DNA of 64,000 bases from contig NC_134032.1 of NCBI RefSeq assembly GCF_964204645.1, positions 2,476,416-2,540,415 on the forward strand, read 5' to 3'. Origin of the DNA: Tubulanus polymorphus (taxonomy: Eukaryota > Animalia > Nemertea). The translations under genes were made by a program, and so were the position numbers. This document shows, one piece after another, positions 1 to 64,000 of the stretch. Within the stretch, counting starts at the first letter, position 1. Every line of letters begins with the position of its first letter. The notes under the pieces are model-generated. The model worked only from the letters and a program-made list of their open reading frames with translations, was not told the origin of the DNA and did not search any database.

Positions 1-559
1 ATCGTTCCCTTAAGGCCGCGCTGGCGTTTGGTTTGCCTGCAAATGATCAACTTCTTTGGCTGAACGAGACACAACTTTACGAGATGGCATTTGAAATTCC
101 GATCTCGTTTTAGGGATTGCGCCGGCAGTTTTTTTGTGACATTGTTACATTGTAGGTTTTGCGTCCATAGTAAAGAGTAGTCAACGGTGTGAAAGAAAGA
201 TCGAAGAAGCTTGAATAGCACCAAAAATTGATAAAAACAACGTTTAACAGCACAGGGCTGAGTCAACTAAAAAAAACCCATAGATAAAGATAATTATACC
301 AGAACACTGTTGAATCTCGCGGACGGGTTCTCCACCATTGTAAGACTTTGATACATACGAATATGTAACTATAATCCAATATTATCCAGGATCAAACACG
401 AGAAACAGTGATCGGTATAAATATATACAAGCGTAGTTCATTCTACGAGTGTTAGTTAGTAAATTGACAAAGTTGTCGAGAATGTTAGTATCTTATACAT
501 AACGGTTACTATTTACAATAACTACTCTAACGACGTATAAAATAATATTCAGTAGACTG

Positions 560-953
560 CATATAATGACGCTGAAACTTCTCAGCCATTGTACGCAACA
601 TTTTTCTGATTTCGTCGCTTCGTTCTTGAGTTTGGTTCGGATTGGAATGATACGTGTGAAACATCATAACGTCCCGAAAAAAAACGAACAGAGTAAGTCC
701 ACTAAGGACTCCAGTACATTTGTACCGTGGGCAGATGCACGACACCCATCTGGAATAATAATCCGAGGAATGTCCAGAATTCCGTTGCATCGATATCGCG
801 CCAATGACGGATACATGAATTCGACTTCAAGTTTCCCGCGGCGATCTTTTCGCTCGCGTATCGATTTATCTCCGTCACGATATTTTCTCCGACTTCATTG
901 GTAAGAAATAAGCTAAAATATGCTATTGGATTGCCGACGTGAAAAAACGTCAA
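560..953 (-). pseudogene. piggyBac-type transposase fragment
   Basis: PIAYFSLFLTNE..IVTEINRYA..WRDIDATEFWTFLGLLFQMGVVHLPTVQMYWS matches the N-terminal part of PGBD/DDE_Tnp_1_7 transposases; continues frameshifted in the 527-790 ORF (DEIRKMLRTMAEKFQRHY). Confidence 0.8.
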
Positions 954-1036
954 AAAAGATTTAAACGTCGATATTAATATAAACCCGTATATAGATATTC
1001 TTGCATTTATTCGGGCGGTAATATTGAAATACGTGG

Positions 1037-3997
1037 TTAATACCCGTACGGTATGGTTCTATGTTTGTCGAAGAACGCTCTTTTAGGGTAAACGATTCGA
1101 TACCGTTTCTTCTCTAAAGCCGACTTAAGTACATAGTTTCTAGTATCTCGTTGGATAGCCGAAGGGTTGATCACGGTTATAGGATCGTCATCGTTGTTTC
1201 TTCCGGACACGACGATGTCGCGCATACATTCGAAATTCACCAATTGCGAATTCCTGAAGTTTAAACATATACCTTTAACTTTACAAACGGTCTTCTCTGA
1301 GTTGTATTTGGTCGACTTTACTTTATACGCGTAATTCTTCGCTCCTCCCGACACGAATTCCGTGATCTAAGATCCTACACCGTAATCGCCCTCTAATTCG
1401 TCGGTCATGTCGCCTAGAAAAATACCGGTCGGCGGGTCGTGCATATCCGGTTTGGCGATATAGATAACCGAGTCGGTGTCCATGTAAAGAACGCGACTAT
1501 CCAACGGTTCGATGTAAGAATACAGCTTCAGGCGAGCGTGAGCGGTAGTGAATGCGGCCAACACTACGTTCGATTTAGAGTCTGGGGTTACGATTCGTTC
1601 GTGTTTTTGAACTGCAACTTCTTCAACAGTTCTTCATTAAGGATAATAACATCGGATACTGTTACGGCCAGAAAAAGCCAAACTACAAACACAACTCGGA
1701 AGACTGCCATCTACATAACACCAACTGCTTTATTAAACAGAACTCAACTGAACTGCCGAATATCAACAGTACGAACATATATATACAGGAAACAACAATA
1801 GAAGAATACAGACAGAGATTAAAGCTTACAATATTCACAATGAACACTGACATGCGACGAAATAGGAACTTGAAAACCAGTGATGCTAGACAAAAATCGA
1901 ATACGTAACAGATACTTCGACGTCGTCCGATAAAAGCATGTCGTTGAGTTCGAACGGTTCCGACACGAACTTCGCTTGGGTCTTAGTAGGTTTGATACCC
2001 AACCGACCCCACATCGAGTTCAAACATAACTTACTGACGGCTCGCAGTCCTTGGTTGAATCGGACTTTTTCCGGATCAATTTCGACGCCCTCCCGATCTC
2101 TGTAAGCCCGCACGAATCGCTGTTTCTCGGTATCGGTTCTAACATTTTCCGGCCAGCCGCTCGCCTCGACTTTAATTTTTAAAAATCTATCGATGTATTG
2201 GGCGAACAGACCGGTCTCTTTCTCTTCCCAATGCCACATTTAGTTGACTCGGACGATTCGATAACCCCGTCTAATCGCCGCCATCAATTCGACGGTTACC
2301 CAAGTACCGGTGATACACCGTTCTTCGCCCGGGTGCCGACATCGTTCGTGCTGCTGCATCGTGTCGCAACAGGTTCGACACAACGGGAACGTCAGCTTAG
2401 AATCCGGTGAACGATACGGCAACACCGGCAAAATCAATTCTCTTGGCGGAAGAACGATGCATTTAACGATACTGTAATGTTCGGATATCGGTTTAAAGTT
2501 CTCCGTTACGATGATCGGATGCCCGATAGGATAGCTACAATGTTTTTATACGAACGGGTACAGAGAACAAATGTCTATATATTTAATACGACAACCTGAT
2601 GAAGCTCAATAGCGTTGGTACAACCCCCGAAAAATGCATCTCCAGGGTCGATACCGTCTACGATGTCGGTATTACCGACGACAAACTCTCTTAACCCGAC
2701 GTCGTTGACCAGCATTTCGTTGTACGCGAGCTCCCATAACGTAACGACCGTGTACCCTCGCGATCGGAAATTTTTGTTTCGCGGATTGATAAAGTTCTTC
2801 TATGGTTCGACCGCAAACCGGGTTAACGGTTCCGCGGTTATAACAACGAACGCATCCGTGGTAGAAACAGCCGTTGAATTCGTAGACCGTCGCATCGGTA
2901 CGGCCCTATGCGTACCTCGCCGCCGTTCAAGGCGTGGTCTAATCGAACGTTCTCCGTTTCGGCGACGAATTTCAACCAACGGGCGGTCATCCTCGACGTG
3001 TTATCCCCGCACCGGTATCCGCCGAAGGGGATCAGACCTATTTTATTCGGTTGCAGGAATGATCGCCGTAATGCCTTGGTGCACGTGGATGCGATCGTCG
3101 TGTAGTTTTCGTAGGCCTCGACGTTGGTATCGAAAAAAAACAGTTCTTGAAATTCGAAGACCGACCTATGCAGAATATCGACGTCTGATCGACAGTACTC
3201 GTCGAGTTCCGTCGCCATATGGAAACGTTTCCCCACATTTTCTATATACCAGGCCGTAAAATTCCGTCTTTCTTTTACGTCCATACCGTCCGGGTTATAG
3301 AACCACGCGTCCCGTAACGGTCCGTCGTAGTTCATGTTTTCGGGTCTACAAAAAACGTAAGGGAAGTATCCTTTTTTCAATTCGTCGAAGACGAGGGTCA
3401 GACTCTTCGGTAATTTCAATAATTTCATCGGTAAGAAACTGAATGAGTCCAAAAATGTTCGACTCTCATCGAAAGAATCTTACCGCCGACCGGTATAATC
3501 GACGGGATTATTTCGTTCTTGATCAGGTATTTTAATACAAAAATACCATCGAACGCCTTAAAGTTATGGATGAATACGGTCGCCCCGCGATGAGTGTCCG
3601 TAAAAACCCATCGGCAAAACTCGTCTAGCGTTTTGCATCTGAACATATTTCGCCCACCGCATTCTTCGCATTCGCTAATATCGGTGATACGATCGTGTTT
3701 GCATTTGTAGCAAAAACGATACGCCACGCAGTATGCTACGGTGTGTACGGACGACTAGAAGTCCGTCTCAAAATCGAAAACTATCGTTTTCTTGGTGACC
3801 GTCGAATTGTTCTTTTTCGATTTAAAATGGGTTGCGAGACCCGCCGATTTATTATCATTCGTCACCGTGCGATCAACGGAGCCTGTCTTGATATAACATT
3901 CGTGGTTAATCGGTTTATAATCTTTACACGGTTTACAATATCTTTCGCCGCAGTGATGAGCGTTTATTTTCTTTCGATTAACGATATTCGAACACAA
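1037..3997 (-). pseudogene. Decayed protein-primed DNA polymerase B of an older Polinton/Maverick (Vsr-like-insert type)
   Basis: Collinear frameshifted fragments: VFDFET, HNFKAFDG, KGYFPY, YCRSDV, HALNGGEVRIGPYRCDG, KLCLNSMWG, YMDTDSVIY, GGAKNYAY; GC content visibly higher than the neighbouring Maverick. Confidence 0.9.
1660..1910 (-). mobile_element. Solo LTR (251 bp) inserted in the old PolB
   Basis: Ends TGTTACG...CGTAACA; 5-bp TSD GATAC at 1655-1659 and 1911-1915; AATAAA on the minus strand near 1730; removing it restores PolB frame DDVEVS-DVIILNEEL. Confidence 0.85.
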
Positions 3998-4240
3998 GTT
4001 AACCGTTGTTTGGCTCTAATCAATGCTTAATTAGTCACTACTTACATAATGTTTATTAATTTAGTCAAAGTGTTTACACTTGTATAACAATGATAATAAA
4101 CTGAACATAAACTGAACGTTTTCACAATACAATATCTTAATTGATATAGATAAGTAATTATTAAAATCATTTTGTTAGTGTAGAGAGAATTCCACAATAT
4201 TAACGAAAAATTCCGAAAATGTAGTTTCGAGATAGTAGTT

Positions 4241-4285
4241 TATTTCAACGTTTCGACTATATCCTAATAGTCATCTTCAGCAATA
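4241..4285 (-). ncRNA. Minimal hammerhead-ribozyme-like motif in the Penelope 3' region
   Basis: Minus strand reads tattg CTGAAGA t GACTAT taggat ATAGTC GAAACGTTG aaata: CUGANGA core, 6-bp stem II, GAAA; stem I imperfect. Confidence 0.65.
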
Positions 4286-4983
4286 ATGAGATGTATACTA
4301 CAGCAATTATGAGATATATATACAATACAGAGACAAAGAGACTGAATTCAAGTAATCAGAGATGATACAAACTATGGAAAATTAACGTAGAAACAGTTAA
4401 ACGCTAAAATGGATTAAAGGGAAGCAAACCAAAAGGTGATTATAAACAACAATAGTGAGTATAATTATAAATTGAAACTTGACATCAGTAGTAAAGAGAC
4501 AAACTAAGGGGCAGTTGAATTAAAACAAAGGTGATTACAAGTTAAGAGACTAAAATTAATGAGTGACAAATAACAAAGGATCAAAGGGGAAATCAAGTGT
4601 TGAGTTTAACCAGTTTACAGAGGAATTTTGATATTTTGATATTTGAAGTTTATTATGGGGTGAAAAATCATTGTTAAGATTTACAACGTTGTTCGAATTT
4701 TCAATTATCAATGCAGATTCCAAAATATGTCTTTTAGTTTTATCGTTGCAAGGGTAAAATCAATTCATCATTAGCGAAATCAAAATTGTGTGAGTTCTGA
4801 AATACATGACTAGCAACTCCGCCTTCAGGTTTAAAGTTTTTTACATCTAACTTGTGCTCTTTTAAGCGTTGGTTAAGGTTCCGACCTGTTTCTCCTATAT
4901 ATACTTTGTCGCAAACTTTACAAGGTATTTTATAAATTTCACAGTTGAGGGATTCGGTTTTAGGTTTGTTATTAATCAATATG

Positions 4984-5391
4984 AGTAATAGGGGTTTAGT
5001 TGTTCTAGGCCAAAGGTCGAACGTAGAGCTCATTAAAAAACAAATATTCAAAGTAATTTAAAACTATAATATATTTTCATAGCCGTGTGCATTTTATATT
5101 ATAACTAGATATTTATTCTAAGATATTAATAATTTAAATTTTAAAAGCATATTGTATTAAATCAATTGGTCGCTCCGCTTCGGTACCGCTCCGCTCCGCG
5201 ACCAATTGATTTATTTACAATACACAAATTCATATAATCAAATATATTCAAATAATAATAAATATTCTATTATTTAACTAAAATACACACGGCTATGAAA
5301 ATATATTATAGTTTTAAATTACTTTTAATATTTGTTTTTAATGAACTCGACCATTCAACCTTTAACCTAGAACAACTAAACCCCTATTACT
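4984..5391. repeat. Left terminal imperfect palindrome (408 bp) of the small element
   Basis: 4984 AGTAATAGGGGTTTAGTTGTTCTAGG pairs with CCTAGAACAACTAAACCCCTATTACT ending 5391; apical stem ATCAATTGGTCGC/GCGACCAATTGAT at 5161-5210. Confidence 0.93.
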
Positions 5392-5504
5392 CTTAAAATA
5401 TTCATATATATGAATAACATATAAATTGATAGATTATTCAATATAAAAGTAAAACGAATAATTAACGAGCTCTTATAGAATAGATATATAGATATATTTT
5501 AAAC

Positions 5505-5885
5505 ATATTTCAATATTTATATTTGTATGAGTTAGATTTTTAAACATAAAAAATGTGGGTAAAGTGTGAGTGAAATAATTCATATTTAAATCATTGAATA
5601 TTTATATTTATATGTGTTAAATTCTTGATTTTTAAACATTAAAAGTGTGAGTAAAGTGTGAGTGAAATAATTCATATTTAAAACAGTTAATATTTATATT
5701 TATATGTGTTAGATTCTTCTTTTTAAACATAAAAAGTGTGAGTAAAGTGTGAGTGAAATAATTCATATTTAAAACAGTGAATATTTATATTTGTATGTGT
5801 TAGATTCTTATTTTTGAACATAAAAAGTGTGAGTAAAGTGTGAGTGAAATAATTCATATTTAAAACATTGAATATTTATATTTGA
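5505..5885. repeat. Subterminal tandem repeat, ~4 copies of ~90 bp
   Basis: Unit contains AATATTTATATTT..AAAAGTGTGAGTAAAGTGTGAGTGAAATAATTCATATTTAAA. Confidence 0.9.
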
Positions 5886-6560
5886 ATGAGTTTTAATAAA
5901 AATTTTGTTATAAAAATGAAGAAAGAAGAAGAACCCAACTTAAAAATCGAAATCAATCAAACTAATAAATCATTTTCACAGTTTAACATTAGAAATTATA
6001 TTTCAGCAACAAATTTTGTGTCCGCCAGACATTATAAAATCGATAACATAACTATGATTAATCAAATATTATCAAATGAAATTTATTTAATTACTGAACT
6101 AGTAGATACTTTTGATAATGGCGTTAAAAATCCTAAATTGTTCAATACAGTTTTAAATTTTAAAGGAACTTCAGATGAAAACATAATAAATATTCTTAAA
6201 ACTCCTTTCAATGAAAGAAATGATGATATAATACTTTCTAAAGATTACAATGATTTGATTAACTTAAGAATTGAAAAAAGACAATTATATTATTTCAATT
6301 ATGATAATAAACAAACTATCTATAATGAAAATTCATCAAATATTGGTATTCAATGTGAATTAGATAATGAAAAATCATATATATATATATCAGATATTGC
6401 AGTTCAATGTTATTTAGATGTTGAATTTAGAAAATTCAATCCTATTGAAAAAGTGTATTGTTATTGCAGCGGCAAATATTTAAGATCACATAAATCAAAA
6501 CATTATCAAACAGTTAAACATATCAATTATGAAAAGAATAATAAATATATATTGAAATAA
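5886..6560 (+). CDS. Hypothetical protein with C-terminal Zn-finger-like motif (start may be the ATG at 5916)
   Basis: Intact 224-aa ORF; C-terminal CYCSGKYLRSHKSKHYQTVKH; decayed homolog at ~37570-38117. Confidence 0.7.
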   Translation: MSFNKNFVIKMKKEEEPNLKIEINQTNKSFSQFNIRNYISATNFVSARHYKIDNITMINQILSNEIYLITELVDTFDNGVKNPKLFNTVLNFKGTSDENIINILKTPFNERNDDIILSKDYNDLINLRIEKRQLYYFNYDNKQTIYNENSSNIGIQCELDNEKSYIYISDIAVQCYLDVEFRKFNPIEKVYCYCSGKYLRSHKSKHYQTVKHINYEKNNKYILK

Positions 6561-6718
6561 GAGTATGTTTCAAATATAAAGTAGTTAAAGCATCGAGAAA
6601 TTAGTTTAATAAATAACTGTTAGGTAGTAAGTTTAATTGTTATTTGATTTGAAACATATAAAACTTATTTCTAAAATATTAAATATTTATCAATTTAATA
6701 ATTTTTTTTCTTAAATAA

Positions 6719-6937
6719 ATGGATGGTTTCATTCCAACTGGGAAAAGTGATTTGAAGCATTATCTTGTAGCAGGAGGATTAATATTGGCAGCATTATATT
6801 TTTACTATGAGAATTTTTCAAAAGATTTGATATATGAAAATAATAAATTAAGTAAAAAATTAAAGAAGTTAAAAGGAAACAATCACAGAAATAAAAAGAA
6901 TAAAAAATGTAATTTAGAAAATGATTTAGAGGATTAA
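6719..6937 (+). CDS. Small membrane protein with basic tail
   Basis: YLVAGGLILAALYFYY hydrophobic helix; preceded by T8-CTTAAA-TAAATG; decayed homolog at ~43020-43170 on the minus strand. Confidence 0.65.
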   Translation: MDGFIPTGKSDLKHYLVAGGLILAALYFYYENFSKDLIYENNKLSKKLKKLKGNNHRNKKNKKCNLENDLED

Positions 6938-6976
6938 AACAGCATCTTTTAATTTCATATATTTTGACTATAAAAA

Positions 6977-7269
6977 TGAGTGAAAATATATTAAACTTAT
7001 TACATCTATATATAAAAATCAACAGAATATTAAATCAATTATTATGCTTACAGGTTTATTTTCATTCTCAGTTCATACTACAAAACAGTTGTTAACAATT
7101 CTATGATTGCTGTAAAATTAGATACACTGAATTAATAGAAAATATAAATTATATTTCAGATAGATAGAATAATATTAAATGCTGTGAAGTATGTAATAAA
7201 AGATATAAAAATTTAAAGAGTTTAAAAACTCATAAATATATTCATGAATTTCTTGTTAAATCTATTTGA
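6977..7269 (+). pseudogene. Disrupted small ORF (MSENILNLLHLY...)
   Basis: Frameshifted homolog of the 42784-42969 ORF MSDNILNLLHLIYRNQEDIKLIIMISGLLS. Confidence 0.55.
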
Positions 7270-7316
7270 ATTCTAGTCAATTCTTGTTAACCAATAGCGT
7301 GACTAGAATTCAAATA

Positions 7317-7530
7317 GAGCGGAGCGGCAGCGAAGCGAAGCGACCAATTGATTTAATACAATATGCTTTTAAAATTTAAATTATTAATATCTTAGAATAA
7401 ATATTTAGTTATAATATAAAATGCACACGGCTATGAAAAAATATTATAGTTTCAAATTACTTTTAATATTTGCTTTTTAATGAGCTCGACCGTTCGACCT
7501 TTGGCCTAGAACAACTAAACCCCTATTACT
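7317..7530. repeat. Right TIR of the small element (outer arm plus apical loop only)
   Basis: Reverse complement of ~4984-5197; preceded by a separate 19-bp-stem hairpin at 7261-7318. Confidence 0.88.
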
Positions 7531-8121
7531 AATATGTTACTAAGTTTATTATTGTATTTAAAGATAAGTTGTTTATTTAGTTACCGAAGAGAAACTTTAG
7601 AATTCTCGAGGAAAGGTACATACGGTACAATGATAGGCTGTTTATCGGTAGCCGACGTCGGAGTTCTAAGGTTCTTATTTCTAAAATGGGTAGTACGAGC
7701 TGTAAGGAGAGCTTTTTTCAAGATGAAATCGGGTAGGCAAGTTTTTTTAGAGATTGGTTAATATGTTGTATTTCATCGGGCAGAAATTAGGGGTCGCAAA
7801 TTCTCAAAGCGCGAAGAAATAATCCTTGAGCTAAACCAAGTTTAATATCCGGAGAAGTAAAAGAGAAGTAATGAAGGTAGGATTCAGCGTTGGTAGGTTT
7901 CCTATAAACCGCGAATTTCAAAAAGGATCCACTGTTAAAAATCAAAACATCCAGAAAAGGTATTTTACTATTAGGTCCCATTCATACGTAAAAGCCAGAG
8001 ACGGGTAAAGGCAGTTTAAATATATAAGAAAGTTATCAACATTTAAGTCAGAGGGAACCAAAGCCAGAACATCGTCAACATATCTGAGCCAGATTTTACG
8101 GTGAATATCAGTATAAAGAGG

Positions 8122-8698
8122 AGTAATAGGGGTAATGGGCTTTCAGGCCAAAGGTCGAACGGTCGAGCCCATTAAAAAACAAAATATTAAAAGTAATTAA
8201 AAAACTATAATATATTTTCATAACCGCGTGCATTTTATATCAAAACTAAATATTTATTCTAAGATATCAATAATATAAAAAGCATATTGTATTAAATCAA
8301 TTGGTCGCTCCGCTTCGCCACCGCTCCGCTCCGCGACCAATTGATTTAATTACAATACACAAATTCAAATAATCAAATATATTCAAATGATAATAATTAT
8401 TCTATTATTCAACTGAAATGCACGCGGTTATGAAAATATATTATAGTTTTTTAATTACTTTTAATATATGTTATTAATGAACTCGATCATTAAACCTTTA
8501 GCTTGAAAGCCCATTACCCCTATTACTCTTAAAATATTCATATATATATGAATAACATTTAAATCATTGAACTTCTAAAATCAATTTTAATAAAAAATAT
8601 AGTATTAAAATGGAAGCAAATAAGTACTACTGCCCAACATGTAATATCGATATAGATAAATCCCAAAAAGCAAGACACAATAAAACTAGAACACATTT
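8122..8698. repeat. Left TIR, containing a 406-bp hairpin (8122-8527) and a copy of the first ~26 PolB codons (ATG 8610)
   Basis: Reverse complement of 25923-26488; differences seen are one substitution, a 5-nt indel in the apex and a 7-nt indel at the inner edge. Confidence 0.95.
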
Positions 8699-9744
8699 GT
8701 TTTTAGTCCAGTTGGTTAAAGCAAAGACATTTATCGAATTAAGGAACTCAACACATAGTGAAAAATATGTTGAATCGTTATAAACACCCGATAATACTCA
8801 GCTATATAGTTGGTTGTATTAGCTCCAGTAAACATATGTTACCAGCTTATATTTCAATTGTAAAGAGTTAATTAATTTCATTGATCTAAATGCCTTTATT
8901 ATTGATTTTTTTTCCAACTTCAACGCGTTGTGTATACGGCGAACGTTAGCGAATCACAAATCTCATAATTTACAAGTCTCAACACGCTTGTTCTAGATGT
9001 TTTTACTAGAAAATGATTCTATTTTAACCTATATACATTCAATGTACAGAGCTATAGAATAAATCTATAAATTCACAGCTGTTACAGTTGTTACTATAAC
9101 GACGAGACATTATTACACGTCATAATCAGAAACGTGTAGAATATTCTAGAACCGGAACTAGATGACGTGGCATAATCAACGACGTGTCATTCTAGAAATC
9201 GCCCCGGAAATGGATATACGCTGTAATATTGTGCTCAGGATATTCTATCTTTCGAAACGAAATAAGGAGTTTATAGTTTACAATTATAAATCTAAATGTA
9301 AGTACTGTTTGTTGTAGTTATTAAGGCTATTAAATACGAAACCTTTAAATATATTTAAGTGTATTTAGTATATCTTTTAGATAGTTAGAGTTACCGCTAA
9401 TATCTTTTAGATTAATAAAACGCCATACGCATCAAGAAGTGATAGAGAAACTCAAGATACTCTTTCTGACTGAGGAATCAACAGCAATGGATATCAAATC
9501 AATAGAAATTAGCACAAGAAACACAAGAATCACCAAAAGATCGTCGAAGAAACTATATAAGAATTTCAAAAACATTAAGACTCCAATGATTAAGTTTAAC
9601 ATTTGTTGATGTAGTTAAATATTTACCAGCAATTGAAAAAATGTTTGTAATTATAAATTGTATTTATAGAAATCAAATGATGTATTGGAAGAAACGGCCG
9701 AACAACTTGTATAATGTATTGTGTAAATCTGATTGATGAATTTT

Positions 9745-10084
9745 TATGTTCGGTCGTTTCTATTCAGAATGAATATATAATTATGATTAGCGCATGCGCA
9801 TTAAGCAAAAGCGCTCCTATAAGAGCGGTTTTGCCTAATGCGAACACGTTTAGATATTTTATGTCGGTCGTTTCTATTTACATAATTATATATTCATTAT
9901 GTAAATATAATTATGATTAGCGCATGCGCATTGATCAAAAACGCTCCTATAAGAGCGGTTTTGCCTAGTGCACATGCGTTTGAATTTTCTATGTTCAGTT
10001 GTTTCTATTTCACAGAATGAATATATAATTATGATTAGCGCATGCGCATTAAGCAAAAGCGCTCCTATAAGAGCGGTTTTGCCC
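9745..10084. repeat. Three ~120-bp tandem units, each with GCGCATGCGC and a small stem-loop
   Basis: AATTATGATTAGCGCATGCGCATT..CAAAA(G/A)CGCTCCTATAAGAGCGGTTTT; GCGCATGCGC at 9790, 9920, 10038. Confidence 0.9.
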
Positions 10085-10222
10085 AGTGGTATTATTTAGA
10101 TATCAAGGAATCGAAACAACTTATCAAAAGCAGCGAGGAATGAAAAAGGATGACGTTGATCGAAGAAATGGAAGAGGATTCTAAAATTATTAACCGATTT
10201 AGTAAAAAAATACGTATAATAA

Positions 10223-10888
10223 ATGGAACCAGAACAACCACAAACTATCAATATTACAAATAACACTGGCGTTATAAACATATATTACAAGAAATGTTCT
10301 AAATGTGAATTAGATAAATCATTAACAGAATTTAGTAAGCGTAAGATTAGCAAAGATGGTTTTCAATATTGCTGTAAAACTTGTACTAAACTATATACCA
10401 AACAATATCGAGAAGATAATATAGAACATTATAATTATTATATGACAAAATATATGAGAAAAAGACATCAAACAGATCTTAATTTTAGATTGAAACAATG
10501 CTTAAGGTCTAGATTAACACAATTATTCAACAAAGAAACACATTCAGAAACACTATCTAATTTGTTGGGTTGTTCAGATGAATTTCTCAAATCATGGATT
10601 ATATTTCAATTCGATGATAAAATGAATATAGATAATTATGGGGATTATTACCACATTGATCACGTGTTACCAATATCTAAATTTAACATGAATGATGAAT
10701 ATAATAAAAAACTTATTTGGGGTTGGAAAAATTTAAGACCTTTAGAAAAGAAAGAAAATCAAACCAAATCTAATAAACTAGATTTACAGTTATATTTAGA
10801 ACAGTTAACAAAAGCAAAGAAATTTATTGATCAATGGAATAATAATCCAAATAATGAACAATACGTTGAGTTTTTAATGAGTGGTTAA
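10223..10888 (+). CDS. HNH-family endonuclease of the type seen in large DNA viruses
   Basis: N-terminal KKCSKC..EF..DG..CKTC Zn motif; YHIDHVLP..NLRPL..KENQTKSNK HNH motif. Confidence 0.8.
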   Translation: MEPEQPQTINITNNTGVINIYYKKCSKCELDKSLTEFSKRKISKDGFQYCCKTCTKLYTKQYREDNIEHYNYYMTKYMRKRHQTDLNFRLKQCLRSRLTQLFNKETHSETLSNLLGCSDEFLKSWIIFQFDDKMNIDNYGDYYHIDHVLPISKFNMNDEYNKKLIWGWKNLRPLEKKENQTKSNKLDLQLYLEQLTKAKKFIDQWNNNPNNEQYVEFLMSG

Positions 10889-11113
10889 AGAATAATATAT
10901 CTCAAATAAAATATAATAAAAATTACATACCTTCAACTATCTATTATTTCTATTTTAATTTTTAATATTTTCTTTTCAAAAAAGAATACTTTATATCACA
11001 AATAAAAAATACTAAAAAAACAATAACTAATACTAGAATTCTTAAGCTTTAACTAGCTAGTATCATTTGAAGAATACTTATAATACTATTCTTATTAAAT
11101 TTCTCTAATATAA

Positions 11114-11719
11114 ATGTCTAAGAAATCGAATAAGAATAATATTTAAGTTGAAAAAACTTTGGAAGATTTAGGTCTAACAGATGATAATGATAATGTGGCA
11201 ACTAAATGTGATAATAAAATTGATAACAATATTGATTACGAGTACTATTTATATTGTAAGCATCATCTAGAACTATTGATTGCGAGTGGAAAAACTAAAG
11301 AGTTTATTGGTAAAACAATAACTTTTCAAGAATTAGATAATATGAATAAAGAAAAAGTAATCAAATATTTTAAGATTTATGAAGAGTCAAGGTTAGCTAG
11401 AATAAATGATTCTATTTCAGATGGTATTATCAAATGTTATTCAAAATTATGTAACCAGTTAATACCAATTAATGATGAAAATAAATTATATAATGATTTG
11501 AAAAATGACTATTTAGTTATGACTGAATTACAAAAATGGGTTGGATATGCTTCATTCCAATTAGGATCGGTTATGACATTGATTTCTACTGGAGTTATAA
11601 CATTTTCGAACATCAAACCTATGGAATATAAATCAGGTAAGAACGAAACAGATGTACTACAACAAAACGTCGAAACAGAAAATGAATCAGAACAAAAATT
11701 AACTAAAATAAATGAGTGA
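11114..11719 (+). pseudogene. Conserved Maverick hypothetical protein with a premature stop at 11144-11146
   Basis: TAAATG start at 11114 is in frame with the 11159 ORF; homolog at 31620 reads through this position (VPIEKTLDDLG vs I*VEKTLEDLG). Confidence 0.75.
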
Positions 11720-12074
11720 TGGAGTTAAGAAAAAGGCTAGATCCGAGAAACAAATTAAATGGGCAAGAGAATTAGGTAAAAGATCTTCAGAATTAAAAAA
11801 AGCTAAGAAAAAGAAATTAACCGATATAAATGAATCACCTGGTATTGATTCAAATAATAATCCATCTAATAGATTCAGCACAGCTGAATCTCATAATTAC
11901 TTATATATTACAATTGGGTTAATCACAATTATTATATTCTCCGGTGTAATATATAAATCAAAATTCAAATCTGATGATAAAGATGATTCCAATGATGATA
12001 AACCTATTATACCAGAAAATAAATCAAATCATAAATCAAATGAAAATAAATCTAAAATATTATTAATGGATTAA
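11712..12074 (+). CDS. Basic single-TM protein
   Basis: RSEKQIKWARELGKRS basic N-terminus; YLYITIGLITIIIFSGVIY hydrophobic helix; TAAATG start. Confidence 0.75.
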   Translation: MSDGVKKKARSEKQIKWARELGKRSSELKKAKKKKLTDINESPGIDSNNNPSNRFSTAESHNYLYITIGLITIIIFSGVIYKSKFKSDDKDDSNDDKPIIPENKSNHKSNENKSKILLMD

Positions 12075-12077
12075 AAT

Positions 12078-13166
12078 ATGATGAAAAAAGAACAATATTT
12101 AAGAGATTTATATTATAACCCAGAAAGTGAAGTATCATTTTCCAACGTTTCAGAATTATGGAATAAAATTAAATCTGATAAAGAAAAAATAAAATATAGT
12201 GAATTAAAATCATGGTTACAAAATCAACCCACATATCAAATTCATAAAAAGATGGATAAAAAATATTTAACAAGAAAAGTAATGGTTTCATATATCGATC
12301 AACAATGGCAAGCAGATTTAATTGACATGAAAAACTTAGAAGAATATAACAAAGGATATTTCTGGATACTAAATGTTATAGATATATTCAGTAGATACGC
12401 ATGGAGTATCCCGATTAAAAATAAAACTGGTATAGAAGTAACAAATGCTTTTAAATCTATATTTAAAGAAGCTATTCCAGATAAGATACAATTTGATGAA
12501 GGTAAGGAATTTTATAACAAACATTTTAAAAAACTATTAACTGATAACGATGTAGAATATTTTTCAACACATTCAGATAAAAAAGCATCTGTTATAGAAA
12601 GATTTAATAAAACATTGAAAACTAGAATGTGGAAATATTTCACCGCTAATGAAACATATAAATATATCGATGTGTTAGATGATTTAATGAAAGGTTATAA
12701 TAATTCTAAACATAGTTCTATAAATATGAAACCTATACAAGCTAGAAAAGAAGATAATTCAGAAATAGTTTGGAATAATTTATATGGAGCATTTGTTACA
12801 CATGATTTTGGAGAACCTAAATTTAAAATAGGACAACATGTTAGAATTTCTAAATATAGAAAAACATTTTATAAAGGTTATACCCCTAATTTTACAGAAG
12901 AAATATTTAAAATTAAAAAGATAATATTAACTAAACCATTTGTTTATAAATTGTTTGATTTAAAAGATGAAGAAATATTAGGTTATTTTTATGAACAAGA
13001 ATTATCATTAGTACCAAATCCAGATGATATAGAATACAAAATAGAAAAAGTATTGAAAACAAAAACTCTTAAAGGAAAAAAGTATTCTTTGGTGAAATAT
13101 AAAGGATATGATGATAAATTTAATGAATGGATTTTATCTAGTAAAATTAAAAGAATAAATGAATAA
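12078..13166 (+). CDS. Retroviral-like (rve) integrase with C-terminal chromodomain
   Basis: WQADLID, VIDIFSRYAW, QFDEGKEF, IERFNKTLK (D,D,E); YKIEKVL..VKYKGYDDKFNEWI chromodomain. Confidence 0.96.
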   Translation: MMKKEQYLRDLYYNPESEVSFSNVSELWNKIKSDKEKIKYSELKSWLQNQPTYQIHKKMDKKYLTRKVMVSYIDQQWQADLIDMKNLEEYNKGYFWILNVIDIFSRYAWSIPIKNKTGIEVTNAFKSIFKEAIPDKIQFDEGKEFYNKHFKKLLTDNDVEYFSTHSDKKASVIERFNKTLKTRMWKYFTANETYKYIDVLDDLMKGYNNSKHSSINMKPIQARKEDNSEIVWNNLYGAFVTHDFGEPKFKIGQHVRISKYRKTFYKGYTPNFTEEIFKIKKIILTKPFVYKLFDLKDEEILGYFYEQELSLVPNPDDIEYKIEKVLKTKTLKGKKYSLVKYKGYDDKFNEWILSSKIKRINE

Positions 13167-13773
13167 AGATTTATTTATATTTGAACCACATAATATGTTA
13201 ATAACTGGAGTTACGAATTGTGGTAAAACACACTTCATATTAGATTTATTAGAAACTATTTATAAGAATCATTTTAAAAATATAATATTATTCTGTCCTA
13301 CTTATGAAATGAATGAAACGTATAATAGAGATATAGTTTTTAAAGATAAAAAGTTTATTATATTAAATTCTAAAACAGTGAAAGATAATTTAGATAATTG
13401 TATAAAAATTGCATTAGATATTTATAAAGGATCAAATACATTATTTATTATTGATGATTGCGCAAATTTACATGATTCTAAAATTAGAGAAAGTGAGTTA
13501 TGTTATTTAGCTTTCTCTGGTAGACATTTTGGGATAACAACTTGGGTTTTAAATCAGAAATATAATTCAATTGTGAAAGATTTTAGAGAGAATATAAGAT
13601 TTCTAGTTTTATTTTATAACAAAGATAGAAAATCTATGCAACAATCATTGGAAGAAAATCAAATTATACCTCCTGAATTACATGATGAATATATGAATAA
13701 ATTAAAAAATAATAAAGGTTCCAAATTACTTATGAGATTACAATTTCCATATGAATATAAATTTATAAAATAA
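13159..13773 (+). CDS. A32/FtsK-like DNA packaging ATPase
   Basis: Walker A GVTNCGKT, Walker B FIIDD, GRH motif, LNQ. Confidence 0.93.
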   Translation: MNKDLFIFEPHNMLITGVTNCGKTHFILDLLETIYKNHFKNIILFCPTYEMNETYNRDIVFKDKKFIILNSKTVKDNLDNCIKIALDIYKGSNTLFIIDDCANLHDSKIRESELCYLAFSGRHFGITTWVLNQKYNSIVKDFRENIRFLVLFYNKDRKSMQQSLEENQIIPPELHDEYMNKLKNNKGSKLLMRLQFPYEYKFIK

Positions 13774-13785
13774 AATCCTAATTCA

Positions 13786-14316
13786 AAATATTATAGAATT
13801 CACTGTATATTGATGGATGAGTGGATGAATTGGATGAATCGGATGAATTGGAAGAGTGGATGAATTGGAAGAGTGTAATAATATATAATTTACATATGAT
13901 TTTTATTTTTAAAACAGTAAGAGTTTGATTTGAAGATGTCATATAATAATAAATATATTTTTATAAAATAATAAAATGACAGATAATAAATGTCATATAA
14001 TAATAAATATATATTTATAAAATAATAAATAATAAAATGATAAATAATAAAATGATAAATAATAAATATATTTTTATAAAATAATAAATAATAAAATGAT
14101 AAATAATAAGTGTCATATAATAATAAATATATATTGTGTTAAATTTAATAAAGAATAAAAATATTATATTTATACTCATACTATTCTTCCAATTTATGTG
14201 TTAAAAAGTAAAATATATATATTATCATACTCATCCACTCTTCCACTCACCCAATTCATCCAACTCTTCCAACTCATCCATTCATCCATCAATATACAGT
14301 GAATTCTATAATCTTT
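13786..14316. repeat. Inverted-repeat-bounded AT-rich spacer between convergent gene blocks
   Basis: ATTATAGAATTCACTGTATATTGATGGATGA (13790-13820) and its reverse complement (14282-14312), each followed inward by GGATGAATT/GGAAGAGT arrays; centre has ATAATAAA repeats. Confidence 0.88.
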
Positions 14317-15397
14317 TTAATTTTCATTTTCATATTTTTCTTTAAGCTTATTGTATTCTAAATATATATCCCTTTGCATTATCTTTGATATAAGTCCTAA
14401 ATGATTCCCAAATTTATATTTATTGAATGTTTTTCTTGAAAATATTTTTGGAATATAATTTTCGATTTCAGTTTTAGATGGATGTTTATTTAAAAATTCT
14501 CTAAAATCATCATATTCAAGTTCAAATAAGTTCATTGCATAACTTACATTTGGTTTAAAGTTATCTAACTTTTTCAATATGGTAACTATATCATTACTCA
14601 ATAAATAATGTATAATTGTTTTTCTATACCACCGATAATCTAATATATTATTATTATTAAATTTTGGATTTATAACTGTTGGATCTTCTATTACATTATC
14701 TGTACCAATATGTTTAATTGAGTATTTAATAATAATTTAATTATTTCAATTGTTTATCATATATTACATATTCTTTACATTTTTCACACCAAGATTTAAA
14801 TACTTTTATTGCATGGGCTGAATCATTTCCACTTTTTGTTTTTAATTTATAATGTTTTGCCCAATTAGCCTTTGTTATACATTCATTACAGAAAGCACAA
14901 TAATTCTGATCCTCTTTACATTTATCTTTATATATATTGGCATATGTTTTTACTAATTGTAAAATATGTTCATCTTTTTTGATGTGTAATAAATAATCAT
15001 TGTAATTATCAAAATCTTCTTCACAATACATACATCTGATGTTATCTTTTGGTTGAACATTTGATTTTTCTATTTTAGGTTCAATATTATGTTCTATTTT
15101 TGTTTCAATCTTATCATCATTCGATGTAGAAGGTATAACATTATCTTCTATTTTTGTTTCAATATTATCTTCTATTTTTGTTTCAATATTATCTTCTATT
15201 TTTGTTTCAATATTATCTTCTATTTTTGTTTCAATATTATTATTACGTTCAATTAAATATTCTTTGTATTGATTTAATTCATTTAATAAAAATGTTCCAA
15301 TATATTCATTTATTCTTTTATAAGGTATTACATAATACAAATCATCATTGATTTCTTTATCAGCTTTGATTCTTTCATATACTTTACCTCCTTCCAT
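14317..15397 (-). CDS. Zn-finger protein with IETKIEDN repeats; ORFs 14741-15397 and 14317-14601 are probably one gene broken near 14740
   Basis: CMYCEEDF..HIKKDEH and CAFC..HY C2H2-like motifs; 24-nt tandem repeat; the downstream frame is open from 14736 without its own ATG. Confidence 0.6.
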
Positions 15398-15429
15398 TTA
15401 TTATATATATTTTTATTAAAGTTAAAATT

Positions 15430-16677
15430 CTAATACATAACACTATCTAATTGTGAATTTACAATATTTAATTGCGCGTCAGATATAATATAAATGTGCA
15501 TTTTAAAATTTTTGATTCCCTTTTTCTTTGTCATGAATAATTGTATTCCATCCTTTGTATTTTGTAATTTTTTCCCAGAACCATGTAATGAATTATCTTC
15601 AGTTGTTCTAAAATCTAACCATAATGCAAATTTATTACCGGTATAATAATCAATTTGATTAATGTTACAATTTTCAAATGATTTTATTTTTTCATTCATA
15701 AAATGTTTTCTAATTTCTGGCCATTGATCTATCATTCTCATTCCTTGACAAAATATTTTATTCGCTATACCTTCGATAGTTATTTCTACTTTTGTTATTT
15801 CAGGATTATAATAATTGTCAACATTTATTGCGCCATTAGTATACGTTCCAATAGTAAAAAATATTAATATACCTTTAATAGATCTTCTAGGAAAGTTAAT
15901 ATTCTCATTTATTATTTCATCATTTGCATTAATAGTTACAGTTTTAAATTTATCAATATAATCATATAATAATGAAAATCCTTGATTGTATTTAGTTTGA
16001 ATTATACTTGAAATATTTTCATCAGTTACTGTATCATATTCTAAACATATATTCGATAATTTATAACTCATATCTTTATTAACGCTAGATAATACAATTT
16101 CATTTACAGGAGCAAATGTTATCTCAAATATAATATCTTCTTGAATTGCGTATTTATATAAAGGTGCATTATTATTTATCAATTCAATGTCTAATGGAAT
16201 TTTATATTTGCTTCCATATATACTTTTTATCAATTTATCTACATCATTTGTTAATATTGCGCTATTAGCTTCTGATCTTAATTTATTTTGGTTTTCTGAT
16301 TGGATGCCTTGAAATATCATATTATTTCTATTTTCTTTAGTTAACCATAAATCTTTATAATGCATAAATAAATTATAATCATCTAATGAGAAAACTGTTT
16401 GTGGACCAATCTTTATTGTTAACTTTTTAATCAAATATCTTCCAACATTATCAACAACATAATTATTATTATTACCGATTACTTTTATATCAGCTGATAA
16501 ATAAATACTGTTTGGAACGTAAAAAGTATTTTGTGTTAATCTAGGAATTCTAACGTATAAAGTTTCATCGGGATTAATATTTGAAGGGTTATGAGTAATT
16601 ATATGATGTGATCTTTCTGCTTTAATAGCATTAGATATTCTATGATTCTTCGAAGGACTTATATAACTCCCACTCAT
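15430..16677 (-). CDS. Probable major capsid protein (double jelly roll)
   Basis: Intact 415 aa, beta-rich pattern (LYVRIP, YLSADIKV, IKKLTIKIG, YKLSNICLEYD, ININFP..IKGILIFF, ITKVEITIEG, FALWLDF); size and context fit a Polinton MCP. Confidence 0.72.
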   Translation of the reverse strand: MSGSYISPSKNHRISNAIKAERSHHIITHNPSNINPDETLYVRIPRLTQNTFYVPNSIYLSADIKVIGNNNNYVVDNVGRYLIKKLTIKIGPQTVFSLDDYNLFMHYKDLWLTKENRNNMIFQGIQSENQNKLRSEANSAILTNDVDKLIKSIYGSKYKIPLDIELINNNAPLYKYAIQEDIIFEITFAPVNEIVLSSVNKDMSYKLSNICLEYDTVTDENISSIIQTKYNQGFSLLYDYIDKFKTVTINANDEIINENINFPRRSIKGILIFFTIGTYTNGAINVDNYYNPEITKVEITIEGIANKIFCQGMRMIDQWPEIRKHFMNEKIKSFENCNINQIDYYTGNKFALWLDFRTTEDNSLHGSGKKLQNTKDGIQLFMTKKKGIKNFKMHIYIISDAQLNIVNSQLDSVMY

Positions 16678-16748
16678 TTATTTAACAAAAAAATTAATTA
16701 TTTATTTTTTGATATCATGGTTTACTTGATATTTTTTGATATCATGGT

Positions 16749-18440
16749 TTACTTGATATTTTTTGATATCATATTTACTAAACCAAAAATAATAGCACTT
16801 ACAACTGTAATTAAAAATAAAATAATATGTTCAGCAGCAAAGTTAATAATGTTTCCTGCAGATTTCAATATAAAACCAACAATTGAAGCAATAACTCCTG
16901 GTAAAGCTGCAGCAGATTTTTTAGATAGTTCCCATAAATATTTTGCTAATTTCTTTAAACCATCTTTAACTTTATCTTGTATAGAATTATTACCTGGGGG
17001 TTTATCCGGTTTATTTGGAGTAGGAGTAGATTTCAAAGCATTTGATATTGCTAAACCAATTGTTGTAAATAACATAGTTACAGCTGTTACAATTGAAAGA
17101 ATTGTTATTCCTTTTAACTTAAATAATAACTTTATTCTGTCTTTTAATGATATTTCAGAATCTGGTTTAATCAACAAATCTTTAAAAATAACTTTTAATT
17201 TTTTAATATGATTAAGATCATATGATTTTAATAATATATCTCTTTCTTCTTTTTGTAATTTTATGTTATATTCTAAATCATCTATTTCTTTTACTAAAGC
17301 TAACTTTCTGCTTTCAAAATCAGCTTCATAAACTACTTGATGATTTCTATTTAATTCTAATTGTTTTAATTCTTCATCTACATTAACTAATTCTTTTTCT
17401 AACATGGTTATTTTAGAAAATCTCATCTTAATATTAGCAATTTCATCAGCTGATACTTGTATACCTTTAATTTCTCTACGTATTTGTTCAGGAAATGCTT
17501 CTAATTTTTCATCGGTTAAATTAAGAAATCCTTTTTCTAGTAAATATTGCAGTCGATTTATTCCAGTTTCAGAACCAGATGTATCTGATATACTATTCAT
17601 CAGTTCTTCTGAATCTCTTAATCTATCAATTTGTTTTTCTAATTGTAATTTACTTGAATCATTATCAATTTGTTGAGTGTCTCTTCTCGATGTTTCGGGT
17701 GTTGAAGATCTCAATCTATCTAATCTATCTCTATTGTCTTCCATTTCTGGATCAAAATCAGTAGGATTTGGATTTTTAAATGGTGAATATTTGTTTATAT
17801 CAATTTTAGGAATTGGTTCTTCTTCATTTACTCTATCGAGTGCATTCCATATAATTCTGAGAAATTCTCTACCACCTTTTGAATTTTCAATTGTAGATGT
17901 TGCTCGCATTTCAGGTTCAAAAATATTTTCTTGACCCATTTTAGATAATTGAATTGTTACAATATTCCTATTTAAATCAAGATTATAATACCATGCATCA
18001 TTTTTAAATTCTAAATTATTTGTGAAATATGGGTCATCTTTAAAAATTTGTTCTACAACATCTTCAGTATCAATTTCATCTATTACAACTGATGGTAATA
18101 ATTCGTTAACAATTGTATCTGTTACTCTAGATTTCATTTTGAATAATTTCATAGGTTTATCAGGATATTTTTCTTGTTCTTTTACTAATAGTTTCATAAA
18201 TTCTTTTCTTTCTCTTCTAGTTGTAATTCTACCCCTTTCAGGAGCTTCTAAATATTTATTTATTTTTTCACGTAATTCGGGATCATCATCATCATCATCT
18301 TCACCTAAATTAGTATTATATGCTGATTCATCATCATTATCAATATTAGCACCTGCATCATTATAATCATCATCAATATATCCTTCATTATTATTTCCCA
18401 TTTCTCCCATTTCATAATCTTCTCCACCTTCTACATCCAT
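16749..18440 (-). CDS. Large protein with acidic N-terminus, coiled coil and C-terminal hydrophobic/amphipathic helices
   Basis: Intact 563 aa; GITILSIVTAVTMLFTTIGLAI, LPGVIASIVGFIL, IILFLITVVSAIIFGLV. Confidence 0.85.
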   Translation of the reverse strand: MDVEGGEDYEMGEMGNNNEGYIDDDYNDAGANIDNDDESAYNTNLGEDDDDDDPELREKINKYLEAPERGRITTRRERKEFMKLLVKEQEKYPDKPMKLFKMKSRVTDTIVNELLPSVVIDEIDTEDVVEQIFKDDPYFTNNLEFKNDAWYYNLDLNRNIVTIQLSKMGQENIFEPEMRATSTIENSKGGREFLRIIWNALDRVNEEEPIPKIDINKYSPFKNPNPTDFDPEMEDNRDRLDRLRSSTPETSRRDTQQIDNDSSKLQLEKQIDRLRDSEELMNSISDTSGSETGINRLQYLLEKGFLNLTDEKLEAFPEQIRREIKGIQVSADEIANIKMRFSKITMLEKELVNVDEELKQLELNRNHQVVYEADFESRKLALVKEIDDLEYNIKLQKEERDILLKSYDLNHIKKLKVIFKDLLIKPDSEISLKDRIKLLFKLKGITILSIVTAVTMLFTTIGLAISNALKSTPTPNKPDKPPGNNSIQDKVKDGLKKLAKYLWELSKKSAAALPGVIASIVGFILKSAGNIINFAAEHIILFLITVVSAIIFGLVNMISKNIK

Positions 18441-18456
18441 TTACATAATAAAAAAA

Positions 18457-19845
18457 TTAAAATTTAAAATATAATATTCCTCCGATTACAATTCCTATAC
18501 AAGTTATAACTAATTTAGTATTTTCATGGGATTTATTATCATCATTTAGTTTAATTATATCATGTTGAATTTTATCAGTTTTTATATTTTCTGATGTATT
18601 GTAATCTTTTATTTTAGAATCATTATCCAATTTAATATTCTTAGTTTTAGTTTCTGTTGATTGAATGTGTTTTTTATTTTTTTCACCTTCCATTAATTTT
18701 GGAGCAGTAATAATCTTTTTATTTATATCATTTAATCCAAATGAATTATTTATTGTTGCAGTTTTAATTAGATTATTATAACCAATTATGTTTCCCATCT
18801 TTAATACTAAATCATTAGAAATAATTAATAGATTAGGGCCTATACAATAATTAAGTCTTACATGAGATTTATCTAAATAATTTTGATATCTTATAATGTT
18901 TTCTGGAATCGATCTATTTTTATCATTATGTATGGAATCTTCAAATAAAACTTTAAATTGTTTTTGTGTATCGAATGATGTATTCAAATTTCCAATTATC
19001 GGTGATCTTGTTTCAACTTGTGATCCTAGAATACAAATCAAATAAGTTCTAATAGATTGATTTATTCTTTCTATACCTGATTTAGTAAAACCTTCACTAT
19101 TTTCTAAAATAAAATAAACCCAACCATTATTGTTTTCTTGTTTTAAATTATCATAAAATTTTGGTAATTTATTGAAATTTAATGTTTCTAAATCCTTTGT
19201 TTCTATTTTACCATAACCTAATTTATTATTATAGATATTATAAAAACTATTAGATGTTATGGGAAGTGCACAATATTCTGCAATCTTTTTAGGGCAAGGA
19301 AGTGATCTTAATGTTCCAATTTTTGTTCTAAAATCAGAATTATTTATATCTATATTAAATTCATTGCAAATTTTATAAAACTTAGATAAATTAATATTAT
19401 TATCTAATTCTTTAAAATATCTAGATCCTGGTAAAGCACACTCTAATTCATTTAATATTATTCTGATTTGAAAGTATGTATGAAATCTAAATAAACTTTG
19501 AATTAGTTTATATTTAGAATTATTCAAATGATCATTCCAACTAATTCCACATCCTGTTGTTGCACAATAAACAGCAAAATTTAATTGGTTCTGCCAATAC
19601 TTCATATTAGATTTTAATAACCATTGTTTTTCATCTTTCAATTTTTTAAAATTAATTAAATATACATGAAATATATTTTCCATCTTTGCATTAAAATTAT
19701 TAGTTTCAGTAACATAAATTTCTAAATTAGTTAATGAATCTAAAACTTCATTTCTATATGTAATATCTTTATTAAAATCTATTGCTGGAATATTATATTT
19801 AATTAATTTATTATATCGGAAAGCTTTTGGAAAACTATCTACCAT
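18457..19845 (-). CDS. Hypothetical protein with C-terminal TM anchor
   Basis: Intact 462 aa; WQNQLNFAVYCATTGCGIS; ends LVITCIGIVIGGILYFKF. Confidence 0.85.
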   Translation of the reverse strand: MVDSFPKAFRYNKLIKYNIPAIDFNKDITYRNEVLDSLTNLEIYVTETNNFNAKMENIFHVYLINFKKLKDEKQWLLKSNMKYWQNQLNFAVYCATTGCGISWNDHLNNSKYKLIQSLFRFHTYFQIRIILNELECALPGSRYFKELDNNINLSKFYKICNEFNIDINNSDFRTKIGTLRSLPCPKKIAEYCALPITSNSFYNIYNNKLGYGKIETKDLETLNFNKLPKFYDNLKQENNNGWVYFILENSEGFTKSGIERINQSIRTYLICILGSQVETRSPIIGNLNTSFDTQKQFKVLFEDSIHNDKNRSIPENIIRYQNYLDKSHVRLNYCIGPNLLIISNDLVLKMGNIIGYNNLIKTATINNSFGLNDINKKIITAPKLMEGEKNKKHIQSTETKTKNIKLDNDSKIKDYNTSENIKTDKIQHDIIKLNDDNKSHENTKLVITCIGIVIGGILYFKF

Positions 19846-19861
19846 TTATATAACTAAAAAA

Positions 19862-20296
19862 TTAATAATTTGTTAATTCTTTTAATAATTTATCTTGTTC
19901 TTCAACTGTTATATGACCATTTAAACTTATTATATAATCTAGTGTGTTCTTTAATTTATTAATTTCTTTTATATTAGTTTTGATTTTTTCTTTATTACTT
20001 TTTATATTTAATTTTGAACTTATACCAGTTAAAACACTTGAACTTAATCCTAATACACCAATTGATATAGCTAAAGGTGTTAATGGACTGAATATTGCTA
20101 GAAATGTTATTACAGAACTAATTGTAACCGAACCACTTATAATCAAATAATATATAATTTTACTTTTTAAATATTTTTTCTTTTTTATCTTTAAGTCACT
20201 TTCAAATTCTAATATTTGTTTTTCTAAATATGTTTTTAATTTAGTTTTATTTATATCATGAGGAATAATATCAATACTATCAACTTTATCTTCCAT
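19862..20296 (-). CDS. Two-TM hairpin protein
   Basis: 144 aa; two hydrophobic segments between helical charged regions; TAAATG start. Confidence 0.8.
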   Translation of the reverse strand: MEDKVDSIDIIPHDINKTKLKTYLEKQILEFESDLKIKKKKYLKSKIIYYLIISGSVTISSVITFLAIFSPLTPLAISIGVLGLSSSVLTGISSKLNIKSNKEKIKTNIKEINKLKNTLDYIISLNGHITVEEQDKLLKELTNY

Positions 20297-20315
20297 TTAT
20301 TTAGAATAAAAATTA

Positions 20316-20738
20316 CTAATTAGTAAACTTATAAGCAACAAATATAACAATAACAGTTCCGCCTAAAATCCAAATTATTTCATATTTCTGTTGTTCTTTA
20401 CTTGGGGTATAATAATCTGATAATTTGGGTTTGTATAGATGTAATTTTTCTTTATTTGTTACTGTGTTATATAAACTCATTGCATCATCAACTGATTGAA
20501 AATCTCTATGTGAAATCTTCTGATTATATAATTCTTTATTGATGTAATCCATATAGTTTTGTCTCTTTTCTCTATATTCTTCTGCAGCTTTATTGTATTT
20601 CTCTAACGCTAAGTTATGTCTTCTTTGTTCTCCTAATGAACTATTTTTATCAATATGTTTAAATAAATAACCACCACCAGTAAATGCTAAAGCGTTAACA
20701 ATTGCCGATCCTATAATAGTTATAATTGCAGAAGCCAT
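20316..20738 (-). CDS. Small protein with N- and C-terminal hydrophobic helices
   Basis: MASAIITIIGSAIVNALAFTGGGYLF..IIWILGGTVIVIFVAY; TAAATG start. Confidence 0.82.
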   Translation of the reverse strand: MASAIITIIGSAIVNALAFTGGGYLFKHIDKNSSLGEQRRHNLALEKYNKAAEEYREKRQNYMDYINKELYNQKISHRDFQSVDDAMSLYNTVTNKEKLHLYKPKLSDYYTPSKEQQKYEIIWILGGTVIVIFVAYKFTN

Positions 20739-20762
20739 TTATTTAGCAAAAAAATTATGCAT

Positions 20763-20984
20763 TTATATGGGAGGAATATATTTTTGTTTTTCCAAATAAT
20801 CAATAGTTAAATTAGATAAAGTAACTGCTAATGTTAACTTTAAAATATCATTTATATCAAATCTATCAACATTAACACTTCCCATTTTGAATACTTTTTT
20901 TAATACCATTGAATAACCAACAGTTCCAACTGATAGTAATGCGCCATTATATAATCCAGTTATTATCCACTTATTATCACTCAT
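20763..20984 (-). CDS. Small hydrophobic protein
   Basis: 73 aa, tightly packed between neighbours, T7-GATAAA-TAAATG start. Confidence 0.75.
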   Translation of the reverse strand: MSDNKWIITGLYNGALLSVGTVGYSMVLKKVFKMGSVNVDRFDINDILKLTLAVTLSNLTIDYLEKQKYIPPI

Positions 20985-21620
20985 TTATTTATCAAAAAAA
21001 TTACTATCATCAACATATTTAGTTATCTTAGTGATGATTATTTGAACATTTATTTCATTACTAGTTTTATGATTATCATATATTTTGGATAATATGTTTT
21101 TAATATCACCAATAATTCCATCTTCATTTAATTCATAATATTCTAAAGGTGATTTAATTAAATCAATTACTTTTTCTATATTATACTTTTCTTTATCAAT
21201 CATTGATGCATTGTTAAATGATTTACTTTTTATATCAGTAATTACATCATTTAGTTTAATTCTCATTTCTTTACCATGTTTAAAATCAAACCCAAAACAT
21301 ATACTCGGTCCAACAGTTGCACCCATTTTCAACCGAGCTCTTCTATTAATTTCTTGAGCTAATGTTTCTAAATTATATAATCCTGGTTTAAGATAAAGAT
21401 GAAACCATTTACTTTTATTTCTATCATGAATTAAAAAGACTCTATGTTCAATAGACTTATCTGATACATTGTAAAAAGAATTACATAAACTTATATTTAC
21501 TAATTTTAAATCAACACAATTTTTGAATTCTCTGTCTAATTGTACTAGTAAATTATGTGATTTATAATTTGTAAGTTTTCTAGAATCTACAAATATTCTG
21601 TATTCTTTTAATTCCGCCAT
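20985..21620 (-). CDS. Possible minor capsid (penton-like) protein
   Basis: N-terminal IFVDSR..VQLDREFKNCVDLKLVNISLCNSFYNV and LKPGLYN resemble single-jelly-roll minor capsid N-termini; short for a penton. Confidence 0.5.
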   Translation of the reverse strand: MAELKEYRIFVDSRKLTNYKSHNLLVQLDREFKNCVDLKLVNISLCNSFYNVSDKSIEHRVFLIHDRNKSKWFHLYLKPGLYNLETLAQEINRRARLKMGATVGPSICFGFDFKHGKEMRIKLNDVITDIKSKSFNNASMIDKEKYNIEKVIDLIKSPLEYYELNEDGIIGDIKNILSKIYDNHKTSNEINVQIIITKITKYVDDSNFFDK

Positions 21621-21637
21621 TTATTTTACATATTTTC

Positions 21638-21979
21638 TCATTCGAAATCTATTTCATGGTGCCCTTTTTCATTCTTACCTTTGTATACGAAATAGAAATC
21701 TCCAGAACATAATTCTTCTAGATCTTCACTTGATAATCTATGAAATCTATCTGGTAAATAAGTTCTGAATTTATATTTATTTCCTTTTAATCCTTCATAT
21801 TCTAAATGAATTACTAATTTATCTCCATATTTATTAGTAATTGTTTCAATGTTAGTAATTAAATATTTCTTGTGAATTGTTTACTCAGTTAGTTTTTTAA
21901 ATTTATAATCTACAGATTTGACGCTTGAAGTATCTTTAATCCTATCTAAGAATTCACTGTGTACTTGTTTACTCTCCAT
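21638..21979 (-). pseudogene. Small conserved Maverick protein (possibly OB-fold/SSB-like), one in-frame stop
   Basis: MESKQ..FKKLTE*TIHKKYLITNIETITNKYGDKLVIHL..TYLPDRF..YKGKNEKGHHEIDFE; TAAATG start; homolog at ~32395-32660. Confidence 0.65.
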
Positions 21980-22007
21980 TTATTATACACATTTTTATTG
22001 AAATTGA

Positions 22008-25000
22008 TTAACACGCTAGAATCCTTTTCATAATCTCATTTTCTTTTGTTTCTTCTCTTTTGAATTTTATATATTCATCTAAATTGCAACCATAGGCGAC
22101 TGTGTGGATTCCATCATCTAAAATATATCTTTTATCATCAAATGGGTTTAGACTTATCTTCTCTATCTCTTCAATATACATTTCATGATCTTCAGATCTT
22201 AAACATTTCATCTTATGTTTTCTAACTTCTTCATTAAATATACAATTGATGTAATCTTTAAAATGAATATTATTTTCTACTACACTTTTGGTTATTCCTT
22301 TTAACTTTTTAGCTTCATGTTCTTTAGTTTTATAACTATACATTTTAGATCTAATACCAATGAACTCTATCATTTCTTCACCGCCTAATTCATCCTTAAA
22401 CTTCCCAGGAACTTTTTTATTATCATTGATAAACAATTCATGATCTTTAGGATAGTTACTGAAATCAAAATGATGATTTAATATTTTTAAATCACCAGTT
22501 ATGTTATCACTTTTTATCTTTAATATGTAAGAATCTGTATCTAGATATAAGATTTCTATATTTTTTTTCCCCAAAATGGGGTTGCAATACATTATAATAG
22601 AATTCATACATCAATAGCTTTGAAATTTCTAAAACTGCAGCTCCAACATAAATAGGTTTATTGAACTTCATAGAAGTTCCTTTTAATTTAACTGCTGCTA
22701 AATTTTCATCGAATATTCTATTACCTATAAATTTCGGATACGATTGTAAATGTCTAATTCTTTTACCATTACTAACTAACTCAATATCATTTCTATTTCT
22801 TATGTTTTCACATGTTTTTCCATAGAACGCATTATTCATTAGTTTAAAGTAATCTTTTTCAAAATCAGTTTTAGCTTCAGTTCTCTGTGTAGTATTAAAA
22901 TCTATAAATTTTTCTAACCACTTAGATTGATTAAATGAAATATATCTATGTACTTTTTTTAATATCATTCCTTGATTCAAATAAAACTTCAACATTCTAT
23001 AATGTACTACATAATTATATTTATCTTCTTGAGTTACCATTAACTTTTCAGTATGAATATGATTATCGGGTTTAATTCTTTTTTGATAATTTGATAATTC
23101 TTCATGTTTAACAATTTTATGTTCGGGACAATATGCTAGATTTCTAGATTTGAATTTAATATTTTCGGGGTATTCTAAATCTACAACAAAGAAGTAACCA
23201 GTATCTGAATCATCTGCAATATCTAGGATTCTTTTCTTCCAATCAAATTTATCAATTTGTAAAACTTCAGTTATTTCAAACATCCCATAAGGTTGTGGTT
23301 CTATCATTGCCCAACCATAAAGATTATTTGCATCTATGTATAATAATTTATATCCAGGATTATCATTTACATTGAAATATCTATCACCCAATACACCTGA
23401 AACACCTCCTCTTATAGATTTTTCAAATAATAGTAATTGATCTATATTTGTTAACAAATCCATTTTTATATCTGTAAATTTTAATCCACAATCCCATGTT
23501 AATCCTGGTGATGAATAACAATGACAAGGATCAATATTGAAATATTTTAGGTTTACATCTCTAAACCTTTCAAATATATCGGTTAATAATAATACATCTG
23601 ATTTTAAATATAAATCTACTAATTGTCCATGATTTTTAATTTCAAAATGATTCCAAATATTCAATGTTCTATTATATACTTCATCTTTAACATATTCATT
23701 TTTTAATTCATCATAGAATTGTTCTTTCAATAATTCAGTTATTTTAAAATCATTATGATTTTTTAGAAAGAATATGGAATTGCGCCTTTACATCTCATTA
23801 ATTTTAAATCATCATAATTTGGGTAATATTCTTTTAATATCTTTAATTCATCATCAACTAATGATTTTGATAAGTTATCTAATGAACTATTTAAAAATCT
23901 ATATGAATCTATAAATCTTAGACAACCAAATTGGAATGATATATAATTCTCAGATGTTTTAGCTAACATTCTAAATTTATAAGTTGGTATTTTATCTTTT
24001 GATTTATTTGAATTTAATATTTCTATTTCATTATTAATTTCTTCTATTTTATGAAACAGTTGCTTAATGAATAAATGCGCGTCATACCCCGATAAATTGT
24101 GAAATATAATGGGGACAAAATTTACTTTTTTGGCTTGTAAATTGCAAGCCTCATGCGCTGCACCTCTAAATTTACCATTCAAATGATCGTGGTCTCTTAC
24201 TTTTTTATCTTTATAATTAAATATCTTTTCACAATAATAACATTTATCTGCAAACTCAAATTCTTCTTTATCTTCTTCTGTCATAATTATTTCTTTATTT
24301 GTATTCAATAATTTACTAAATCTTATTTCATATTCAATTAATAAGTCACAAAAATGATTGATAACATTTTCATTTCTATAATTATAATATTCACTTTCAA
24401 TTAGTTCTGGATAATCAGATTTTATATATAACCCGAAAGCTGCAGCTGATTGATGAATCTTTTTAATAGTATTTGTTTTTGGTGGTTCATCTGAATAATC
24501 ACTTTCATTAGAATTTAATTTCTTTCTTTTATAATATATATCTTTTCTATCTTTATCTGTTAATTCTTTATTCAATGATTCAAAATCTCCATATATTACA
24601 AATGGTACTTTATTTTTGTAATCATATTTTTTGAATTCTAATATTTTATCTTTTTCATTTGGTAAAACTAATTTACAATAATCATGATTATCACATAGTT
24701 GTTTATGATTTAATAATGTACTTTCATTACTGAATCTATGTAAACATTTTCTACATAGATATATTTTATGGTGATCATTTTCTGATTTGAAAAATAAATC
24801 GATTTGTTTAATCCACATATAATGATTTTCATAATATAGTATATCTATAACATCATTTGAATCATAATCTTTTGATAGGTATAAAGGTTCTAATGTATAA
24901 TGTTTAATATTATTTCCTTTTGTATTTGGTAATTTAATTAAATCAAATACATTTATTTTAAGATTATTATCTCTTTCTATTTTTGGAATATTTTTAATTC

Positions 25001-26005
25001 TAACAGGATACTTATCTATCTTATAATTATTTTCAAATTGTTTATAATGAGTTAATCTATAAGTATGTTTATTATAATCTTCAACTGGATGTAAACAACT
25101 TATTATAGCCCATATAAAACATTTATTATCAAAATTTTGTATATTTATTACACCATTAGTTTTAAATGGTAGTTTAATATAACTTGTTCCATTTATACTA
25201 TCATCTTTATAATATGATAAATTATTTTCATCAATTGGTTTTGATTTAGTTAACTTATTATATTTTGTGTTATAAACATGTAAAGTTATAAATATTATCT
25301 CATCAAATATTAAACCAGATCCTTCAAAATATTTCTCTTCTATTTTAGTTTTTATTTCATTATAACATTTATTTAATTTATCATCTATATGTTGTTTATA
25401 TTATATATTGGTTTATCTTCTGATTTTATAAACTTTACTTTAGAAGATATACTTATTTTAGGATATTCAACATCTGTAATTATTTTTATTATTTCTTTCA
25501 TATTTTCTAAATGTTTTTTATTTTCTTCTAATGTTTTTCCTTTATGAAATTTAAACTCGATAGCTGCTGGACCAATATCACTTTTAAATGCTTCGGTTAT
25601 CTCTATATCTTTTTTATTATCTAATGAATTAATATAATTTCTTACATCTTCCATGTATGGTCTTTTATTGTTTAATTTATTTTTTATTCTTTTAATTGTC
25701 TTCTGTTTCTTATCGTTATCATTATCAAAATAATCTTCACCTAAAATATCATTATTCTTATTTCTAATATGACTTATAGATTTTAAATGTTCTTTATAAT
25801 ATCTTTTATCACTGAATGATTGATTACATGTATCACATTTGTATGTTTCTTTTTCATTCTTTAATTCTTCTAATTTAGTTTCTAATATATCATCCTTATA
25901 TTCTAGTTTCAATTTATTCTCTAAATGTGTTTTATTGTGTCTTGCTTTTTGGGATTTATCTATATCGATATTACATGTTGGGCAGTAGTACTTATTTGCT
26001 TCCAT
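22008..26005 (-). pseudogene. Protein-primed DNA polymerase B with Zn fingers, vOTU-like domain and endonuclease VII insert; frame breaks near 25385, 23760 and 22560
   Basis: NKCFIWAI..HYMWIK, YGDFES, RDHDHLNGKFRGAAHEACN, FHNLSGYDAH, YIDANNLYG, KLMNNAFYGK, YLDTDS, SKMYSY. Confidence 0.95.
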
Positions 26006-26488
26006 TTTAATACTATATTTTTTATTAAAATTGATTTTAGAAGTTCAATGATTTAAATGTTATTCATATATATATGAATATTTTAAGAGTAATAGGGGTA
26101 ATGGGCTTTCAAGCTAAAGGTTTAATGATCGAGTTCATTAATAACATATATTAAAAGTAATTAAAAAACTATAATATATTTTCATAACCGCGTGCATTTC
26201 AGTTGAATAATAGAATAATTATTATCATTTGAATATATTTGATTATTTGAATTTGTGTATTGTAATTAAATCAATTGGTCGCGGAGCGGTGGCGAAGCGG
26301 AGCGACCAATTGATTTAATACAATATGCTTTTTATATTATTGATATCTTAGAATAAATATTTAGTTTTGATATAAAATGCACGCGGTTATGAAAATATAT
26401 TATAGTTTTTTAATTACTTTTAATATTTTGTTTTTTAATGGGCTCGACTGTTCGACCTTTGGCCTGAAAGCCCATTACCCCTATTACT
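25923..26488. repeat. Right TIR with a 401-bp hairpin (26088-26488)
   Basis: 26088 AGTAATAGGGGTAATGGGCTTTCA pairs with TGAAAGCCCATTACCCCTATTACT ending 26488. Confidence 0.95.
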
Positions 26489-26664
26489 AAGAGGCAATAT
26501 TTCAGTATATATCTTAGAAAGAATTTGACGATAATGATTTTGAGAAGTTTGCATTTGAAGAGATGAGTGATGACATAAAAGCTGTTGCATAGCGCTGTTT
26601 CTCTATTATCCTTTGCTGGTAACTAATCTGAGAAACAATTCAATTTTTTCTTTTCTTTTTTAGG

Positions 26665-28385
26665 GATGAATCGGATTTGCCGATTAGAGATCAGTCAAAA
26701 TTTGTTGTCTTACAATCTGCCCTGCTGCTGCTTTTCGCATCGTGCGTCATTTGTAAGGCATCAAACAGGGTCTGGCGTCGAATTTTTTGAACTCAAATTA
26801 CTGTGAGAACGAACTGCACTTCATGCCATCACGCAACTGAATGGAAGAGTGAACCAACAACCCGAGGCATTCCAGTGTGTAGCATAATGCTAAGTGCCAT
26901 GATAATTTCGACTGGTAATCTAACAACCAAAGTGACCCGCCTGTTCAAGTAAGTGTCACTTGAAATAGTATTTTTACATTTATTCTAACGGGTATATGGA
27001 TTCTTTCTAGAAGGCTACTTCATAATATTTTGATAGACTGTTCCCATTAGTCAAACAGCTGATAGTCTTTATCATGATTTCAGTTTAATGAAAATTCATT
27101 GTTCCACAATAAGAACGGTTTACAGACACCAATCCCAGTATATTCACCTTGCAATAAGAAAATACTTCAATGAAAAGAGAAAGCTGCTATTGGATTCCAT
27201 CGGAAATAAACCACTACTGCCGGGAAGGGATGGTCGCTGCGATAGCCCAGGTCATTCAGCGAAGTATTGCTTTTACACAATAATGGACTTGCGGCAAAAT
27301 AGAATCCTTACATCAGAATTAGTGCAGGTAAATTCAATCTTCAATTTTGCAGGATTTCCATTATTTTGATTGTCATACGTAGGTTGATCAATGCAGATGC
27401 GTTTTTTTTTTAAATTTGTTTACAGAGTAACAAAACAACGTCGTCAAATGCGATGGAATTGGAGGGGCTGAAACGATGTCAGAAGACCTTGGTGAAATTC
27501 AGTGTCAGCATTTGTTGCCGATATACACATTATCTGTTAGGAAGTGGACCCGCGAATGTTGGAATGTTCCTCATTTCTATGACTGTTGGCATTGCGTTAA
27601 AGGTAGAGATCGTTCAAAAACACAACATACCATGTATAACTAATGATAATGTCACAATATTGATATTTTTGCCCTTTACATGTTTTTTCCTACGTCGAGT
27701 CAGAACATAAGATAACATTGTTATGGCAACTTTGGTATTATTCAGCATTTGCAAAGAAACTGGAGAAGCTGACAAAACGCAAAGGAAATGAAGACATAAA
27801 ACAATGGATTCAAAATATTAAAGTTCATCTGTACTTTTGTGCCTTGTCGTCAAAGCCTGGAGAATTCAGGATAATATTCAGAAGAAATGGCTAGCGTGTG
27901 TTGAGCACGTTCAGAATATACACACTAACTGTAGCCACGGACCACTTGAACAAGAGAGAAAATGGCTTCTTCCTGGTACGCAATTTCATGTTTCTATAAT
28001 TATACAATATGCAGAAATGCTGTAAGAAAAAATCAAGTGGAGTTGAATCATTTCATAGTGTTCTCAACCATTTTTGTCCGAAGATGATTCATTTTTCTTA
28101 CACAGGAATGCTCAGTCGGTGAGTATGTTGCATGTTGGTTCAGGGGGTACAGGGGAAAACTTACCTGTAGATACGCTTCCACTTTAAATTGGCGAAATCA
28201 TATTGTCATGGGTTAACATAAAATGTTATTTTCTAGATTATATGTGGCTATTCTTCATTAGAACAAAAACAGTTCCCGTGTCCAATCAAAAACAAAAAGT
28301 GGTCAAAAGAAGTATGCTGTACACTATCCAAAGCACAAGAATGGGCACATTGTGAGAACGTTCATTCAAATATCCAACATCGGTG
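26665..28385 (+). pseudogene. Spliced, decayed DDE transposase (Kolobok-like)
   Basis: DGRCDSPGHSAKYCFYTIMD, ELVQ|SN..SSNAMELEGLKRC, VESFHSVLNHFCPK; GT-AG introns, stops and frameshifts; superfamily call is from memory. Confidence 0.6.
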
Positions 28386-29639
28386 AAAGCTTGATTATTG
28401 TATACATGTACTGTAGGTTTTCATGTTGTATGAATATTTTGCAGTTCAAATGGGCATGATGCTGATTCCAATGTACAATAAACACATGAAGTTAAATGGT
28501 CAAGGACAGTCAACACCAAGATATCTCTCTTCGACCGATGTTGCACCATACAAGATCCGACTCTTACAACTCGAGGAAAGTGATTCAACACGATCGATAT
28601 AACACTGGAATAGGTTTGCAGTTCATTTCATTTAGTCCTTTATCCTTTTAGCCAATTTGGATTTTATTGTAATTGAAACTCTGGAACTGTTAACAAGAGA
28701 CAAGTAAGAAGTTGAAAAAACACAAGTTATGCTTGATTCTGATATTCAAATTAAATTCAAATTCAAATTTATTTTATTATATCATATTTACAAAACATAT
28801 CATTGGTTCATACAGTAATAAACATTAGGACAGAACGAATATTATTATAGAATTTACAAAAAGCAATGAATTTCTATAACTAAACATTTCTGAACATTAT
28901 TTGTCTAACTGAGATCAAGAGTAACTCTCCCGTTTATTAGGAAACACACGCAACTAGTGGAATATGTTTGATCTACACACATAAATTGTTTATCGCTATA
29001 GAATTTGTAATCCATAAACGCCAAAATCAACATCAGCCGGAAACCCAGACCAAATCAATTCATAATTTATTGATTGAATCTACACTACAATATATGTATT
29101 TATTCAAATATTTCAATAAAAAGATTAACTTCTAAAATCCATTCCAAATAATAATACGTTCTTATTTGTAAATTCACTCAATCTATCGACTCAGTAGGTG
29201 CCTAAGTTGAGTTCTTAATAGGACAGATCCATTTTAAGCATGGTGATAATACAGTATCATGATGTTTGAATGCCAAAATAAATGCCTGGTCAAATAAATT
29301 CATATTTCTTGATTGTACGTCCGCGTATGTTCGGTTTCAAAGCTGAATCATATTTGACGTCTACACAGTGGTTGCATATTAGGTTCGAATCTGTCAATGC
29401 ATTTAATTCTATGTATCGGTATTTCAATTTACTACAATTCCCATCATTCTGAATGGCTTTTCAGAAAACCCGTCATCGCTGCTTAGCAGCTATATTTAAA
29501 CTTTAATTCTGTAATATTATTCACTTGAAAACGAAAACGTGCAGTTTTAATCAAATTATTTTCTTTTGATCTAAAATTTTTAATTGTAGATTATTTTTCT
29601 AATTCATGTTAATCGATATCTTTGAAATGTAGCATCTGT

Positions 29640-29962
29640 TCTTTCATTTATTAGTAATTGTTTAATTAAAATTGATATTTTTTCAACTCGTTAATTACTC
29701 GTTACTTTTCATATTGTTTTAATTCTGTCATTTATTTTACATATTTCATTCATCGAAATCTATATAAATGATTTTCATACATATGATATTCATTTGTATA
29801 ATGTTCATTTATATGAAATTATTAGAGTAATAAAGTATATGTTGTATAATTCAGAGGTTGAAAGGTTCAGTGAGTGAAAAATAAGAATAAAAACGAGCGA
29901 GAATTTATTCTTATTTTTTATGAGCTCGACCTCCGGTATGAAAAGACATATACCCTATTACT
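29640..29962. mobile_element. Relic Maverick-family end with a 137-bp terminal hairpin (29826-29962)
   Basis: AGTAAT...ATTACT; inner stem AAAAATAAGAATAAA/TTTATTCTTATTTTT around CGAGCGAG; GAGCTCGACC motif shared with the other TIRs. Confidence 0.7.
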
Positions 29963-30739
29963 CTTCTAGTAGGTCGATTGGATTTTTTTCACATTTCGTG
30001 TGACAGATCCGTGCGAGCATTTTACAAGTTCCACATTCTTAACTAGAAAAAGATGAGACACACTCGGCTGATTGTTCCATTCTTCCTCAATAACAAACTC
30101 AGCATCAATAAGGTCAAGGACACTAATTCATCACTATAGTTGCGATTACACGAAGACGTGATTTTTTCGATGGAAATATGGAAACTTGGCGCCCCAAACT
30201 CATGGATCGTGCTTAAAATTGTCTGTAAATCTTATTTAAGTAGTAAATAAATGTCATGGTGTATTGGGAAATTTAATCAGACTTGTTCATCCGAATTGCT
30301 TTCGAATAAAGAAATTTCTGGAATCGATCTGCGTGCAGACATCCATAGCACGTATCAGTCGAAATTACTGCGAAAAGCCGATAGTAATCCGACGGGCCTG
30401 CGAAATGTATCGGAATATAAGAATAACACAACATGGATTTTATGACCGACATTTTTATTGGTTATTCAACTCAAATTATCATATGTGCCTAGGCATCTCA
30501 ATCGTTTCAAGTTTAGTTAAGTTTATAACAATCTTCATATTCGTTTGCTATCGATTTACACAGCGTTTCACAATGATCGGCACCACCATTACAATGTTCG
30601 GAATCGGCTTTCTAGAAACAATTTGCCGTCCCTTCAGCAAAAGGACACTGAAGTGTTTCTCCGTCATTTTCTTTTGCCAAAATACAAAATCGGAAAAAAG
30701 TGGCATTAAAGACTTATTAGGAGAATGAATTCATTAAAT

Positions 30740-31304
30740 AGTGTTCTAACAAATTGTGGAAAAACTTGTTTTATATTAAATTTATTAGAAACTATTTATA
30801 AAAACTATTTTGATAATATAGTATTATTTTGTCCAACGTATGAATTTAATCAAACTTATGATAGAAATATAACTAGAAATGATAAATTTATTGTGTTAAA
30901 TCCTAAAACAGTTTAAAAAAATTTAGATAATTGTATAAAAGAAGCAATCGATATTTACAAAGGATGAAATACATTATTCATTATAGATGATTGTGCAAAA
31001 TTTACATGATTCAAAACTTAGAGAAAGTGAGTTATGTTATTTAGCTTTCTCTGAGAGACATTTTGGGATAACAACGTGGGTTTTAAATCAAAAATATAAT
31101 TCAATTGTTAAAGATTTTAGAGAAAACATTAGATTTTTAGTATTATTCTACAATAAAGATAGAAAATCGATGAAAAATGCGCTTGAGGAAAATGATTTAG
31201 TTCCAAATGATTTACATAATGAATATATGGATACATTGAAAAATAATAAAAGATCAAAATTACTATTGCGATTACAACACCCATTTAAATATGAATTTAT
31301 TTAA
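30740..31304 (+). pseudogene. Decayed packaging ATPase of a related Maverick
   Basis: Highly similar to 13159-13773 (TNCGKT, RESELCYLAFS, DFRENIRFLVLFYNKDRKSM); stops and frameshifts. Confidence 0.92.
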
Positions 31305-31590
31305 ATTCAACTAGATTGTTAATCTAGCATATTTTAGTCACATTCTAGTTAAATTTTAGTTACTAGCAGTTGAAACAAAAAAATAAATAAAAACAACAAT
31401 ATTTCAACTAGCCTGTTAATCTAGTGTATGTTTAGTTACATTCAAGTTGAATTCTAGTTATTGGTAGTTGAAACAAAATCGAATAAAATTCAACAAGAAA
31501 TAAATAAAAACAACAATATTTCAACTAGCTTGTTAATCTAGTATATGTTTAGTTACATTCTAGTTGAAATCTAGTTCAATTCTAGTTGCA
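31304..31590. repeat. Degenerate ~120-bp tandem repeat inside the relic
   Basis: TTCAACTAG..TGTTAATCTAG..TTTAGTTACATTC occurs three times. Confidence 0.75.
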
Positions 31591-31619
31591 ACAACACAAC
31601 TAATTTGTTTGTTATATAA

Positions 31620-32245
31620 ATGGGAGGTGAAAAGAAAATAAAATCTAAAAATAGTGATGTTCCAATTGAAAAAACTTTGGATGATTTAGGTATAACAGAA
31701 ACAAAATTAGCGTCAGATAATAATTGTGCTTTAAATGATATTACTACTAGCAATAATTATGAATATTATCTTTATTGCAAACATCAATTAGAAATATTAA
31801 TAGCATCTGGGAAATGTAAAAGTTTTATTAGCAAAAATTTTACGTATAATGAATTAGATACAATGAAATCAGATGAAATTATTAAATTATTTAAAATATA
31901 TGAAACTGCGAGAATAGCTAGAATTAATGATGCGATATCAGAAAATTTTGTAAAAGGTTATAGTAAATTATGTAATTATATGCTGTCAATTTAAGATGAA
32001 AATAGATTATATTCCGATTTAAAAATGATTATTTAGTTATGACCGAATTAAATAAATGGATTGGATATTTATCATTTCAATTAGGTGGATTTATGACGCT
32101 ATTAACAACTGTATTCATTTTGATTTGGTGTAGTTGGTATAAGAAATCAAATTAAATATATGATATTAATAATTCTGAAACTACTGCTATTAAAAATGAA
32201 AATACTTCTGAAATTCAAAAATTCACAATAAAAAAAATGGATTAA
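31620..32245 (+). pseudogene. Decayed homolog of the 11114-11719 gene followed by a remnant of the 11712-type gene end
   Basis: YEYYLYCKHQLEILIASGK, ARINDAIS, KNDYLVMTEL. Confidence 0.88.
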
Positions 32246-32394
32246 TATTTTTGAAAAAAAGCAAAAAAAAATTTTATTTTAATTAATTGAATATCTCACT
32301 ACTTCTGTCTATCTACGCGGAGCAAATTTAATTGTCCAGATAAGACATTTCGGATTCTTGATATTAATTTTTTAATTATTTTTTTTCTTAATTA

Positions 32395-32660
32395 TTTAGT
32401 CTACAACTTCTAAATCATGATGCCCGTCTTCATTTTTCCCATGGTAAATTATTTTAAATCCTTCTAAATCTTTTAATTCCTCTGCTTTTCTCGCGTTGTA
32501 CTAACATTACAGTAGCTTAAATTTGCTGTTTCTTTCTCTCCATATTTAGTTTTTATCTTTTCCAATTTCAATATTTTATGTTCAATTTCCTTTGAAACAT
32601 CGATTAAATTTTTCATTTAAAATTGTTTTTGTTGGTTTTATTCTGTTATTTATTGTTGCT
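32395..32660 (-). pseudogene. Decayed homolog of the 21638-21979 gene
   Basis: Reverse strand reads KIKTKYGEK..FKIIYHGKNEDGHHDLEVVD*. Confidence 0.65.
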
Positions 32661-34342
32661 AAGAATGCTTTTCTATCTCCCATTTATTACGGGGGAAAAT
32701 TACTTGTGGTGATGAGTGGTGTCGTACTCTCGCACTCTGGTATGAAACCCCACTTTTACAATTACTGTCCCCAATCACTTCTGCGTCACTGAATATCCAG
32801 AAATTATACAAGTACAGTGAATTAATGCGACTCCCGTGTTTCACTTACGTCAAAAAGACCGGTACAAAAATGTCCGATCCACACGTCCCATAGCTTACGT
32901 CGTGACTATCATAACGAACAGCAATAATGGAATTTTTTTCGGATGGAGAATATTTTTGTGAAAAAATACGGAACGTTGAATGCTAATTTCAGCGGTTGGT
33001 TTAGATTGCTTGGATTATATTGCTCGAGCGATGATACTGATATATGCATGTTGTTAACCACTTCTAGATGTATATAGTTGTAGTGTTTCTCATGCAAATA
33101 AAGTTAGTTCAGTCAATATCTATATATCCAAGACGCGCTCGGTGTCTTTTGTCTGGAATCTGGTATTTGCTGTAGGCTGCAATTAACAAAAGTTTACGGT
33201 ACAAACGACGAGTTTCGATGCTTGGCATTTTGTGAGCTAGTCATTTACGGACGGGTCTTCAGAGCATTTTGAAGACTTCGTCGCAGGCTATGATGCCGGG
33301 CTGTGTAGACGAGAAAGATAAAACCGGAGGGTTTCAGTACAGTAGGGTGGTTGAGCTAGGGGAACTAAGGAGCTGAGGAAGGAGAACTTAAGGTGGTGGA
33401 GCTAGAGCTAAGAGGCTGTAGGTTATGAAATGATTAAATGAAGATTGTACAAAAAGGCTATATCAGAATAAATGATGGAACGATAGACCAACGATTGAAG
33501 TCATTGTCACTTGAATAGAAGTCGGAATAACTCAGATGGAGGTCAGAACCAGAAAATCAACTCAGATACAGTCACCGTGGATATTACTCGACAACACAAC
33601 ACATATGGACAATAACACTGGTTAAACGAACAACTAATATAATACTGATGGAGAACCATAACATATCCACTCCTGCATCCAGAAATAAGGCGACTCGTCT
33701 AACATCGCCAACGCCACGGAATCATATTAGAGTTCCAGGTTACACTGGACAGGCTGGAGCTTCAAATACACTTCCATGTGATTTTACCAATGCAGTACTT
33801 GTGCTAGGGAAACCTCCTGCATAAATCTGGCAAATATGCAATAAATGGAGTGCTCGGTTTTACCGGATCTTCCGAGTATTAGTGATATAGAAGGCGAATT
33901 CAGAGTTCACTACGAAAAACCGTCATTGTAGTATTATTTATATACTTCCGACGAACCATATACACCTACCCCACCAGCTTAGAAACCACAACCACCTCCA
34001 GCAATATCTGAAATCTAGAGGCTTCCATCGAATATTGCAAAAATATAGTAATTTCATATTCTAAAATTTGTATATTGACAGTTTATTTTATGATCAATCA
34101 TTTCGTTATGACACATGTGACACGAACACTTAAGATTCACGACCGATGTGATTATTTTTCTACGTATCATTCCGGATAACAAATACTAAATTTTTTTTTT
34201 TGGTCGCACACGAAATACCGTGATTTATTGAGGAAAATTGTTTTGCCCGAAAAATTAAAAACCTGACCAAATCTGCAAAAGAATATACAAATTGTTCTTT
34301 ATTTTGTTGATCCAAACATTGGCCGACTCGTACATTGCTCTT

Positions 34343-35610
34343 TTAGGGGTGTTTTCCTCGCCTTCTTATTCGAGTTATTTTACAACGAACACCGGTGAAT
34401 AAATTGATTAATTGTTGTTTGAACGCCCTCAACGTTCCAACATAGATGAAGAAGTTGACGCAGAATACAAATTGTCGAGGAAAATAAAAGATTCTTTCCA
34501 ACCCAAGAAAATACATTTTGCTTATGGCGTAAGACTTATTCAAAAAAGGACGATGCTATGATTGGTCCAGATCTGGTAAACTAGGAACTCAATGAAATTT
34601 CGCAAAAATTTGAATATTGAACTCGGTAAAACAAGTGCTATGTATACAACAATTACAACAAAGAGGGTTTTACTGGCTGCGGATTGATGGCGATCTCTTC
34701 TTTTATGCGCAGAGAGAGCAGCACCAGTTCGTTTATTACGTAATACAGCAGTATGTACCGATACTATAATGATAATTACGGATGGGATTATGTCGTGAAG
34801 AAATATTTTTAATGCGCTTAACGATGCCGTATGATATCCGTATATTCTTAATTGATGACACTGTAAACTGCTAATTGACTCACCTTTTATACGGATCGTG
34901 TGCAAATAGATTTCTTTATTCTTAACAGCATTATCCAAATTCATAAAAAACGACCACAAAATCACGACAGCAACGGCGACTTTTCGTCTATTGACTGTGA
35001 AATGCTTCATGTGAAAGAAGGGAAAACGAATCGAAACAAATCGTTCTATTGCAATTACAAGAACTGTGAAGTTTGATATAGATACGGCCTGATAATAAAA
35101 TTGATAATTCATTAAACATATTGGTATCCACCGTCTTGGTAAATAATCAAAAAAGTAGTAATAATAGTAGAGTGATGGGCATAATTTGCTGTGTCTAGCT
35201 ACCGTTAAAAAAGCGTCTGCGCAATCTTTCGGGACCATCCCGACATCGTGAAGGAAACGCCGCAAGTAGTAAGGGAACATAATGAAACCGAAAAGTACGA
35301 CAATTTGATCCGAACACGCCATAGTTATAAGATAGGGGAACGTGTAACGAACTGACTGACATTTCCTACAATTGAACAGTAAAACAATAGTAAGAACATT
35401 GAAGAAACATCCCAGTGGATACAAGAACAAGGTGATCGAATAAGTGTTTAAGTAGCTTACACGCTGGATTAACTGACCGAATGAAAAATAAGGACCCTTT
35501 CGCCTCACGGTTATCCGTTCGCTATCAATGGTAGTGGTCGAGACCGTCGAATTTGGATTTACCGCTTCCAAAACACTGACAAAGCTGTTCATATTCAACT
35601 GTACTGCCAC
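34343..35610 (-). pseudogene. Intronless class A GPCR (peptide-receptor/chemoreceptor-like), frameshift at the A6 tract near 34545
   Basis: YLITMACSD, IAIERFVSIRFP, KTLFVVIVVYIALVLP, CVNFFIY in the second frame. Confidence 0.85.
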
Positions 35611-37559
35611 GCGTCCTACTTACAATGCCACGAGCGTACAGATATTTCTCTCTGCTTCACATTGTGAAACCGATCTCTGAAATTAGATGTTTTGTAAGCG
35701 TCAAGCAATACACGGTGCCTCTAGCGTTTCATTCTCTTTCGGTTGGAGACAACGAGTAACGTTTGATACATTCTGAATACATTCTGAATATATAAGTAGT
35801 TCACATACGTTACGTGTTACGTATGAAAATCTTACAGAAGCAAACAAATAGTGATCAGCAAATAAATTTCTCAATTCTTTGCCCAGCATCTCCATTCTTG
35901 TATTTTGTTGCGGAAGTCTTTTTGTGGATGATTTTAGATTGGCAACCCGGCATACAAGGGTGCTAATCGAGGATTTTGGTTAAGGATCGAAGGCTGTACA
36001 TGTACGTGTACAGTTGTGTTTGGGGAGAATGTTTTAACCGTTACAACAGTTTTATCAAAACCAAATGGCTACAGTCCGCGTGGACCTGGTTGCTACCGAG
36101 ATCGCGTGTTAACTACGCAATCTACGCCGTGCGTAATGTGAACCCGCTAAATATAAGCGTTTACACGTGTATATAATTCTTTTTTAAGGAGTTTAAGACT
36201 GCGTATTTTCTCGTTCGTTTATTTTGTGCTTTATATAGTAGCATTTTGACAGTTCTGTAAAGTTTTGTAACATTTTTAACAGATTGTTATCTCAATTAGT
36301 TTCTAGCCAATTTTGTATAAAAGCGTAGAAAATTCTCAAAAAAATCTGTAAAATCAGTTCATCTTTGTACACCTTATGGTGCACGTCTCTCTGTCGAATA
36401 AATTGCTCTCGTCTATACTCTGAAGAAAGTCTCTTGCAGTCAGTCATTTCATGACCAAGGGACAGGACGACGACTGCCTCGCTTTTGCTGCTTCAACCAG
36501 GGAAGACGGTTGACTCTGCCCCGACTCGCTAATTCGCCTCTGCCTGGTAACCCGCCTGGCTTTGCTTCTACCTGCGCGACCACCTTGGTTTCTGCTTCTA
36601 CCTTGGCGACCCTCCTCGCTCAATCGCTTCCTACCTCTCCATCGACTGTCAGTGGAGTGAGCCCGAAACCCCGTGGTGTTGGACCGAGATCTCTCCCAAC
36701 ATAGAGGTATTTGCGTAAAGCGGCAGTTGAAGATTTTTAAAGAATTACGGAGCTGTAATTTCGTAAGAGAGCATCGGCGCTGTCGGTGACAATCGAATGT
36801 GTCAAAATTAATTACTCACCATACTGTATGTATTGTAATATGGTTTATATTGTATGTATTGTCATACAGGTTACGAAAAATAAATATCAAAATAATTATT
36901 ATCCGAGGGATTGGGGCTTTAGGAGCAATTCGAAGTTTGGGGAGGAATTCGAGAGATGGGGGATGGTCGTTAGGGTTTGTAAAATTGCTCGGAGATAGGA
37001 GTCGTTTTGAGCAGTTAAGTTGCAGGTAGTGATCATTGATTTGGACAAAAAGGTTTTCGGAAAATCAAAGATTAAGGGAGAGTTAGTTAATTTGAAGAAG
37101 TCCGACAATTCGAATTGGTACGAAAAAATCAATCATAACTAAACCACAACGTTGCGGCGGTTGACCAACAGCCATCATCGGGTGGAATGACCAGAAAACA
37201 AGTAACTTAGCATGTAAACTTTCATGACACAAAAAAGCGATGAGTCAGAATAAATGTAAACAGTGACAAATGAAAACAACCATCATCATACCATAGAAAC
37301 CACAAAATTCTATGAACAGCCCACGTCAGGATGAATACAATTAATGTGACTAAGTGGAGTATAAGTGGATGGGGATAGCAGTGGGCACATACATTAGTGA
37401 CATTGACCAAAATCTAATAGAGAGTTCCTAGATAATGGATTATGTGGAGAAAAACCGGTATTTAGATTGGTAGATAAGTTGGATTTCGAAGATCTGCCTG
37501 AGAAATAACAGATCCACCTAAATTCTATCAACAAACCGAGTACAAAAAGTGATTTCAAT

Positions 37560-38995
37560 ATATAATTATCACACTTTTCATAGTTTTTATGTTTGATAAT
37601 GCTTTGATATATGTGATTTTAAATGTTTAACGAAATACCTCCACAATATCAATACATTTATGTTAGCATTGAATTCATTCAATTCATTATCTAAATCACA
37701 ATGAATGCCATTTTCTTTAATTTCATTATTGATAATTTGTTCATTATAAAGAATATAATAGTTTAATTGTTGTTTTTCCATTCATTACATTTTGAAAGTA
37801 TTATATCACGTTTTCTTTCATTTAAAGGAATTTTAAGAATACTTTTCATTTTTTATCTAAATTACCATTGTAATTTAATCTAGCACTGTGTTAAATATTC
37901 TAGGATTTTAAAAACCCTTTTCTTTTAAGTATCTATAAGTTCAATAATTAAATATGTTCATTTCATAGTATTTGATTAATTACAGTGATATTTTCAATTT
38001 TATATTCTCTTCCATACCCTGATTATTTGCTGGAATATGATTCTTTTAATGTTACATGGTGAAATTAAGTTATTAGCTTCATTTATTTCAATTTTGAATT
38101 CGGTTTTTTCTTTCATTTATATGGTAAAATTTTTATTAAAATGAATTTTCTAGATTACTTATGTTACAAAATTTAAATTATTTTACTCACACTTTACTAA
38201 AACTTTTTATATTGAACACTATTTATGATATCTAGGGATGAGAGGGAAGACTAAGAATTCTTAAAGAATTCTTTAAGAATTTTCTAAGATAATAATTCTT
38301 TAAGAATTCATGGATGACAGAATTAAACGTAAATTATATCATAACTTTTCATTTTTTCAAATCAATTATTATTATATATTTCATTCAATATTTATAATTT
38401 TATATGTTTTACTCATCATTTTTTTTCTTACTATTTTTTAAATAAAAAGAATTTAAAAATCTTATCTTTTTCAACTCGTTTATTACTCATTACCTTTTTT
38501 TCAATTATGTGCCTATTTTCCTATGTTTTCAGTAAAAATCTAAGTAATTTTACTCACATTTTTCTCACACTTTTAATACTTCAAATAGTAATATTTTTAT
38601 TAATACTTTTTTATTAAAACGTTTGATTATTTTACACACATTTAACTCACACTTTTAATACTTCAAAACATTAATATTCTATCAACACTTTTTTATTAAA
38701 ACGTTTTATTATTTTACTTTTTACTCACACTTCACGCACACTTTTGATTTTCCAAGATTTTTTTATTTTATTTACAATTTCATTTATTTCATTTATCAAA
38801 AAGTTTGATTACTTTACTATTTGTCTATTTTTTTACACATAAATATTAGAGTAAGAATATGATAACGTTTTCTGATTGAAGGTCGAAAGTTTGAGTGAAT
38901 CAAATAAATATAAATTCGAGCCGGCGAGAATTAATTTCTATTTCATGATCTCGACGTTTCGACTTTTGATCTGAAAACATAATTATACACTTACT
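37560..38995 (-). mobile_element. Relic of a diverged family related to the 4984-7530 element, with a 146-bp terminal hairpin (38850-38995)
   Basis: Decayed homolog of the 5886 ORF (KIEINEAN, YKIENITVINQIL, GIHCDLDNE, SHISKHYQT), GTGTGAGTAAA-type subterminal repeats, AGTAAG..CTTACT hairpin. Confidence 0.8.
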
Positions 38996-39335
38996 TACCC
39001 GTTGCAGCTGCCAAATAAAATTCACTCATTCATTGATAAATCTTCGATATCTTCAATTGATAATCCATTAGATTTGTCTAGTAAAATATTCCCTTGTTAA
39101 GAATTCGTTAACGAATATCAAGTTACGCAAGTTATTGTACAATTTGAATAAAATAAGTAAAACGAATAGTGTAATGAGATGTCAATATCGAGAATAAGTG
39201 TATACGGTAATCTATTTGTCGGTGAATCATCACCCGTTGTATTCATTTAATACGTTGTCGATTATTTTCTCCTTACAGAACGGACGCCTGCCGTCAACCC
39301 TTTATGTTGACAATTGAAGCCGTGAAATTGTAGCC

Positions 39336-39779
39336 GTGAGCTTTCTATATGTCGGGCACACTCACGAGGACATTGATCAGCTTTTTAGCGTAGTGCCCAG
39401 AACCCTCAACAGGAACGAGGCGTTGGATTTATCCCAACTCTTGGCGTTACTGCCGTTTGGAGAAGAAGCAAAACCAAATATCATCGACTACATCAACCAC
39501 AGCCGTCCAAATATCTTTCTGTTCAAAACAAGCAAAGATGGAAATTCAGTCGACCTTATCTACCGTAAAACCAGTAGACAGTCGTGGAATGTTTTGGAAA
39601 ATGGAATTTTGCGACGCATGCCTACTGGAAAACCGACTCGTTTGATACAGGATTATACAGATGTCGAAGTCGACAAATTGAAGAGAAATATAACTAATAG
39701 ACTGTCCCGTTTTTTACCGGAAACGAAAAAAAATCCGGTGGGAAATATTTCTAAGCGAAATCCTGAAAATAAGATCTGA
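39336..39779 (+). pseudogene. DNA-transposase-like fragment (GHTHEDIDQ family)
   Basis: SFLYVGHTHEDIDQLFS motif; superfamily not determined. Confidence 0.55.
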
Positions 39780-41129
39780 TCCTACTATTCTGCTATCAAA
39801 ATCTAAATGATCCGCCGAATGGTATATGCCAGAGCAACGAAGCAGAAGACGAAAATCCAGTTAAACGTGTTCGTTATTACTTGTAATAAGTTCATTGATG
39901 TCAATAGAATCAATTCCTCTAACTAAAGAAACATGAATGAATCCTAACGTGTTATATTATTGCATTCGATATCACATAATTGTTTGATAATTATATTAAA
40001 AGTTTTTGAAACAAAAATAAATTTCTAATAAAAGTGTCGATTAATTCTCTATTTATGTCTATCTATATCTGTTTGCTTTTATCAATGTGGGATTTGGAAA
40101 CCGACCTATCATATATTATGACAGGTTTCACTAAGAAACAGGTAAAATATTCATCGATGAAATTTTCGTTAAATGGGATGATTATTAAAGGTGTTTTCCA
40201 TGCACTTCCAATTTTCCATTGTTAATAAACCAAATTTGAATTCGGAATATTGAGTCGAATGAAGCCGATCTATTCTAATATACCTTGTAGTAATCTATAC
40301 CAAGGGGTATCCCGAAGCATATGAAGAATATTATCTCCCTCAATGATTTTCCTGCCCATAGCCTAGCGACATCGAACAAAGAGGACAACTTATAGTGTCA
40401 TAAGTTATTCAATCAGTGTATAGTTTGCACCTGAATAAACTCAACACATTGATTGATAGAATAATAAACAAACTAACTAGATTAACATGTTATTTTAATA
40501 ATACCCATGATTTCATATATTGAAACATAATTGTATTTCTCGGTGGAAAGCTGCGATCACGTGAGCATGTAATATTGTTTACACGGGTGCTAAGTGGACT
40601 CGTTTAAAAGCGTTGGACTAGGCCCGAGTCAGGTTTCGGCACGGGTCTATTTATTGCGTGTGGATTGCTACAGGTTGCTAATCATTGGCTTGTGTGTGAA
40701 CCCGCTCTTTAATTAATGATGGGCCAAATTTGACTCTGGTCTAATCCGTGGCAATTTGGCCCGGGCCAAATCGTCTCCTTGTGATTTTGGCTTACGTTAT
40801 TATCTGTAGTATATCCAAGCTACGAGCAATTATCTAATAGATCAATTAGTTGGATAATTGCTCGTAGATCTAAGTAAATCACATGAGCTCGAAGACATAA
40901 ATGATATCTAGTTTGCACTACTACAAACATCCGCGCAAATCTGATGGGCTCGAATCCGTGCGTTCGACAGAAACTGACCAGTGAAAAAATAGATGTAGTT
41001 ATAAAGCAACAACATGAAAGGTATCCAATTTTACGGTCCACGACTGAACGAATACATTTATCTTAAAATAGATCAGTCTGATTCACATGTTTCTTTGCCA
41101 TACAACGTATTTCACAATATGAATAGTCG

Positions 41130-41900
41130 TTGACTTCAGTTTTTCTTTCATCTCTTTTTTTCGTGCTTCCTCTGACTGTTTATTCCTCTGAAGAAAGCCA
41201 TCATTTGGTCACCAGTCAAGTGCTTTGAAGGGAAATCTGCACTATTTTTGTTCTAGTGTCCCTTCGAATCGTTTTCCTCAGTCCGGGTATGTTAATATCT
41301 CATCGAATGATGACGATTTATTGGGTGGTGCGGATGAGGTTGAAGATACCGAATGTAATGAGGGCTATGGACTAGGTACGGATGATGAACAAATTGTCTT
41401 TTCTTTTATTGTCTTCCAGATGACAAACAAAGCGTCATCTTCAAGATCATAACCTTCGGCAAATATTCTATTAAAGATATTGCATTGCTCAGAAGACAGC
41501 ACTTCCTCGAACATCTTCAGTGCAGTGAGTTCAGGGGTTTCACTTAAGATATCATCTACGAACCTAGGTTTTTAATTAATGGTACGTTGACCTTCATCAT
41601 TCTGGTCACCCCATGCCATTGAAGGTGCCATCTTAGCTACCTGTATGGCTTCTGGGTCGAATGGAAATATACCAGTCGCACGAAAGCCATTTTTGATATT
41701 AGAAGGCTTCAAGGCTTCAAACCAGGCATTACAAAAAAAACGGGAGAAAAACACTTTTTCGTCACTTGCTGTCCAACGTGGGAATCACGGTAGACCTGCT
41801 TCCTCCAAGCTGCCTTAAATAGCTTGAAAAAACTTACATAGAGTGGTTGAATTACGTGACTAGCATGTGGGGGAAAACAATACAAATAAATACCCTCACT
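41130..41900 (-). pseudogene. pogo/Fot1-like DDE_1 transposase fragment
   Basis: LYCFPPHASHVIQPL..FK..KAAW; NIKNGFRATGIFPFDPEAI. Confidence 0.8.
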
Positions 41901-41926
41901 TTATCTGGTTTAAGTGTAGATGAAGT

Positions 41927-42056
41927 ATTAGACTGTTGAAATGTTAAATTGTTAGACCGTTGAAATATTAAATTGTTGGACTGTTGAAATGTTAAATTGT
42001 TAGACTGTTGAAATGCTAAATTGTTAGACTGTTGAAATGTTAGATTGTTAGACTGT
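41927..42056. repeat. 24-bp tandem repeat, ~5.5 copies
   Basis: GACTGTTGAAATGTTAAATTGTTA. Confidence 0.9.
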
Positions 42057-42689
42057 AATTTTAATTGTCATTTGATTTGATCATTTAAAAGTTCAATGAT
42101 TTAAAAATGATTATAAAATATTAAATCGAAAACTAACAGAAATCAAAAATATTTAATTGAACATTAAATAACTGCTAGTAGTTTCTAGTATGATTTTTTT
42201 ATAATCATCTCATATTCCTTAGTTGAAAATATATAATATATTGGTTGAAAATATAAATATATTGGTTCAAAATAAATAATGTATTGTATAAATAAAAATG
42301 GGGTCTCAAGCATTTACGTTTCAGATACGCATCAGATAATGATAATTAAATCTTTTTGATTTCTATTCACGCTAATGTTTGATTAGGATTGAATAGAATT
42401 CAATTAAAAATTTAATAAACTAACTAACTAATATCACTCTTGTATTATTCTAGTGCCGCGTAAAGAATTACAATGTCATATATGAATAGATTAAAAAATA
42501 AATTACTTATGAGACTTCAATTTCCGAAATAAAGCATAATACGTATTTAATACGTATTAATACCATTAATACCTAAACCCCCTTTTTAATGAACTATTAT
42601 TTGTAAAATATTTTATACATTTTCAACCAATATATTTTATATTTTCAACCAATTTAACAGCCAATTTCTTAATTTGAATCATATAATTT

Positions 42690-43170
42690 ATTATCTAGTT
42701 CGTGAATATACCTATGATTCTTTAAATTTTTTTAAATTTTTATAACTTTTATTCATATTTAACAACACTTAATATTATTCAATCTATCTGAAATATAATT
42801 TATTTTTTTTTAATTCTATATATTTAATTTTACAAGTATCATTAAATTCTACTAACTGTTTTAATGAGTTAATTGAAACAGATAATAATCCTGAAATCAT
42901 AATAATTAACTTAATATCCTCTTGATTTCTGTATATAAGATGTAATAAATTGAGTATATTGTCACTCATTTATATAGTTAAAATATATAAAATAAATCAA
43001 ACTAAAAGATACTGCCTTAATCCTCTAAATCTTTTATAGTATTAACTTTTTTATTATTACTATTTTTATGCCCATTTCCATTCAACTTACTTAATTTCCT
43101 ACTTAATTTCATATTTTCATTTATCAGATCTTTACTTCTATTCCCATAAGTAAAGTATAGCGCAGCTTAA
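42690..43170 (-). mobile_element. Relic homologous to 6720-7250 of the small element
   Basis: MSDNILNLLHL ORF with TAAATG start, preceded by ...DLED* and AALYF homology. Confidence 0.75.
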
Positions 43171-43329
43171 ATTTCATTGGATATGGTGCCCCTTTTATCT
43201 GTGTTCACCAATCGTCTCAGGGTTGATTTTGATTTTATAGAAATCTTATGCTTTGATTTTAAAAGGGTATTTTGGAAATTCATTCCAGCTTCCGGAAGGC
43301 ATGGAAGGTAAGCTGGATGCGCTCCTGAT

Positions 43330-43685
43330 TTGATCCGCGCGAATCATGAATTCAACTCAGATGCAGATTGGTCGACCTTTTCTTGGTTACATCATTCTTG
43401 TGTCTGTGGTAAACAGGTCTCGAATCTACCGTACTGTGTCACTGGTCTGCTTGTATTGTTCTTGTTAGGAGCGTTTGGAAATTGAGCGACGTACTTTCCT
43501 GATAGCGATAAGTCGCAGATTCCGCAGTTTACCTCACGCTAACTACCTGATCGCTTTGTGTCTCAGTGATACCTTGCACTTTATCAAATTTACACTGATG
43601 CCTGTTCAACAGTTCGTTCTCTTTCGCGTTAAAGACGGTCATGAAATCGCTGAATAGTTGTAAAATCTATGAATTTGTAATCTGG
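43330..43685 (+). pseudogene. Truncated duplicate of the GPCR at 55487
   Basis: Nucleotide match to 55470-55840 (ATTTGATCCGC..ATGAATTC..SRRFRSL..ANYLIAL). Confidence 0.85.
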
Positions 43686-44607
43686 TATTTGCCGGCCGCA
43701 ATAGACTCAGAGCCACGGCGCGAGATTTGCGGCACTCAATTTGAATTTTGAAAGCGTCGATTTTAAGTAAGTCGTTGCCGTACTTTAGGTCTCCAATCGA
43801 AGAGAGTTGACAAAATTTGCAAACAACACAAAAACCTGGATACGGACCACGTTATGCCCCTGGTGGGCGAAAAAGTAAATAGTGAACACAGAAAAGAGCT
43901 TGGCAGATTATGTTGTATCCAATTTTTATTCGTCTAGAATATCAATACCTTTTGGAATTAGCGAAATATCGGAAACAAAACATCTTAGTTAGGACAACAA
44001 ACTCTCAAGAAGGCAGTGTAGGATCTGGTGTCGCCCCCACCAGCAAACCAATATGTGCCGGCTTTCCCCATTTCATGTACACGGAGTTCCTCTATTTCCA
44101 ATCTGAATTTCTGTAAATAGATTGATCTATATTGATTAACTTAAACTTGAAAAAAAACTATCGAAATACCTTCAGTTGCCGCGACAGAAGCTTCATCCAC
44201 CATAAACAAGGCCAAGGCGATGAAAAGAGTTTTAGTAAACATTCTGAAAGTGAATTTGAAATGTTAGAAACAGCCACTAAGATATAACACTGTAACAGTA
44301 ACTAGAATGGTCGATTTAACCCTTTAGTTATTAGCACCTGAATGGCAAATTTTTACCGTCAAAAAAGTGAAAATATGACCGAAATGTGACCCACTCACCG
44401 GCGGGGCACCAGTCACACCTGCCGGGCACCAGTCACACCGCCTGGGTACCACTCACACCGGCTGGAGATGAAATTGGGACAAAATCAGAAATCGATTGCA
44501 TGTACTCAAAAGTTATGATTAGCCCAAAGTCAAATTTAACCAGAAAATGAGGATTTTAAAGCATTCTAAAGAACTGTTGCCTCTCGGTGATGAATGGTTG
44601 CAGGATC

Positions 44608-45058
44608 TTTTCATTTCATTTTCATTTCATTTTTATTTCATTTTCATTTCATTTTCATTTCATTTTCATTTCATTTTCATTTCATTTTCATTTTCATTTC
44701 ATTTTCATTTCATTTTCATTTCATTTTCATTTCATTTTCATTTCATTTTCATTTCATTTTCATTTCATTTTCATTTCATTTTCATTTCATTTTCATTTCA
44801 TTTTCATTTCATTTTCATTTCATTTTCATTTCATTTTCATTTCATTTTCATTTCATTTTCATTTCATTTTCATTTCATTTTCATTTCATTTTCATTTCAT
44901 TTTCATTTCATTTTCATTTCATTTTCATTTCATTTTCATTTCATTTTCATTTCATTTTCATTTCATTTTCATTTCATTTTCGTTTCCATTTCATTTCCAT
45001 TTCATTTTCATTTCATTTCATTTTCATTTCATTTTCATTTCATTTTCATTTTCATTTT
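44608..45058. repeat. (TTTCATTTTCA)n simple repeat
   Basis: Direct reading. Confidence 0.98.
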
Positions 45059-45652
45059 ATAATGATATTTTGATAATTGTCTTTTGATAGAATGTGTGAT
45101 ATGTTCGACGAGAAAAACGCACATAATGACTATCGCTTTACGCCGGTCCACGCTAAAAGGCGTATTAATCCACGCTTGTCACTTACCGTGTTTATCAAGA
45201 CTCACTTACAATCAGACTGGACACAGTTTAGCGAGGGTGTCTCACATGAATACTTTGGACTGTTCCATTGGATTGTAATTCTGAACGCGACCCGGTGTCC
45301 GCGTAGGTTCGTCTTGCATCTCTGTTTTCGGATCTTGAATATAATATGTTTGTTGATAGTCAATCCCGGAGTCGAAATGGATGTACTTTATATCTAATTC
45401 AGTTTATGTCAACAAATTCGATTGAGTGAAATCATTTGAGTGGGCTTAAAATCTTTTCGCAAATACCATTGAATTAATTTCCGATTTTGCCCAGACTATT
45501 TTAAACACGTCGACTGGACGTTTTAGACTCCACGATGAACCAATTATCAATAATTTCCGTAAACATCAGATATTCCATAAACTATGCACGTTTTTTACAG
45601 GAATTATCACTGAAATGAAGCTGATCGAGTTAGTTATAGTTTTGTTGTTGTT

Positions 45653-45893
<241 letters not shown>

Positions 45894-46966
45894 CAAGCAC
45901 CAGGTAATAGTCTCTTTACGATTCATATGCATTTCGCTGACGTTCTTGTTACATTATTTTTAAACCCATGCCTCCAATTCTTTAGTTCATATTATCATAT
46001 ATCAAAGGGATACTTACCCTGTGTTTGAATTCCAAAGTATTTTCCCTGTAAAAACCTCAAATTTTTTAAAAATAATCGGACGATTGAACAAACTCGTTGC
46101 AGGGGTGGATCCAGAGACAAATTCTGAAAGAGTTGCCACATCCCAAAAGGGCGCATCGATGATCAAGAAGGTTATATTAGGCGCATTTCTATGGTACTGA
46201 AATACATCAATTGTCTCTGTAAAATAATGAAGAAAAAAAATGTTGGACTTGTACACGTCTCACAAGTTGCCCTGGATCCGGCCATTTAATTATATCCAAT
46301 TCTGTTGTCGTATTTCCAAATAACCAAACCGCGCTCTTTCACTTCACATCTAACTCATCAGCATCAACAAACGCTGTTCGACCTTTCATGAAAATAGTTA
46401 ACGGTGTTTGTTCCTGCGATTGGTCAATAAAAATGGGGCCCCAGGAACTCATCCACATTCGCTCGATGTTGAGCAGAAAGCGAGACATAAGCATTGTTTG
46501 TTGCTGGCTCCAGGGGAATCCCTGTATCACCTACATACAATATATTCGCGCCCTTAGTTTCTTTTTATATCAATAATTCAAGAGCCAAATTCATACCTAG
46601 ATATTTCTGGCACTGCCTACACGAAAATCAACTCCAAAATCTTTTCATTTTATCTGGGTTAGCCCTACTGCATTTGGCGATGTGTGTATAGAAAAGGTTT
46701 GCAATCTTATCTAAATCTGTCATGTTCGCCGTATTGTTATTATGTGTAAGCGCGTGTATTGGGATTTCCTTTTTTTAGTTTTCTTTTTTCTATCTATAGA
46801 AATATTGTATTGTCTGTTCAACTCTCTGCATTGAGCTAATTGTGGAGTAGTAAACTTAATTAACTTACTATTCATTTATAATTGTAGCTATGATTTCTTA
46901 TGTATTTATGTGCGTCAATCAGACTTATTCAATCTATTCACCTTTATGCGGGTTTACATTATGCAG

Positions 46967-49900
46967 GAAACGGCCAGTGCATGGGGAGGTTGGAGCCCTT
47001 GTTTCCAAACTTGTGACGGCGGGTCTCAGACGCGTTATCGATCGTGAAACGACCCGGCACCATCCAACGGTGGTTTGAGCTGCGCCGACCAAAACCTCGG
47101 ACCTGATAGCGACTCGAAGACGTGCGATATTCGCCCCAGTTTGTTTTCATTTTGATACAGACTATTGTGGTTGCGTCAATCCGACTTGTCTTAATTCACT
47201 TTTATTCGATTTTCTATTAAAACAGTAAATGGTGGCTTCACTGATTGGACGAAGTGGAACTTTTGCTCGAAAACCTGCGGAGGTGGAACCCAGAAACGGA
47301 CTCGTACGTGTACCGATCCGGCGCCGGCAAATGGTGGCAAACGATGTACTGAACCTTGTGAGGAAACACGTGACTGCTACAAACAACCGTGTCAAGGTGA
47401 TAATGAAATTGAGTTTAAAGCTTCTAATGTCTGGACCACCCTGTACCTAATCAGCCCCAGCCCCCCCCCCCCCAACACCAGATACTAAATATTCTCAGGG
47501 CGGATCTAGGCTTATGGTAGAGGTTGGAACCAAAGAGAAGTAAAAAGGGCCCAAATAAGAGACATATTGAAATTCTGAGGAAAATTTCAGATCATCCACA
47601 TTTTACATGTGTTCGAGACTTCACCTGAGATGTTTTTTAATTGAAAATGAACTACAAACACCAGACATTAGACATTTTATCAGTACACTTTCAAAAACTG
47701 ATCGTCAAGACTTTGCATGTGTTCAGAACTTCGCCTGAGACATTTTCCAAACACCACACATTAGACATTTTATCATCTCACTTTCAGAAACTGATCATCC
47801 ACGCTTCAAACGTGTTCAGAACTTCACCTGAGACATTTTCCAAACACCACATATCGTGGTGTTTGGAAAATGCAATTTCCATTGAAAATGAATTACAAAC
47901 ACCAGACATCAGACATTTTATGAGTACACATTCAAAAACTGATCTTCCACACTTAACGCTATAATCGTGGATATCTGAAGGGAGGAGATCCTAGGCTGCA
48001 TTGAAATATGATTAAACTCAGTGTTAACTATATCAGTCGCCACTACTCGAATGAAAATCTGTTACATTTGTTCAGAATCTGCCCAGTCAGATACAAAATA
48101 CACTAAATACAATTTGTTTTCTGAATAGTTAATGGTGGTTATACAGTTTGGGGAGTATGGTCTGAGTGTAGCAGCTCGTGCGGTGTAGCGTTCCGGACTC
48201 GGCGACGGACCTGTACGAATCCAACTCCGAGCGCATGCGGCGGGGACTGCTCAATATTCGGACCCGATATCGATAAACATGAATGCGCGAGAAAATCCTG
48301 TTCAGGTATTTATTTGATTTGTTAGAAATCGTTGATAGTTTTGGGGAACCCGTACATCATCCGCAGTTTTCAAACTAGACCAGTCCATGTTCTATGCAGT
48401 ACTTCTAAGGAGTCAATCAACTCTAAAACCAGTTCAGGTTGTTTAAGCTGATCTTTTAAATTTGGATTCGAGGACAGGGCGCTTCCGACATCTAACTGAA
48501 ACGGTCCTAGTCGACTACAGCAACATTCCCGTTGAAAATATATGTGCAGAATAGGCAGCTGTTGTTGTAGGACCTTGCAAAACCTTCCAAATGCCCGAGA
48601 CCTCTGACCGACAGACGTCACAGTCGTGCAAAGGTGTTTTGACGTTGTGCGAAGTGCCGATTAGTGAATCAATTGATTTATGTTCATTTGCTGTAAGATT
48701 GAGAGCCAGAAAACGGCAGGGCCGGTTAATTGGATTTCATCGACATGCGACTGTCTGTAGTTCAAATGAATAAAAACTTTCAAAGAAAAACATCAGTTCT
48801 CTTAGAAATGTGCTCGAAATTCAAAAAGTTAAAGATTTATAAGCCACCACACTTATCATAATTGTCATTATCCATATCATTATCATAATTCATATTATCA
48901 TCATTCTCATCATTATCATTATCACTAACCATATCATAATCAACATCATATCAATATCAATATTATAATTTGTATTATCATCATTCTCCACATCATTATC
49001 ATTATCCATACCGTTATGCATACCGTTATCATAATCCGTGTAATTATTTTCCATATTATTATACATATCATTATCATAATCATTAAAATTGATTTTCTAT
49101 CTCATACAGAAACGTTAGTCTTACGAGGTAAGAATACGTATCAGAGTAATGGTTTGATCGAAGGAGGTGTGTCCGGCCGAGCTGTTGACGGCATCGAAAA
49201 TCCCTACTGGTCTGGAAGAAGTTGTTCCCATACCGGTCCACCCGCTAATGGCAGCAATCTCAACTGGTGGACCGTTGACCTCGGAGCCATCTATGACGTC
49301 AGTGATGTCTGGATACTGAACCGTAAAGATTGCTGTAGTAAGTACGACTCAGTTGGGAACGCGTTGAACGTGTGAGGAGTGGAGGCGCAGAGAATCGATC
49401 GAGGACGCCCTGTGAATATTATATAGTTATAAAGGATCGATTACATTCATTCGTTCATTCTTTATTGCTCGCAAACAAAAAAATTTGCGTAGAGCGAAAA
49501 GGGCAAATTTATGAAAATTGTTTTTAACAAGATGGCAGATATAACTATAGTTCAAAAGTATTTTAGACCTTCTGTAACATATACAAAGAAGTTGAGACGA
49601 GTTCTTTCTGTAGAATTTATAAGTTTGCAGAGTTTTAATGATTTGGTCTAATTCTATAGTTAAGGTTTTATGTGCGCTGTGCGCATGTCATTGAAAAGGG
49701 GACAAACTAACAAAAAATACTATTCGTAGGGTCTATATAGGTGTGGTATATATAGGGTATCTTACTGATTATTCTAACAGGTGATCGCTTGAGAGACTTT
49801 AGAATTTACGTCACGGACAAACGGATAACGAGTGAACAATCCGATTCGTTAGTTTGCGCCTTCCAGGTAAAAAGTTTTGGCGCCGGTGAATTGAAGAGGT

Positions 49901-51121
49901 TCCGATGTAATAACGGGAGTCTGGCGGGTCAATTCGTGACTGTAATGATGACGAGCGGTGAAATGTTGACTTTGTGCGAGGTTCGCGTGGCTGGGATTTT
50001 CAAAATGCAAACACCAGGTCGGTATTCACTTCACTTTCACAATCGATGATTTAAAGTCTAAGTCGTAGTCGTTATTTTGACGGATTTTCAAAATGACGAT
50101 TTTCACCTAGTAAATCGAATTAGAAATATAAATTGGGAGTGAAGTAGGCCTTATGAATGCTGATGATGAATCGTCCGATGGTACTTGCAGTGAGGTTGTA
50201 GATCGTGTTTGTATAACGAATACTTTTGTTGGTTAATTTCTCAAGCGCTGATCGATTTGAAAGGAAAGCCAGTTGAACAAAGCTCAACGGATGGTGTAGA
50301 TAAAGGCGATCCTAAAAAAGCGATTGATGGTAATGAAGATACCGACTTTAAAACCGGTAAATCGTGTTCGCGAACCCTGGAGGCTCCGATTAACTGGTGG
50401 AAGATAGATCTTCAACAGGACCTTGTAGTGACTAGTGTTACAATAGTGAGCAGGGCTGATTGTTGCAGTAAGTTATCCTGATACGATTTGTACAAAAGCC
50501 CTGAAATGGTGAGTGCAGGAAAGCCTGGAGTTAGCCTGAACCCTGTACAGATTCATTAAGTCCAAACTCACCGCAGTTATGAATTTTTTTTAATCGGGCA
50601 CATGTTTAGATAAGATAATTTATTACTCTCCAAACATTTCCATGTTACCTGGAGGGGAAAAAGATTTTGTTTACAAGTATTCACATATCAAGAGAAAAAT
50701 AAAAAAAAACTTTAAAAACATAACAAGGTTATTTACAATAAATACAAATACAGTGTACTGTTTACAATCGAGAGACTACAGGGGGATCTATATATTATAT
50801 ATCTAAATCATCTTTTTTAAGACGAATCAGCAGCGACATCTATTGTAATTTCGTCTAAATATTTCTATCTCTACAGGTGAAAGATTAAATAATTTCAAGA
50901 TTCTCGTGTCCGCGACTCCATTCGACCAAACAGCCACGTACACGCAGGATCAGGTATGCCACTCGAATCCAGGTGTTGTCGCTCCTGGAGCCAAAGAAGA
51001 ATTTACCTGTGCGCCCGATTTGAAGGGAAGATACGTCGCCATTAGAACGGAAAGTGGAACATATTTGACTCTGTGCGAAGTCCTGATTATAGGGTCAGCC
51101 CTTGAGAAGAAACGCCAGTAA
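46967..51121 (+). CDS. Spliced host gene: three TSP1 repeats plus two F-type lectin (fucolectin) domains; 5' end not identified
   Basis: Exons ~46967-47140 (in-frame TGA 47045), 47226-47396, 48129-48305, 49110-49337, 49781-50017, 50246-50467, 50877-51121; WxxWxxCSxTCGGG..RxRxC; AVDG, WWxVDL, RxDCC, LTLCEV; AG/GT boundaries. Confidence 0.85.
47585..47955. repeat. Degenerate intronic tandem repeat
   Basis: ACTTCACCTGAGAC and CACCAGACATTAGACATTTTA recur. Confidence 0.7.
48853..49085. repeat. Degenerate (ATC/ATT)n low-complexity tract
   Basis: Direct reading. Confidence 0.85.
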
Positions 51122-51581
51122 TATTATTCTAAACTACTGTAGACACGAAAGCGTTTTAAAACGCTTTAGTAAAGAAAAAGAAAGATTTATGATAGAAAAA
51201 ATTATCCGAAAATCCGAATCTGTGTTTAAAATCATTAGAAATTTCTGTGTGTACAAGATAACACAAGTGTCCTAAAAGTAGTTTTTAGTTGTTAATTTAT
51301 TTTAGCGACGTCTGCGGCGGTAAAAACTGCGACACGATCGAATGAAAACTTAAAGGACCCGACCACTCAAACACGAGGCCAGGCGTACATTACACCGATT
51401 CTCGAATTAGTCTCTGAAACGGTGCAACGTATCAATGAGTCCGTTCGTTGCACTAGGACCCGTCGTACTTTTCGATCTTAAAAATAGGGGTCGACCCTGT
51501 CATTTATTTGATTGGTAAATTTCGTTTGATATTTTTTTGATTGAGTGTCCCTTACAAACCCACCACACCTGCCAGTTCTCT

Positions 51582-52010
51582 TTTAATGGCGCTACGTACT
51601 CTCTTAGTTTTGAAAATGGCTCATAGAATTGAGTCTAAACGTCACTACTCTCTTAGTTTTGAAAATGGCTCATAGAATTGAGTCTAAACGTCACTACTCT
51701 CTTAGTTTTGAAAATGGCTCATAGAATTGAGTCTAAACGTCACTACTCTCTTAGTTTTGAAAATGGCTCATAGAATTGAGTCTAAACGTCACTACTATCT
51801 TAGTTTTGAAAATGTCTCATAGAATTGAGTCTAAACGTCACTACTCTCTTAGTTTTGAAAATGGCTCATAGAATTGAGTCTAAACGTCACTACTATCTTA
51901 GTTTTTGAAAATGGCTCACAGAATTATCACTACTCTTACAGTTTTTAAAAGTGGCTCATAGAATCGAGTCAAAACTTCCCTACTGTCTTAATTGTTGTAA
52001 AATGGCCCAT
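51582..52010. repeat. 49-bp minisatellite, ~8 copies degenerating at the right
   Basis: CACTACTCTCTTAGTTTTGAAAATGGCTCATAGAATTGAGTCTAAACGT. Confidence 0.95.
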
Positions 52011-52083
52011 AGTCTGGCGACGTTTCGACTCAATTCTGTGGGCCAGTGACGGTTCTTTGCCAGAATGAAATTAAGTGAGGATG

Positions 52084-52197
52084 TTATGAAAGTTTGGCTG
52101 AGATATATTTTTGGTGTTTATCCCCCTCCATGAGCACTAGATCACCTATCTCTTGGGGGATAAACACCAAAAATATATCTCAGCCAAACTTTCATAA
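52084..52197. repeat. Perfect 43-bp inverted repeat with a 28-nt spacer
   Basis: TTATGAAAGTTTGGCTGAGATATATTTTTGGTGTTTATCCCCC and its reverse complement. Confidence 0.95.
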
Positions 52198-52559
52198 ATT
52201 GGGGGGGGGGGGGCGGGCTAGGTTGGGATTCGATTTTTCTCGAAGTCCAGTGAACTGCATCGGGGCTAGACATTTTTTCGCATTGCCTGATCGCGGCATT
52301 TCATCAATAATCGCTTCTGGCAATCGAATGTTGCGAAGGTTGTTGTTTTCTAGGGATTCTTGCTGTCAAGTAACACATCTGATTCGATTGCCTCCGAGAT
52401 GTCCAGTGTTTCTAATTTCATTAGGTACCAAGGCGTTGGTTGGCTTACAAGTCAGTTGGATCTGGGACCGGTTGACCTTAAAGTTTCAAATAGTCAATCC
52501 AACAACTTTAGACTAGTCTGCTCATTTCGGTTCAACCAAGACGAATAATAATAAGAACG

Positions 52560-53858
52560 CAACTATCACAATCTTCATGATGATAATGAGTTTATTTACA
52601 TGTTCAAACGTTTCGATCGATTTCGACTCATCTCTTCGAGTCCTTTTCAAGAAATGACATGAAAAGATACAAACTATGTATAGTATACTGTTACTAATTA
52701 CAGAGAATATCATGCAGGCGTGAAGTGGCCTAGTTTACAAAGTACAAATGGATTATAAACATATCAAAATACGTTCAGTAAAAATGAGACACCACGTGTG
52801 GAAAGTTGTTTGTTAATACTTGGTTTTTTGGATTTTATATATAATGCCTCTTTGATGGTGATTTCAAAGTCAATTTTTCCAGAATCAACGAATGGAAAGT
52901 TGTTTTTTAAAGAAAAATGTGATGCACAATTTATACATGATGTTAAATGTTCCTTAATTGCTGAGGGCGAAGTTCCATGCTCCTTTACCCTTGTGGCCAA
53001 ATGTCGCATTGTTTTACCAATGTATGTGTTATTTGCATCACGCAAACATTTGAATTTATAAATAACATTGGCCAACAAGGGTGAAGGAGTATGGGACTTG
53101 AGTGAAAAGTAGTTCCTAATTTTGAAAGAAGTAAAGACAATACGAATATCCACGTTGTAATATTGTTTGAATAGACTCTTGAGTTTTCTGCTAAATATGA
53201 TCGAAGGGAGGCCTATGTAAGGAACGAAAAAAAGTGTTTCGACCTTATCTTCCCTGACCATACTAGCGGGAGTATCATCACTACATTATTTTGCTATTCA
53301 AAAATCTTCTAAGACACGAATTAAACAAATCTTGTGGGTAGCCATTTTAACGGAAAACGTTTTTTAGGAAATCCATGGGCAGCCCTCTAGGGCCCACTAT
53401 GGCTAATTTCTGTTTGGCTTATTTTGAATCTAAGCTGCTAGATGATTGTTCAGGGAAATTTTTGCGCCATCGTTATACCTACGTTATGTTGATGATATTT
53501 TCTGTGTATTCAGACGTGATTCAATACATGCATCTTTCCTGGAGAAACTAAATGCACTACACCCAAATCTTAAATTTACTTCAGAAATAGGGCCGTCTAC
53601 ACTTCCATTTCTAGATACGTATATTTCGCTCCCAGCAACGGATGATGGTACCTTCACTTCTCATGTATTTAGAAAATCAACTTACACTAGCTTAAATTCT
53701 AAACTTTTCAGCTATGTGTCCTCAAAAATGGAAATTTGGTTTAATCCAATGTCTGCTCCATAGAGCATATACCATAAGCAGTAGTTGGTTTGTTTTCTCA
53801 CAAGAAATTGATTTCCTAAAAAACGTTTTCCGCAAAAATGGCTACCCACAAGATTTGT
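52560..53858. mobile_element. Penelope-like element with an inverted 5' part
   Basis: GIY-YIG (VIYKFKC..YIGKTMRHLATRVKEH) on minus 52764-53261; RT (MGSPLGPTMAN, YLRYVDD, LPFLD) on plus 53375-53858; ~48 bp duplicated in inverted orientation at the junctions. Confidence 0.88.
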
Positions 53859-54165
53859 GTATCATCATCGACTCGTTTCTGTACTTACTTCTGGCCGCTT
53901 GATTTTCAGTCCAGCTCTCCACTTCAGCTATCGAAAAGTCGGGACAAAGTTTGGTCCGATTGAACGAACTAGCAAGCGCAGAAATCTTGAAACATTTGTT
54001 GTTTCCAACCGGAGTCCAACCACCATTCGCTGAAACTGCATCCGTATGAAATATGAATAGAAAAGGCCCTTTTATCACCCATCTTCCCTCGGCAGGGATT
54101 CGAACCTAATGACATCGCAACACTCAGCCACGGCACGAACCACTGCCGCACTAGACTGGGTGCGT
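53859..54165 (-). mobile_element. tRNA-derived SINE-like element
   Basis: Minus strand A box TAGTGCGGCAGTGG and B box GGTTCGAATCCC; its 3' ~100 bp recur at 55139-55242. Confidence 0.65.
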
Positions 54166-54432
54166 AGGTACACGCGCAGTTTTGCCGCATAAAAACTTTC
54201 GGCACCAATCAGATTGCTCGTTGTTTAATCGATGAGGTAAATTTCACGTAAGAACTATGAATGGGAAAACCCGAGCTAAAATAAAACGGGATATCTGATT
54301 GGCTGATAATGACATCATCTAAGCTGCGCGTGTAATCACCGTGCTTATGAGTGCTATTCCTTGTTGTAAAACTTGGATGTTTCAAATATTCACAGGCAAA
54401 ACAAAAAAAGAATTGAGAATGATTTCTTATTA

Positions 54433-54956
54433 GGGAGAGGGAGAGGGAGAGGGAGAGGGAGAGGGAGAGGGAGAGGGAGAGGGAGAGGGAGAGGGAGAGG
54501 GAGAGGGAGAGGGAGAGGGAGAGGGAGAGGGAGAGGGAGAGGGAGAGGGAGAGGGAGAGGGAGAGGGAGAGGGAGAGGGAGAGGGAGAGGGAGAGGGAGA
54601 GGGAGAGGGAGAGGGAGAGGGAGAGGGAGAGGGAGAGGGAGAGGGAGAGGGAGAGGGAGAGGGAGAGGGAGAGGGAGAGGGAGAGGGAGAGGGAGAGGGA
54701 GAGGGAGAGGGAGAGGGAGAGGGAGAGGGAGAGGGAGAGGGAGAGGGAGAGGGAGAGGGAGAGGGAGAGGGAGAGGGAGAGGGAGAGGGAGAGGGAGAGG
54801 GAGAGGGAGAGGGAGAGGGAGAGGGAGAGGGAGAGGGAGAGGGAGAGGGAGAGGGAGAGGGAGAGGGAGAGGGAGAGGGAGAGGGAGAGGGAGAGGGAGA
54901 GGGAGAGGGAGAGGGAGAGGGAGAGGGAGAGGGAGAGGGAGAGGGAGAGGGAGAGG
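54433..54956. repeat. (GGGAGA)~87 microsatellite
   Basis: Direct reading. Confidence 0.98.
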
Positions 54957-55249
54957 AAGGTTGGGCGAAGATGGTCGAAAGACATCTTGATTATGAATGC
55001 CGTCACTATTAAAAGTGATCTTATTAAAGTAAAAATGTAAATCGACGGACAGCTAGAAGCTCATATCTACCGGACTTTGGCTGGTTCTATTGGTCTACGG
55101 GTTAGCACGCTTGCCTTCTACGAACGAGACCCAGGTGTATCATCATCGACTCGGTTCTGTACTTACTCCTGGCCGCTTGATTTTCAGTCCAGCTCTCCAC
55201 TTCAGCTATCGAAAAGTCGGTACAAAGTTTGGTCCGATTGAAGGCACGG

Positions 55250-55455
55250 CCAGTACAGCTCTCAGACAGTCAGTACACTCTAAGACAGACACTACCAGAC
55301 AGGCAGCCCACTCTCAGACAGTCAGCACACTCTCAGACAGTCAGTACACTCTCAGACAGACAGTACACTATCGGACAGGCAGCACACTCTCAGACAGTCA
55401 GCACACTCTCAGACAACCAGATACAGCTCTCAGACTGTCAGTACACTCTCAGATA
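55250..55455. repeat. ~20-bp tandem repeat
   Basis: CACTCTCAGACAGTCAG(T/C)A recurring. Confidence 0.85.
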
Positions 55456-55486
55456 GTAATACACTATCATTTGATCCGCATGAATC

Positions 55487-56445
55487 ATGAATTCTTCTCA
55501 GATGCAAATTGGTCGACCTTATCTTGGTTACATCGTTCTCATGTCTGTAGTGAACAGGTCTGGAGTCTACCGTACTGTCTCACTGGTCATTTTGCCCGTC
55601 TGGTTCCTGTTAGGAGCATTCGGAAATTCGGCTACTTTCCTGATAATGATTAGTCGCAGATTCCGTAGTTTATCGTACGCTAACTACCTGATCGCTTTGT
55701 CTGCTCGTGATTTTATGTACTGTATCAATTTCACTCTGATGCCCGTTTTACAGTTTGTTCTCTATCAAGTTAAAGACTTCTCTATCAAGTTATATTCATG
55801 ATGAATTCACTGATCAGTTGTCAAATACATGAATTTGTAATGATTCTTGCATGCAGCAATAGTTCGTGGTTGATAGTAGCGATATCTCAAGAACGTGCGG
55901 CGATTGTGCTCTTCCCGTTCACAACTCGTTTGATATGTACAACGAGATTCGCTAGATTTACTATATTGATAATTACTGCAGTGAATTTACTGGTTCTATA
56001 TCTCACGCCTGTTTTGTCGATGCATTACATCGACCAGTTTTTAGGATGTTTCGGGGAATCATTTGAGCAAATAACATATTTCTCTCTGATCGTTGTCTAC
56101 GTAAACATTCTATCTTTGATTTTGATTCTAACATCAAATTCTGTAATAATCATTCAGTTATTCAGAGGTTCAAAAATGGTTTCGTCCGATCAGAAAACAA
56201 CCAAATCAAAACGTACAACGATAATGCTTGTAACAGTTTCACTCGCTTTTGCAATGTTCACTCTTCCGTCCACTATTACTACATATTTACCAATCCCGGT
56301 AGAACAGAGAGATTTTCTTTATGACATTTTCACACCGTTTCAAATCTGTAATTATGTGATTAATTTTTACATATACCTATTACTGGGACGAGAAATTCGC
56401 GAATATTTCTATGCGGAGATTGGCTGTATGAGTTTAGAGAAATAA
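55487..56445 (+). pseudogene. Intronless class A GPCR, frameshift near 55790
   Basis: GAFGNSATFLIM, YLIALSARD, AISQERAAIVLFP, MLVTVSLAF..LP, NYVINFYIY. Confidence 0.85.
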
Positions 56446-57375
56446 CAATGCCTGATTTCAAGTATGGTTCAGACGGTCCTTCCCCTAAACAACGGTGGAC
56501 TCTGTTTGTTAATTGATAAACTGATATTTCCTGCACATGTTTGCAGAATGTATCACGGTTCATAACACGTGCGTAGCGATGAACTGGAGTCACGTGAGAG
56601 GAATCTAACGAAGCAACTGTCGGTGTTTCCTGAACTCGGACGGCTCGGTGATAACGATCACAAACAAACGTGGAGATAGCTGAAAGGAAAATTTAACCTA
56701 AATCTAAATTTATCAAGTTTGATTTTGTTTAGGAATTTGTAACCATCTTATACAATCGAAGTGTAAGCTATTTTACAAATACATAATCTATCCATTACAC
56801 AACACCTTTGACTGAACTAGTATTAGGATATTAGTTGATATTCGGATTCAGTATTTCCGATACCGCGGGTGATCTGAGACCGTTTGGCCGCTTGAAGTGT
56901 TTATTGAGTTGTGCTACTTTTAGGCCTACGTGCTTTACTGTTTCAAACGAACACAATATAATTGTTGTGTTTATTTACGGACACATGGATTAAAATTCAA
57001 ACAAAATTTGCAATAGAAAATCCGACACATTGCTATGACACGTAGTACTAAAGATTTGTTTCTTCGTCCGAAAATAAAATATAACACGAATCACTGCGCG
57101 TAGTTAGGTTATGGGTCCTGGCGTACACACAATTTAAAAGGAGTTTATTATGAGAACTGAAACCTTTGTTTGAGATTGAAAGAGCGATCAGAGTGAGTAA
57201 TATTAGAAGTGCCGTTTTATCCATAATTATATACGGTGAGTTTGATGTCGAGCATCTCAACTGTAATTTCATATCGGTTGTTGAGAAATGATAACAGTTG
57301 ATAGACGGGTGCATCGTGTGCGTTTCTGCGCAGTTCACCGAGTAGCATTCGGATTCTAAACAACTGGTATCATAA

Positions 57376-58581
57376 ATGAATAATGTTACTATCATCGCCG
57401 TTAATACAACCCAGCGACTGTCACACGCTGCTAGGACACCAGCTTTTATTACAGCTTTTAGAAGTTTTACTAGATGCGCTTATCTTCTCAACTTCTACAC
57501 ATTTACTTTGTTAGTGTTTCCACTCGGAAGTGTGTTCAACTTTCTGACAATAATTCTACTGATAAAATGTCGCAGATACCAGACTGTTCGTTACACGTTC
57601 CCCTATCTCATAACTCTCGCGTTTTCGGAACAAATTGTTTTATTTATCAAGCTGAGCAACTGTCCATATTATTTGAAATACATCCTGGTTAAATTCCAAT
57701 TTTACCCGAAAATATGTGGAGATAACTATATGACATTGTCGAAACATGGCAAACTGTGTTCATCATCATTGTACCATTTCTATTATTATTTTCAGTACAT
57801 TCCTAACAAATTCATTCCAAAATGTTTGTTGGTTAACATATCTTACAACCAAGCAATAGCAGTATCACACTACATAGTGTTAGCAATTGCTGTTGAAAGA
57901 TTTGTTTCTATACGTTTTCCATTCTTTCATATGAGATATTTCACCTACAAACGGCGTGTAATCATAGTATGTGGTGTCATAGTGTTTTCCTGCATAATTA
58001 ACCTCGATTCTTCGAGTAAAAGCATCTACATTTATCTCAATGCTGTTCGTAGATATAACGAAACCTTCACTCAATTCAGTTGCAAGCAGTCTTATAGGAT
58101 GAACCAATTTCATTATGTCATTATAACAATGGCAAGAGTATTCTTTCAGGAGATATTTCCGGCCATTGCGGTCATCATAGCATCAATCCTAACTGGTTTA
58201 TCACGTGCTTAGAAATCTACCATGTTGAATAGAACAGGGGCAGAACGCTTTCGGTCATCGACCAGTAAAACACTTCTAGTTGTCATTTTAGTCTATATAA
58301 TTTGTGTTCTACCCAACACTGTCACTAAATTCACGCATAACTTCAACGAATTTCTCATGTATGTGATCTGGATAAACCATCGTATTAATTTTTATGGATC
58401 CCCTACTAGAACGTTTTACCTAATAGTTTTGTGGCGTGAATTAGAAGGAATATTTTACGGATTTCGAAACGTCTTGTTCTGCGTAAACTTTTTCATATAT
58501 TTCGGTACGTTACAAGTTTTTAGAAGACTATTTATAAAACTGTTCTACTACAATACTGATCCATGTAATAAAATTCAATAG
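57376..58581 (+). pseudogene. Intronless class A GPCR, paralog of 34343-35610, in-frame TAG at 58210
   Basis: VRYTFPYLIT, IAVERFVSIRFPFFHM, CVNFFIY shared with the paralog; ORFs 57376 and 58222 are in the same frame. Confidence 0.88.
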
Positions 58582-59079
58582 GAGATGCGAATACTTTGAC
58601 TTCCGATTATGAAATGCCTACTTCTAAAAACTAGCAACAGCATGCAGAGCAGGTTTCCCCTAATACAAATATCTAACAACCCGCAAAACCAGCTATCCCG
58701 CCAGATGGCGTGAAGAGCAGTAGGTCATCCGTTGTCAAAATTAGTTCATTTTCAATGAACTTTGAACTGGATTTTTTGACTCCCAAATCCATATATTATC
58801 ACAGCATCATCAAATACAAATACTTTCGATCTTTTACTCGGATATTGGTATAATAGTTTTCTTACATAATTGAGCTCCAGTTACTGATAGATTGATTGAA
58901 AACTTACAGTTATGTATCGGTGACGATGGAATAATACATTCAAACGGCAGAATCGACGATGCTGACATTTCTGATTTGGCAAAGAGACCTATCCTATTTC
59001 GTTGCCAAAGTATCAAAAATTTGTGGATTTGGTGATTTTGAGATCACATTCTTGAATTTTCATCTACGTGTAAATGCTA

Positions 59080-60925
59080 CCATCGCCGATGTACGAACTC
59101 GTTATTGAATTCCAGATCTCAGACAGCGCGTTAAAACGTAATTAAAGCCATGTTTTAAATGCAAGTGTATTCAGGGTAAACCTTCCACTACATCTGCCTT
59201 TGCCTAGCAATCGAGTAGTATCGGTTCTAGCAGTCGAGTAGTATCGGTCCCATATTTCGATTACTTAGGCCCTCTTGTGATAAAGTCTGGTCATAGTGAA
59301 TCGAAATGCTACGCTTGCCTTTTATATGTGTCGACCTATCGGTCGAGCTATGGTGGCTGATTCGGGACATGTAAAATTTTTTTTCGTCCTCCACGAAAAC
59401 GCGCAAAAACAAGTCTGACCGCGCAAAAACAAATATTACCGCGCAAAAACAAACTTATAACGCGCAAAAACGAAATAATCCGAATATTTTTTTTAATCGC
59501 CAGCGGTCGTGAACTTAAAAAATATTACGCCTGTAGGTATGCTGTCGCCATCTATTAGATCAAACAGTTTCTATGTGAAAACTTGTTAGATCTACCTAGT
59601 CCCACCCCTCATTAACATACGATTTGAATATAAATTGGAACTGGGTAGAACAATCTGAAAATAGCTTTTTCAATCTAAACCCTACTATTTAACCCAACTG
59701 GTGAAACATTACAAAATGTTCAATAGGGTTAGTCATAGGACAAATAGAGATCTAAACGACGTAAAGCAATGTAAACAAACAAACAACGACAAATTTCATT
59801 TATTTTTATTAATTCTGTATCTACAAATCTAACGCATGGTCTAATATGGGAATTGTTTTTTTTTTACTTTAATATAACGTGCACGGTATTTATATCCAAC
59901 ACGTTCGGACCAAGTGCTGCAGATACCAATTCAATGTTCTGCTAGAAATGTCTCTCAGAAAATGAATCTTTCAGAAATGAAGATAAATATCTGTATTTAA
60001 GGTAGAAAACTAGCAGAAAGTTGTGCCGATATTTTTCTTAGTATTTTGAAAGGTTTTGTGACACCGTAAAAACCGATACGATATGTTAACATACATTAAT
60101 AACTACCACGCGTTATAAATATGGTTGTGTGTTGGCTGGTGTGCCTACGTTATCAATATATAATGGGGCTAGACTGGTTGCCGGTCAATCATATTCAACT
60201 ATCGGTATTTTCAACAATAAAACTTCATTGTATTGTGATCAATCGAAGACAATAACAAACGATATACGCATATATTTATTCATCAAGGGGTCGTAAACTT
60301 GAATCAAGTAAGTTTTTCTTTGAAATCAATTAATACAACCACATAGATTAATCATTTCTTAAGTTACCGTTTAATCTAATAGATGGCGACAGCGTGACAT
60401 CATAGTAGCGCGCGTAAATTATCTAAATATATGTTTTTTTCGCGTTACTTGACGACCGCGAAAAACAAAGTTATAGCGCGCAAAAACGTTATATTCCGTT
60501 TTGCGCTTAAAGTTTGTTTTTGTGGGCGCACAGAAACAAATCTTACCGCGCTAAGACGGAGTATTTCGTTTTTGAGCGTTAAAAGTTTGTTTTTTGCGCG
60601 GCAATATTTGCTTTTGCGCGCAAAAGATTTGTTTTCGCGCGTTCTCGTGGACAGAAAATTCAGAGATTTAAATACTGACGAGATTATTCTGGCTCTTAAG
60701 CGGTGCACTATTCGCCGGTCAGTTCCTAGAAAATGTACATCCGACAATGCATCTACTTTTACATCGGCCAATGAAGTCTTGAATGAGATAATTACGTCGC
60801 ATGAGGTTGATAGTTATTTGGCTGAAAATAGAGTTCAACGGGAGTTTATAGTCAAACGTAGTCCCTGGCAAGGTTTTTTTTTATGAGCGGCTAGTGGACT
60901 TGGTTAAAGGCATGAACAAAAAGAT
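59080..60925 (+). mobile_element. BEL/Pao integrase relic interrupted by a non-autonomous DNA element
   Basis: DYLGPL..KCY upstream; RDLNTDEIILALKR..RR..P..SDNASTF..SPWQGFFYERLV downstream. Confidence 0.75.
59388..60652. mobile_element. Non-autonomous TIR element with CGCGCAAAAAC subterminal arrays
   Basis: CCACGAAAACGCGC versus GCGCGTTCTCGTGG; TGTCGCCATCTATTAGAT versus ATCTAATAGATGGCGACA; exact ends and TSD unresolved. Confidence 0.75.
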
Positions 60926-62499
60926 TTTATGCATATTACTTGCTTTATTTAAACTTACTTTATTTACTTGCATTACTGGTATTTTTGTCATTCGGGAACA
61001 AAACTTCCCTCCCGCATCTGCTCTATAAGTCTCGGGTTTAGCTTTTTATTTCAACTTTTTATTAAAAAAAAAAAACAATAAAAGTAAAATTCGCCCGCCC
61101 TCGTCATAGAAGAGAATCTGATGAGAAACTAGGGTATTTCTGTGTGGCCTAACAGACTTGAGCCATTTATTAATTACTGTCAGTAAGTCAGATTCGGTTC
61201 GGAAAAAGACACCTTTAAGTATCCACGTCGCGTTTATTAGAGACGTCCGCCCGTCCATTTAACCCTGGTCTATTCATGGTCTATTCAGACTGCCCATTTT
61301 TGCAAATGACACACTCGACGTATGTGTTAAGGAGATGAAGCGAAATATCCCCGACAAAAATCGACTTAAGAAGTGCCTCGTTTCTCGATAATTACCGAAT
61401 CTTTGTGTTCAATATTTATTCACTGCTCGACGATTATGCTATTCCCGAAAGTAATTTGAATTGTTTTACAAACAAATTAATTCAAAACCATACATATTGT
61501 CATACGAATGAGAGCCATACATGTCTTATACTTCGGTAAAGTTGAGACTTGTAAGATAGTCTACCCCGAGTGAAGTTTAAAGGGGTGTTCACACGACATC
61601 GTTAAGACCGGCCTAAACTTGGTCCGGTCCAGTTTGACCAGCCCAAGCGTTCACACGAGCAAACAATCCATTCCGAATTTGCCTTTTCCATTTTAGACCG
61701 GTTTTTGACGGACCTAAAAGAGCGAACCCAGGTCCGATCCAAATTTTTGAACGGACTATTCTGTGGTTGGAACTGGCACGAGGTCCGGTCTAAATCGTAT
61801 TCTGTGGTATGAATTCAACTGTATTAAACTCGTCACCAATTCGAAATCAAGCTGATCAGCATAGTTTTTAGATTTCATATAATTTCTATATTGCCTAAAC
61901 GTTAATTTCTTTACTAACGGATCATTATTTATCTTAAAATCCGAACGTGTATTTCTCGTTCAAATTTAGACTGTTACCGGTACAACGTTTACATGAAACA
62001 CATTGATGTCAGATATCACCTTTAAGTGGCCAGCCCTCTCAGAGGGAACCGTGGTAAAATAATTATTACCACAGACAACAATACCTGGAAATCTATGACA
62101 CGCCTAGATGCACCCGATACACATCCTCTTCTCCGATACTTTATTAAAGAAGGGTAAACCTTCATTCGATAGTCTATCGCCCCGTGTTATAGTATACTAT
62201 ATTATGGTAACCCTTCTTAGATACTCATCGCCAGAAGGGCGAGCGCGTTAACACTCGGTCGTTTATTCTGGGATTCGAACATCAACAGTATTGGCCGTAA
62301 ATCGGTCGACATTCTGCATTTTTAGTGAACGTGGCGCGCGTTACTTTTTTTACTTAAAACCCACTGGATCTTACGATACATCGTCGTCGATAAACGTGAA
62401 TTAAAGTCTATTATTATCTCTAAGTAGATTGATCAAGTAAGTCATTTGCACGTCGTCGAAGAAGAAAGCCTTACCGTTAATCCAAATGCATTTAATAAC

Positions 62500-62939
62500 G
62501 GTCCTCCTTATTACCCGAGAGGGCGAGATCAGATGACGTATTTACCGAGATGACATAAAGAAATAGGCCTATAACATATTTATTTATTCCCTATCGATTT
62601 TAACACTTGAAATCATATTATATCAGTAATAAATGCCTACTGGAGTCATATTTTACATATTTTATCGGATATTTTTGTAGAAAAATATCTTTACTGAGAT
62701 GAGATCGTCGATCAATCAAATCTAATGAAATTTTATTGCTAACTGAGATTACGATTAAGTCAAATTTTTTTTACAAAATATCCGGAAAAATATGTAAAAT
62801 ATGACTCTAGAAGGTATTTATTACTGATGCAACATGATTTCAAGTGTTAAAATTGATAAGGAATAGTTAAATATACTAGGTTATATTTCAGGTCATTGTC
62901 ATCTCGGTAAATTACGTCATCTCGGTAATAAGGAGGACC
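62500..62939. mobile_element. Foldback MITE (almost entirely palindromic)
   Basis: GGTCCTCCTTATTACC/GGTAATAAGGAGGACC ends; internal arms pair (TTTAACACTTGAAATCAT, GAGTCATATTTTACATATTTT). Confidence 0.85.
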
Positions 62940-63460
62940 CTTTTATAATGGAAATCGAAAATGGGTAATGCATAATGCCTTAGATTTCCGGGCCTAGTAT
63001 AAATTCCAACTTAGCCTCGGCCTATTCAGTATTTTGCCGACCTTTTCATTATTTTATTAAATCAAATAGGCAGTGCGCCACCATGGCCGTATACTCAAAG
63101 TGCTGCCAGTGAATCACCGCTTTAGGCCTAGTACGGGCATGGCTACTGCATTAATCGCCCGAAATATTCAGTCGGTGACGACAAACGCCTAGTGAATCAC
63201 CTGAATCAAACTTGAAATTTTCGGCCGATTATTTTTAGGAAGTGGTTATTTAGCCAGATCTGGTTACCGACTTAAAAGATATTTTGCCGGATCCATATAT
63301 TATGTATAAGTAAAATCATTAGGCCTATATTGGGTTTAGGGTTAGGGTTTTGATAGGGTTAATGTCAAGAGGGTGAGAAGAGGGTCCAGGGTTTTGTTTC
63401 ACAACTAGGGATAGGGTTAGGTGGGGCTATATATCTAGTTAAAACATTCGGGTGGTTTTC

Positions 63461-63540
63461 AGCGAGCTCGGTGGTCTAGTGGGAAGACGCTGCGCTAGGT
63501 GAATTTACTGACCCGGATTCGAGTCTCGCTCTGCTTTCTC
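63461..63540 (+). mobile_element. tRNA-derived SINE head
   Basis: A box TGGTCTAGTGG, degenerate B box GATTCGAGTC; no complete cloverleaf. Confidence 0.5.
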
Positions 63541-64000
63541 AAACTCTTTTCTCCATACTTCCTTCAAGTCGCGCACCTCTGCGCATATGCGGGGAGAAAT
63601 ATCCGGCAAAATATTGTTCAGAAGTCGGTGACCGGATCCAGCTGAATAACCACACCCTTATTTTTACACCCGCACTGGACGTATTGAGCCGGTGATTGAC
63701 GTTTATCAACCAAATAGCCATGGGCCTATGATGCATTTTTTATATAATGAGATTTGTTAATTCTCTCCTGCTAAGCAGCGTACACTGTCAGCACTTCGAT
63801 TTGATCACTTCCCGCTTGAATATCCTCAAATAGCCACCTTTGTCAGTCATTACTTGTATCTACGAGCGATCATCTCGATGAATGCTCGTAGCATACGGTG
63901 ACATACAATAATGTCGCAACGCTACTGTTAGTTCTGATTCTGAGGCAGCTAACATTCTTATTTTCTTAGAGATAGGCTATTTACACGAAAAAATTTTTTG

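Follow-up and report, generated by a model that had tools for sequence, protein, structure and literature searches.

A 64,000-nucleotide stretch of the Tubulanus polymorphus genome (the window) contains a 2.5-kb element with Maverick-type ends and three ORFs, for which the first-pass annotation offered two origins: a satellite lineage mobilized in trans or a deletion derivative of an autonomous Maverick. The locus raises the question of which of the two gave rise to it. The relevant features are collected in Table 1.

Boundaries and ends of the small element

The small element had been credited with a target-site duplication of its own, and a perfect AATATG duplication indeed flanks it. Moreover, the empty site, in which 4977 is joined to 7531, was crossed by 267 reads with a 6-base overlap in X4, a DNA run with the same species label, about 12% of which was read and which came from a sample other than the source individual. 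The X1, X2, and X4 reads and contigs all derive from other samples, from which the source insertion may be absent, and contig depths were left out as a measure of copy number. Because the host retroelement is multicopy, the empty-site reads represent the clean preinsertion state rather than a polymorphism. Both the small element and a neighboring 18.4-kb element lie inside one stretch of Penelope-like retroelement on the minus strand, with a GIY-YIG domain that exceeded the Pfam cut-off (E 1.4e-5) to the left and a YVDD stretch resembling reverse transcriptase between the two elements. Within this one retroelement copy, a gap of about 590 bp separates two differing Maverick-type elements (window 4500-8121).

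Table 1. Coordinates of the small element, its parts, and related features in the window
Feature	Positions	Strand	Remarks
Left target-site duplication AATATG	4978..4983		same hexamer at 7531-7536; empty-site reads
Small element	4984-7530		~2.5 kb, bounded by AATATG hexamer on both sides
Complete left Maverick-type terminus	4984..5426	+	87% to 8122-8564
Tandem repeats	5536..5883	+	3.8 copies of a 91-bp unit, 94% matches (TRF)
ORF1	5886..6560	+	224 aa, likely start 5916, open, C-terminal Cys/His motif
ORF2	6719..6937	+	72 aa, open, hydrophobic stretch then basic tail
ORF3	6976..7269	+	broken: frame changes near 7007 and 7095, stop at 7165-7167
Probable first deletion junction	7245..7250		6-bp overlap, at hairpin foot
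Hairpin	7256..7318		19-bp perfect stem, 7261-7279 with 7300-7318
Main deletion junction	7317..7318		2-bp overlap; hairpin joined to centre of right terminal palindrome
Right terminus, outer half only	7317..7530	-	214 bp
Right target-site duplication AATATG	7531..7536		matches left hexamer
18.4-kb Maverick	8122..26488		565-bp inverted repeats, TSD AAGAGG; without ORF1-3
Fragment A	37552..38995	-	short palindromic end, repeats, broken ORF1 homolog
Fragment B	41928..43172	-	broken ORF2-ORF3 homologs, ATPase piece, hairpin
Packaging-ATPase gene 3' piece	42465..42525	+	~60 bp, faces ORF3 in fragment B

The left terminus aligned to the terminus of the 18-kb element with 397 matches and 36 mismatches over 443 bp, and it contains an imperfect 408-bp palindrome (4984-5391) with a GC-rich centre and a fold of -113 kcal/mol (z -22). 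The right terminus aligned to the left with 204 matches, 9 mismatches, and 1 gap, the match ending at the GC-rich centre of the terminal palindrome, and the resulting 214-bp inverted repeat is 86-87% identical to the ends of the 18-kb element. The terminal repeats of the small element thus measure at least 443 bp on the left versus 214 bp on the right, whereas those of the 18-kb element measure 565 bp on both sides. The inverted repeats had been described as related to, yet distinct from, those of the larger element; that relationship was upheld, but the two ends are not symmetric. The ends of the small element differ at 9 of 213 aligned bases and those of the 18-kb element at 1 of 560, and for that reason the small element is probably the older of the two.

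Neither Pfam nor tblastn and blastp searches with 18 ORFs of the 18-kb element detected pPolB, an RVE integrase, a packaging ATPase, or a capsid gene within 4984-7530, in agreement with the first-pass annotation, which had reported integrase, PolB, and capsid to be missing. Judged by its sequence, the small element is a derivative rather than an autonomous member of the Polinton/Maverick group.

The 18.4-kb element carries integrase, ATPase, major capsid protein (MCP), and polymerase genes. In Pfam, its rve integrase and its A32 ATPase both scored above cut-off while its capsid match was weak, and its genes have matches of up to 86% in related loci, which makes it a Maverick. Its polymerase is split over three frames (23766-25397, 22510-23784, and 22011-22607), while that of the related locus L003 is one 1,241-aa ORF; two further genes, one that starts at 11115 and one near 21644-21952, are interrupted as well. 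These interruptions, despite near-identical ends, could indicate either recent decay or assembly errors. Its inverted repeat (8122-8686 and 25929-26488) takes in the initial codons of the zinc-finger gene that lies upstream of polymerase, so that the start of that gene is duplicated at the left end. Most of its genes (10223-21620) start at TAAATG, starts that resemble poxvirus late promoters, and the long palindromic ends are a further unusual trait. A title search of the open-access literature found no paper on poxvirus-like late promoters or long palindromic ends in Polintons.

Deletion junctions and window homologs

Reads were placed on 7040-7400, and the figures that follow come from the best 18 of 118 loose-end rows. 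At 7318, 47 X4 reads and 2 X1 contigs exited the small element into nonterminal DNA, and at 7317, 626 X4 reads, 4 X1 contigs, and 3 X2 contigs came in from an uncut terminus. X4 depth was about 67 at 7300-7312, and an estimated 52 to 59 reads were able to show the state of the junction, which was thus missing from about 80-90% of informative reads. None of the 16 contig pieces listed (209 further pieces exist) spanned the junction. In the best 18 of 118 rows, roughly 10 X4 reads at most were left unaccounted for at the junction, and a few junction-bearing copies are possible. Other copies, in the reads and in fragment B, continue differently on both sides of 7317/7318, as in an internal-deletion derivative. 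The read-borne DNA beyond the junction had no match in the window; a 14-letter part of it matches 11013-11026, a single match that was rejected since 4 of 100 shuffles equaled it.

The main junction cuts the right arm of the hairpin, and fragment B carries five more bases there that pair with 7256-7260. A second break at 7245-7250 is likely: X1 and X2 contigs exit at 7248-7250 and come in at 7245, X4 depth drops from about 100 to 58, and fragment B has about 270 extra bases at this position, although a few reads beyond the best 18 of 118 rows may span this site too. An origin of the hairpin in the region upstream of the integrase block was considered and rejected, as 32 of 200 and 19 of 200 shuffled sequences did equally well against the 18-kb element. 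Comparison of the hairpin with a further Maverick fragment (D) and with related locus L004 gave weak passes (0 of 200 shuffles) among 16 tests, a likeness at the level of motifs only.

Homologs of the small element had been reported near 37560-38995 and 42690-43170; both are real, but both are broken fragments and neither is a 2.5-kb copy. Fragment A is homologous to the ORF1 region over 37552-38751 (72% over 568 bp) and has 82-bp repeats at 38547-38717 related to the 91-bp repeats of the small element. Its reported hairpin exists as a palindrome at 38852-38995, but the similarity of that palindrome to the terminus of the small element is weak, 8 to 9 of 300 shuffles scoring as high. Fragment B is homologous over 42351-43133 (78% over 440 bp), and after its hairpin has AT-rich DNA and 24-bp repeats in place of a terminus. 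Its ATPase piece is 75% identical to 13675-13748, with 15 of 21 residues identical and a score of 61 versus a shuffle maximum of 46 (0 of 100 shuffles). The retained residues suggest that the ATPase gene was functional until recently in the fragment B lineage. On the far side of the fragment B hairpin, 42040-42115 is an inverted match to the ORF1-ORF2 spacer at 6618-6688 (0 of 100 shuffles).

Further Maverick sequence is present in the window. At 29640-29963 lies a Maverick-type end whose palindrome is shorter (about 147 bp), and beyond it are short stretches that match 21601-21652 and fragment A. The remains of a different Maverick subfamily occupy 30728-32683 and include an ATPase, a homolog of the gene that starts at 11115, and a small convergent gene that L004 has too; the order of the first two is that of L004 and L007 and unlike that of the 18-kb element. 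L004 itself has an ORF at 10340-10981 with a GxxGxGKT motif that looks, by eye, like a deoxynucleoside kinase. Scans of viral contigs based on a terminus pattern, on the ATPase, on the MCP, and on three alignments had no hits, and the same held for prokaryote genomes. Elsewhere in the window are tandem arrays at 44503-45070, 51548-52001, and 55270-55460, with units of 11, 49, and 19 bp, respectively, and a strongly G/A-skewed stretch at 54001-55000.

The three ORFs

Three ORFs had been annotated as lacking an evident counterpart in the 18-kb element, and none of its 18 tested ORFs matched the small element beyond noise. Two of the three stand as open frames; ORF3 does not. At its three breaks, 92 of 145, 64 of 77, and 147 of 159 X4 reads differ from the small element, and the breakage is copy specific. 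The last ORF3 piece resembles a C2H2 zinc finger (zf-C2H2_6, E 9e-5, below the curated cut-off).

ORF1 had no Pfam or NCBIfam family, no relative among 5.8 billion proteins, and none in viral or metagenome contigs; its best Atlas score, 0.76, is a lead only. Residues 183-222, which hold the Cys/His motif, match by themselves 4 sequences among 1.84 billion proteins, and two copies of the motif are present in a gene adjacent to the polymerase in Maverick locus L006. A single-sequence fold of ORF1 was unusable (pLDDT 31.6). The region upstream of ORF1 is similar to the one found upstream of the zinc-finger gene that precedes polymerase in the 18-kb element. Frequent read differences in ORF1 comprised four nonsynonymous changes and one synonymous change, but these five were preselected and are too few to use.

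ORF2 had no homolog in a protein search, and its hydrophobic stretch would fit a small membrane protein. The late-promoter motif claimed for ORF2 was confirmed as a T-rich TAAATG motif that occurs eight times in the window: upstream of ORF2, at six leftward genes of the 18-kb element that include MCP, and in one Maverick fragment. The motif marks the structural-gene block of the 18-kb element.

Conservation of the genes, also part of the earlier claim, was supported by dN/dS values below 1 against the broken window homologs, each from a single pair: 0.63 for ORF1 (166 codons, 17 gap blocks), 0.23 for ORF2 (48 codons), and 0.12, 0.36, and 0.19 for the ORF3 pieces (10, 26, and 41 codons). Genes of the Maverick core block, as controls, gave 0.20 and 0.28. 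Because core genes fall in the same range, values below 1 fit accessory genes of a full Maverick equally well and do not separate a satellite from such a parent. We conclude from these substitution patterns that ORF1, ORF2, and ORF3 were probably functional in replicating elements.

Read depth differed along the element. X4 depth was about 1,430 at the terminus and split at 5426, where 623 reads went one way and a depth of about 570 continued toward the repeats and ORF1; the 623 reads, compared by eye, resemble past this point the polymerase-side end of the 18-kb element. Depth was about 400 over ORF1 and about 100-180 over ORF2 and ORF3, roughly a third of that of ORF1. Judged by these counts, ORF1 may well be a gene often found at Maverick ends, and if every ORF1 end pairs with a polymerase-type end, ORF1 would mark the usual opposite end in this family. 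The far lower depth of ORF2 and ORF3 could indicate either that the three genes are not always together or that divergence is uneven.

Origin of the small element and comparison with known systems

We conclude that the small element probably arose from a larger Maverick/Polinton by internal deletion and has since decayed, the second of the two origins first proposed. This reading rests on the asymmetric ends and halved right terminus, the absence of the junction from most reads, the continuation of fragment B past the junction, and the ATPase piece that faces ORF3 there, as well as on ORF3 breaks unlike most reads, the read split at 5426, the divergence between the two ends, the structural-gene promoter motif of ORF2, and the likeness upstream of ORF1 to the zinc-finger gene. 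Counted against it are the absence of ORF1-3 from all seven related, partial Maverick loci from other sources, the up to about 10 unaccounted X4 reads, the derivation of the reads from other samples, and the depth of ORF2 and ORF3 below that of ORF1. In addition, the two window copies both have ORF3 close to the hairpin, perhaps because they descend from one ancestor that was already deleted.

Such an ancestor could have been a larger nonautonomous element with Maverick ends, ORF1-3, an ATPase relic, and the hairpin but no polymerase, integrase, or capsid gene, kept at tens of copies under purifying selection, carried and amplified in trans by a helper, and expressing ORF2 from the helper's late promoter, with the 2.5-kb copy a further deletion of it. 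We regard this as improbable. The two window copies (78% identical) both have ORF3 within 270 bp of the hairpin, fragment B has only 60 bp of ATPase there, the dN/dS values of ORF2 and the ORF3 pieces are low, and ORF1 and ORF2 lack relatives in public proteins versus 7 for a neighboring Maverick gene, all of which speak for such a parent. The ATPase piece, however, is about as conserved (75%) as the intact-length ATPase of fragment D (82%), which is unexpected for a long-dead relic; the core-gene controls have equal dN/dS; and the seven related loci show many gene orders and lineage-specific genes, such that related Mavericks shuffle order and carry genes of their own.

The satellite option as first proposed, in which the 2.5-kb unit itself is a multicopy lineage mobilized in trans, is very improbable: the clean 6-bp duplication, the two retained outermost ends, and the open ORF1 and ORF2 would suit it, but 47 of about 52 to 59 informative reads lack the junction, no contig piece among the 16 listed spans it, the right end is halved, ORF3 carries breaks peculiar to this copy, and of the two window homologs neither is built like the 2.5-kb unit, the one with ORF2 and ORF3 adjoining an ATPase piece. 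Least credible is a false short element produced by assembly collapse at the terminal hairpin, for although the junction lies inside a strong palindrome, 172 X4 reads switch strand at 7317/7340, and no junction-spanning reads were among the best 18 of 118 loose-end rows, both flanks belong to one retroelement, the duplication is perfect and agrees with the empty-site reads, and the two ends have subfamily-specific bases in common yet differ at 9 positions.

If the small element is a deleted copy, its parent would have been a Maverick from a subfamily that is sister to that of the 18-kb element, with terminus, repeats, ORF1, ORF2, and ORF3 in that order at the end opposite polymerase and a packaging-ATPase gene facing ORF3. 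A Maverick integrase would have inserted the parent into the Penelope-like retroelement, creating the 6-bp duplication. The interior would have been lost in what were probably two deletions, both at hairpins, with overlaps of 6 bp and 2 bp, which would have brought one whole terminus and its first three accessory genes up against the outer half of the opposite one. Mavericks are modeled to replicate by strand displacement, and the loss could instead have occurred in a defective replication product that a helper then integrated; loss after integration is slightly favored. Either way, the small element is probably now inert.

As a deleted Maverick copy, the element has little import beyond repeat annotation, but it shows breakpoints at two hairpins and hints that there is an unseen subfamily of Mavericks whose three accessory genes are orphans. 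Were a gene-bearing satellite its parent, then a virus-like transposon of an animal genome would have a parasite of its own, a situation for which no description was found in the titles and abstract openings of the open-access literature. "Nonautonomous" wording for Polintons/Mavericks was found there as applied to Tlr1.

Polintons typically have a 6-bp target-site duplication and long terminal inverted repeats, the Anolis Polinton measuring 17,487 bp with a 6-bp duplication and 584-bp repeats (PMC3014272), and have a core gene set of pPolB, integrase, ATPase, and protease (PMC4028283, PMC6431247). The small element is similar in its 6-bp duplication, its long inverted ends, and the promoter motifs it has in common with the 18-kb element but differs in its 2.5-kb length, its lack of pPolB, integrase, ATPase, and capsid, and its halved right end. 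Transpovirons, which are about 7 kb and encode an SF1 helicase, are likewise small linear DNAs with inverted ends and without structural genes (PMC5499653), whereas the small element is 2.5 kb and Pfam assigned none of ORF1, ORF2, and the last ORF3 piece to a helicase family. MITE families can arise by microhomology-mediated internal deletion, as in the 116 identical Gnome copies (PMC3814204), and the small element resembles them in a deletion between short overlaps that left both ends; Gnome was amplified, however, and no amplification of the 7317/7318 junction was seen in the best 18 of 118 rows. Fragmented Maverick copies are reported in the Hessian fly, which has 408 copies with accumulated deletions (PMC8504770), and in C. 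elegans, which has partial Polinton copies and inverted-repeat remnants (10.1101/2024.01.15.575659). Like them, the small element would be a deleted, decaying copy of a larger element, but unlike those copies it keeps both outer ends and its duplication and has its breakpoints at hairpins.

Follow-up and report, generated by a model that had tools for sequence, protein, structure and literature searches.

A fixed-orientation, imperfect terminal palindrome of about 400 bp at the ends of a Maverick element in the nemertean Tubulanus polymorphus

Animal Mavericks, also called Polintons, are described as elements whose TIRs span several hundred bp and which have a 6-bp target site duplication (TSD) and an AGT start and encode an rve integrase, a protein-primed family B polymerase (pPolB), an ATPase and a jelly-roll capsid (PMC8097293; for adintoviruses, PMC8502044). 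In the model of Polinton replication, the two TIRs pair with each other end to end (as cited in 10.64898/2026.07.28.741278). Neither 'hairpin' nor 'palindrom' occurs in the main text of PMC8097293 or PMC8502044, and the accessible portions of PMC11296320, PMC4061559, PMC6431247 and 10.64898/2026.10.13.758929 hold nothing on terminal hairpins of Polintons. Terminal palindromes have, on the other hand, been described in a bioRxiv preprint of July 2026 (10.64898/2026.07.28.741278) for endogenous virophages (subtypes 1, 2, 5 and 6) and a PLV (subtype 4) of the protist Halocafeteria seosinensis, where they lie inside the TIR next to the target duplications and hairpin priming was proposed. The palindrome of the subtype illustrated in that preprint measures 52 nt, the screen allowed at most 4 mismatches, and the replication genes of these elements are mostly of non-pPolB type. 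Further afield, poxvirus genomes carry AT-rich, incompletely paired terminal hairpins with kept mismatches, which arise by resolution and exist in two orientations, flip and flop (PMC8956199), while Streptomyces telomeres combine terminal-protein priming with a folded 3' end, truncated ends being repaired on a fold-back template (PMC5449611).

Here, we describe an element from Tubulanus polymorphus that agrees with animal Mavericks in size, TIRs, target duplication, AGT start and core genes, and differs from those of PMC8097293 and PMC8502044 in that a 400-bp palindrome opens each TIR, the terminal motif is AGTAAT instead of AGTAGT and an adenain-type protease motif was not recognised. With the Halocafeteria elements, which are related integrating viruses, it shares a palindrome within the TIR that adjoins the target duplication; in contrast to them, its palindrome is about 400 bp long and strongly imperfect with kept mismatches, and it belongs to an animal element whose pPolB has priming residues. 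The resemblance to the poxvirus telomere lies in the AT-rich, incompletely paired terminal hairpin and its kept mismatches, whereas the Tubulanus palindrome occurs in one orientation and is integrated as duplex. Streptomyces differs in being bacterial, with an internal origin, many short palindromes and the Tap/Tpg proteins (PMC5449611), so that this comparison is one of working principle only.

Identity and gene content of the element

The window is a stretch of 64,000 nucleotides of T. polymorphus DNA. In it, TIRs, target duplication and reads delimit an unstranded Maverick/Polinton element of 18,367 bp (8122..26488), whose 6-bp TSD occupies 8116-8121 and 26489-26494. The left TIR (8122..8686, plus strand) is about 565 bp long and 98.9% identical to the right TIR (25929..26488, minus strand), and the terminal AGTAAT is an imperfect form of AGTAGT. 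In line with the first-pass annotation, which had called this a Maverick, the TIRs and the 6-bp TSD are accompanied by an rve integrase with a C-terminal chromodomain (12078..13166, plus strand; Pfam rve E 2.5e-9, Chromo E 8e-5), an A32-type packaging ATPase (13159..13773, plus strand; Pfam Pox_A32 E 1e-13), a double jelly-roll capsid protein (15430..16677, minus strand; model pLDDT 86, with Foldseek matches to PBCV-1, iridovirus and mavirus capsids at E 9e-19 to 2e-11) and a pPolB gene (22008..26005, minus strand; four overlapping frames in the window copy). The element is thus a Maverick by every defining feature except the protease. No adenain/Ulp1-type maturation protease had a Pfam match among the element ORFs scanned, and a motif pattern, perhaps too strict, gave one short match in the element, within the capsid/accessory region, and no adenain-like frame in 8 related loci. 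Similarly, no family match to a Rep/HUH nickase or an A22 resolvase was found among the element ORFs scanned, in which the element differs from poxviruses and parvoviruses; its nuclease-type modules are instead two EndoVII/HNH-type domains, one in a stand-alone gene of 221 aa (10223..10888, plus strand; PHROG 1035 E 2e-18, with a weak Pfam HNH_4 match at E 0.03) and one inserted in the polymerase.

The right TIR includes the start of the polymerase gene, at a distance of 82 bp from the inner edge of the palindrome. Its frame breaks in the window copy near 25390, 23775 and 22560, and it matches the 1,190-1,250-residue polymerase frames of relatives. Features of the gene include a candidate linking serine, an OTU-type Cys and His, an exonuclease and the EndoVII-like insert, which is common in relatives. 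All 30 aligned polymerases have this serine, which follows a helix and precedes a strand-like stretch, and in 29 the next residue is Gly; the Cys and His are likewise invariant across the 30. All three fit the published description of the linking residue and vOTU, in which the EndoVII insert is regarded as a homing-nuclease invasion (bioRxiv 10.1101/2024.03.18.585575). The alignment therefore fits a polymerase that keeps candidate protein-priming residues, so the hairpin is no obvious substitute for a lost priming system. The structure model lends the terminal-protein fold no support, since the modelled frame starts inside the terminal-protein region, where pLDDT is under 50-60. A fold search with the N-terminal frame of the polymerase gave no match at E 0.001, the rows at E 0.1-0.8 being OTU proteases, B-family polymerases and one beta-beta-alpha nuclease, and a sequence search of solved structures returned nothing useful. 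In the left TIR, the first 26 polymerase codons are duplicated (8610-8783) and run into a short dead-end frame.

Several other features of the locus were recorded. A repeat of 104-130 bp occurs three times upstream of the nuclease gene (9761-10112), and every copy contains the palindrome GCGCATGCGC, which we take to resemble an NRF-1 site. Directly after the ATPase gene, between converging gene blocks, lies an AT-rich self-complementary stretch (13772-14330) with counterparts at the same place in close relatives (L003:9082-9359, L001:3743-3825 and L005:3183-3255); it is a candidate two-way terminator, and the palindrome in L003 is intergenic and no terminus. The large element itself sits in a repeat (7900-8121) with a read depth near 350. 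Elsewhere, the window contains a sister Maverick remnant with an ATPase and two further gene fragments (30728-32665), as well as rhodopsin-type receptor ORFs outside the 18,367-bp Maverick, which indicate an animal host.

Fold, variation and orientation of the terminal palindrome

The outer 406 bp of the left TIR (8122..8527; outer arm 8122-8308, loop 8309-8332, inner arm 8333-8527) and the outer 401 bp of the right TIR (26088..26488, with a loop 5 nt shorter) had been claimed to be self-complementary, and folding confirms this. Both form a single long hairpin, at -116.3 kcal/mol against -31 for shuffles (z -18.2) and at -120.2 kcal/mol against -32 (z -20.4), respectively, as does the left end of a small element of a second subfamily (4984-5391; -112.9 kcal/mol against -27, z -25.7), and for all three copies none of 100 dinucleotide shuffles folded as well. 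The 406 bp immediately inward of the left hairpin reached a z of -0.7 (10 base shuffles). The fold also bears out the layout that had been proposed, that is, a basal stem with mismatches, an AT-rich and poorly paired zone, an apical stem and a GC-rich loop. Counted from the terminal base, the stem begins with 24, 24 and 26 perfect pairs in the three copies, and in none of them does the pairing run continue outside the terminal base. In the left copy there follow a mismatch-rich zone (25-62), a near-perfect stem of 52 bp (63-114), the poorly paired AT-rich zone (about 51 versus 60 nt), an apical stem of 22 bp and a loop of 24 nt with 75% GC (19 nt at the right end), which adds up to 155 Watson-Crick pairs, 30 mismatched pairs and 12 gapped bases around the loop. 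The 3'-terminal strand folds better than the 5'-terminal strand by 5, 5 and 12 kcal/mol. Pairing of both ends with each other (-464 kcal/mol) is far more stable than two local hairpins (-237 kcal/mol), so the hairpin is possible only as a kinetic product. A single match to a known RNA family, at 25.7 bits against a gathering score of 81, was at chance level and rejected. A fold-back element of ~400 bp at 62531-62922, whose arms are long and imperfect, is unrelated and probably a MITE.

The small element (4984..7530, unstranded; 2,547 bp with its own 6-bp TSD) has the same kind of ends as the large one and none of the core genes. The first-pass annotation had ascribed to it the same layout, which holds for the left end, a full palindrome of 408 bp (4984..5391) with 87% identity to that of the large element, but not for the right end (7317..7530, minus strand), which consists of the outer arm only, breaks off in the apical loop and is joined to a separate short hairpin (about 7260-7316). 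The target duplication is intact although this end has no inner arm. Across the window, the hairpin is complete in three of four ends and has a single orientation in all four. Inside the small element, four 91-92-bp repeats (5494-5892) precede a 224-aa ORF (5886-6560) with no Pfam or PHROG match. Decayed relatives of its interior (67-78%) are found at 37550-38750 and 42219-43133; in the latter, 42219-42656 has 58-60-bp inverted arms with a homologue of the short hairpin 7260-7316 inside. The small element sits in another repeat (4740-4983), next to a frame that we take, from its motif, to be GIY-YIG-like.

We compared the left hairpins of the large and the small element, which share 155 pairs. 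Unchanged pairs account for 120 of these, 10 have changed on both sides and are still Watson-Crick, and 13 have changed on one side; mismatches make up the remainder, 11 kept unchanged and 1 altered on both sides. About 0.65 double changes that stay paired would be expected (Fisher p 8e-9), a value that overstates the case, since 8 of the 10 fall in one block (8134-8144), implying about three independent events, and since only two subfamilies enter the comparison. The near-perfect stems resemble each other most within an element: segment 1-24 is 100% alike between the arms of one element and 67% between elements, with a subfamily-specific block at positions 13-23 present in both arms, and in segment 63-112 likeness is 92-96% between the arms of a hairpin and 81-88% between elements. 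In the mismatch zones, likeness between the arms of a single hairpin is only 63-80% (25-62) and 55-60% (113-165), whereas between elements the outer arms are 90-95% and the inner arms 84% alike at 25-62, and 71-76% and 89%, respectively, at 113-165. Because stems group by element and mismatch zones by arm, the stems were made to match after the subfamily split and the mismatches are older, and a recent fold-back copy of the end as the whole story is rejected. Among the shared transition mismatches, all five place G-T on the 3'-terminal strand and C-A on the other, which has a one-sided chance of 1 in 32 and could also stem from mutational bias.

Reads of the same species extend this picture. 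We compared the left end with one raw DNA run, of which about 12% was read, and with three contig sets; the reads measure 150 bases and do not link the arms, so variant frequencies are unphased. Raw reads cover all bins, which supports the sequence across the palindrome and rejects an assembly artefact. Reads running off at 8122/8121 number 596 and 130, and their flanks agree only 34-40%, which points to many insertion sites; the empty site of the large element is represented by 177 reads. At 85% likeness, paired changes occur at well-matched frequencies in the two arms at 8132/8517 (24%/33%), 8137/8512 (35%/36%), 8199/8452 (50%/60%) and 8227/8424 (71%/72%), and a one-base deletion is likewise found in both (42%/51%), while partner frequencies are unequal at 8231/8420 (41%/71%) and 8148/8501 (26%/68%). 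Within the 40 of 92 variant rows listed, 25 positions fall in the basal stem. Fourteen of them make up seven partner pairs and one is neutral; at 5 the variant creates pairing where the window copy has a mismatch, and at another 5 it disrupts a pair and has no partner among these rows. The earlier claims that family-specific changes affect both arms and that the unpaired region is retained are thereby upheld, the first by the block at 13-23 together with the paired changes in the reads, the second by arm-specific mismatches that predate the split. As to the further claim that the fold is selected, the fold is maintained and its stems co-change, which arm-to-arm copying could also bring about, and the role in replication, resolution or packaging that had been put forward with it is hypothetical. 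Our data support a maintained fold rather than a one-off copy.

The inner arm is not universal. Read depth is 3,000-3,800 over the first 54 bases, 1,660-1,760 in the outer stem and about 1,380 at the apex, drops to 940-1,190 in the inner arm (55-70% of the outer arm) and is 1,670-1,830 inward of the palindrome, from which at least a third of ends would have no inner arm or have drifted below 85%. The first-pass annotation had regarded copies lacking this arm as evidence against its reading, and such copies exist to a degree, one of the four window ends being among them. Loose ends accumulate at 8178 (577 reads), 8179 (195) and 8493 (451), and these large groups show more diverged subfamilies. 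Twelve of the deletions listed have both breakpoints inside the hairpin, and 8 of these span the apex, with 3-16 reads each; go-back joints, a deletion outside the hairpin and one that extends beyond the TIR are not counted here.

An inverted hairpin would yield a strand switch at the stem base. No such switch is seen among 15 of the 16 joints in the first read comparison or among 15 of the 19 joints in the comparison at 85% likeness, which indicates one orientation; two switches inside the hairpin (7 and 4 reads), among the same 15 of 19, may reflect chimeric library molecules or a rare inversion of the hairpin centre. The parallel that had been drawn with poxviruses and with parvoviruses, whose terminal hairpins arise by hairpin transfer, therefore fails on flip/flop, as all four window ends are alike and no listed joint switches at the stem base.

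Among 80 metagenome loci, the five closest (70-76% capsid identity) stop short of an end. Ends are visible in only three, all distant (31-35% capsid identity) and all beginning with an AGT repeat, and none of these has an end-anchored hairpin of the 400-bp kind. L077 has 126-bp TIRs without a fold (z -2.2 and 0.8) and L038 no fold at its end (z 0.5), while L032, a complete element, has two stems within its TIR (L032:134-260, z -8.6), a perfect one of 24 bp that begins 134 bases from the end and a second, AT-rich one, so that neither is terminal. These data show the 400-bp form in a single host species. A capsid search of viral contigs gave no match, two stem motifs had 0 matches in viral and prokaryote contigs, and the 17-nt apical motif occurred at 4 viral loci, none similar to the TIR or to element genes.

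A proposed fold-back end in protein-primed replication, and the alternatives

As our preferred, still tentative reading, we propose that the fixed-orientation 400-bp palindrome may be a fold-back telomere, by which the end of a linear, protein-primed genome would be restored and repaired. It builds on what is seen directly, namely the palindrome, its register to the last base, the co-change of the stems, the kept mismatches, the single orientation and the residues proposed for priming. A single strand freed by displacement or excision would fold its 3' end onto the inner arm before the far end becomes available, and this folded end could serve as an on-the-spot duplex terminus for protein-primed initiation. 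The inner arm would also be the template from which bases trimmed off the terminus are made again, and this recopying would account for the homogeneity of the first 24-26 bases. With replication starting from the terminal-protein domain, each strand would be copied end to end, so that the palindrome would never be inverted, and the kept loops and mismatches may serve to melt the stem or to mark the end for a protein. Streptomyces telomeres provide a precedent for fold-back end repair with terminal proteins; against it, none is reported for replicons of the adenovirus or phi29 type (PMC5449611). For the end structure, we draw on integrated copies and short reads.

Hairpin self-priming shares the fold-back step with this repair and differs in the form of the free ends. 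Here, the folded 3'-OH would serve as primer for the second strand, the mode of parvoviruses and the one suggested for the Halocafeteria virophages, and a closed end or dimer junction would be opened asymmetrically, perhaps by the integrase or an EndoVII-type domain, to give one orientation. In its favour over fold-back repair, self-priming is what one would expect of a 3'-OH that sits at the foot of a perfect stem, and it is consistent with the exact register without a 3' flap, the better folding of the 3' strand, the two EndoVII/HNH-type modules and the existence of such a model (bioRxiv 10.64898/2026.07.28.741278). Symmetric hairpin transfer would, however, give the flip/flop that is absent from the listed joints; moreover, the polymerase retains its protein-priming residues, the element ORFs scanned gave no Rep/HUH match and the EndoVII insert, being common in relatives, has been read as homing-nuclease invasion (10.1101/2024.03.18.585575). 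Self-priming is therefore possible but rather unlikely in our view. Equally doubtful is a hybrid lineage, in which parvovirus/poxvirus-like hairpin ends start the second strand while a protein-priming polymerase is kept and the ends are opened one way.

The palindrome could also be a functionless by-product, an old fold-back duplication of the end whose arms were homogenised, by conversion or template switching, wherever they still paired. Arm-to-arm copying alone would produce double changes, and one end lost its inner arm with the target duplication still intact; the lower inner-arm depth and the absence of the structure from distant relatives point the same way, and accidental annealing is named as an alternative in the Halocafeteria preprint (bioRxiv 10.64898/2026.07.28.741278). 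Nevertheless, the mismatches 8149/8500, 8156/8493 and 8168/8481, each a single base flanked by pairs, survive in both subfamilies where copying should have erased them, the mismatches are strand-biased in five of five cases, and the hairpin persists in most ends in spite of its loss by deletion in host copies, the apex being spanned by most of the deletions listed. We thus regard this reading as unlikely.

A packaging or maturation mark, in which a virion or packaging protein recognises the loops and mismatches in the way of vaccinia I1 and I6, would agree with mismatch positions kept across subfamilies and with the capsid and A32 ATPase of the element, and vaccinia hairpin mismatches are needed for maturation and not for DNA synthesis (PMC8956199). 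An open duplex genome would, however, not display the hairpin, no binding protein was found, and the small element keeps the hairpin without capsid genes, an observation that does not separate the roles; such a mark seems quite improbable. Least probable is a function of the duplex itself, with the inner arm repeating, in inverse orientation, binding sites for proteins (those of an origin, the integrase or the polymerase promoter) and folding incidental, which would suit the perfect copy of the terminal 24-26 bases that ends the inner arm and the polymerase start 82 bp further inward, but leaves both the pairing up to a central loop with apical stem and the strand bias unexplained, with no solo 406-bp unit with its own target duplication (a fold-back MITE module) in the window and no loose read end at 8527 among the best-supported ones listed.

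Novelty and meaning for Mavericks

The first-pass annotation knew of no description of such a terminal hairpin in Polintons, a statement that must now be narrowed, as palindromes with a hairpin-priming model are described in 10.64898/2026.07.28.741278, though not in this form in the text of that preprint. The idea of a terminal palindrome is therefore not new in itself, and the form found here is a variant, set apart by length, kept mismatches, fixed orientation and protein priming. In the literature covered, we did not find the 400-bp length, the kept mismatches, the fixed orientation or the combination with protein priming that is retained, and the supplements of the preprint may list longer palindromes.

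Polinton replication has been modelled by analogy with adenovirus and phage, and such a model has no need of a cis-element like a long, kept, never-flipping terminal fold-back. The palindrome would give a testable handle on the replication of Mavericks. It extends the 2026 observation in protists to an animal element with a protein-priming polymerase, against the trend reported there, and could reveal a relation between hairpin-ended and protein-primed linear DNA viruses. If the hybrid reading were true, hairpin and protein priming would be combined in the lineage through which polintons are connected to adenoviruses and large DNA viruses.

Follow-up and report, generated by a model that had tools for sequence, protein, structure and literature searches.

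A lineage-specific TAAATG start signal in a nemertean Polinton and its likeness to poxvirus promoters

The Polinton and its genes

The window analysed here, a stretch of 64,000 nucleotides from the nemertean Tubulanus polymorphus (GCF_964204645.1, contig NC_134032.1, positions 2,476,416 to 2,540,415), contains an integrated Polinton or Polinton-like virus (PLV) with the hallmarks of its kind between 8122 and 26488: terminal inverted repeats (TIRs) with AG...CT ends, a 6-bp target-site duplication (AAGAGG at 8116-8121 and 26489-26494), an rve integrase, an A32 packaging ATPase and a double-jelly-roll capsid protein. Two related elements lie in the same window, and the features are as follows.

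4984..7530, no strand: non-autonomous derivative of 2.5 kb, ends related to those of the Polinton, 6-bp duplication AATATG; genes at 5916 (A-run, TAAAAATG) and 6719 (T8-N6-TAAATG)
8122..26488, no strand: integrated Polinton/Polinton-like virus, 18.4 kb
8122..8686, plus: left TIR, containing a copy of the PolB start region
10205..10888, plus: endonuclease VII/HNH-like gene (10223-10888), A-run and TAAATG start; phrog_1035, E 2e-18
11096..11719, plus: conserved helical protein gene, TAAATG at 11114
11694..12074, plus: 120-aa gene (11712-12074) with a hydrophobic stretch, TAAATG start
12078..13166, plus: rve integrase with chromodomain, start TAAAATATG; PF00665, E 2.5e-9; PF00385, E 8e-5
13141..13773, plus: A32 packaging ATPase (13159-13773), A-run and TAAATG start; PF04665, E 1e-13
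14741..15415, minus: 218-aa zinc-finger-like gene (weak match, E 0.035), A-run and TAAATG at 15397
15430..16695, minus: double-jelly-roll capsid gene, T7-GTTAAA and TAAATG at 16677; predicted by AlphaFold at pLDDT 85.5
16749..18458, minus: 563-aa coiled-coil/membrane-type gene without a Pfam family, T7-N6-TAAATG at 18440
18457..19863, minus: 462-aa conserved gene, T6-N7-TAAATG at 19845
19862..20314, minus: 144-aa two-helix membrane gene, T5-N8-TAAATG at 20296; weak SLATT match (PF18142, E 0.003, below cut-off)
20316..20756, minus: 140-aa conserved gene, T7-N6-TAAATG at 20738
20763..21002, minus: 73-aa conserved gene, T7-N6-TAAATG at 20984
20985..21638, minus: 211-aa gene, A-run and TAAATG at 21620; DUF5901, E 0.005, below cut-off
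21638..21997, minus: frameshifted gene, A-run and TAAATG at 21979; ORF L001:125-469 similar, as judged by eye
22008..26005, minus: family B DNA polymerase (PolB) in four frameshifted pieces, with an endonuclease VII domain (PF02945)
25929..26488, minus: right TIR, in which PolB starts at 26005 (A-run, TAAAATG)
29600..32700, no strand: decayed, diverged relative with an ATPase remnant at 30734-31304; TAAATG also at its starts 31620 (plus) and 29731 (minus)

The left and right repeats of the Polinton are 98.9% identical over 565 nt, and the first 406 nt of the left repeat are predicted to fold into a long branched hairpin (-116 kcal/mol, z -18); in a flip/flop check, the terminal hairpins had a single orientation at four of four ends. 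The copy is not intact, as an in-frame stop interrupts the 11114 gene at codon 11 and both the 21979 gene and PolB are frameshifted, and with PolB and two other genes broken it would be incapable of unaided replication. The family is represented by many diverged copies. Genes for a rhodopsin-family seven-transmembrane (7TM) receptor, an F5/8-type C protein and a GIY-YIG protein were observed in the flanks and are the grounds for regarding the host as an animal, the receptor having no homologue at E<=0.001.

Assignment of PolB as a protein-primed polymerase was by homology, the broken gene's own pieces giving no PF03175 match; its homologues are at most 84% identical, and PF03175 is found in some of them. 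The capsid model was matched by Foldseek to the capsids of PBCV-1, iridovirus and mavirus (E 1e-17 to 1e-11), that of mavirus ranking below the other two. The model of the 11114 family has an all-helical fold with no match in BFVD at E<=0.001, and ORF 5916 gave four weak matches, confined to its last 40 residues. From its sequence, the 211-aa gene possibly encodes a minor capsid protein. An adenovirus-type cysteine protease found no match among 24 + 52 ORFs of the window and 34 ORFs of relatives, nor did any maturation protease among those of the window.

The start motif in the window and among relatives

The initial annotation reported that twelve genes of the element and the broken gene at 21979 start in TAAATG, and that six consecutive genes (16677 to 20984) share a T-run at a short spacing upstream. 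Reading of the letters confirmed every one of these starts and gave the T-runs and spacers exactly as claimed, as it did for T8-CTTAAA at 6719, the integrase start and the TAAAATG of PolB. Enrichment, a check set beforehand, was apparent in a binomial test: TAAATG was present at 11 of 19 ORFs called blind to the motif and at 51 of 493 background first-ATG ORFs, a background rate of 10% (p=5e-7), while the earlier reader's own gene set gave 12 of 14 (p=1e-10). The motif extends beyond the structural genes. At 10223, 15397, 21979, PolB and 5916, an A-run takes the place of the T-run of the six genes. Within the window, T occupies position -9 from TAAAT in 11 of 11 called TAAATG genes. At all five real deviating starts (three integrases, PolB and one g462) TAAA still lies 1-3 nt before the ATG.

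Relative to non-start occurrences of TAAATG, T was found at -9 in 55 of 60 starts vs 45 of 124 (p=1e-13), at -10 in 46 of 60 vs 44 of 124, and as a T5 run in 28 of 60 vs 4 of 124, contrasts that are inflated because the control sites lie mostly in coding DNA. Division of the starts into T-run and A-run classes followed gene family (23/29 vs 2/14), with two families changing class and the families having been grouped after the data were seen.

Among 11 loci with major capsid proteins (MCPs) at least 49.5% identical, including loci of 36% and 44% GC, TAAATG begins 31 of 34 homologous genes; this cut was chosen after L010 and L079 had been seen to lack the motif, and with both included the count is 31 of 40. 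The proportion was 12/317 in the genes of 69 more distant loci (3/81 after removal of fragments and near-duplicates), and 0/31 in the 10 AT-rich loci among them. Another 15 loci, found as relatives by PolB (14) or MCP (1), gave 5/143. In a quick MCP tree the motif-bearing loci formed three subgroups and one long branch rather than a single resolved clade, and they amount to some 4-5 independent lineages. A sister lineage has another motif, WTTGAA, with [AT]TTGAA at 23 of 45 starts vs 2.0 in shuffles. MCP searches returned no relative in viral contigs, none in phage records and one distant locus in genome contigs; the clam Mactra antiquata has one annotated homologue, which is motif-negative. 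Judged on sequence, the TAAATG signal is real, lineage-specific and promoter-like.

Origin of the signal and a putative helper

The motif could in principle be a product of gene packing in an AT-rich genome, arising from an upstream stop, an overlapping AATAAA, a T-run terminator or translational coupling. Consistent with this, AATAAATG is present at 29 of 60 starts and 23 of 124 controls, several T-runs lie close behind an upstream stop, and 20984 is a true stop-start, being the sole start whose TAA is the upstream stop, with its T-run inside the upstream coding sequence. For all the other starts, stop-start coupling, named in advance as a possible refutation, is excluded. Against packing, 14 of 16 head-to-head genes carry TAAATG, as do 28 of 37 tandem genes separated by gaps of at least 4 nt; the triplet before the ATG is TAA in 60, TAG in 0 and TGA in 0 of 76 starts, yet TAG or TGA terminates 20 of 71 genes; the position of the T-runs is tied to the downstream ATG, while for the six genes of the window the gap to the upstream stop varies between 0 and 71 nt; and the same genes in the AT-rich relatives lack the motif. 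This explanation is largely refuted and is considered highly improbable.

A decidedly unlikely alternative is that the host's RNA polymerase II, perhaps aided by a factor that the element encodes, uses TAAATG in the nucleus as a core promoter specific to the element. The element sits in host DNA, its family has many diverged copies, and several of its genes are without known function. However, searches of the 24 + 52 window ORFs and of 34 ORFs from relatives gave no match to TBP, TFIIB or an RNA polymerase, and the 11114 family, a predicted all-helical one, also occurs in motif-negative relatives. An initiator fused to the ATG would leave no leader for scanning, and a start further upstream would place T at -3. 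Animal genes follow the Kozak rule of a purine at -3. That base is T in 63 of 76 starts of the lineage, whereas it is A or G in 86% of 81 motif-negative relatives.

Coding-strand tests provided no independent support for cytoplasmic transcription. Observed/expected values for AATAAA were 1.12 in the window, 0.88-0.95 in relatives and 0.86 in an AT-rich outgroup, with clear depletion in no group, and AATAAA combined with splice-donor depletion, as a nucleus-versus-cytoplasm test, failed to separate the groups; the codon-shuffle version is a weaker null. Depletion of TTTTTNT (0.31) was rejected as a cytoplasmic sign, being unspecific and following general homopolymer avoidance. A single guessed-RNA run, with 21-35-nt pieces over 2 of 30 bins, has no bearing on expression.

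The late promoter of vaccinia, as described in PMC11980589 and PMC5294985, has TAAAT(G) overlapping the start codon and a T about 10 nt upstream amid Ts, with a 5-7-bp spacer, and the intermediate promoters prefer A and do not always have TAAA before TG (same sources). The Polinton starts have in common with these promoters TAAAT(G) at the start codon, a T-rich upstream core and A-preferring variants; the conserved vaccinia T is at the 10th nucleotide and the Polinton peak at -9 by the count used here, with a full T5 run in just 28 of the 60 lineage starts. The suggestion of a pox-type late promoter thus stands for the initiator and the upstream T, which match the published poxvirus post-replicative promoter, though as a signal read from DNA letters. 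TAAATG is conserved in a fish poxvirus (PMC4542343), and the late motifs of ASFV, mimivirus, CroV and ascovirus differ from it. A literature search found no paper connecting Polintons with TAAATG.

Profile searches of ORFs found no pox-specific gene in the Polinton or its relatives, the Pox_A32 match being to the ordinary Polinton ATPase. With neither such a gene nor an RNA polymerase or TBP found, another polymerase must read the Polinton genes, and since pox-type starts occur in the element and its closest relatives but not in distant cousins, borrowing of the gene-reading machinery of a pox-like virus is likely. It is rather unlikely that the helper would instead be a different cytoplasmic agent whose promoters have a TAAA initiator, such as an unsampled lineage of Pokkesviricetes (egoviruses, for example), some other giant virus, or a linear plasmid that encodes a polymerase of its own. 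The missing pox-specific gene would fit such an agent, and yeast linear plasmids have TAAAN initiators, slippage and poly(A) leaders (PMC6211774), so that the TAAA signal is not unique to poxviruses. Egovirus-like genes are found in marine sediments, and egoviruses have given genes to Polintons, according to the available portion of 10.1101/2024.03.23.586382, in which promoters are unmentioned. The [AT]TTGAA of the sister group also suggests that helper-type motifs may vary by lineage. Yet among the promoter descriptions compared, TAAATG fused to the start with a T at fixed distance is described for poxviruses only.

We therefore consider it probable that the Polinton is a satellite, or virophage-like parasite, of a putative poxvirus-like cytoplasmic virus whose RNA polymerase reads the TAAATG promoter. 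Transcription would start inside the AAA of TAAAT, and polymerase slippage would add a 5' poly(A) leader, so that the mRNA would no longer have the T at -3. The DNA of the element would reach the putative helper's cytoplasmic factory, by a route from the nuclear provirus for which the model has no account, and there be copied by the element's own PolB. Packaging into the jelly-roll capsid would fall to the A32 ATPase, and the return of copies to host chromosomes to the integrase. Tentatively, late promoters may have their counterpart in the T-run starts of the capsid module, and intermediate promoters in the A-run starts of the ATPase, PolB and accessory genes.

A broader and more doubtful proposal is that one widespread animal Polinton lineage parasitises, in virophage-like fashion, an undiscovered group of invertebrate poxviruses and is driven by pox promoters in two steps, intermediate and late, the motif of each lineage (TAAATG, WTTGAA) naming its helper family; if so, host genomes would record large DNA viruses that nobody has isolated. 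The motif addresses the nature of animal Polintons, which may be autonomous nuclear viruses, transposons or satellites of large DNA viruses, and a lineage-fixed poxvirus-type promoter absent from cousins predicts the class of helper. If true, virophage-type parasitism would extend from protists to animal germ lines, where it possibly provides an inducible antiviral defence, and unsampled poxvirus relatives would be indicated.

Comparison with known systems

Polintons/Mavericks (Polintoviricetes) and animal PLVs have the same TIRs, 6-bp duplication, rve integrase with chromodomain, PolB, A32 ATPase and double-jelly-roll capsid as the present element, which differs from them in its 406-nt terminal hairpins. 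The adenovirus-type cysteine protease of Polinton/Maverick group 1 was not found in it, and the other Polinton/PLV loci examined lack the fixed pox-type start signal that it bears. A maturation protease is also among the core genes of virophages proper (Maveriviricetes). Since none was detected here, the earlier designation as a virophage would apply to the way of life only.

Mavirus and the endogenous mavirus-like elements of Cafeteria likewise integrate, carry PolB and rve, lack an RNA polymerase and share a late-promoter motif with a large virus, which for mavirus-type elements is an accepted sign of helper use; their motifs differ by element type, as in the present Polinton lineages (PMC8547959). 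The mavirus motif is the TCTA of CroV, whereas that of the present element is poxvirus-type, its host is probably animal, no protease is detected and its helper is putative.

The suggested precedent of entomopoxvirus-associated PLVs was located: AHEV_PLV1/2 and CBEV_PLV1 have been proposed as poxvirus hyperparasites (Barth et al., 2024; PMC11296320), on the evidence that the two occur together in occlusion bodies and have exchanged genes, the accessible part of that account containing no promoter analysis. They and the present element are small jelly-roll DNA viruses, but they are opposite in gene set, being of approximately 12 kb with a protease and without rve (PMC11296320, same part), and, unlike theirs, the present element's link to poxviruses is its promoter only.

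Organization of the element and its gene content

The Polinton spans 8122-26488 and has inverted repeats of 565 nt that are 98.9% alike, AG...CT termini and the duplication AAGAGG; the genes flanking it encode a 7TM receptor, an F5/8-type C protein and a GIY-YIG protein, which makes an animal the probable host.

Features of the Polinton and its surroundings
Polinton: rve integrase with chromodomain (Pfam search)
Polinton: A32 ATPase (Pfam search)
Polinton: PolB (relatives carry PF03175)
Polinton: 415-aa protein with predicted double jelly roll fold (model pLDDT 85.5)
9761-10112: region upstream of the HNH gene, with three 104-nt repeats whose cores are palindromic
13772-14330: insert with an inverted repeat, separating two convergent gene blocks
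8122-8527, 26083-26488 and 4984-5391: terminal 406 nt, predicted to fold as a long branched hairpin (z -18)
4984-7530: small non-autonomous element of 2.5 kb with its own 6-bp duplication
5513-5909: four 91-nt repeats of the small element
7317-7530: right end of the small element, with half of the hairpin only
1886-3646: pieces of a Polinton PolB (PF03175) that is unrelated and richer in GC

The model of the 415-aa protein matched the capsids of PBCV-1, iridovirus and mavirus in a structure search (E 1e-17 to 1e-11). The gene starting at 11114 has a stop at codon 11, and that at 21979 is frameshifted, as is PolB. In the terminal hairpins, reminiscent of parvovirus ends, the very first base pairs with base 406, and a single orientation was observed in 4/4 ends examined. 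The small element carries two genes absent from the large one, and both elements appear to sit within one decayed retroelement (GIY-YIG 4740-5033).

In contigs from three sequencing runs of one organism, all bins of the large element were tens to thousands of times deeper than the flank bin, and element-covering contigs had identities of 85 to over 99%; the family thus comprises many diverged copies, though summed depth does not equal copy number. The element-to-flank depth ratio (15300-26900) was about ten times higher in run X1 than in X2 and X3, an excess that could reflect assembly behaviour or extra-chromosomal copies, which contigs cannot tell apart. Contig joints at 20282-20735 and 21973-26004 link one gene start to another, dropping a 140-aa gene or PolB, respectively, as if copies recombined at the common start motif.

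Distribution and shape of the start motif

The initial annotation had listed gene starts in TAAATG with upstream T-runs and spacers, and each was present in the sequence exactly as described. The enrichment that it implied also held: TAA directly preceded ATG in 11/19 motif-blind ORFs of the element vs 51/493 background first-ATG ORFs (p=5e-7). Of the eight misses, the integrase and PolB account for two; the other six are ORFs that restart inside broken genes or are probably spurious.

An alignment of the major capsid protein (MCP) served to retrieve relatives; of 376 metagenome stretches that were confirmed, the best 80 were taken. Homology to window genes labelled 400 of their ORFs, and the 364 whose 5' end looked intact were retained. 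TAA stood before ATG in 31/34 genes of the 11 loci whose MCP was at least 49.5% identical vs 12/317 in the remaining 69; this cut was set after two loci at 44-48% (L010 and L079) had been seen to lack the motif, and including both gives 31/40. The negative set consists mostly of fragments and copies from one data set; a length filter and near-duplicate removal left 3/81. Base composition is not the cause, because ten AT-rich negative loci (26-39% GC) had the motif in 0/31 genes while motif-bearing L004 and L005 (36 and 44% GC) had it in 6/6. Another fifteen loci gave 5/143; 14 are PolB relatives from IMG/VR and one is an MCP relative from GTDB contamination. A quick tree split the motif-bearing loci between three starred subgroups and a single long branch and did not resolve them as one clade.

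Other observations concern individual relatives. Protein P0046, an MCP 53% identical and labelled Bartonella sp., groups with L004/L005 and is probably host-animal DNA inside a bacterial assembly. A close relative encodes a deoxynucleoside kinase (L001:10340-10981; PF01712, E 2e-31) with a T-run TAAATG start, and certain PolB homologues (among P0149; P0144, P0199, P0226) have intein-type domains (PF14890) or are fused to a kinase.

Across the window and the 11 loci, TAAATG forms the start of 60 of the 76 ORFs called motif-blind. With positions numbered from the T of TAAAT, -9 was T in 55/60 of these starts vs 45/124 non-start TAAATG; position -10 was T in 46/60, position -15 was A in 47/60, and -15 to -9 lacked G or C in 48/60, with no comparable peak from -30 to -16. 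Because the non-start control is mostly coding DNA, this position-specific peak outweighs the p-values. The common pattern is an A-run turning into a T-run with T at -9 fixed. Capsid-module genes lean to T (23/29), and the ATPase and three accessory families lean to A (T-rich in only 2/14), a grouping made post hoc in which the HNH and 21979 families switch class.

A motif-negative sister group, which includes L019, L023, L032, L036, L037, L052 and L053 and was taken from the tree with seven loci added by hand, shows a different motif upstream of its starts, [AT]TTGAA, at 23/45 vs 2.0 in shuffles. This motif lies mostly 22-31 nt upstream of ATG and resembles giant-virus early motifs; between MCP and the gene head-to-head with it, it often takes the form of the palindrome TTTCAATTGAAA.

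That gene packing produced TAAATG is very improbable. Stop-start coupling, which the initial annotation had itself named as a possible refutation, applies to the gene at 20984 only; head-to-head genes bear the motif in 14/16 cases, several with spacers of 19-30 nt and TAAATG at each end. Nor is an in-frame stop the point, because TAG or TGA would then be expected, yet these precede ATG in 0/76 although 20/71 genes end in them. As a translation context the motif would also be odd, base -3 being T in 63/76 of the motif-bearing set, while 86% of the motif-negative relatives have a purine there. Judged from sequence, the signal is real, lineage-specific and promoter-like.

Candidate readers of the putative promoter

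Pfam searches of the window's ORFs, 24 main (E<=0.1) and 52 short (E<=0.02), found no protease, RNA polymerase subunit, TBP or TFIIB, nor did a search of 34 close-relative ORFs (E<=0.005), a set excluding capsid, ATPase and integrase ORFs and three short doubtful ones. The element carries no recognisable RNA polymerase, and therefore a host or helper enzyme reads its genes. Of a poxvirus's machinery, only the post-replicative part would be open to a satellite that packages no polymerase, which fits the TAAA-type starts of PolB, integrase and capsid genes alike.

In two published accounts (PMC11980589; PMC5294985), vaccinia late promoters have TAAAT(G) over the start codon and, among further Ts upstream, one that is conserved at the 10th base; intermediate promoters prefer A, and their TAAA is followed by TG in some cases but not in all. 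A fish poxvirus retains TAAATG (PMC4542343); late starts elsewhere are TATA in ASFV, TCTA in CroV and TAATTAAA in ascovirus (PMC5294985; PMC7163114). Since slippage on AAA at initiation gives poxvirus late mRNAs a poly(A) leader (PMC6211774; PMC7163114), the T at -3 would not be transcribed. A pox-like virus is fairly probable as the helper; another cytoplasmic agent with a TAAA initiator is unlikely.

Several results count against a pox-type helper: neither a helper gene nor a transcript was found, elements with and without the motif could not be told apart by AATAAA or splice-donor counts within ORFs, and the depletion of TTTTTNT was equalled by that of T5 and A6. Reading by host polymerase II is quite unlikely. 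The element most likely works as a virophage would, with a pox-type virus as its helper, a scheme of which we infer every step from promoter activity onward.

The predicted model of a 11114-family protein (L009:6613-7251) is all-helical. Among its Foldseek matches, none of them significant, are two A11-like proteins of membrane assembly from entomopoxviruses (E 0.15 and 0.81); alongside the presence of several small membrane proteins, they hint, as a lead only, at a membrane-containing particle.

Comparison with known systems

Title, abstract and term-count searches, with subscription journals and bioRxiv supplements outside their scope, found no link of a Polinton with TAAAT or a late promoter; a strict pairing of terms matched only work on yeast plasmids and on aphid small RNAs, and "promoter" had no matches in the available text of PMC11161782, PMC11131425 and two 2026 preprints. 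As to the entomopoxvirus precedent raised in the initial annotation, poxvirus-parasitic PLVs from occlusion bodies were proposed (Barth et al., 2024; PMC11296320), in a text whose accessible part contains no promoter analysis. The accompanying virophage claim stands as to the probable mode of life and not as to class, for the element belongs neither to the virophages nor to the described entomopoxvirus PLVs.

Follow-up and report, generated by a model that had tools for sequence, protein, structure and literature searches.

Organization of the element

The window, i.e. the whole stretch of 64,000 nucleotides of Tubulanus polymorphus DNA analysed here, contains a complete polinton-type endogenous viral element (Table 1). 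The arms of its TIRs are 98-100% complementary and identical 6 bp flank both ends, making the target duplication perfect. The 221-aa HNH-like ORF has relatives in five loci; the conserved ORF upstream of the 120-aa gene counts 125 aa from its first in-frame ATG and about 206-241 aa in sister elements.

Table 1. Features of the element, with positions in the window
Feature	Position	Strand	Basis or remark
Complete polinton-type endogenous viral element, 18.4 kb	8122..26488		TIRs and 6-bp target-site duplication
Left TIR	8122..8686		Inverted-repeat search
Non-coding stretch with short direct repeats	8687..10222		No protease remnant detected
Zinc-finger/HNH-like ORF, 221 aa	10223..10888	+	Pfam HNH_4, weak (E 0.03)
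Conserved ORF, C-terminal stretch mildly hydrophobic	11147..11719	+	
120-aa protein	11712..12074	+	Basic N-terminus, single predicted TM helix 63-81
RVE integrase with chromodomain	12078..13166	+	Pfam rve E 2.5e-9, Chromo E 8e-5
Packaging ATPase, A32-like	13159..13773	+	Pfam Pox_A32 E 1e-13
Zinc-finger/repeat ORF, variable, 218 aa	14741..15397	-	
Major capsid protein (MCP), 415 aa, probable double jelly-roll	15430..16677	-	Polinton-3_NV type by eye
563-aa protein, coiled coil and hydrophobic helices	16749..18440	-	
462-aa predicted tail-anchored protein	18457..19845	-	AlphaFold pTM 0.77; anchor in relatives
144-aa SLATT-like two-helix membrane hairpin protein	19862..20296	-	Pfam SLATT_fungal, weak (E 0.003)
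140-aa protein	20316..20738	-	Hydropathy; relatives in 6 loci
73-aa small helical protein, highly constrained	20763..20984	-	Not predicted TM by hydropathy
Penton-like ORF, 211 aa, apparent deletion-fusion in this copy	20985..21620	-	
Protein-primed DNA polymerase B, broken, split over several frames	22008..25400	-	Endonuclease_7 match, weak DNA_pol_B_2 match
Right TIR	25929..26488		Inverted-repeat search

The MCP likely belongs with the Polinton-3_NV (P3_NV) capsid type, in a PLV-like lineage. A weak match to Capsid_N was found in 25 of the 49 members of its family and, in a comparison made by eye and unscored, about ten motifs agree in order along its 415 residues with the P3_NV sequence (PMC4028283, Fig. 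S3). The parts of the literature available to us place the P3_NV capsid outside the mavpol lineage.

Hydrophobic proteins beside the capsid gene

A first-pass annotation had noted five adjacent intact ORFs between the capsid and a penton-like gene. All five are open on the minus strand, flanked by the 415-aa capsid ORF and by the 211-aa ORF. The latter, the penton-like gene, appears to result from a deletion-fusion here: its residues 6-94 correspond to a 254-aa ORF in sister locus L001 and residues 99-121 to the next ORF, and 352 reads have loose ends within it. It is a putative penton gene by its motifs and a weak Pfam match to DUF5901.

Transmembrane (TM) helices were called from 19-residue Kyte-Doolittle peaks in hydropathy scans, each compared with 2000 composition shuffles; soluble controls (MCP, integrase, ATPase, HNH and polymerase pieces) peaked at 1.26 or below. 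The hydrophobic helices claimed earlier were recovered in the 563-, 462-, 144-, 140- and 120-aa proteins. The 73-aa protein peaked below threshold, at only 1.16, a value reached by 1498 of 2000 shuffles, so it is not predicted as TM by this test, which counts against a lipid-containing particle.

The 563-aa protein (peak 2.65, reached by 9/2000 shuffles) runs from an acidic, variable N-terminus through a coiled coil (318-424), a TM helix, a Pro/Gly linker and a basic amphipathic helix to two hydrophobic helices, its three hydrophobic segments lying at residues 447-465, 510-528 and 539-557. Its family comprises 873 representatives (E<=0.001); among 105 aligned members, 93 have two to three hydrophobic segments, and the C-terminal segment and the basic amphipathic helix are each found in 103. 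It had been proposed as an entry, fusion or pore-forming protein. A classical class I-III fusion glycoprotein is unlikely, since the 563 and 462 families are without signal peptides (a signal-like N-terminus was seen by hydropathy in 1/105 members of the former) and the N-terminus of the 563-aa protein is acidic and disordered. No gasdermin or toxin family match was found for this protein among the 25 Pfam families listed, of 51 for the 105 members, or among the best 60 PDB matches, the model used being poor. It is a candidate membrane-shaping or membrane-breaching protein.

The 462-aa protein consists of a folded head (about residues 1-380), a disordered linker and a C-terminal TM helix. Its peak of 1.87, in the final 19 residues, was reached by 249/2000 shuffles and is weak alone; within the family (167 matches), 84/92 relatives carry a C-terminal anchor followed by a tail of median length 2 residues, versus 201/1840 shuffles. 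The head was confidently modelled by AlphaFold, a Foldseek search with the model matched no fold, and it may, as modelled, be a new fold.

The hairpin of the 144-aa protein (residues 51-93) peaks at 2.15, reached by 103/2000 shuffles. Its predicted architecture is that of the SLATT domain, with a pair of neighbouring TM helices and then a helical C-terminal region; it scores 18 bits against the SLATT profile (curated cut-off 26.5), and its matches to PADLOC 2TM effectors are weak (E 0.002 and 0.02). The 140-aa protein has a Gly/Ala-rich hydrophobic N-terminal helix, a charged helix and a C-terminal TM helix, with a peak of 2.00 at both ends (7/2000 shuffles). For the 120-aa protein, relatives of which lie in L001, L003, L004 and L016, no shuffle of the 2000 reached the peak of 2.06.

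Conservation and linkage to the capsid gene

At least one of the membrane genes was found in 17 of the 20 MCP loci despite shuffled gene order. MCP and a 563-family gene share a contig in 13 of the 20, and these loci are spread over the MCP tree, with MCP identities as low as 29-34%; L001 retains the whole gene order and L020, from a distant clade, links MCP, 563 and 462. The dN/dS values of the 73-aa (about 0.06), 140-aa (0.14), 144-aa (0.24) and 462-aa (0.24) proteins are all as low as that of the MCP (0.24). The C-terminal half of the 563-aa protein (0.52) and the 120-aa protein (0.57) evolve faster than the MCP, which counts against the lipid reading. The set of membrane proteins is genuine; it is conserved and its genes go with that of the capsid. 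No published description of it was found in the literature available to us.

Search for a maturation protease

The first-pass annotation recognised no maturation protease, and our searches bear this out. No adenain His/Cys motif occurs in the six frames of the element, and no peptidase family was matched by its 17 ORFs or by 95 stop-to-stop frames of at least 24 aa from the gaps. These frames cover the AT-rich repeat gap between the ATPase and the 218-aa ORF only in part; they include positions 8700-10200, where a six-frame search for a decayed protease detected no remnant. No protease was found either in 122 frames of at least 90 aa from 21 partial sister loci (78 kb; longest contig 11.5 kb).

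The absence had been read, against canonical Polintons, as a sign of membrane biology. This argument fails: the capsid looks Polinton-3_NV-type, so canonical Polintons are the wrong comparison, and polinton-like viruses (PLVs) in general are reported without a protease. In the available parts of PMC4028283, PMC11296320 and PMC10120064, the Nematostella elements P3, N1, N1A and N1B are all four tabulated without one. The protease gap is not new for the capsid lineage of the element.

It is very improbable, in our view, that a protease was lost from one copy and that the hydrophobic stretches are a by-product of AT-rich coding. This copy is decaying (fused penton-like ORF, and a split polymerase whose relative in L008 is continuous), the sister contigs are partial, and 12% and 5% of shuffles attain the 462- and 144-aa peaks when these are taken alone; yet no protease was found in the 122 frames from the sister loci, the four Nematostella elements are listed without one, and the hydrophobic segments keep their positions in GC-richer relatives as well, by which the part concerning helices is already largely refuted.

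Possible roles of the membrane proteins

The reading that we favour, and to which we give about an even chance, is that these proteins build and anchor a membrane inside the particle and help entry, in an endogenous virus probably of the protease-less Polinton-3_NV lineage. The earlier statement that the virion contains lipid is partly supported: the membrane-protein set is conserved and capsid-linked, and lipid itself is what we infer. Internal membranes are common among double jelly-roll viruses (PRD1, PM2, large DNA viruses), and a particle lacking lipid can hardly accommodate true TM helices. Since the proteins have no signal peptides, their membrane insertion would proceed from the cytosolic or nucleoplasmic side and leave the large domains facing the capsid. 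With its TM helix, amphipathic helix and hairpin on a long coiled coil, the 563-aa protein might bend or open host membranes, or serve as a conduit for delivery. The internal membrane would be tied to the shell by the tail-anchored 462-aa protein, and the 140-, 120- and 73-aa proteins could act as small partners in the membrane or core. For the SLATT-like 144-aa protein, a function in release or defence is more likely. The set would probably also help the particle breach the next cell. With no protease, cleavage could not free entry proteins in the adenoviral manner; this agrees with membrane-borne delivery but does not prove it.

Other observations count against lipid. A membrane-contacting amphipathic MCP terminus is a feature of PRD1/PM2-like viruses with an internal membrane, and the amphipathic moment of the MCP N-terminus is hardly higher than elsewhere (1.61 vs 1.47, 49 MCPs). 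Adenoviruses have many TM genes and are not known to contain lipid. No membrane-virus fold homology was found in BFVD and PDB, the predicted structure of the 563-aa protein is too poor for a fold search (pLDDT 50), and no membrane reports were found in the literature for PLVs sharing the A32 ATPase and the absence of a protease.

We regard as quite unlikely that a naked capsid packages the 563- and 140-aa proteins and releases them to disrupt the endosome, like adenovirus pVI or PLA2X/GasderminX/Cupiennin, the 462-aa head being a cement protein. The conserved basic amphipathic helix of the 563 family would suit this, a broad structure search with the 462-aa model placed the adenovirus capsid chains 8roq_N and 9lr9_K at ranks 3 and 7 of 48,161, matched to residues 265-355, and the available parts of PMC8502044 describe membrane-active accessory proteins in other animal polintons.

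Non-structural roles with a lipid-free particle are unlikely but carry some weight: SLATT- or holin-like pores would serve release, or an abortive defence directed at a helper or rival virus, and tail-anchored proteins would remodel ER, nuclear or mitochondrial membranes. Besides the SLATT-like 144-aa protein, published work on this virus group notes pore-forming, holin-like and SLATT genes and reads them as lysis or defence genes, which also counts against lipid; genes of this kind are reported from algal PLVs too. Organelle tail-anchoring typically goes with a short anchor and a basic tail, and the 462-family tail is net positive in 61/92 relatives. However, conflict genes are usually patchy and fast-evolving, whereas 563 and 462 stay with MCP over deep divergence and constraint on 462, 140 and 73 is as strong as on MCP.

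In current models, polintons descend from PRD1-like phages that contain a membrane, and giant viruses lined by a membrane descend in turn from polinton-like ancestors; to our knowledge, no polinton particle has been seen so far. We propose, tentatively and as somewhat less than probable, that a widespread animal PLV lineage has retained, or built anew, an internal membrane of the PRD1 type with a kit of its own (coiled-coil shaper, new-fold tail-anchored capsid linker and small membrane proteins). If true, the lineage would connect, as a living intermediate, tectivirus ancestors that contained a membrane with giant viruses lined by one, within a group whose capsids have until now been regarded as naked. 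The lineage supplies named, conserved candidates and predicts lipid-solvent-sensitive particles containing the 563-, 462- and 140-aa proteins; the 563 and 462 families are also abundant, unannotated markers for little-studied animal endogenous viruses.

Comparison with known systems

PRD1-like tectiviruses and PM2 resemble the element, by analogy, in a jelly-roll capsid, an A32-like ATPase, pPolB, several small membrane proteins and no maturation protease. They have an internal membrane, while the element is eukaryotic and integrating and its membrane is putative. No homologues of PRD1/PM2-type membrane proteins were found in PHROGs, nor in phage genomes for the 462- and 140-aa proteins; homology among small membrane proteins fades below what searches detect.

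In the available parts of PMC8502044 and PMC8097293, Maverick-Polintons of groups 1/2 and adintoviruses share pPolB, RVE integrase, TIRs, the 6-bp duplication and membrane-active accessory genes with the element. They encode adenain, undetectable here, and probably have another MCP lineage, judging by eye from the likeness of the MCP to P3_NV; their PLA2X, GasderminX and Cupiennin gave no detectable family match with the element. For nematode Mavericks, the accessible part of bioRxiv 2023.08.22.554363 proposes a lipid-bearing polinton particle, in which a captured herpes-like fusogen implies an outer envelope and the protease is kept; the element, by contrast, lacks signal peptides and matched no fusogen.

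Aquintoviricetes PLVs (PgVV/Gezel, TsV; PMC4642659) have, like the element, a protease-less minimal module of MCP, mCP and A32 ATPase, and algal PLVs carry a SLATT-type gene comparable to the 144-aa gene. The element differs from PLVs by its likely animal host, its RVE integrase and pPolB, five to six hydrophobic proteins encoded next to that of the capsid and no lipase found. Polinton-3_NV and Polinton-N1/N1A_NV of Nematostella have an ATPase and, in the available parts of PMC4028283, PMC11296320 and PMC10120064, no listed protease, as in the element; P3_NV, given there as 16.6 kb, is similar in size, and its MCP motif series looks alike by eye, unscored.

Structure and copy family of the element

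The window carries a complete polinton-type insertion (see table), and GPCR genes in its vicinity point to an animal as its host. A DNA run of organism A, about 12 in 100 of which was read, placed 51,152 reads on window positions 15420-26520, mostly 90-99% alike; since such similar reads were accompanied by many different flanks at the element end, the element belongs to a multicopy family. A deoxynucleoside kinase gene found in two sister loci (L001, 10343-10981; L007, 2898-3380) is missing from the window copy. The small broken ORF beside the penton-like gene may resemble the small ssDNA-binding proteins of polintons. Given the pieces of a different polymerase, a second polinton lineage adjoins the element.

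Features of the insertion and its surroundings (window positions)
Feature	Position	Strand	Observation
Different, GC-richer protein-primed polymerase (PF03175)	1037-3650	minus	Pieces
Non-autonomous mini-element, 2.5 kb	4984-7530		Termini 87% alike to those of the large element; own 6-bp target duplication
Mini-element ORFs	5886-6560; 6719-6937		Two, unrelated to genes of the large element
Polinton-type insertion	8122-26488		Terminal inverted repeats of ~560 bases at its ends; perfect 6-bp target duplication
RVE integrase with chromodomain			Domain match
A32-like ATPase			Domain match
120-aa ORF	11712		
Capsid protein (MCP), 415 aa	15430..16677	minus	
N-terminal two thirds of 563-aa gene	17275-18387		~tenfold drop in read depth; C-terminal third and neighbours high
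Penton-like ORF, 211 aa	20985..21620	minus	
Small ORF	21641-21880	minus	Broken; intact 114-aa relative in L001
Protein-primed polymerase			Broken into several frames
Segment skipped by 90 reads (run X7)	21996-26028 (4 kb)		Sister copies without the whole polymerase, end kept
Element end	26488		Passed by 1437 reads into mixed flanks (agreement 0.34), i.e. many different insertion sites in organism A
Decayed sister copy	about 29700-32500		Remnants of ATPase and 125-aa ORF; DNA 71-82% alike
Decayed relatives of both mini-element ORFs	37584-38130; 43020-43172		
Host rhodopsin-family GPCR ORFs	34540-35619; 55774-56445; 57376-58212		Consistent with an animal genome

Predicted membrane proteins linked to the capsid gene

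Element proteins are named here by their length in amino acids. The first-pass annotation had described five ORFs with hydrophobic helices (563, 462, 144, 140 and 73), and all are open in their places beside the MCP gene. Membrane segments were supported for the 563- and 140-aa proteins, whose hydropathy peaks were reached in 9/2000 and 7/2000 shuffles, and for the 120-aa protein, also claimed to be transmembrane (0/2000); support was weaker for the 144-aa (103/2000) and 462-aa (249/2000) proteins and absent for the 73-aa protein, whose peak 1498/2000 shuffles attained. The neighbouring penton-like ORF appears to be the product of a fusing deletion in the window copy: its first part resembles a 254-aa ORF of L001, the part after that resembles the ORF which comes next in that locus, and 352 reads have loose ends inside it. 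Its penton identity is weak (DUF5901, E 0.005), and a PDB search returned no match.

The check for synteny proposed in the same annotation showed linkage, with at least one membrane gene in 17 of 20 capsid-gene loci and a 563 relative in 13 (one by a weak N-terminal match only); L013, L014 and L017 contain no membrane gene within their short spans. The whole gene order is kept in L001 and is shuffled and inverted in the other loci. This linkage spans the capsid tree (a quick tree), including L020 and L019 at 34% and 29% identity. Rough dN/dS values against one sister were 0.24 for MCP, 462 and 144, 0.14 for 140 and 0.06 for 73, and higher for the C-terminal half of 563 (0.52) and the 120-aa protein (0.57).

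For the 563-aa protein, 14 near relatives were detected, and a profile search widened the family to 873 representatives. An alignment of 105 sequences, made up of the query, 8 near relatives out of the 14 and 96 of 150 listed profile matches, with fragments dropped, revealed a conserved C-terminal block: a hydrophobic helix, a Pro/Gly linker, a basic amphipathic helix and two further hydrophobic helices. Three hydrophobic segments were counted in 54 members, two in 39 and one in 12. A signal-like start occurs in just one of the 105, and a classical fusion glycoprotein role is unlikely. Judging by the drop in read depth, the N-terminal two thirds likely vary markedly from one sister copy to another, as might be expected of a host-facing domain.

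Among 92 aligned members of the 462 family (91 of them from 120 listed matches, out of 167 matches), 84 have their most hydrophobic window at the C-terminus, versus 201 of 1840 shuffles, and the median tail beyond it is 2 residues long. In structure modelling, recommended earlier, the 462 head is predicted confidently (pTM 0.77), without a match in fold or structure searches, and the 563 model is poor overall, with a long coiled coil visible at 318-424. In the 140-aa protein a hydrophobic helix lies at either end, the C-terminal one being absent in the most distant of 7. The 144-aa hairpin protein shows a weak SLATT likeness; holin-like and SLATT genes of this virus group are assigned to lysis or defence in the accessible part of a preprint (10.64898/2026.10.13.758929). 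Such non-structural roles, less likely for the set than a membrane-lined particle, probably fit the 144-aa protein whatever the particle.

Missing protease and capsid lineage

No maturation protease was detected in the element, as first noticed, nor in its gaps or the sister loci. The adenain motif is absent from the element, a peptidase family search of 17 element ORFs gave no match, nor did the proposed search for a decayed protease among 95 short frames in the element gaps. The 21 sister loci span 78,420 bases and contain 122 frames of at least 90 aa, of which 73 match element ORFs and the other 49 have no peptidase match; because these loci are partial contigs, several of them close kin, this absence is support rather than proof.

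MCP gives only a weak Capsid_N match, in 25 of 49 family members; by eye, in an unscored comparison, it parallels the Polinton-3_NV capsid motif by motif (PMC4028283 Fig. S3). One capsid relative is named as from a bivalve. In the accessible parts of the sources, no protease is listed for Polinton-3_NV, N1, N1A and N1B (PMC4028283 Table S1), none of the polinton-like viruses (PLVs) of PMC4642659 encodes one, Polinton-3_NV and N1A_NV sit beside the PgVV group, apart from the capsid lineage of Maverick-Polintons (PMC11296320), cnidarian capsids are placed in the same way (PMC10120064), and octocoral, hydrozoan and bivalve ATPases lie outside the main groups (2026 preprint 10.64898/2026.06.19.733378). 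The missing protease is explained by these published lineages already lacking one, and a protease-less animal polinton with a PLV capsid is a known kind.

A candidate lipid-containing particle

Full-text literature searches, whose scope stopped short of subscription reviews and preprint supplements, brought up no account of these genes as a set, nor any report that polintons or PLVs contain an internal membrane; neither appears in the accessible parts of PMC11071308, PMC11131425, PMC8097293, PMC6260650, 10.1101/2025.02.07.637071 and 10.1101/2025.10.09.676808. The conserved membrane-protein kit is apparently undescribed, and its families may already stand within orthologue tables of the 2026 preprints or, under the names 'Adintoc' or SLATT, in the sequence file of PMC8502044, which lay outside the comparison. 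The parts available report membrane-active genes in other polintons (PLA2X, GasderminX and Cupiennin; PMC8502044) and a fusogen in nematode polinton elements (bioRxiv 2023.08.22.554363). A naked capsid with lytic proteins packaged inside is less likely than a membrane-lined particle, and slightly less likely than lysis or defence roles.

Because four or five conserved anchored proteins have stayed linked to the capsid gene across deep divergence, the simplest reading, to which we give an even chance, is that they are parts of a membrane-lined particle. Lacking signal peptides, they would enter the membrane from its cytosolic or nucleoplasmic face, and their large domains would end up where the capsid would assemble. 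The 563-aa protein may shape or open the membrane, or serve delivery, and the 462-aa protein could tie it to the shell. The kit gives the proposal of a lipid-containing particle a basis that can be tested. Particles lined by a membrane are known from PRD1, PM2 and large DNA viruses.
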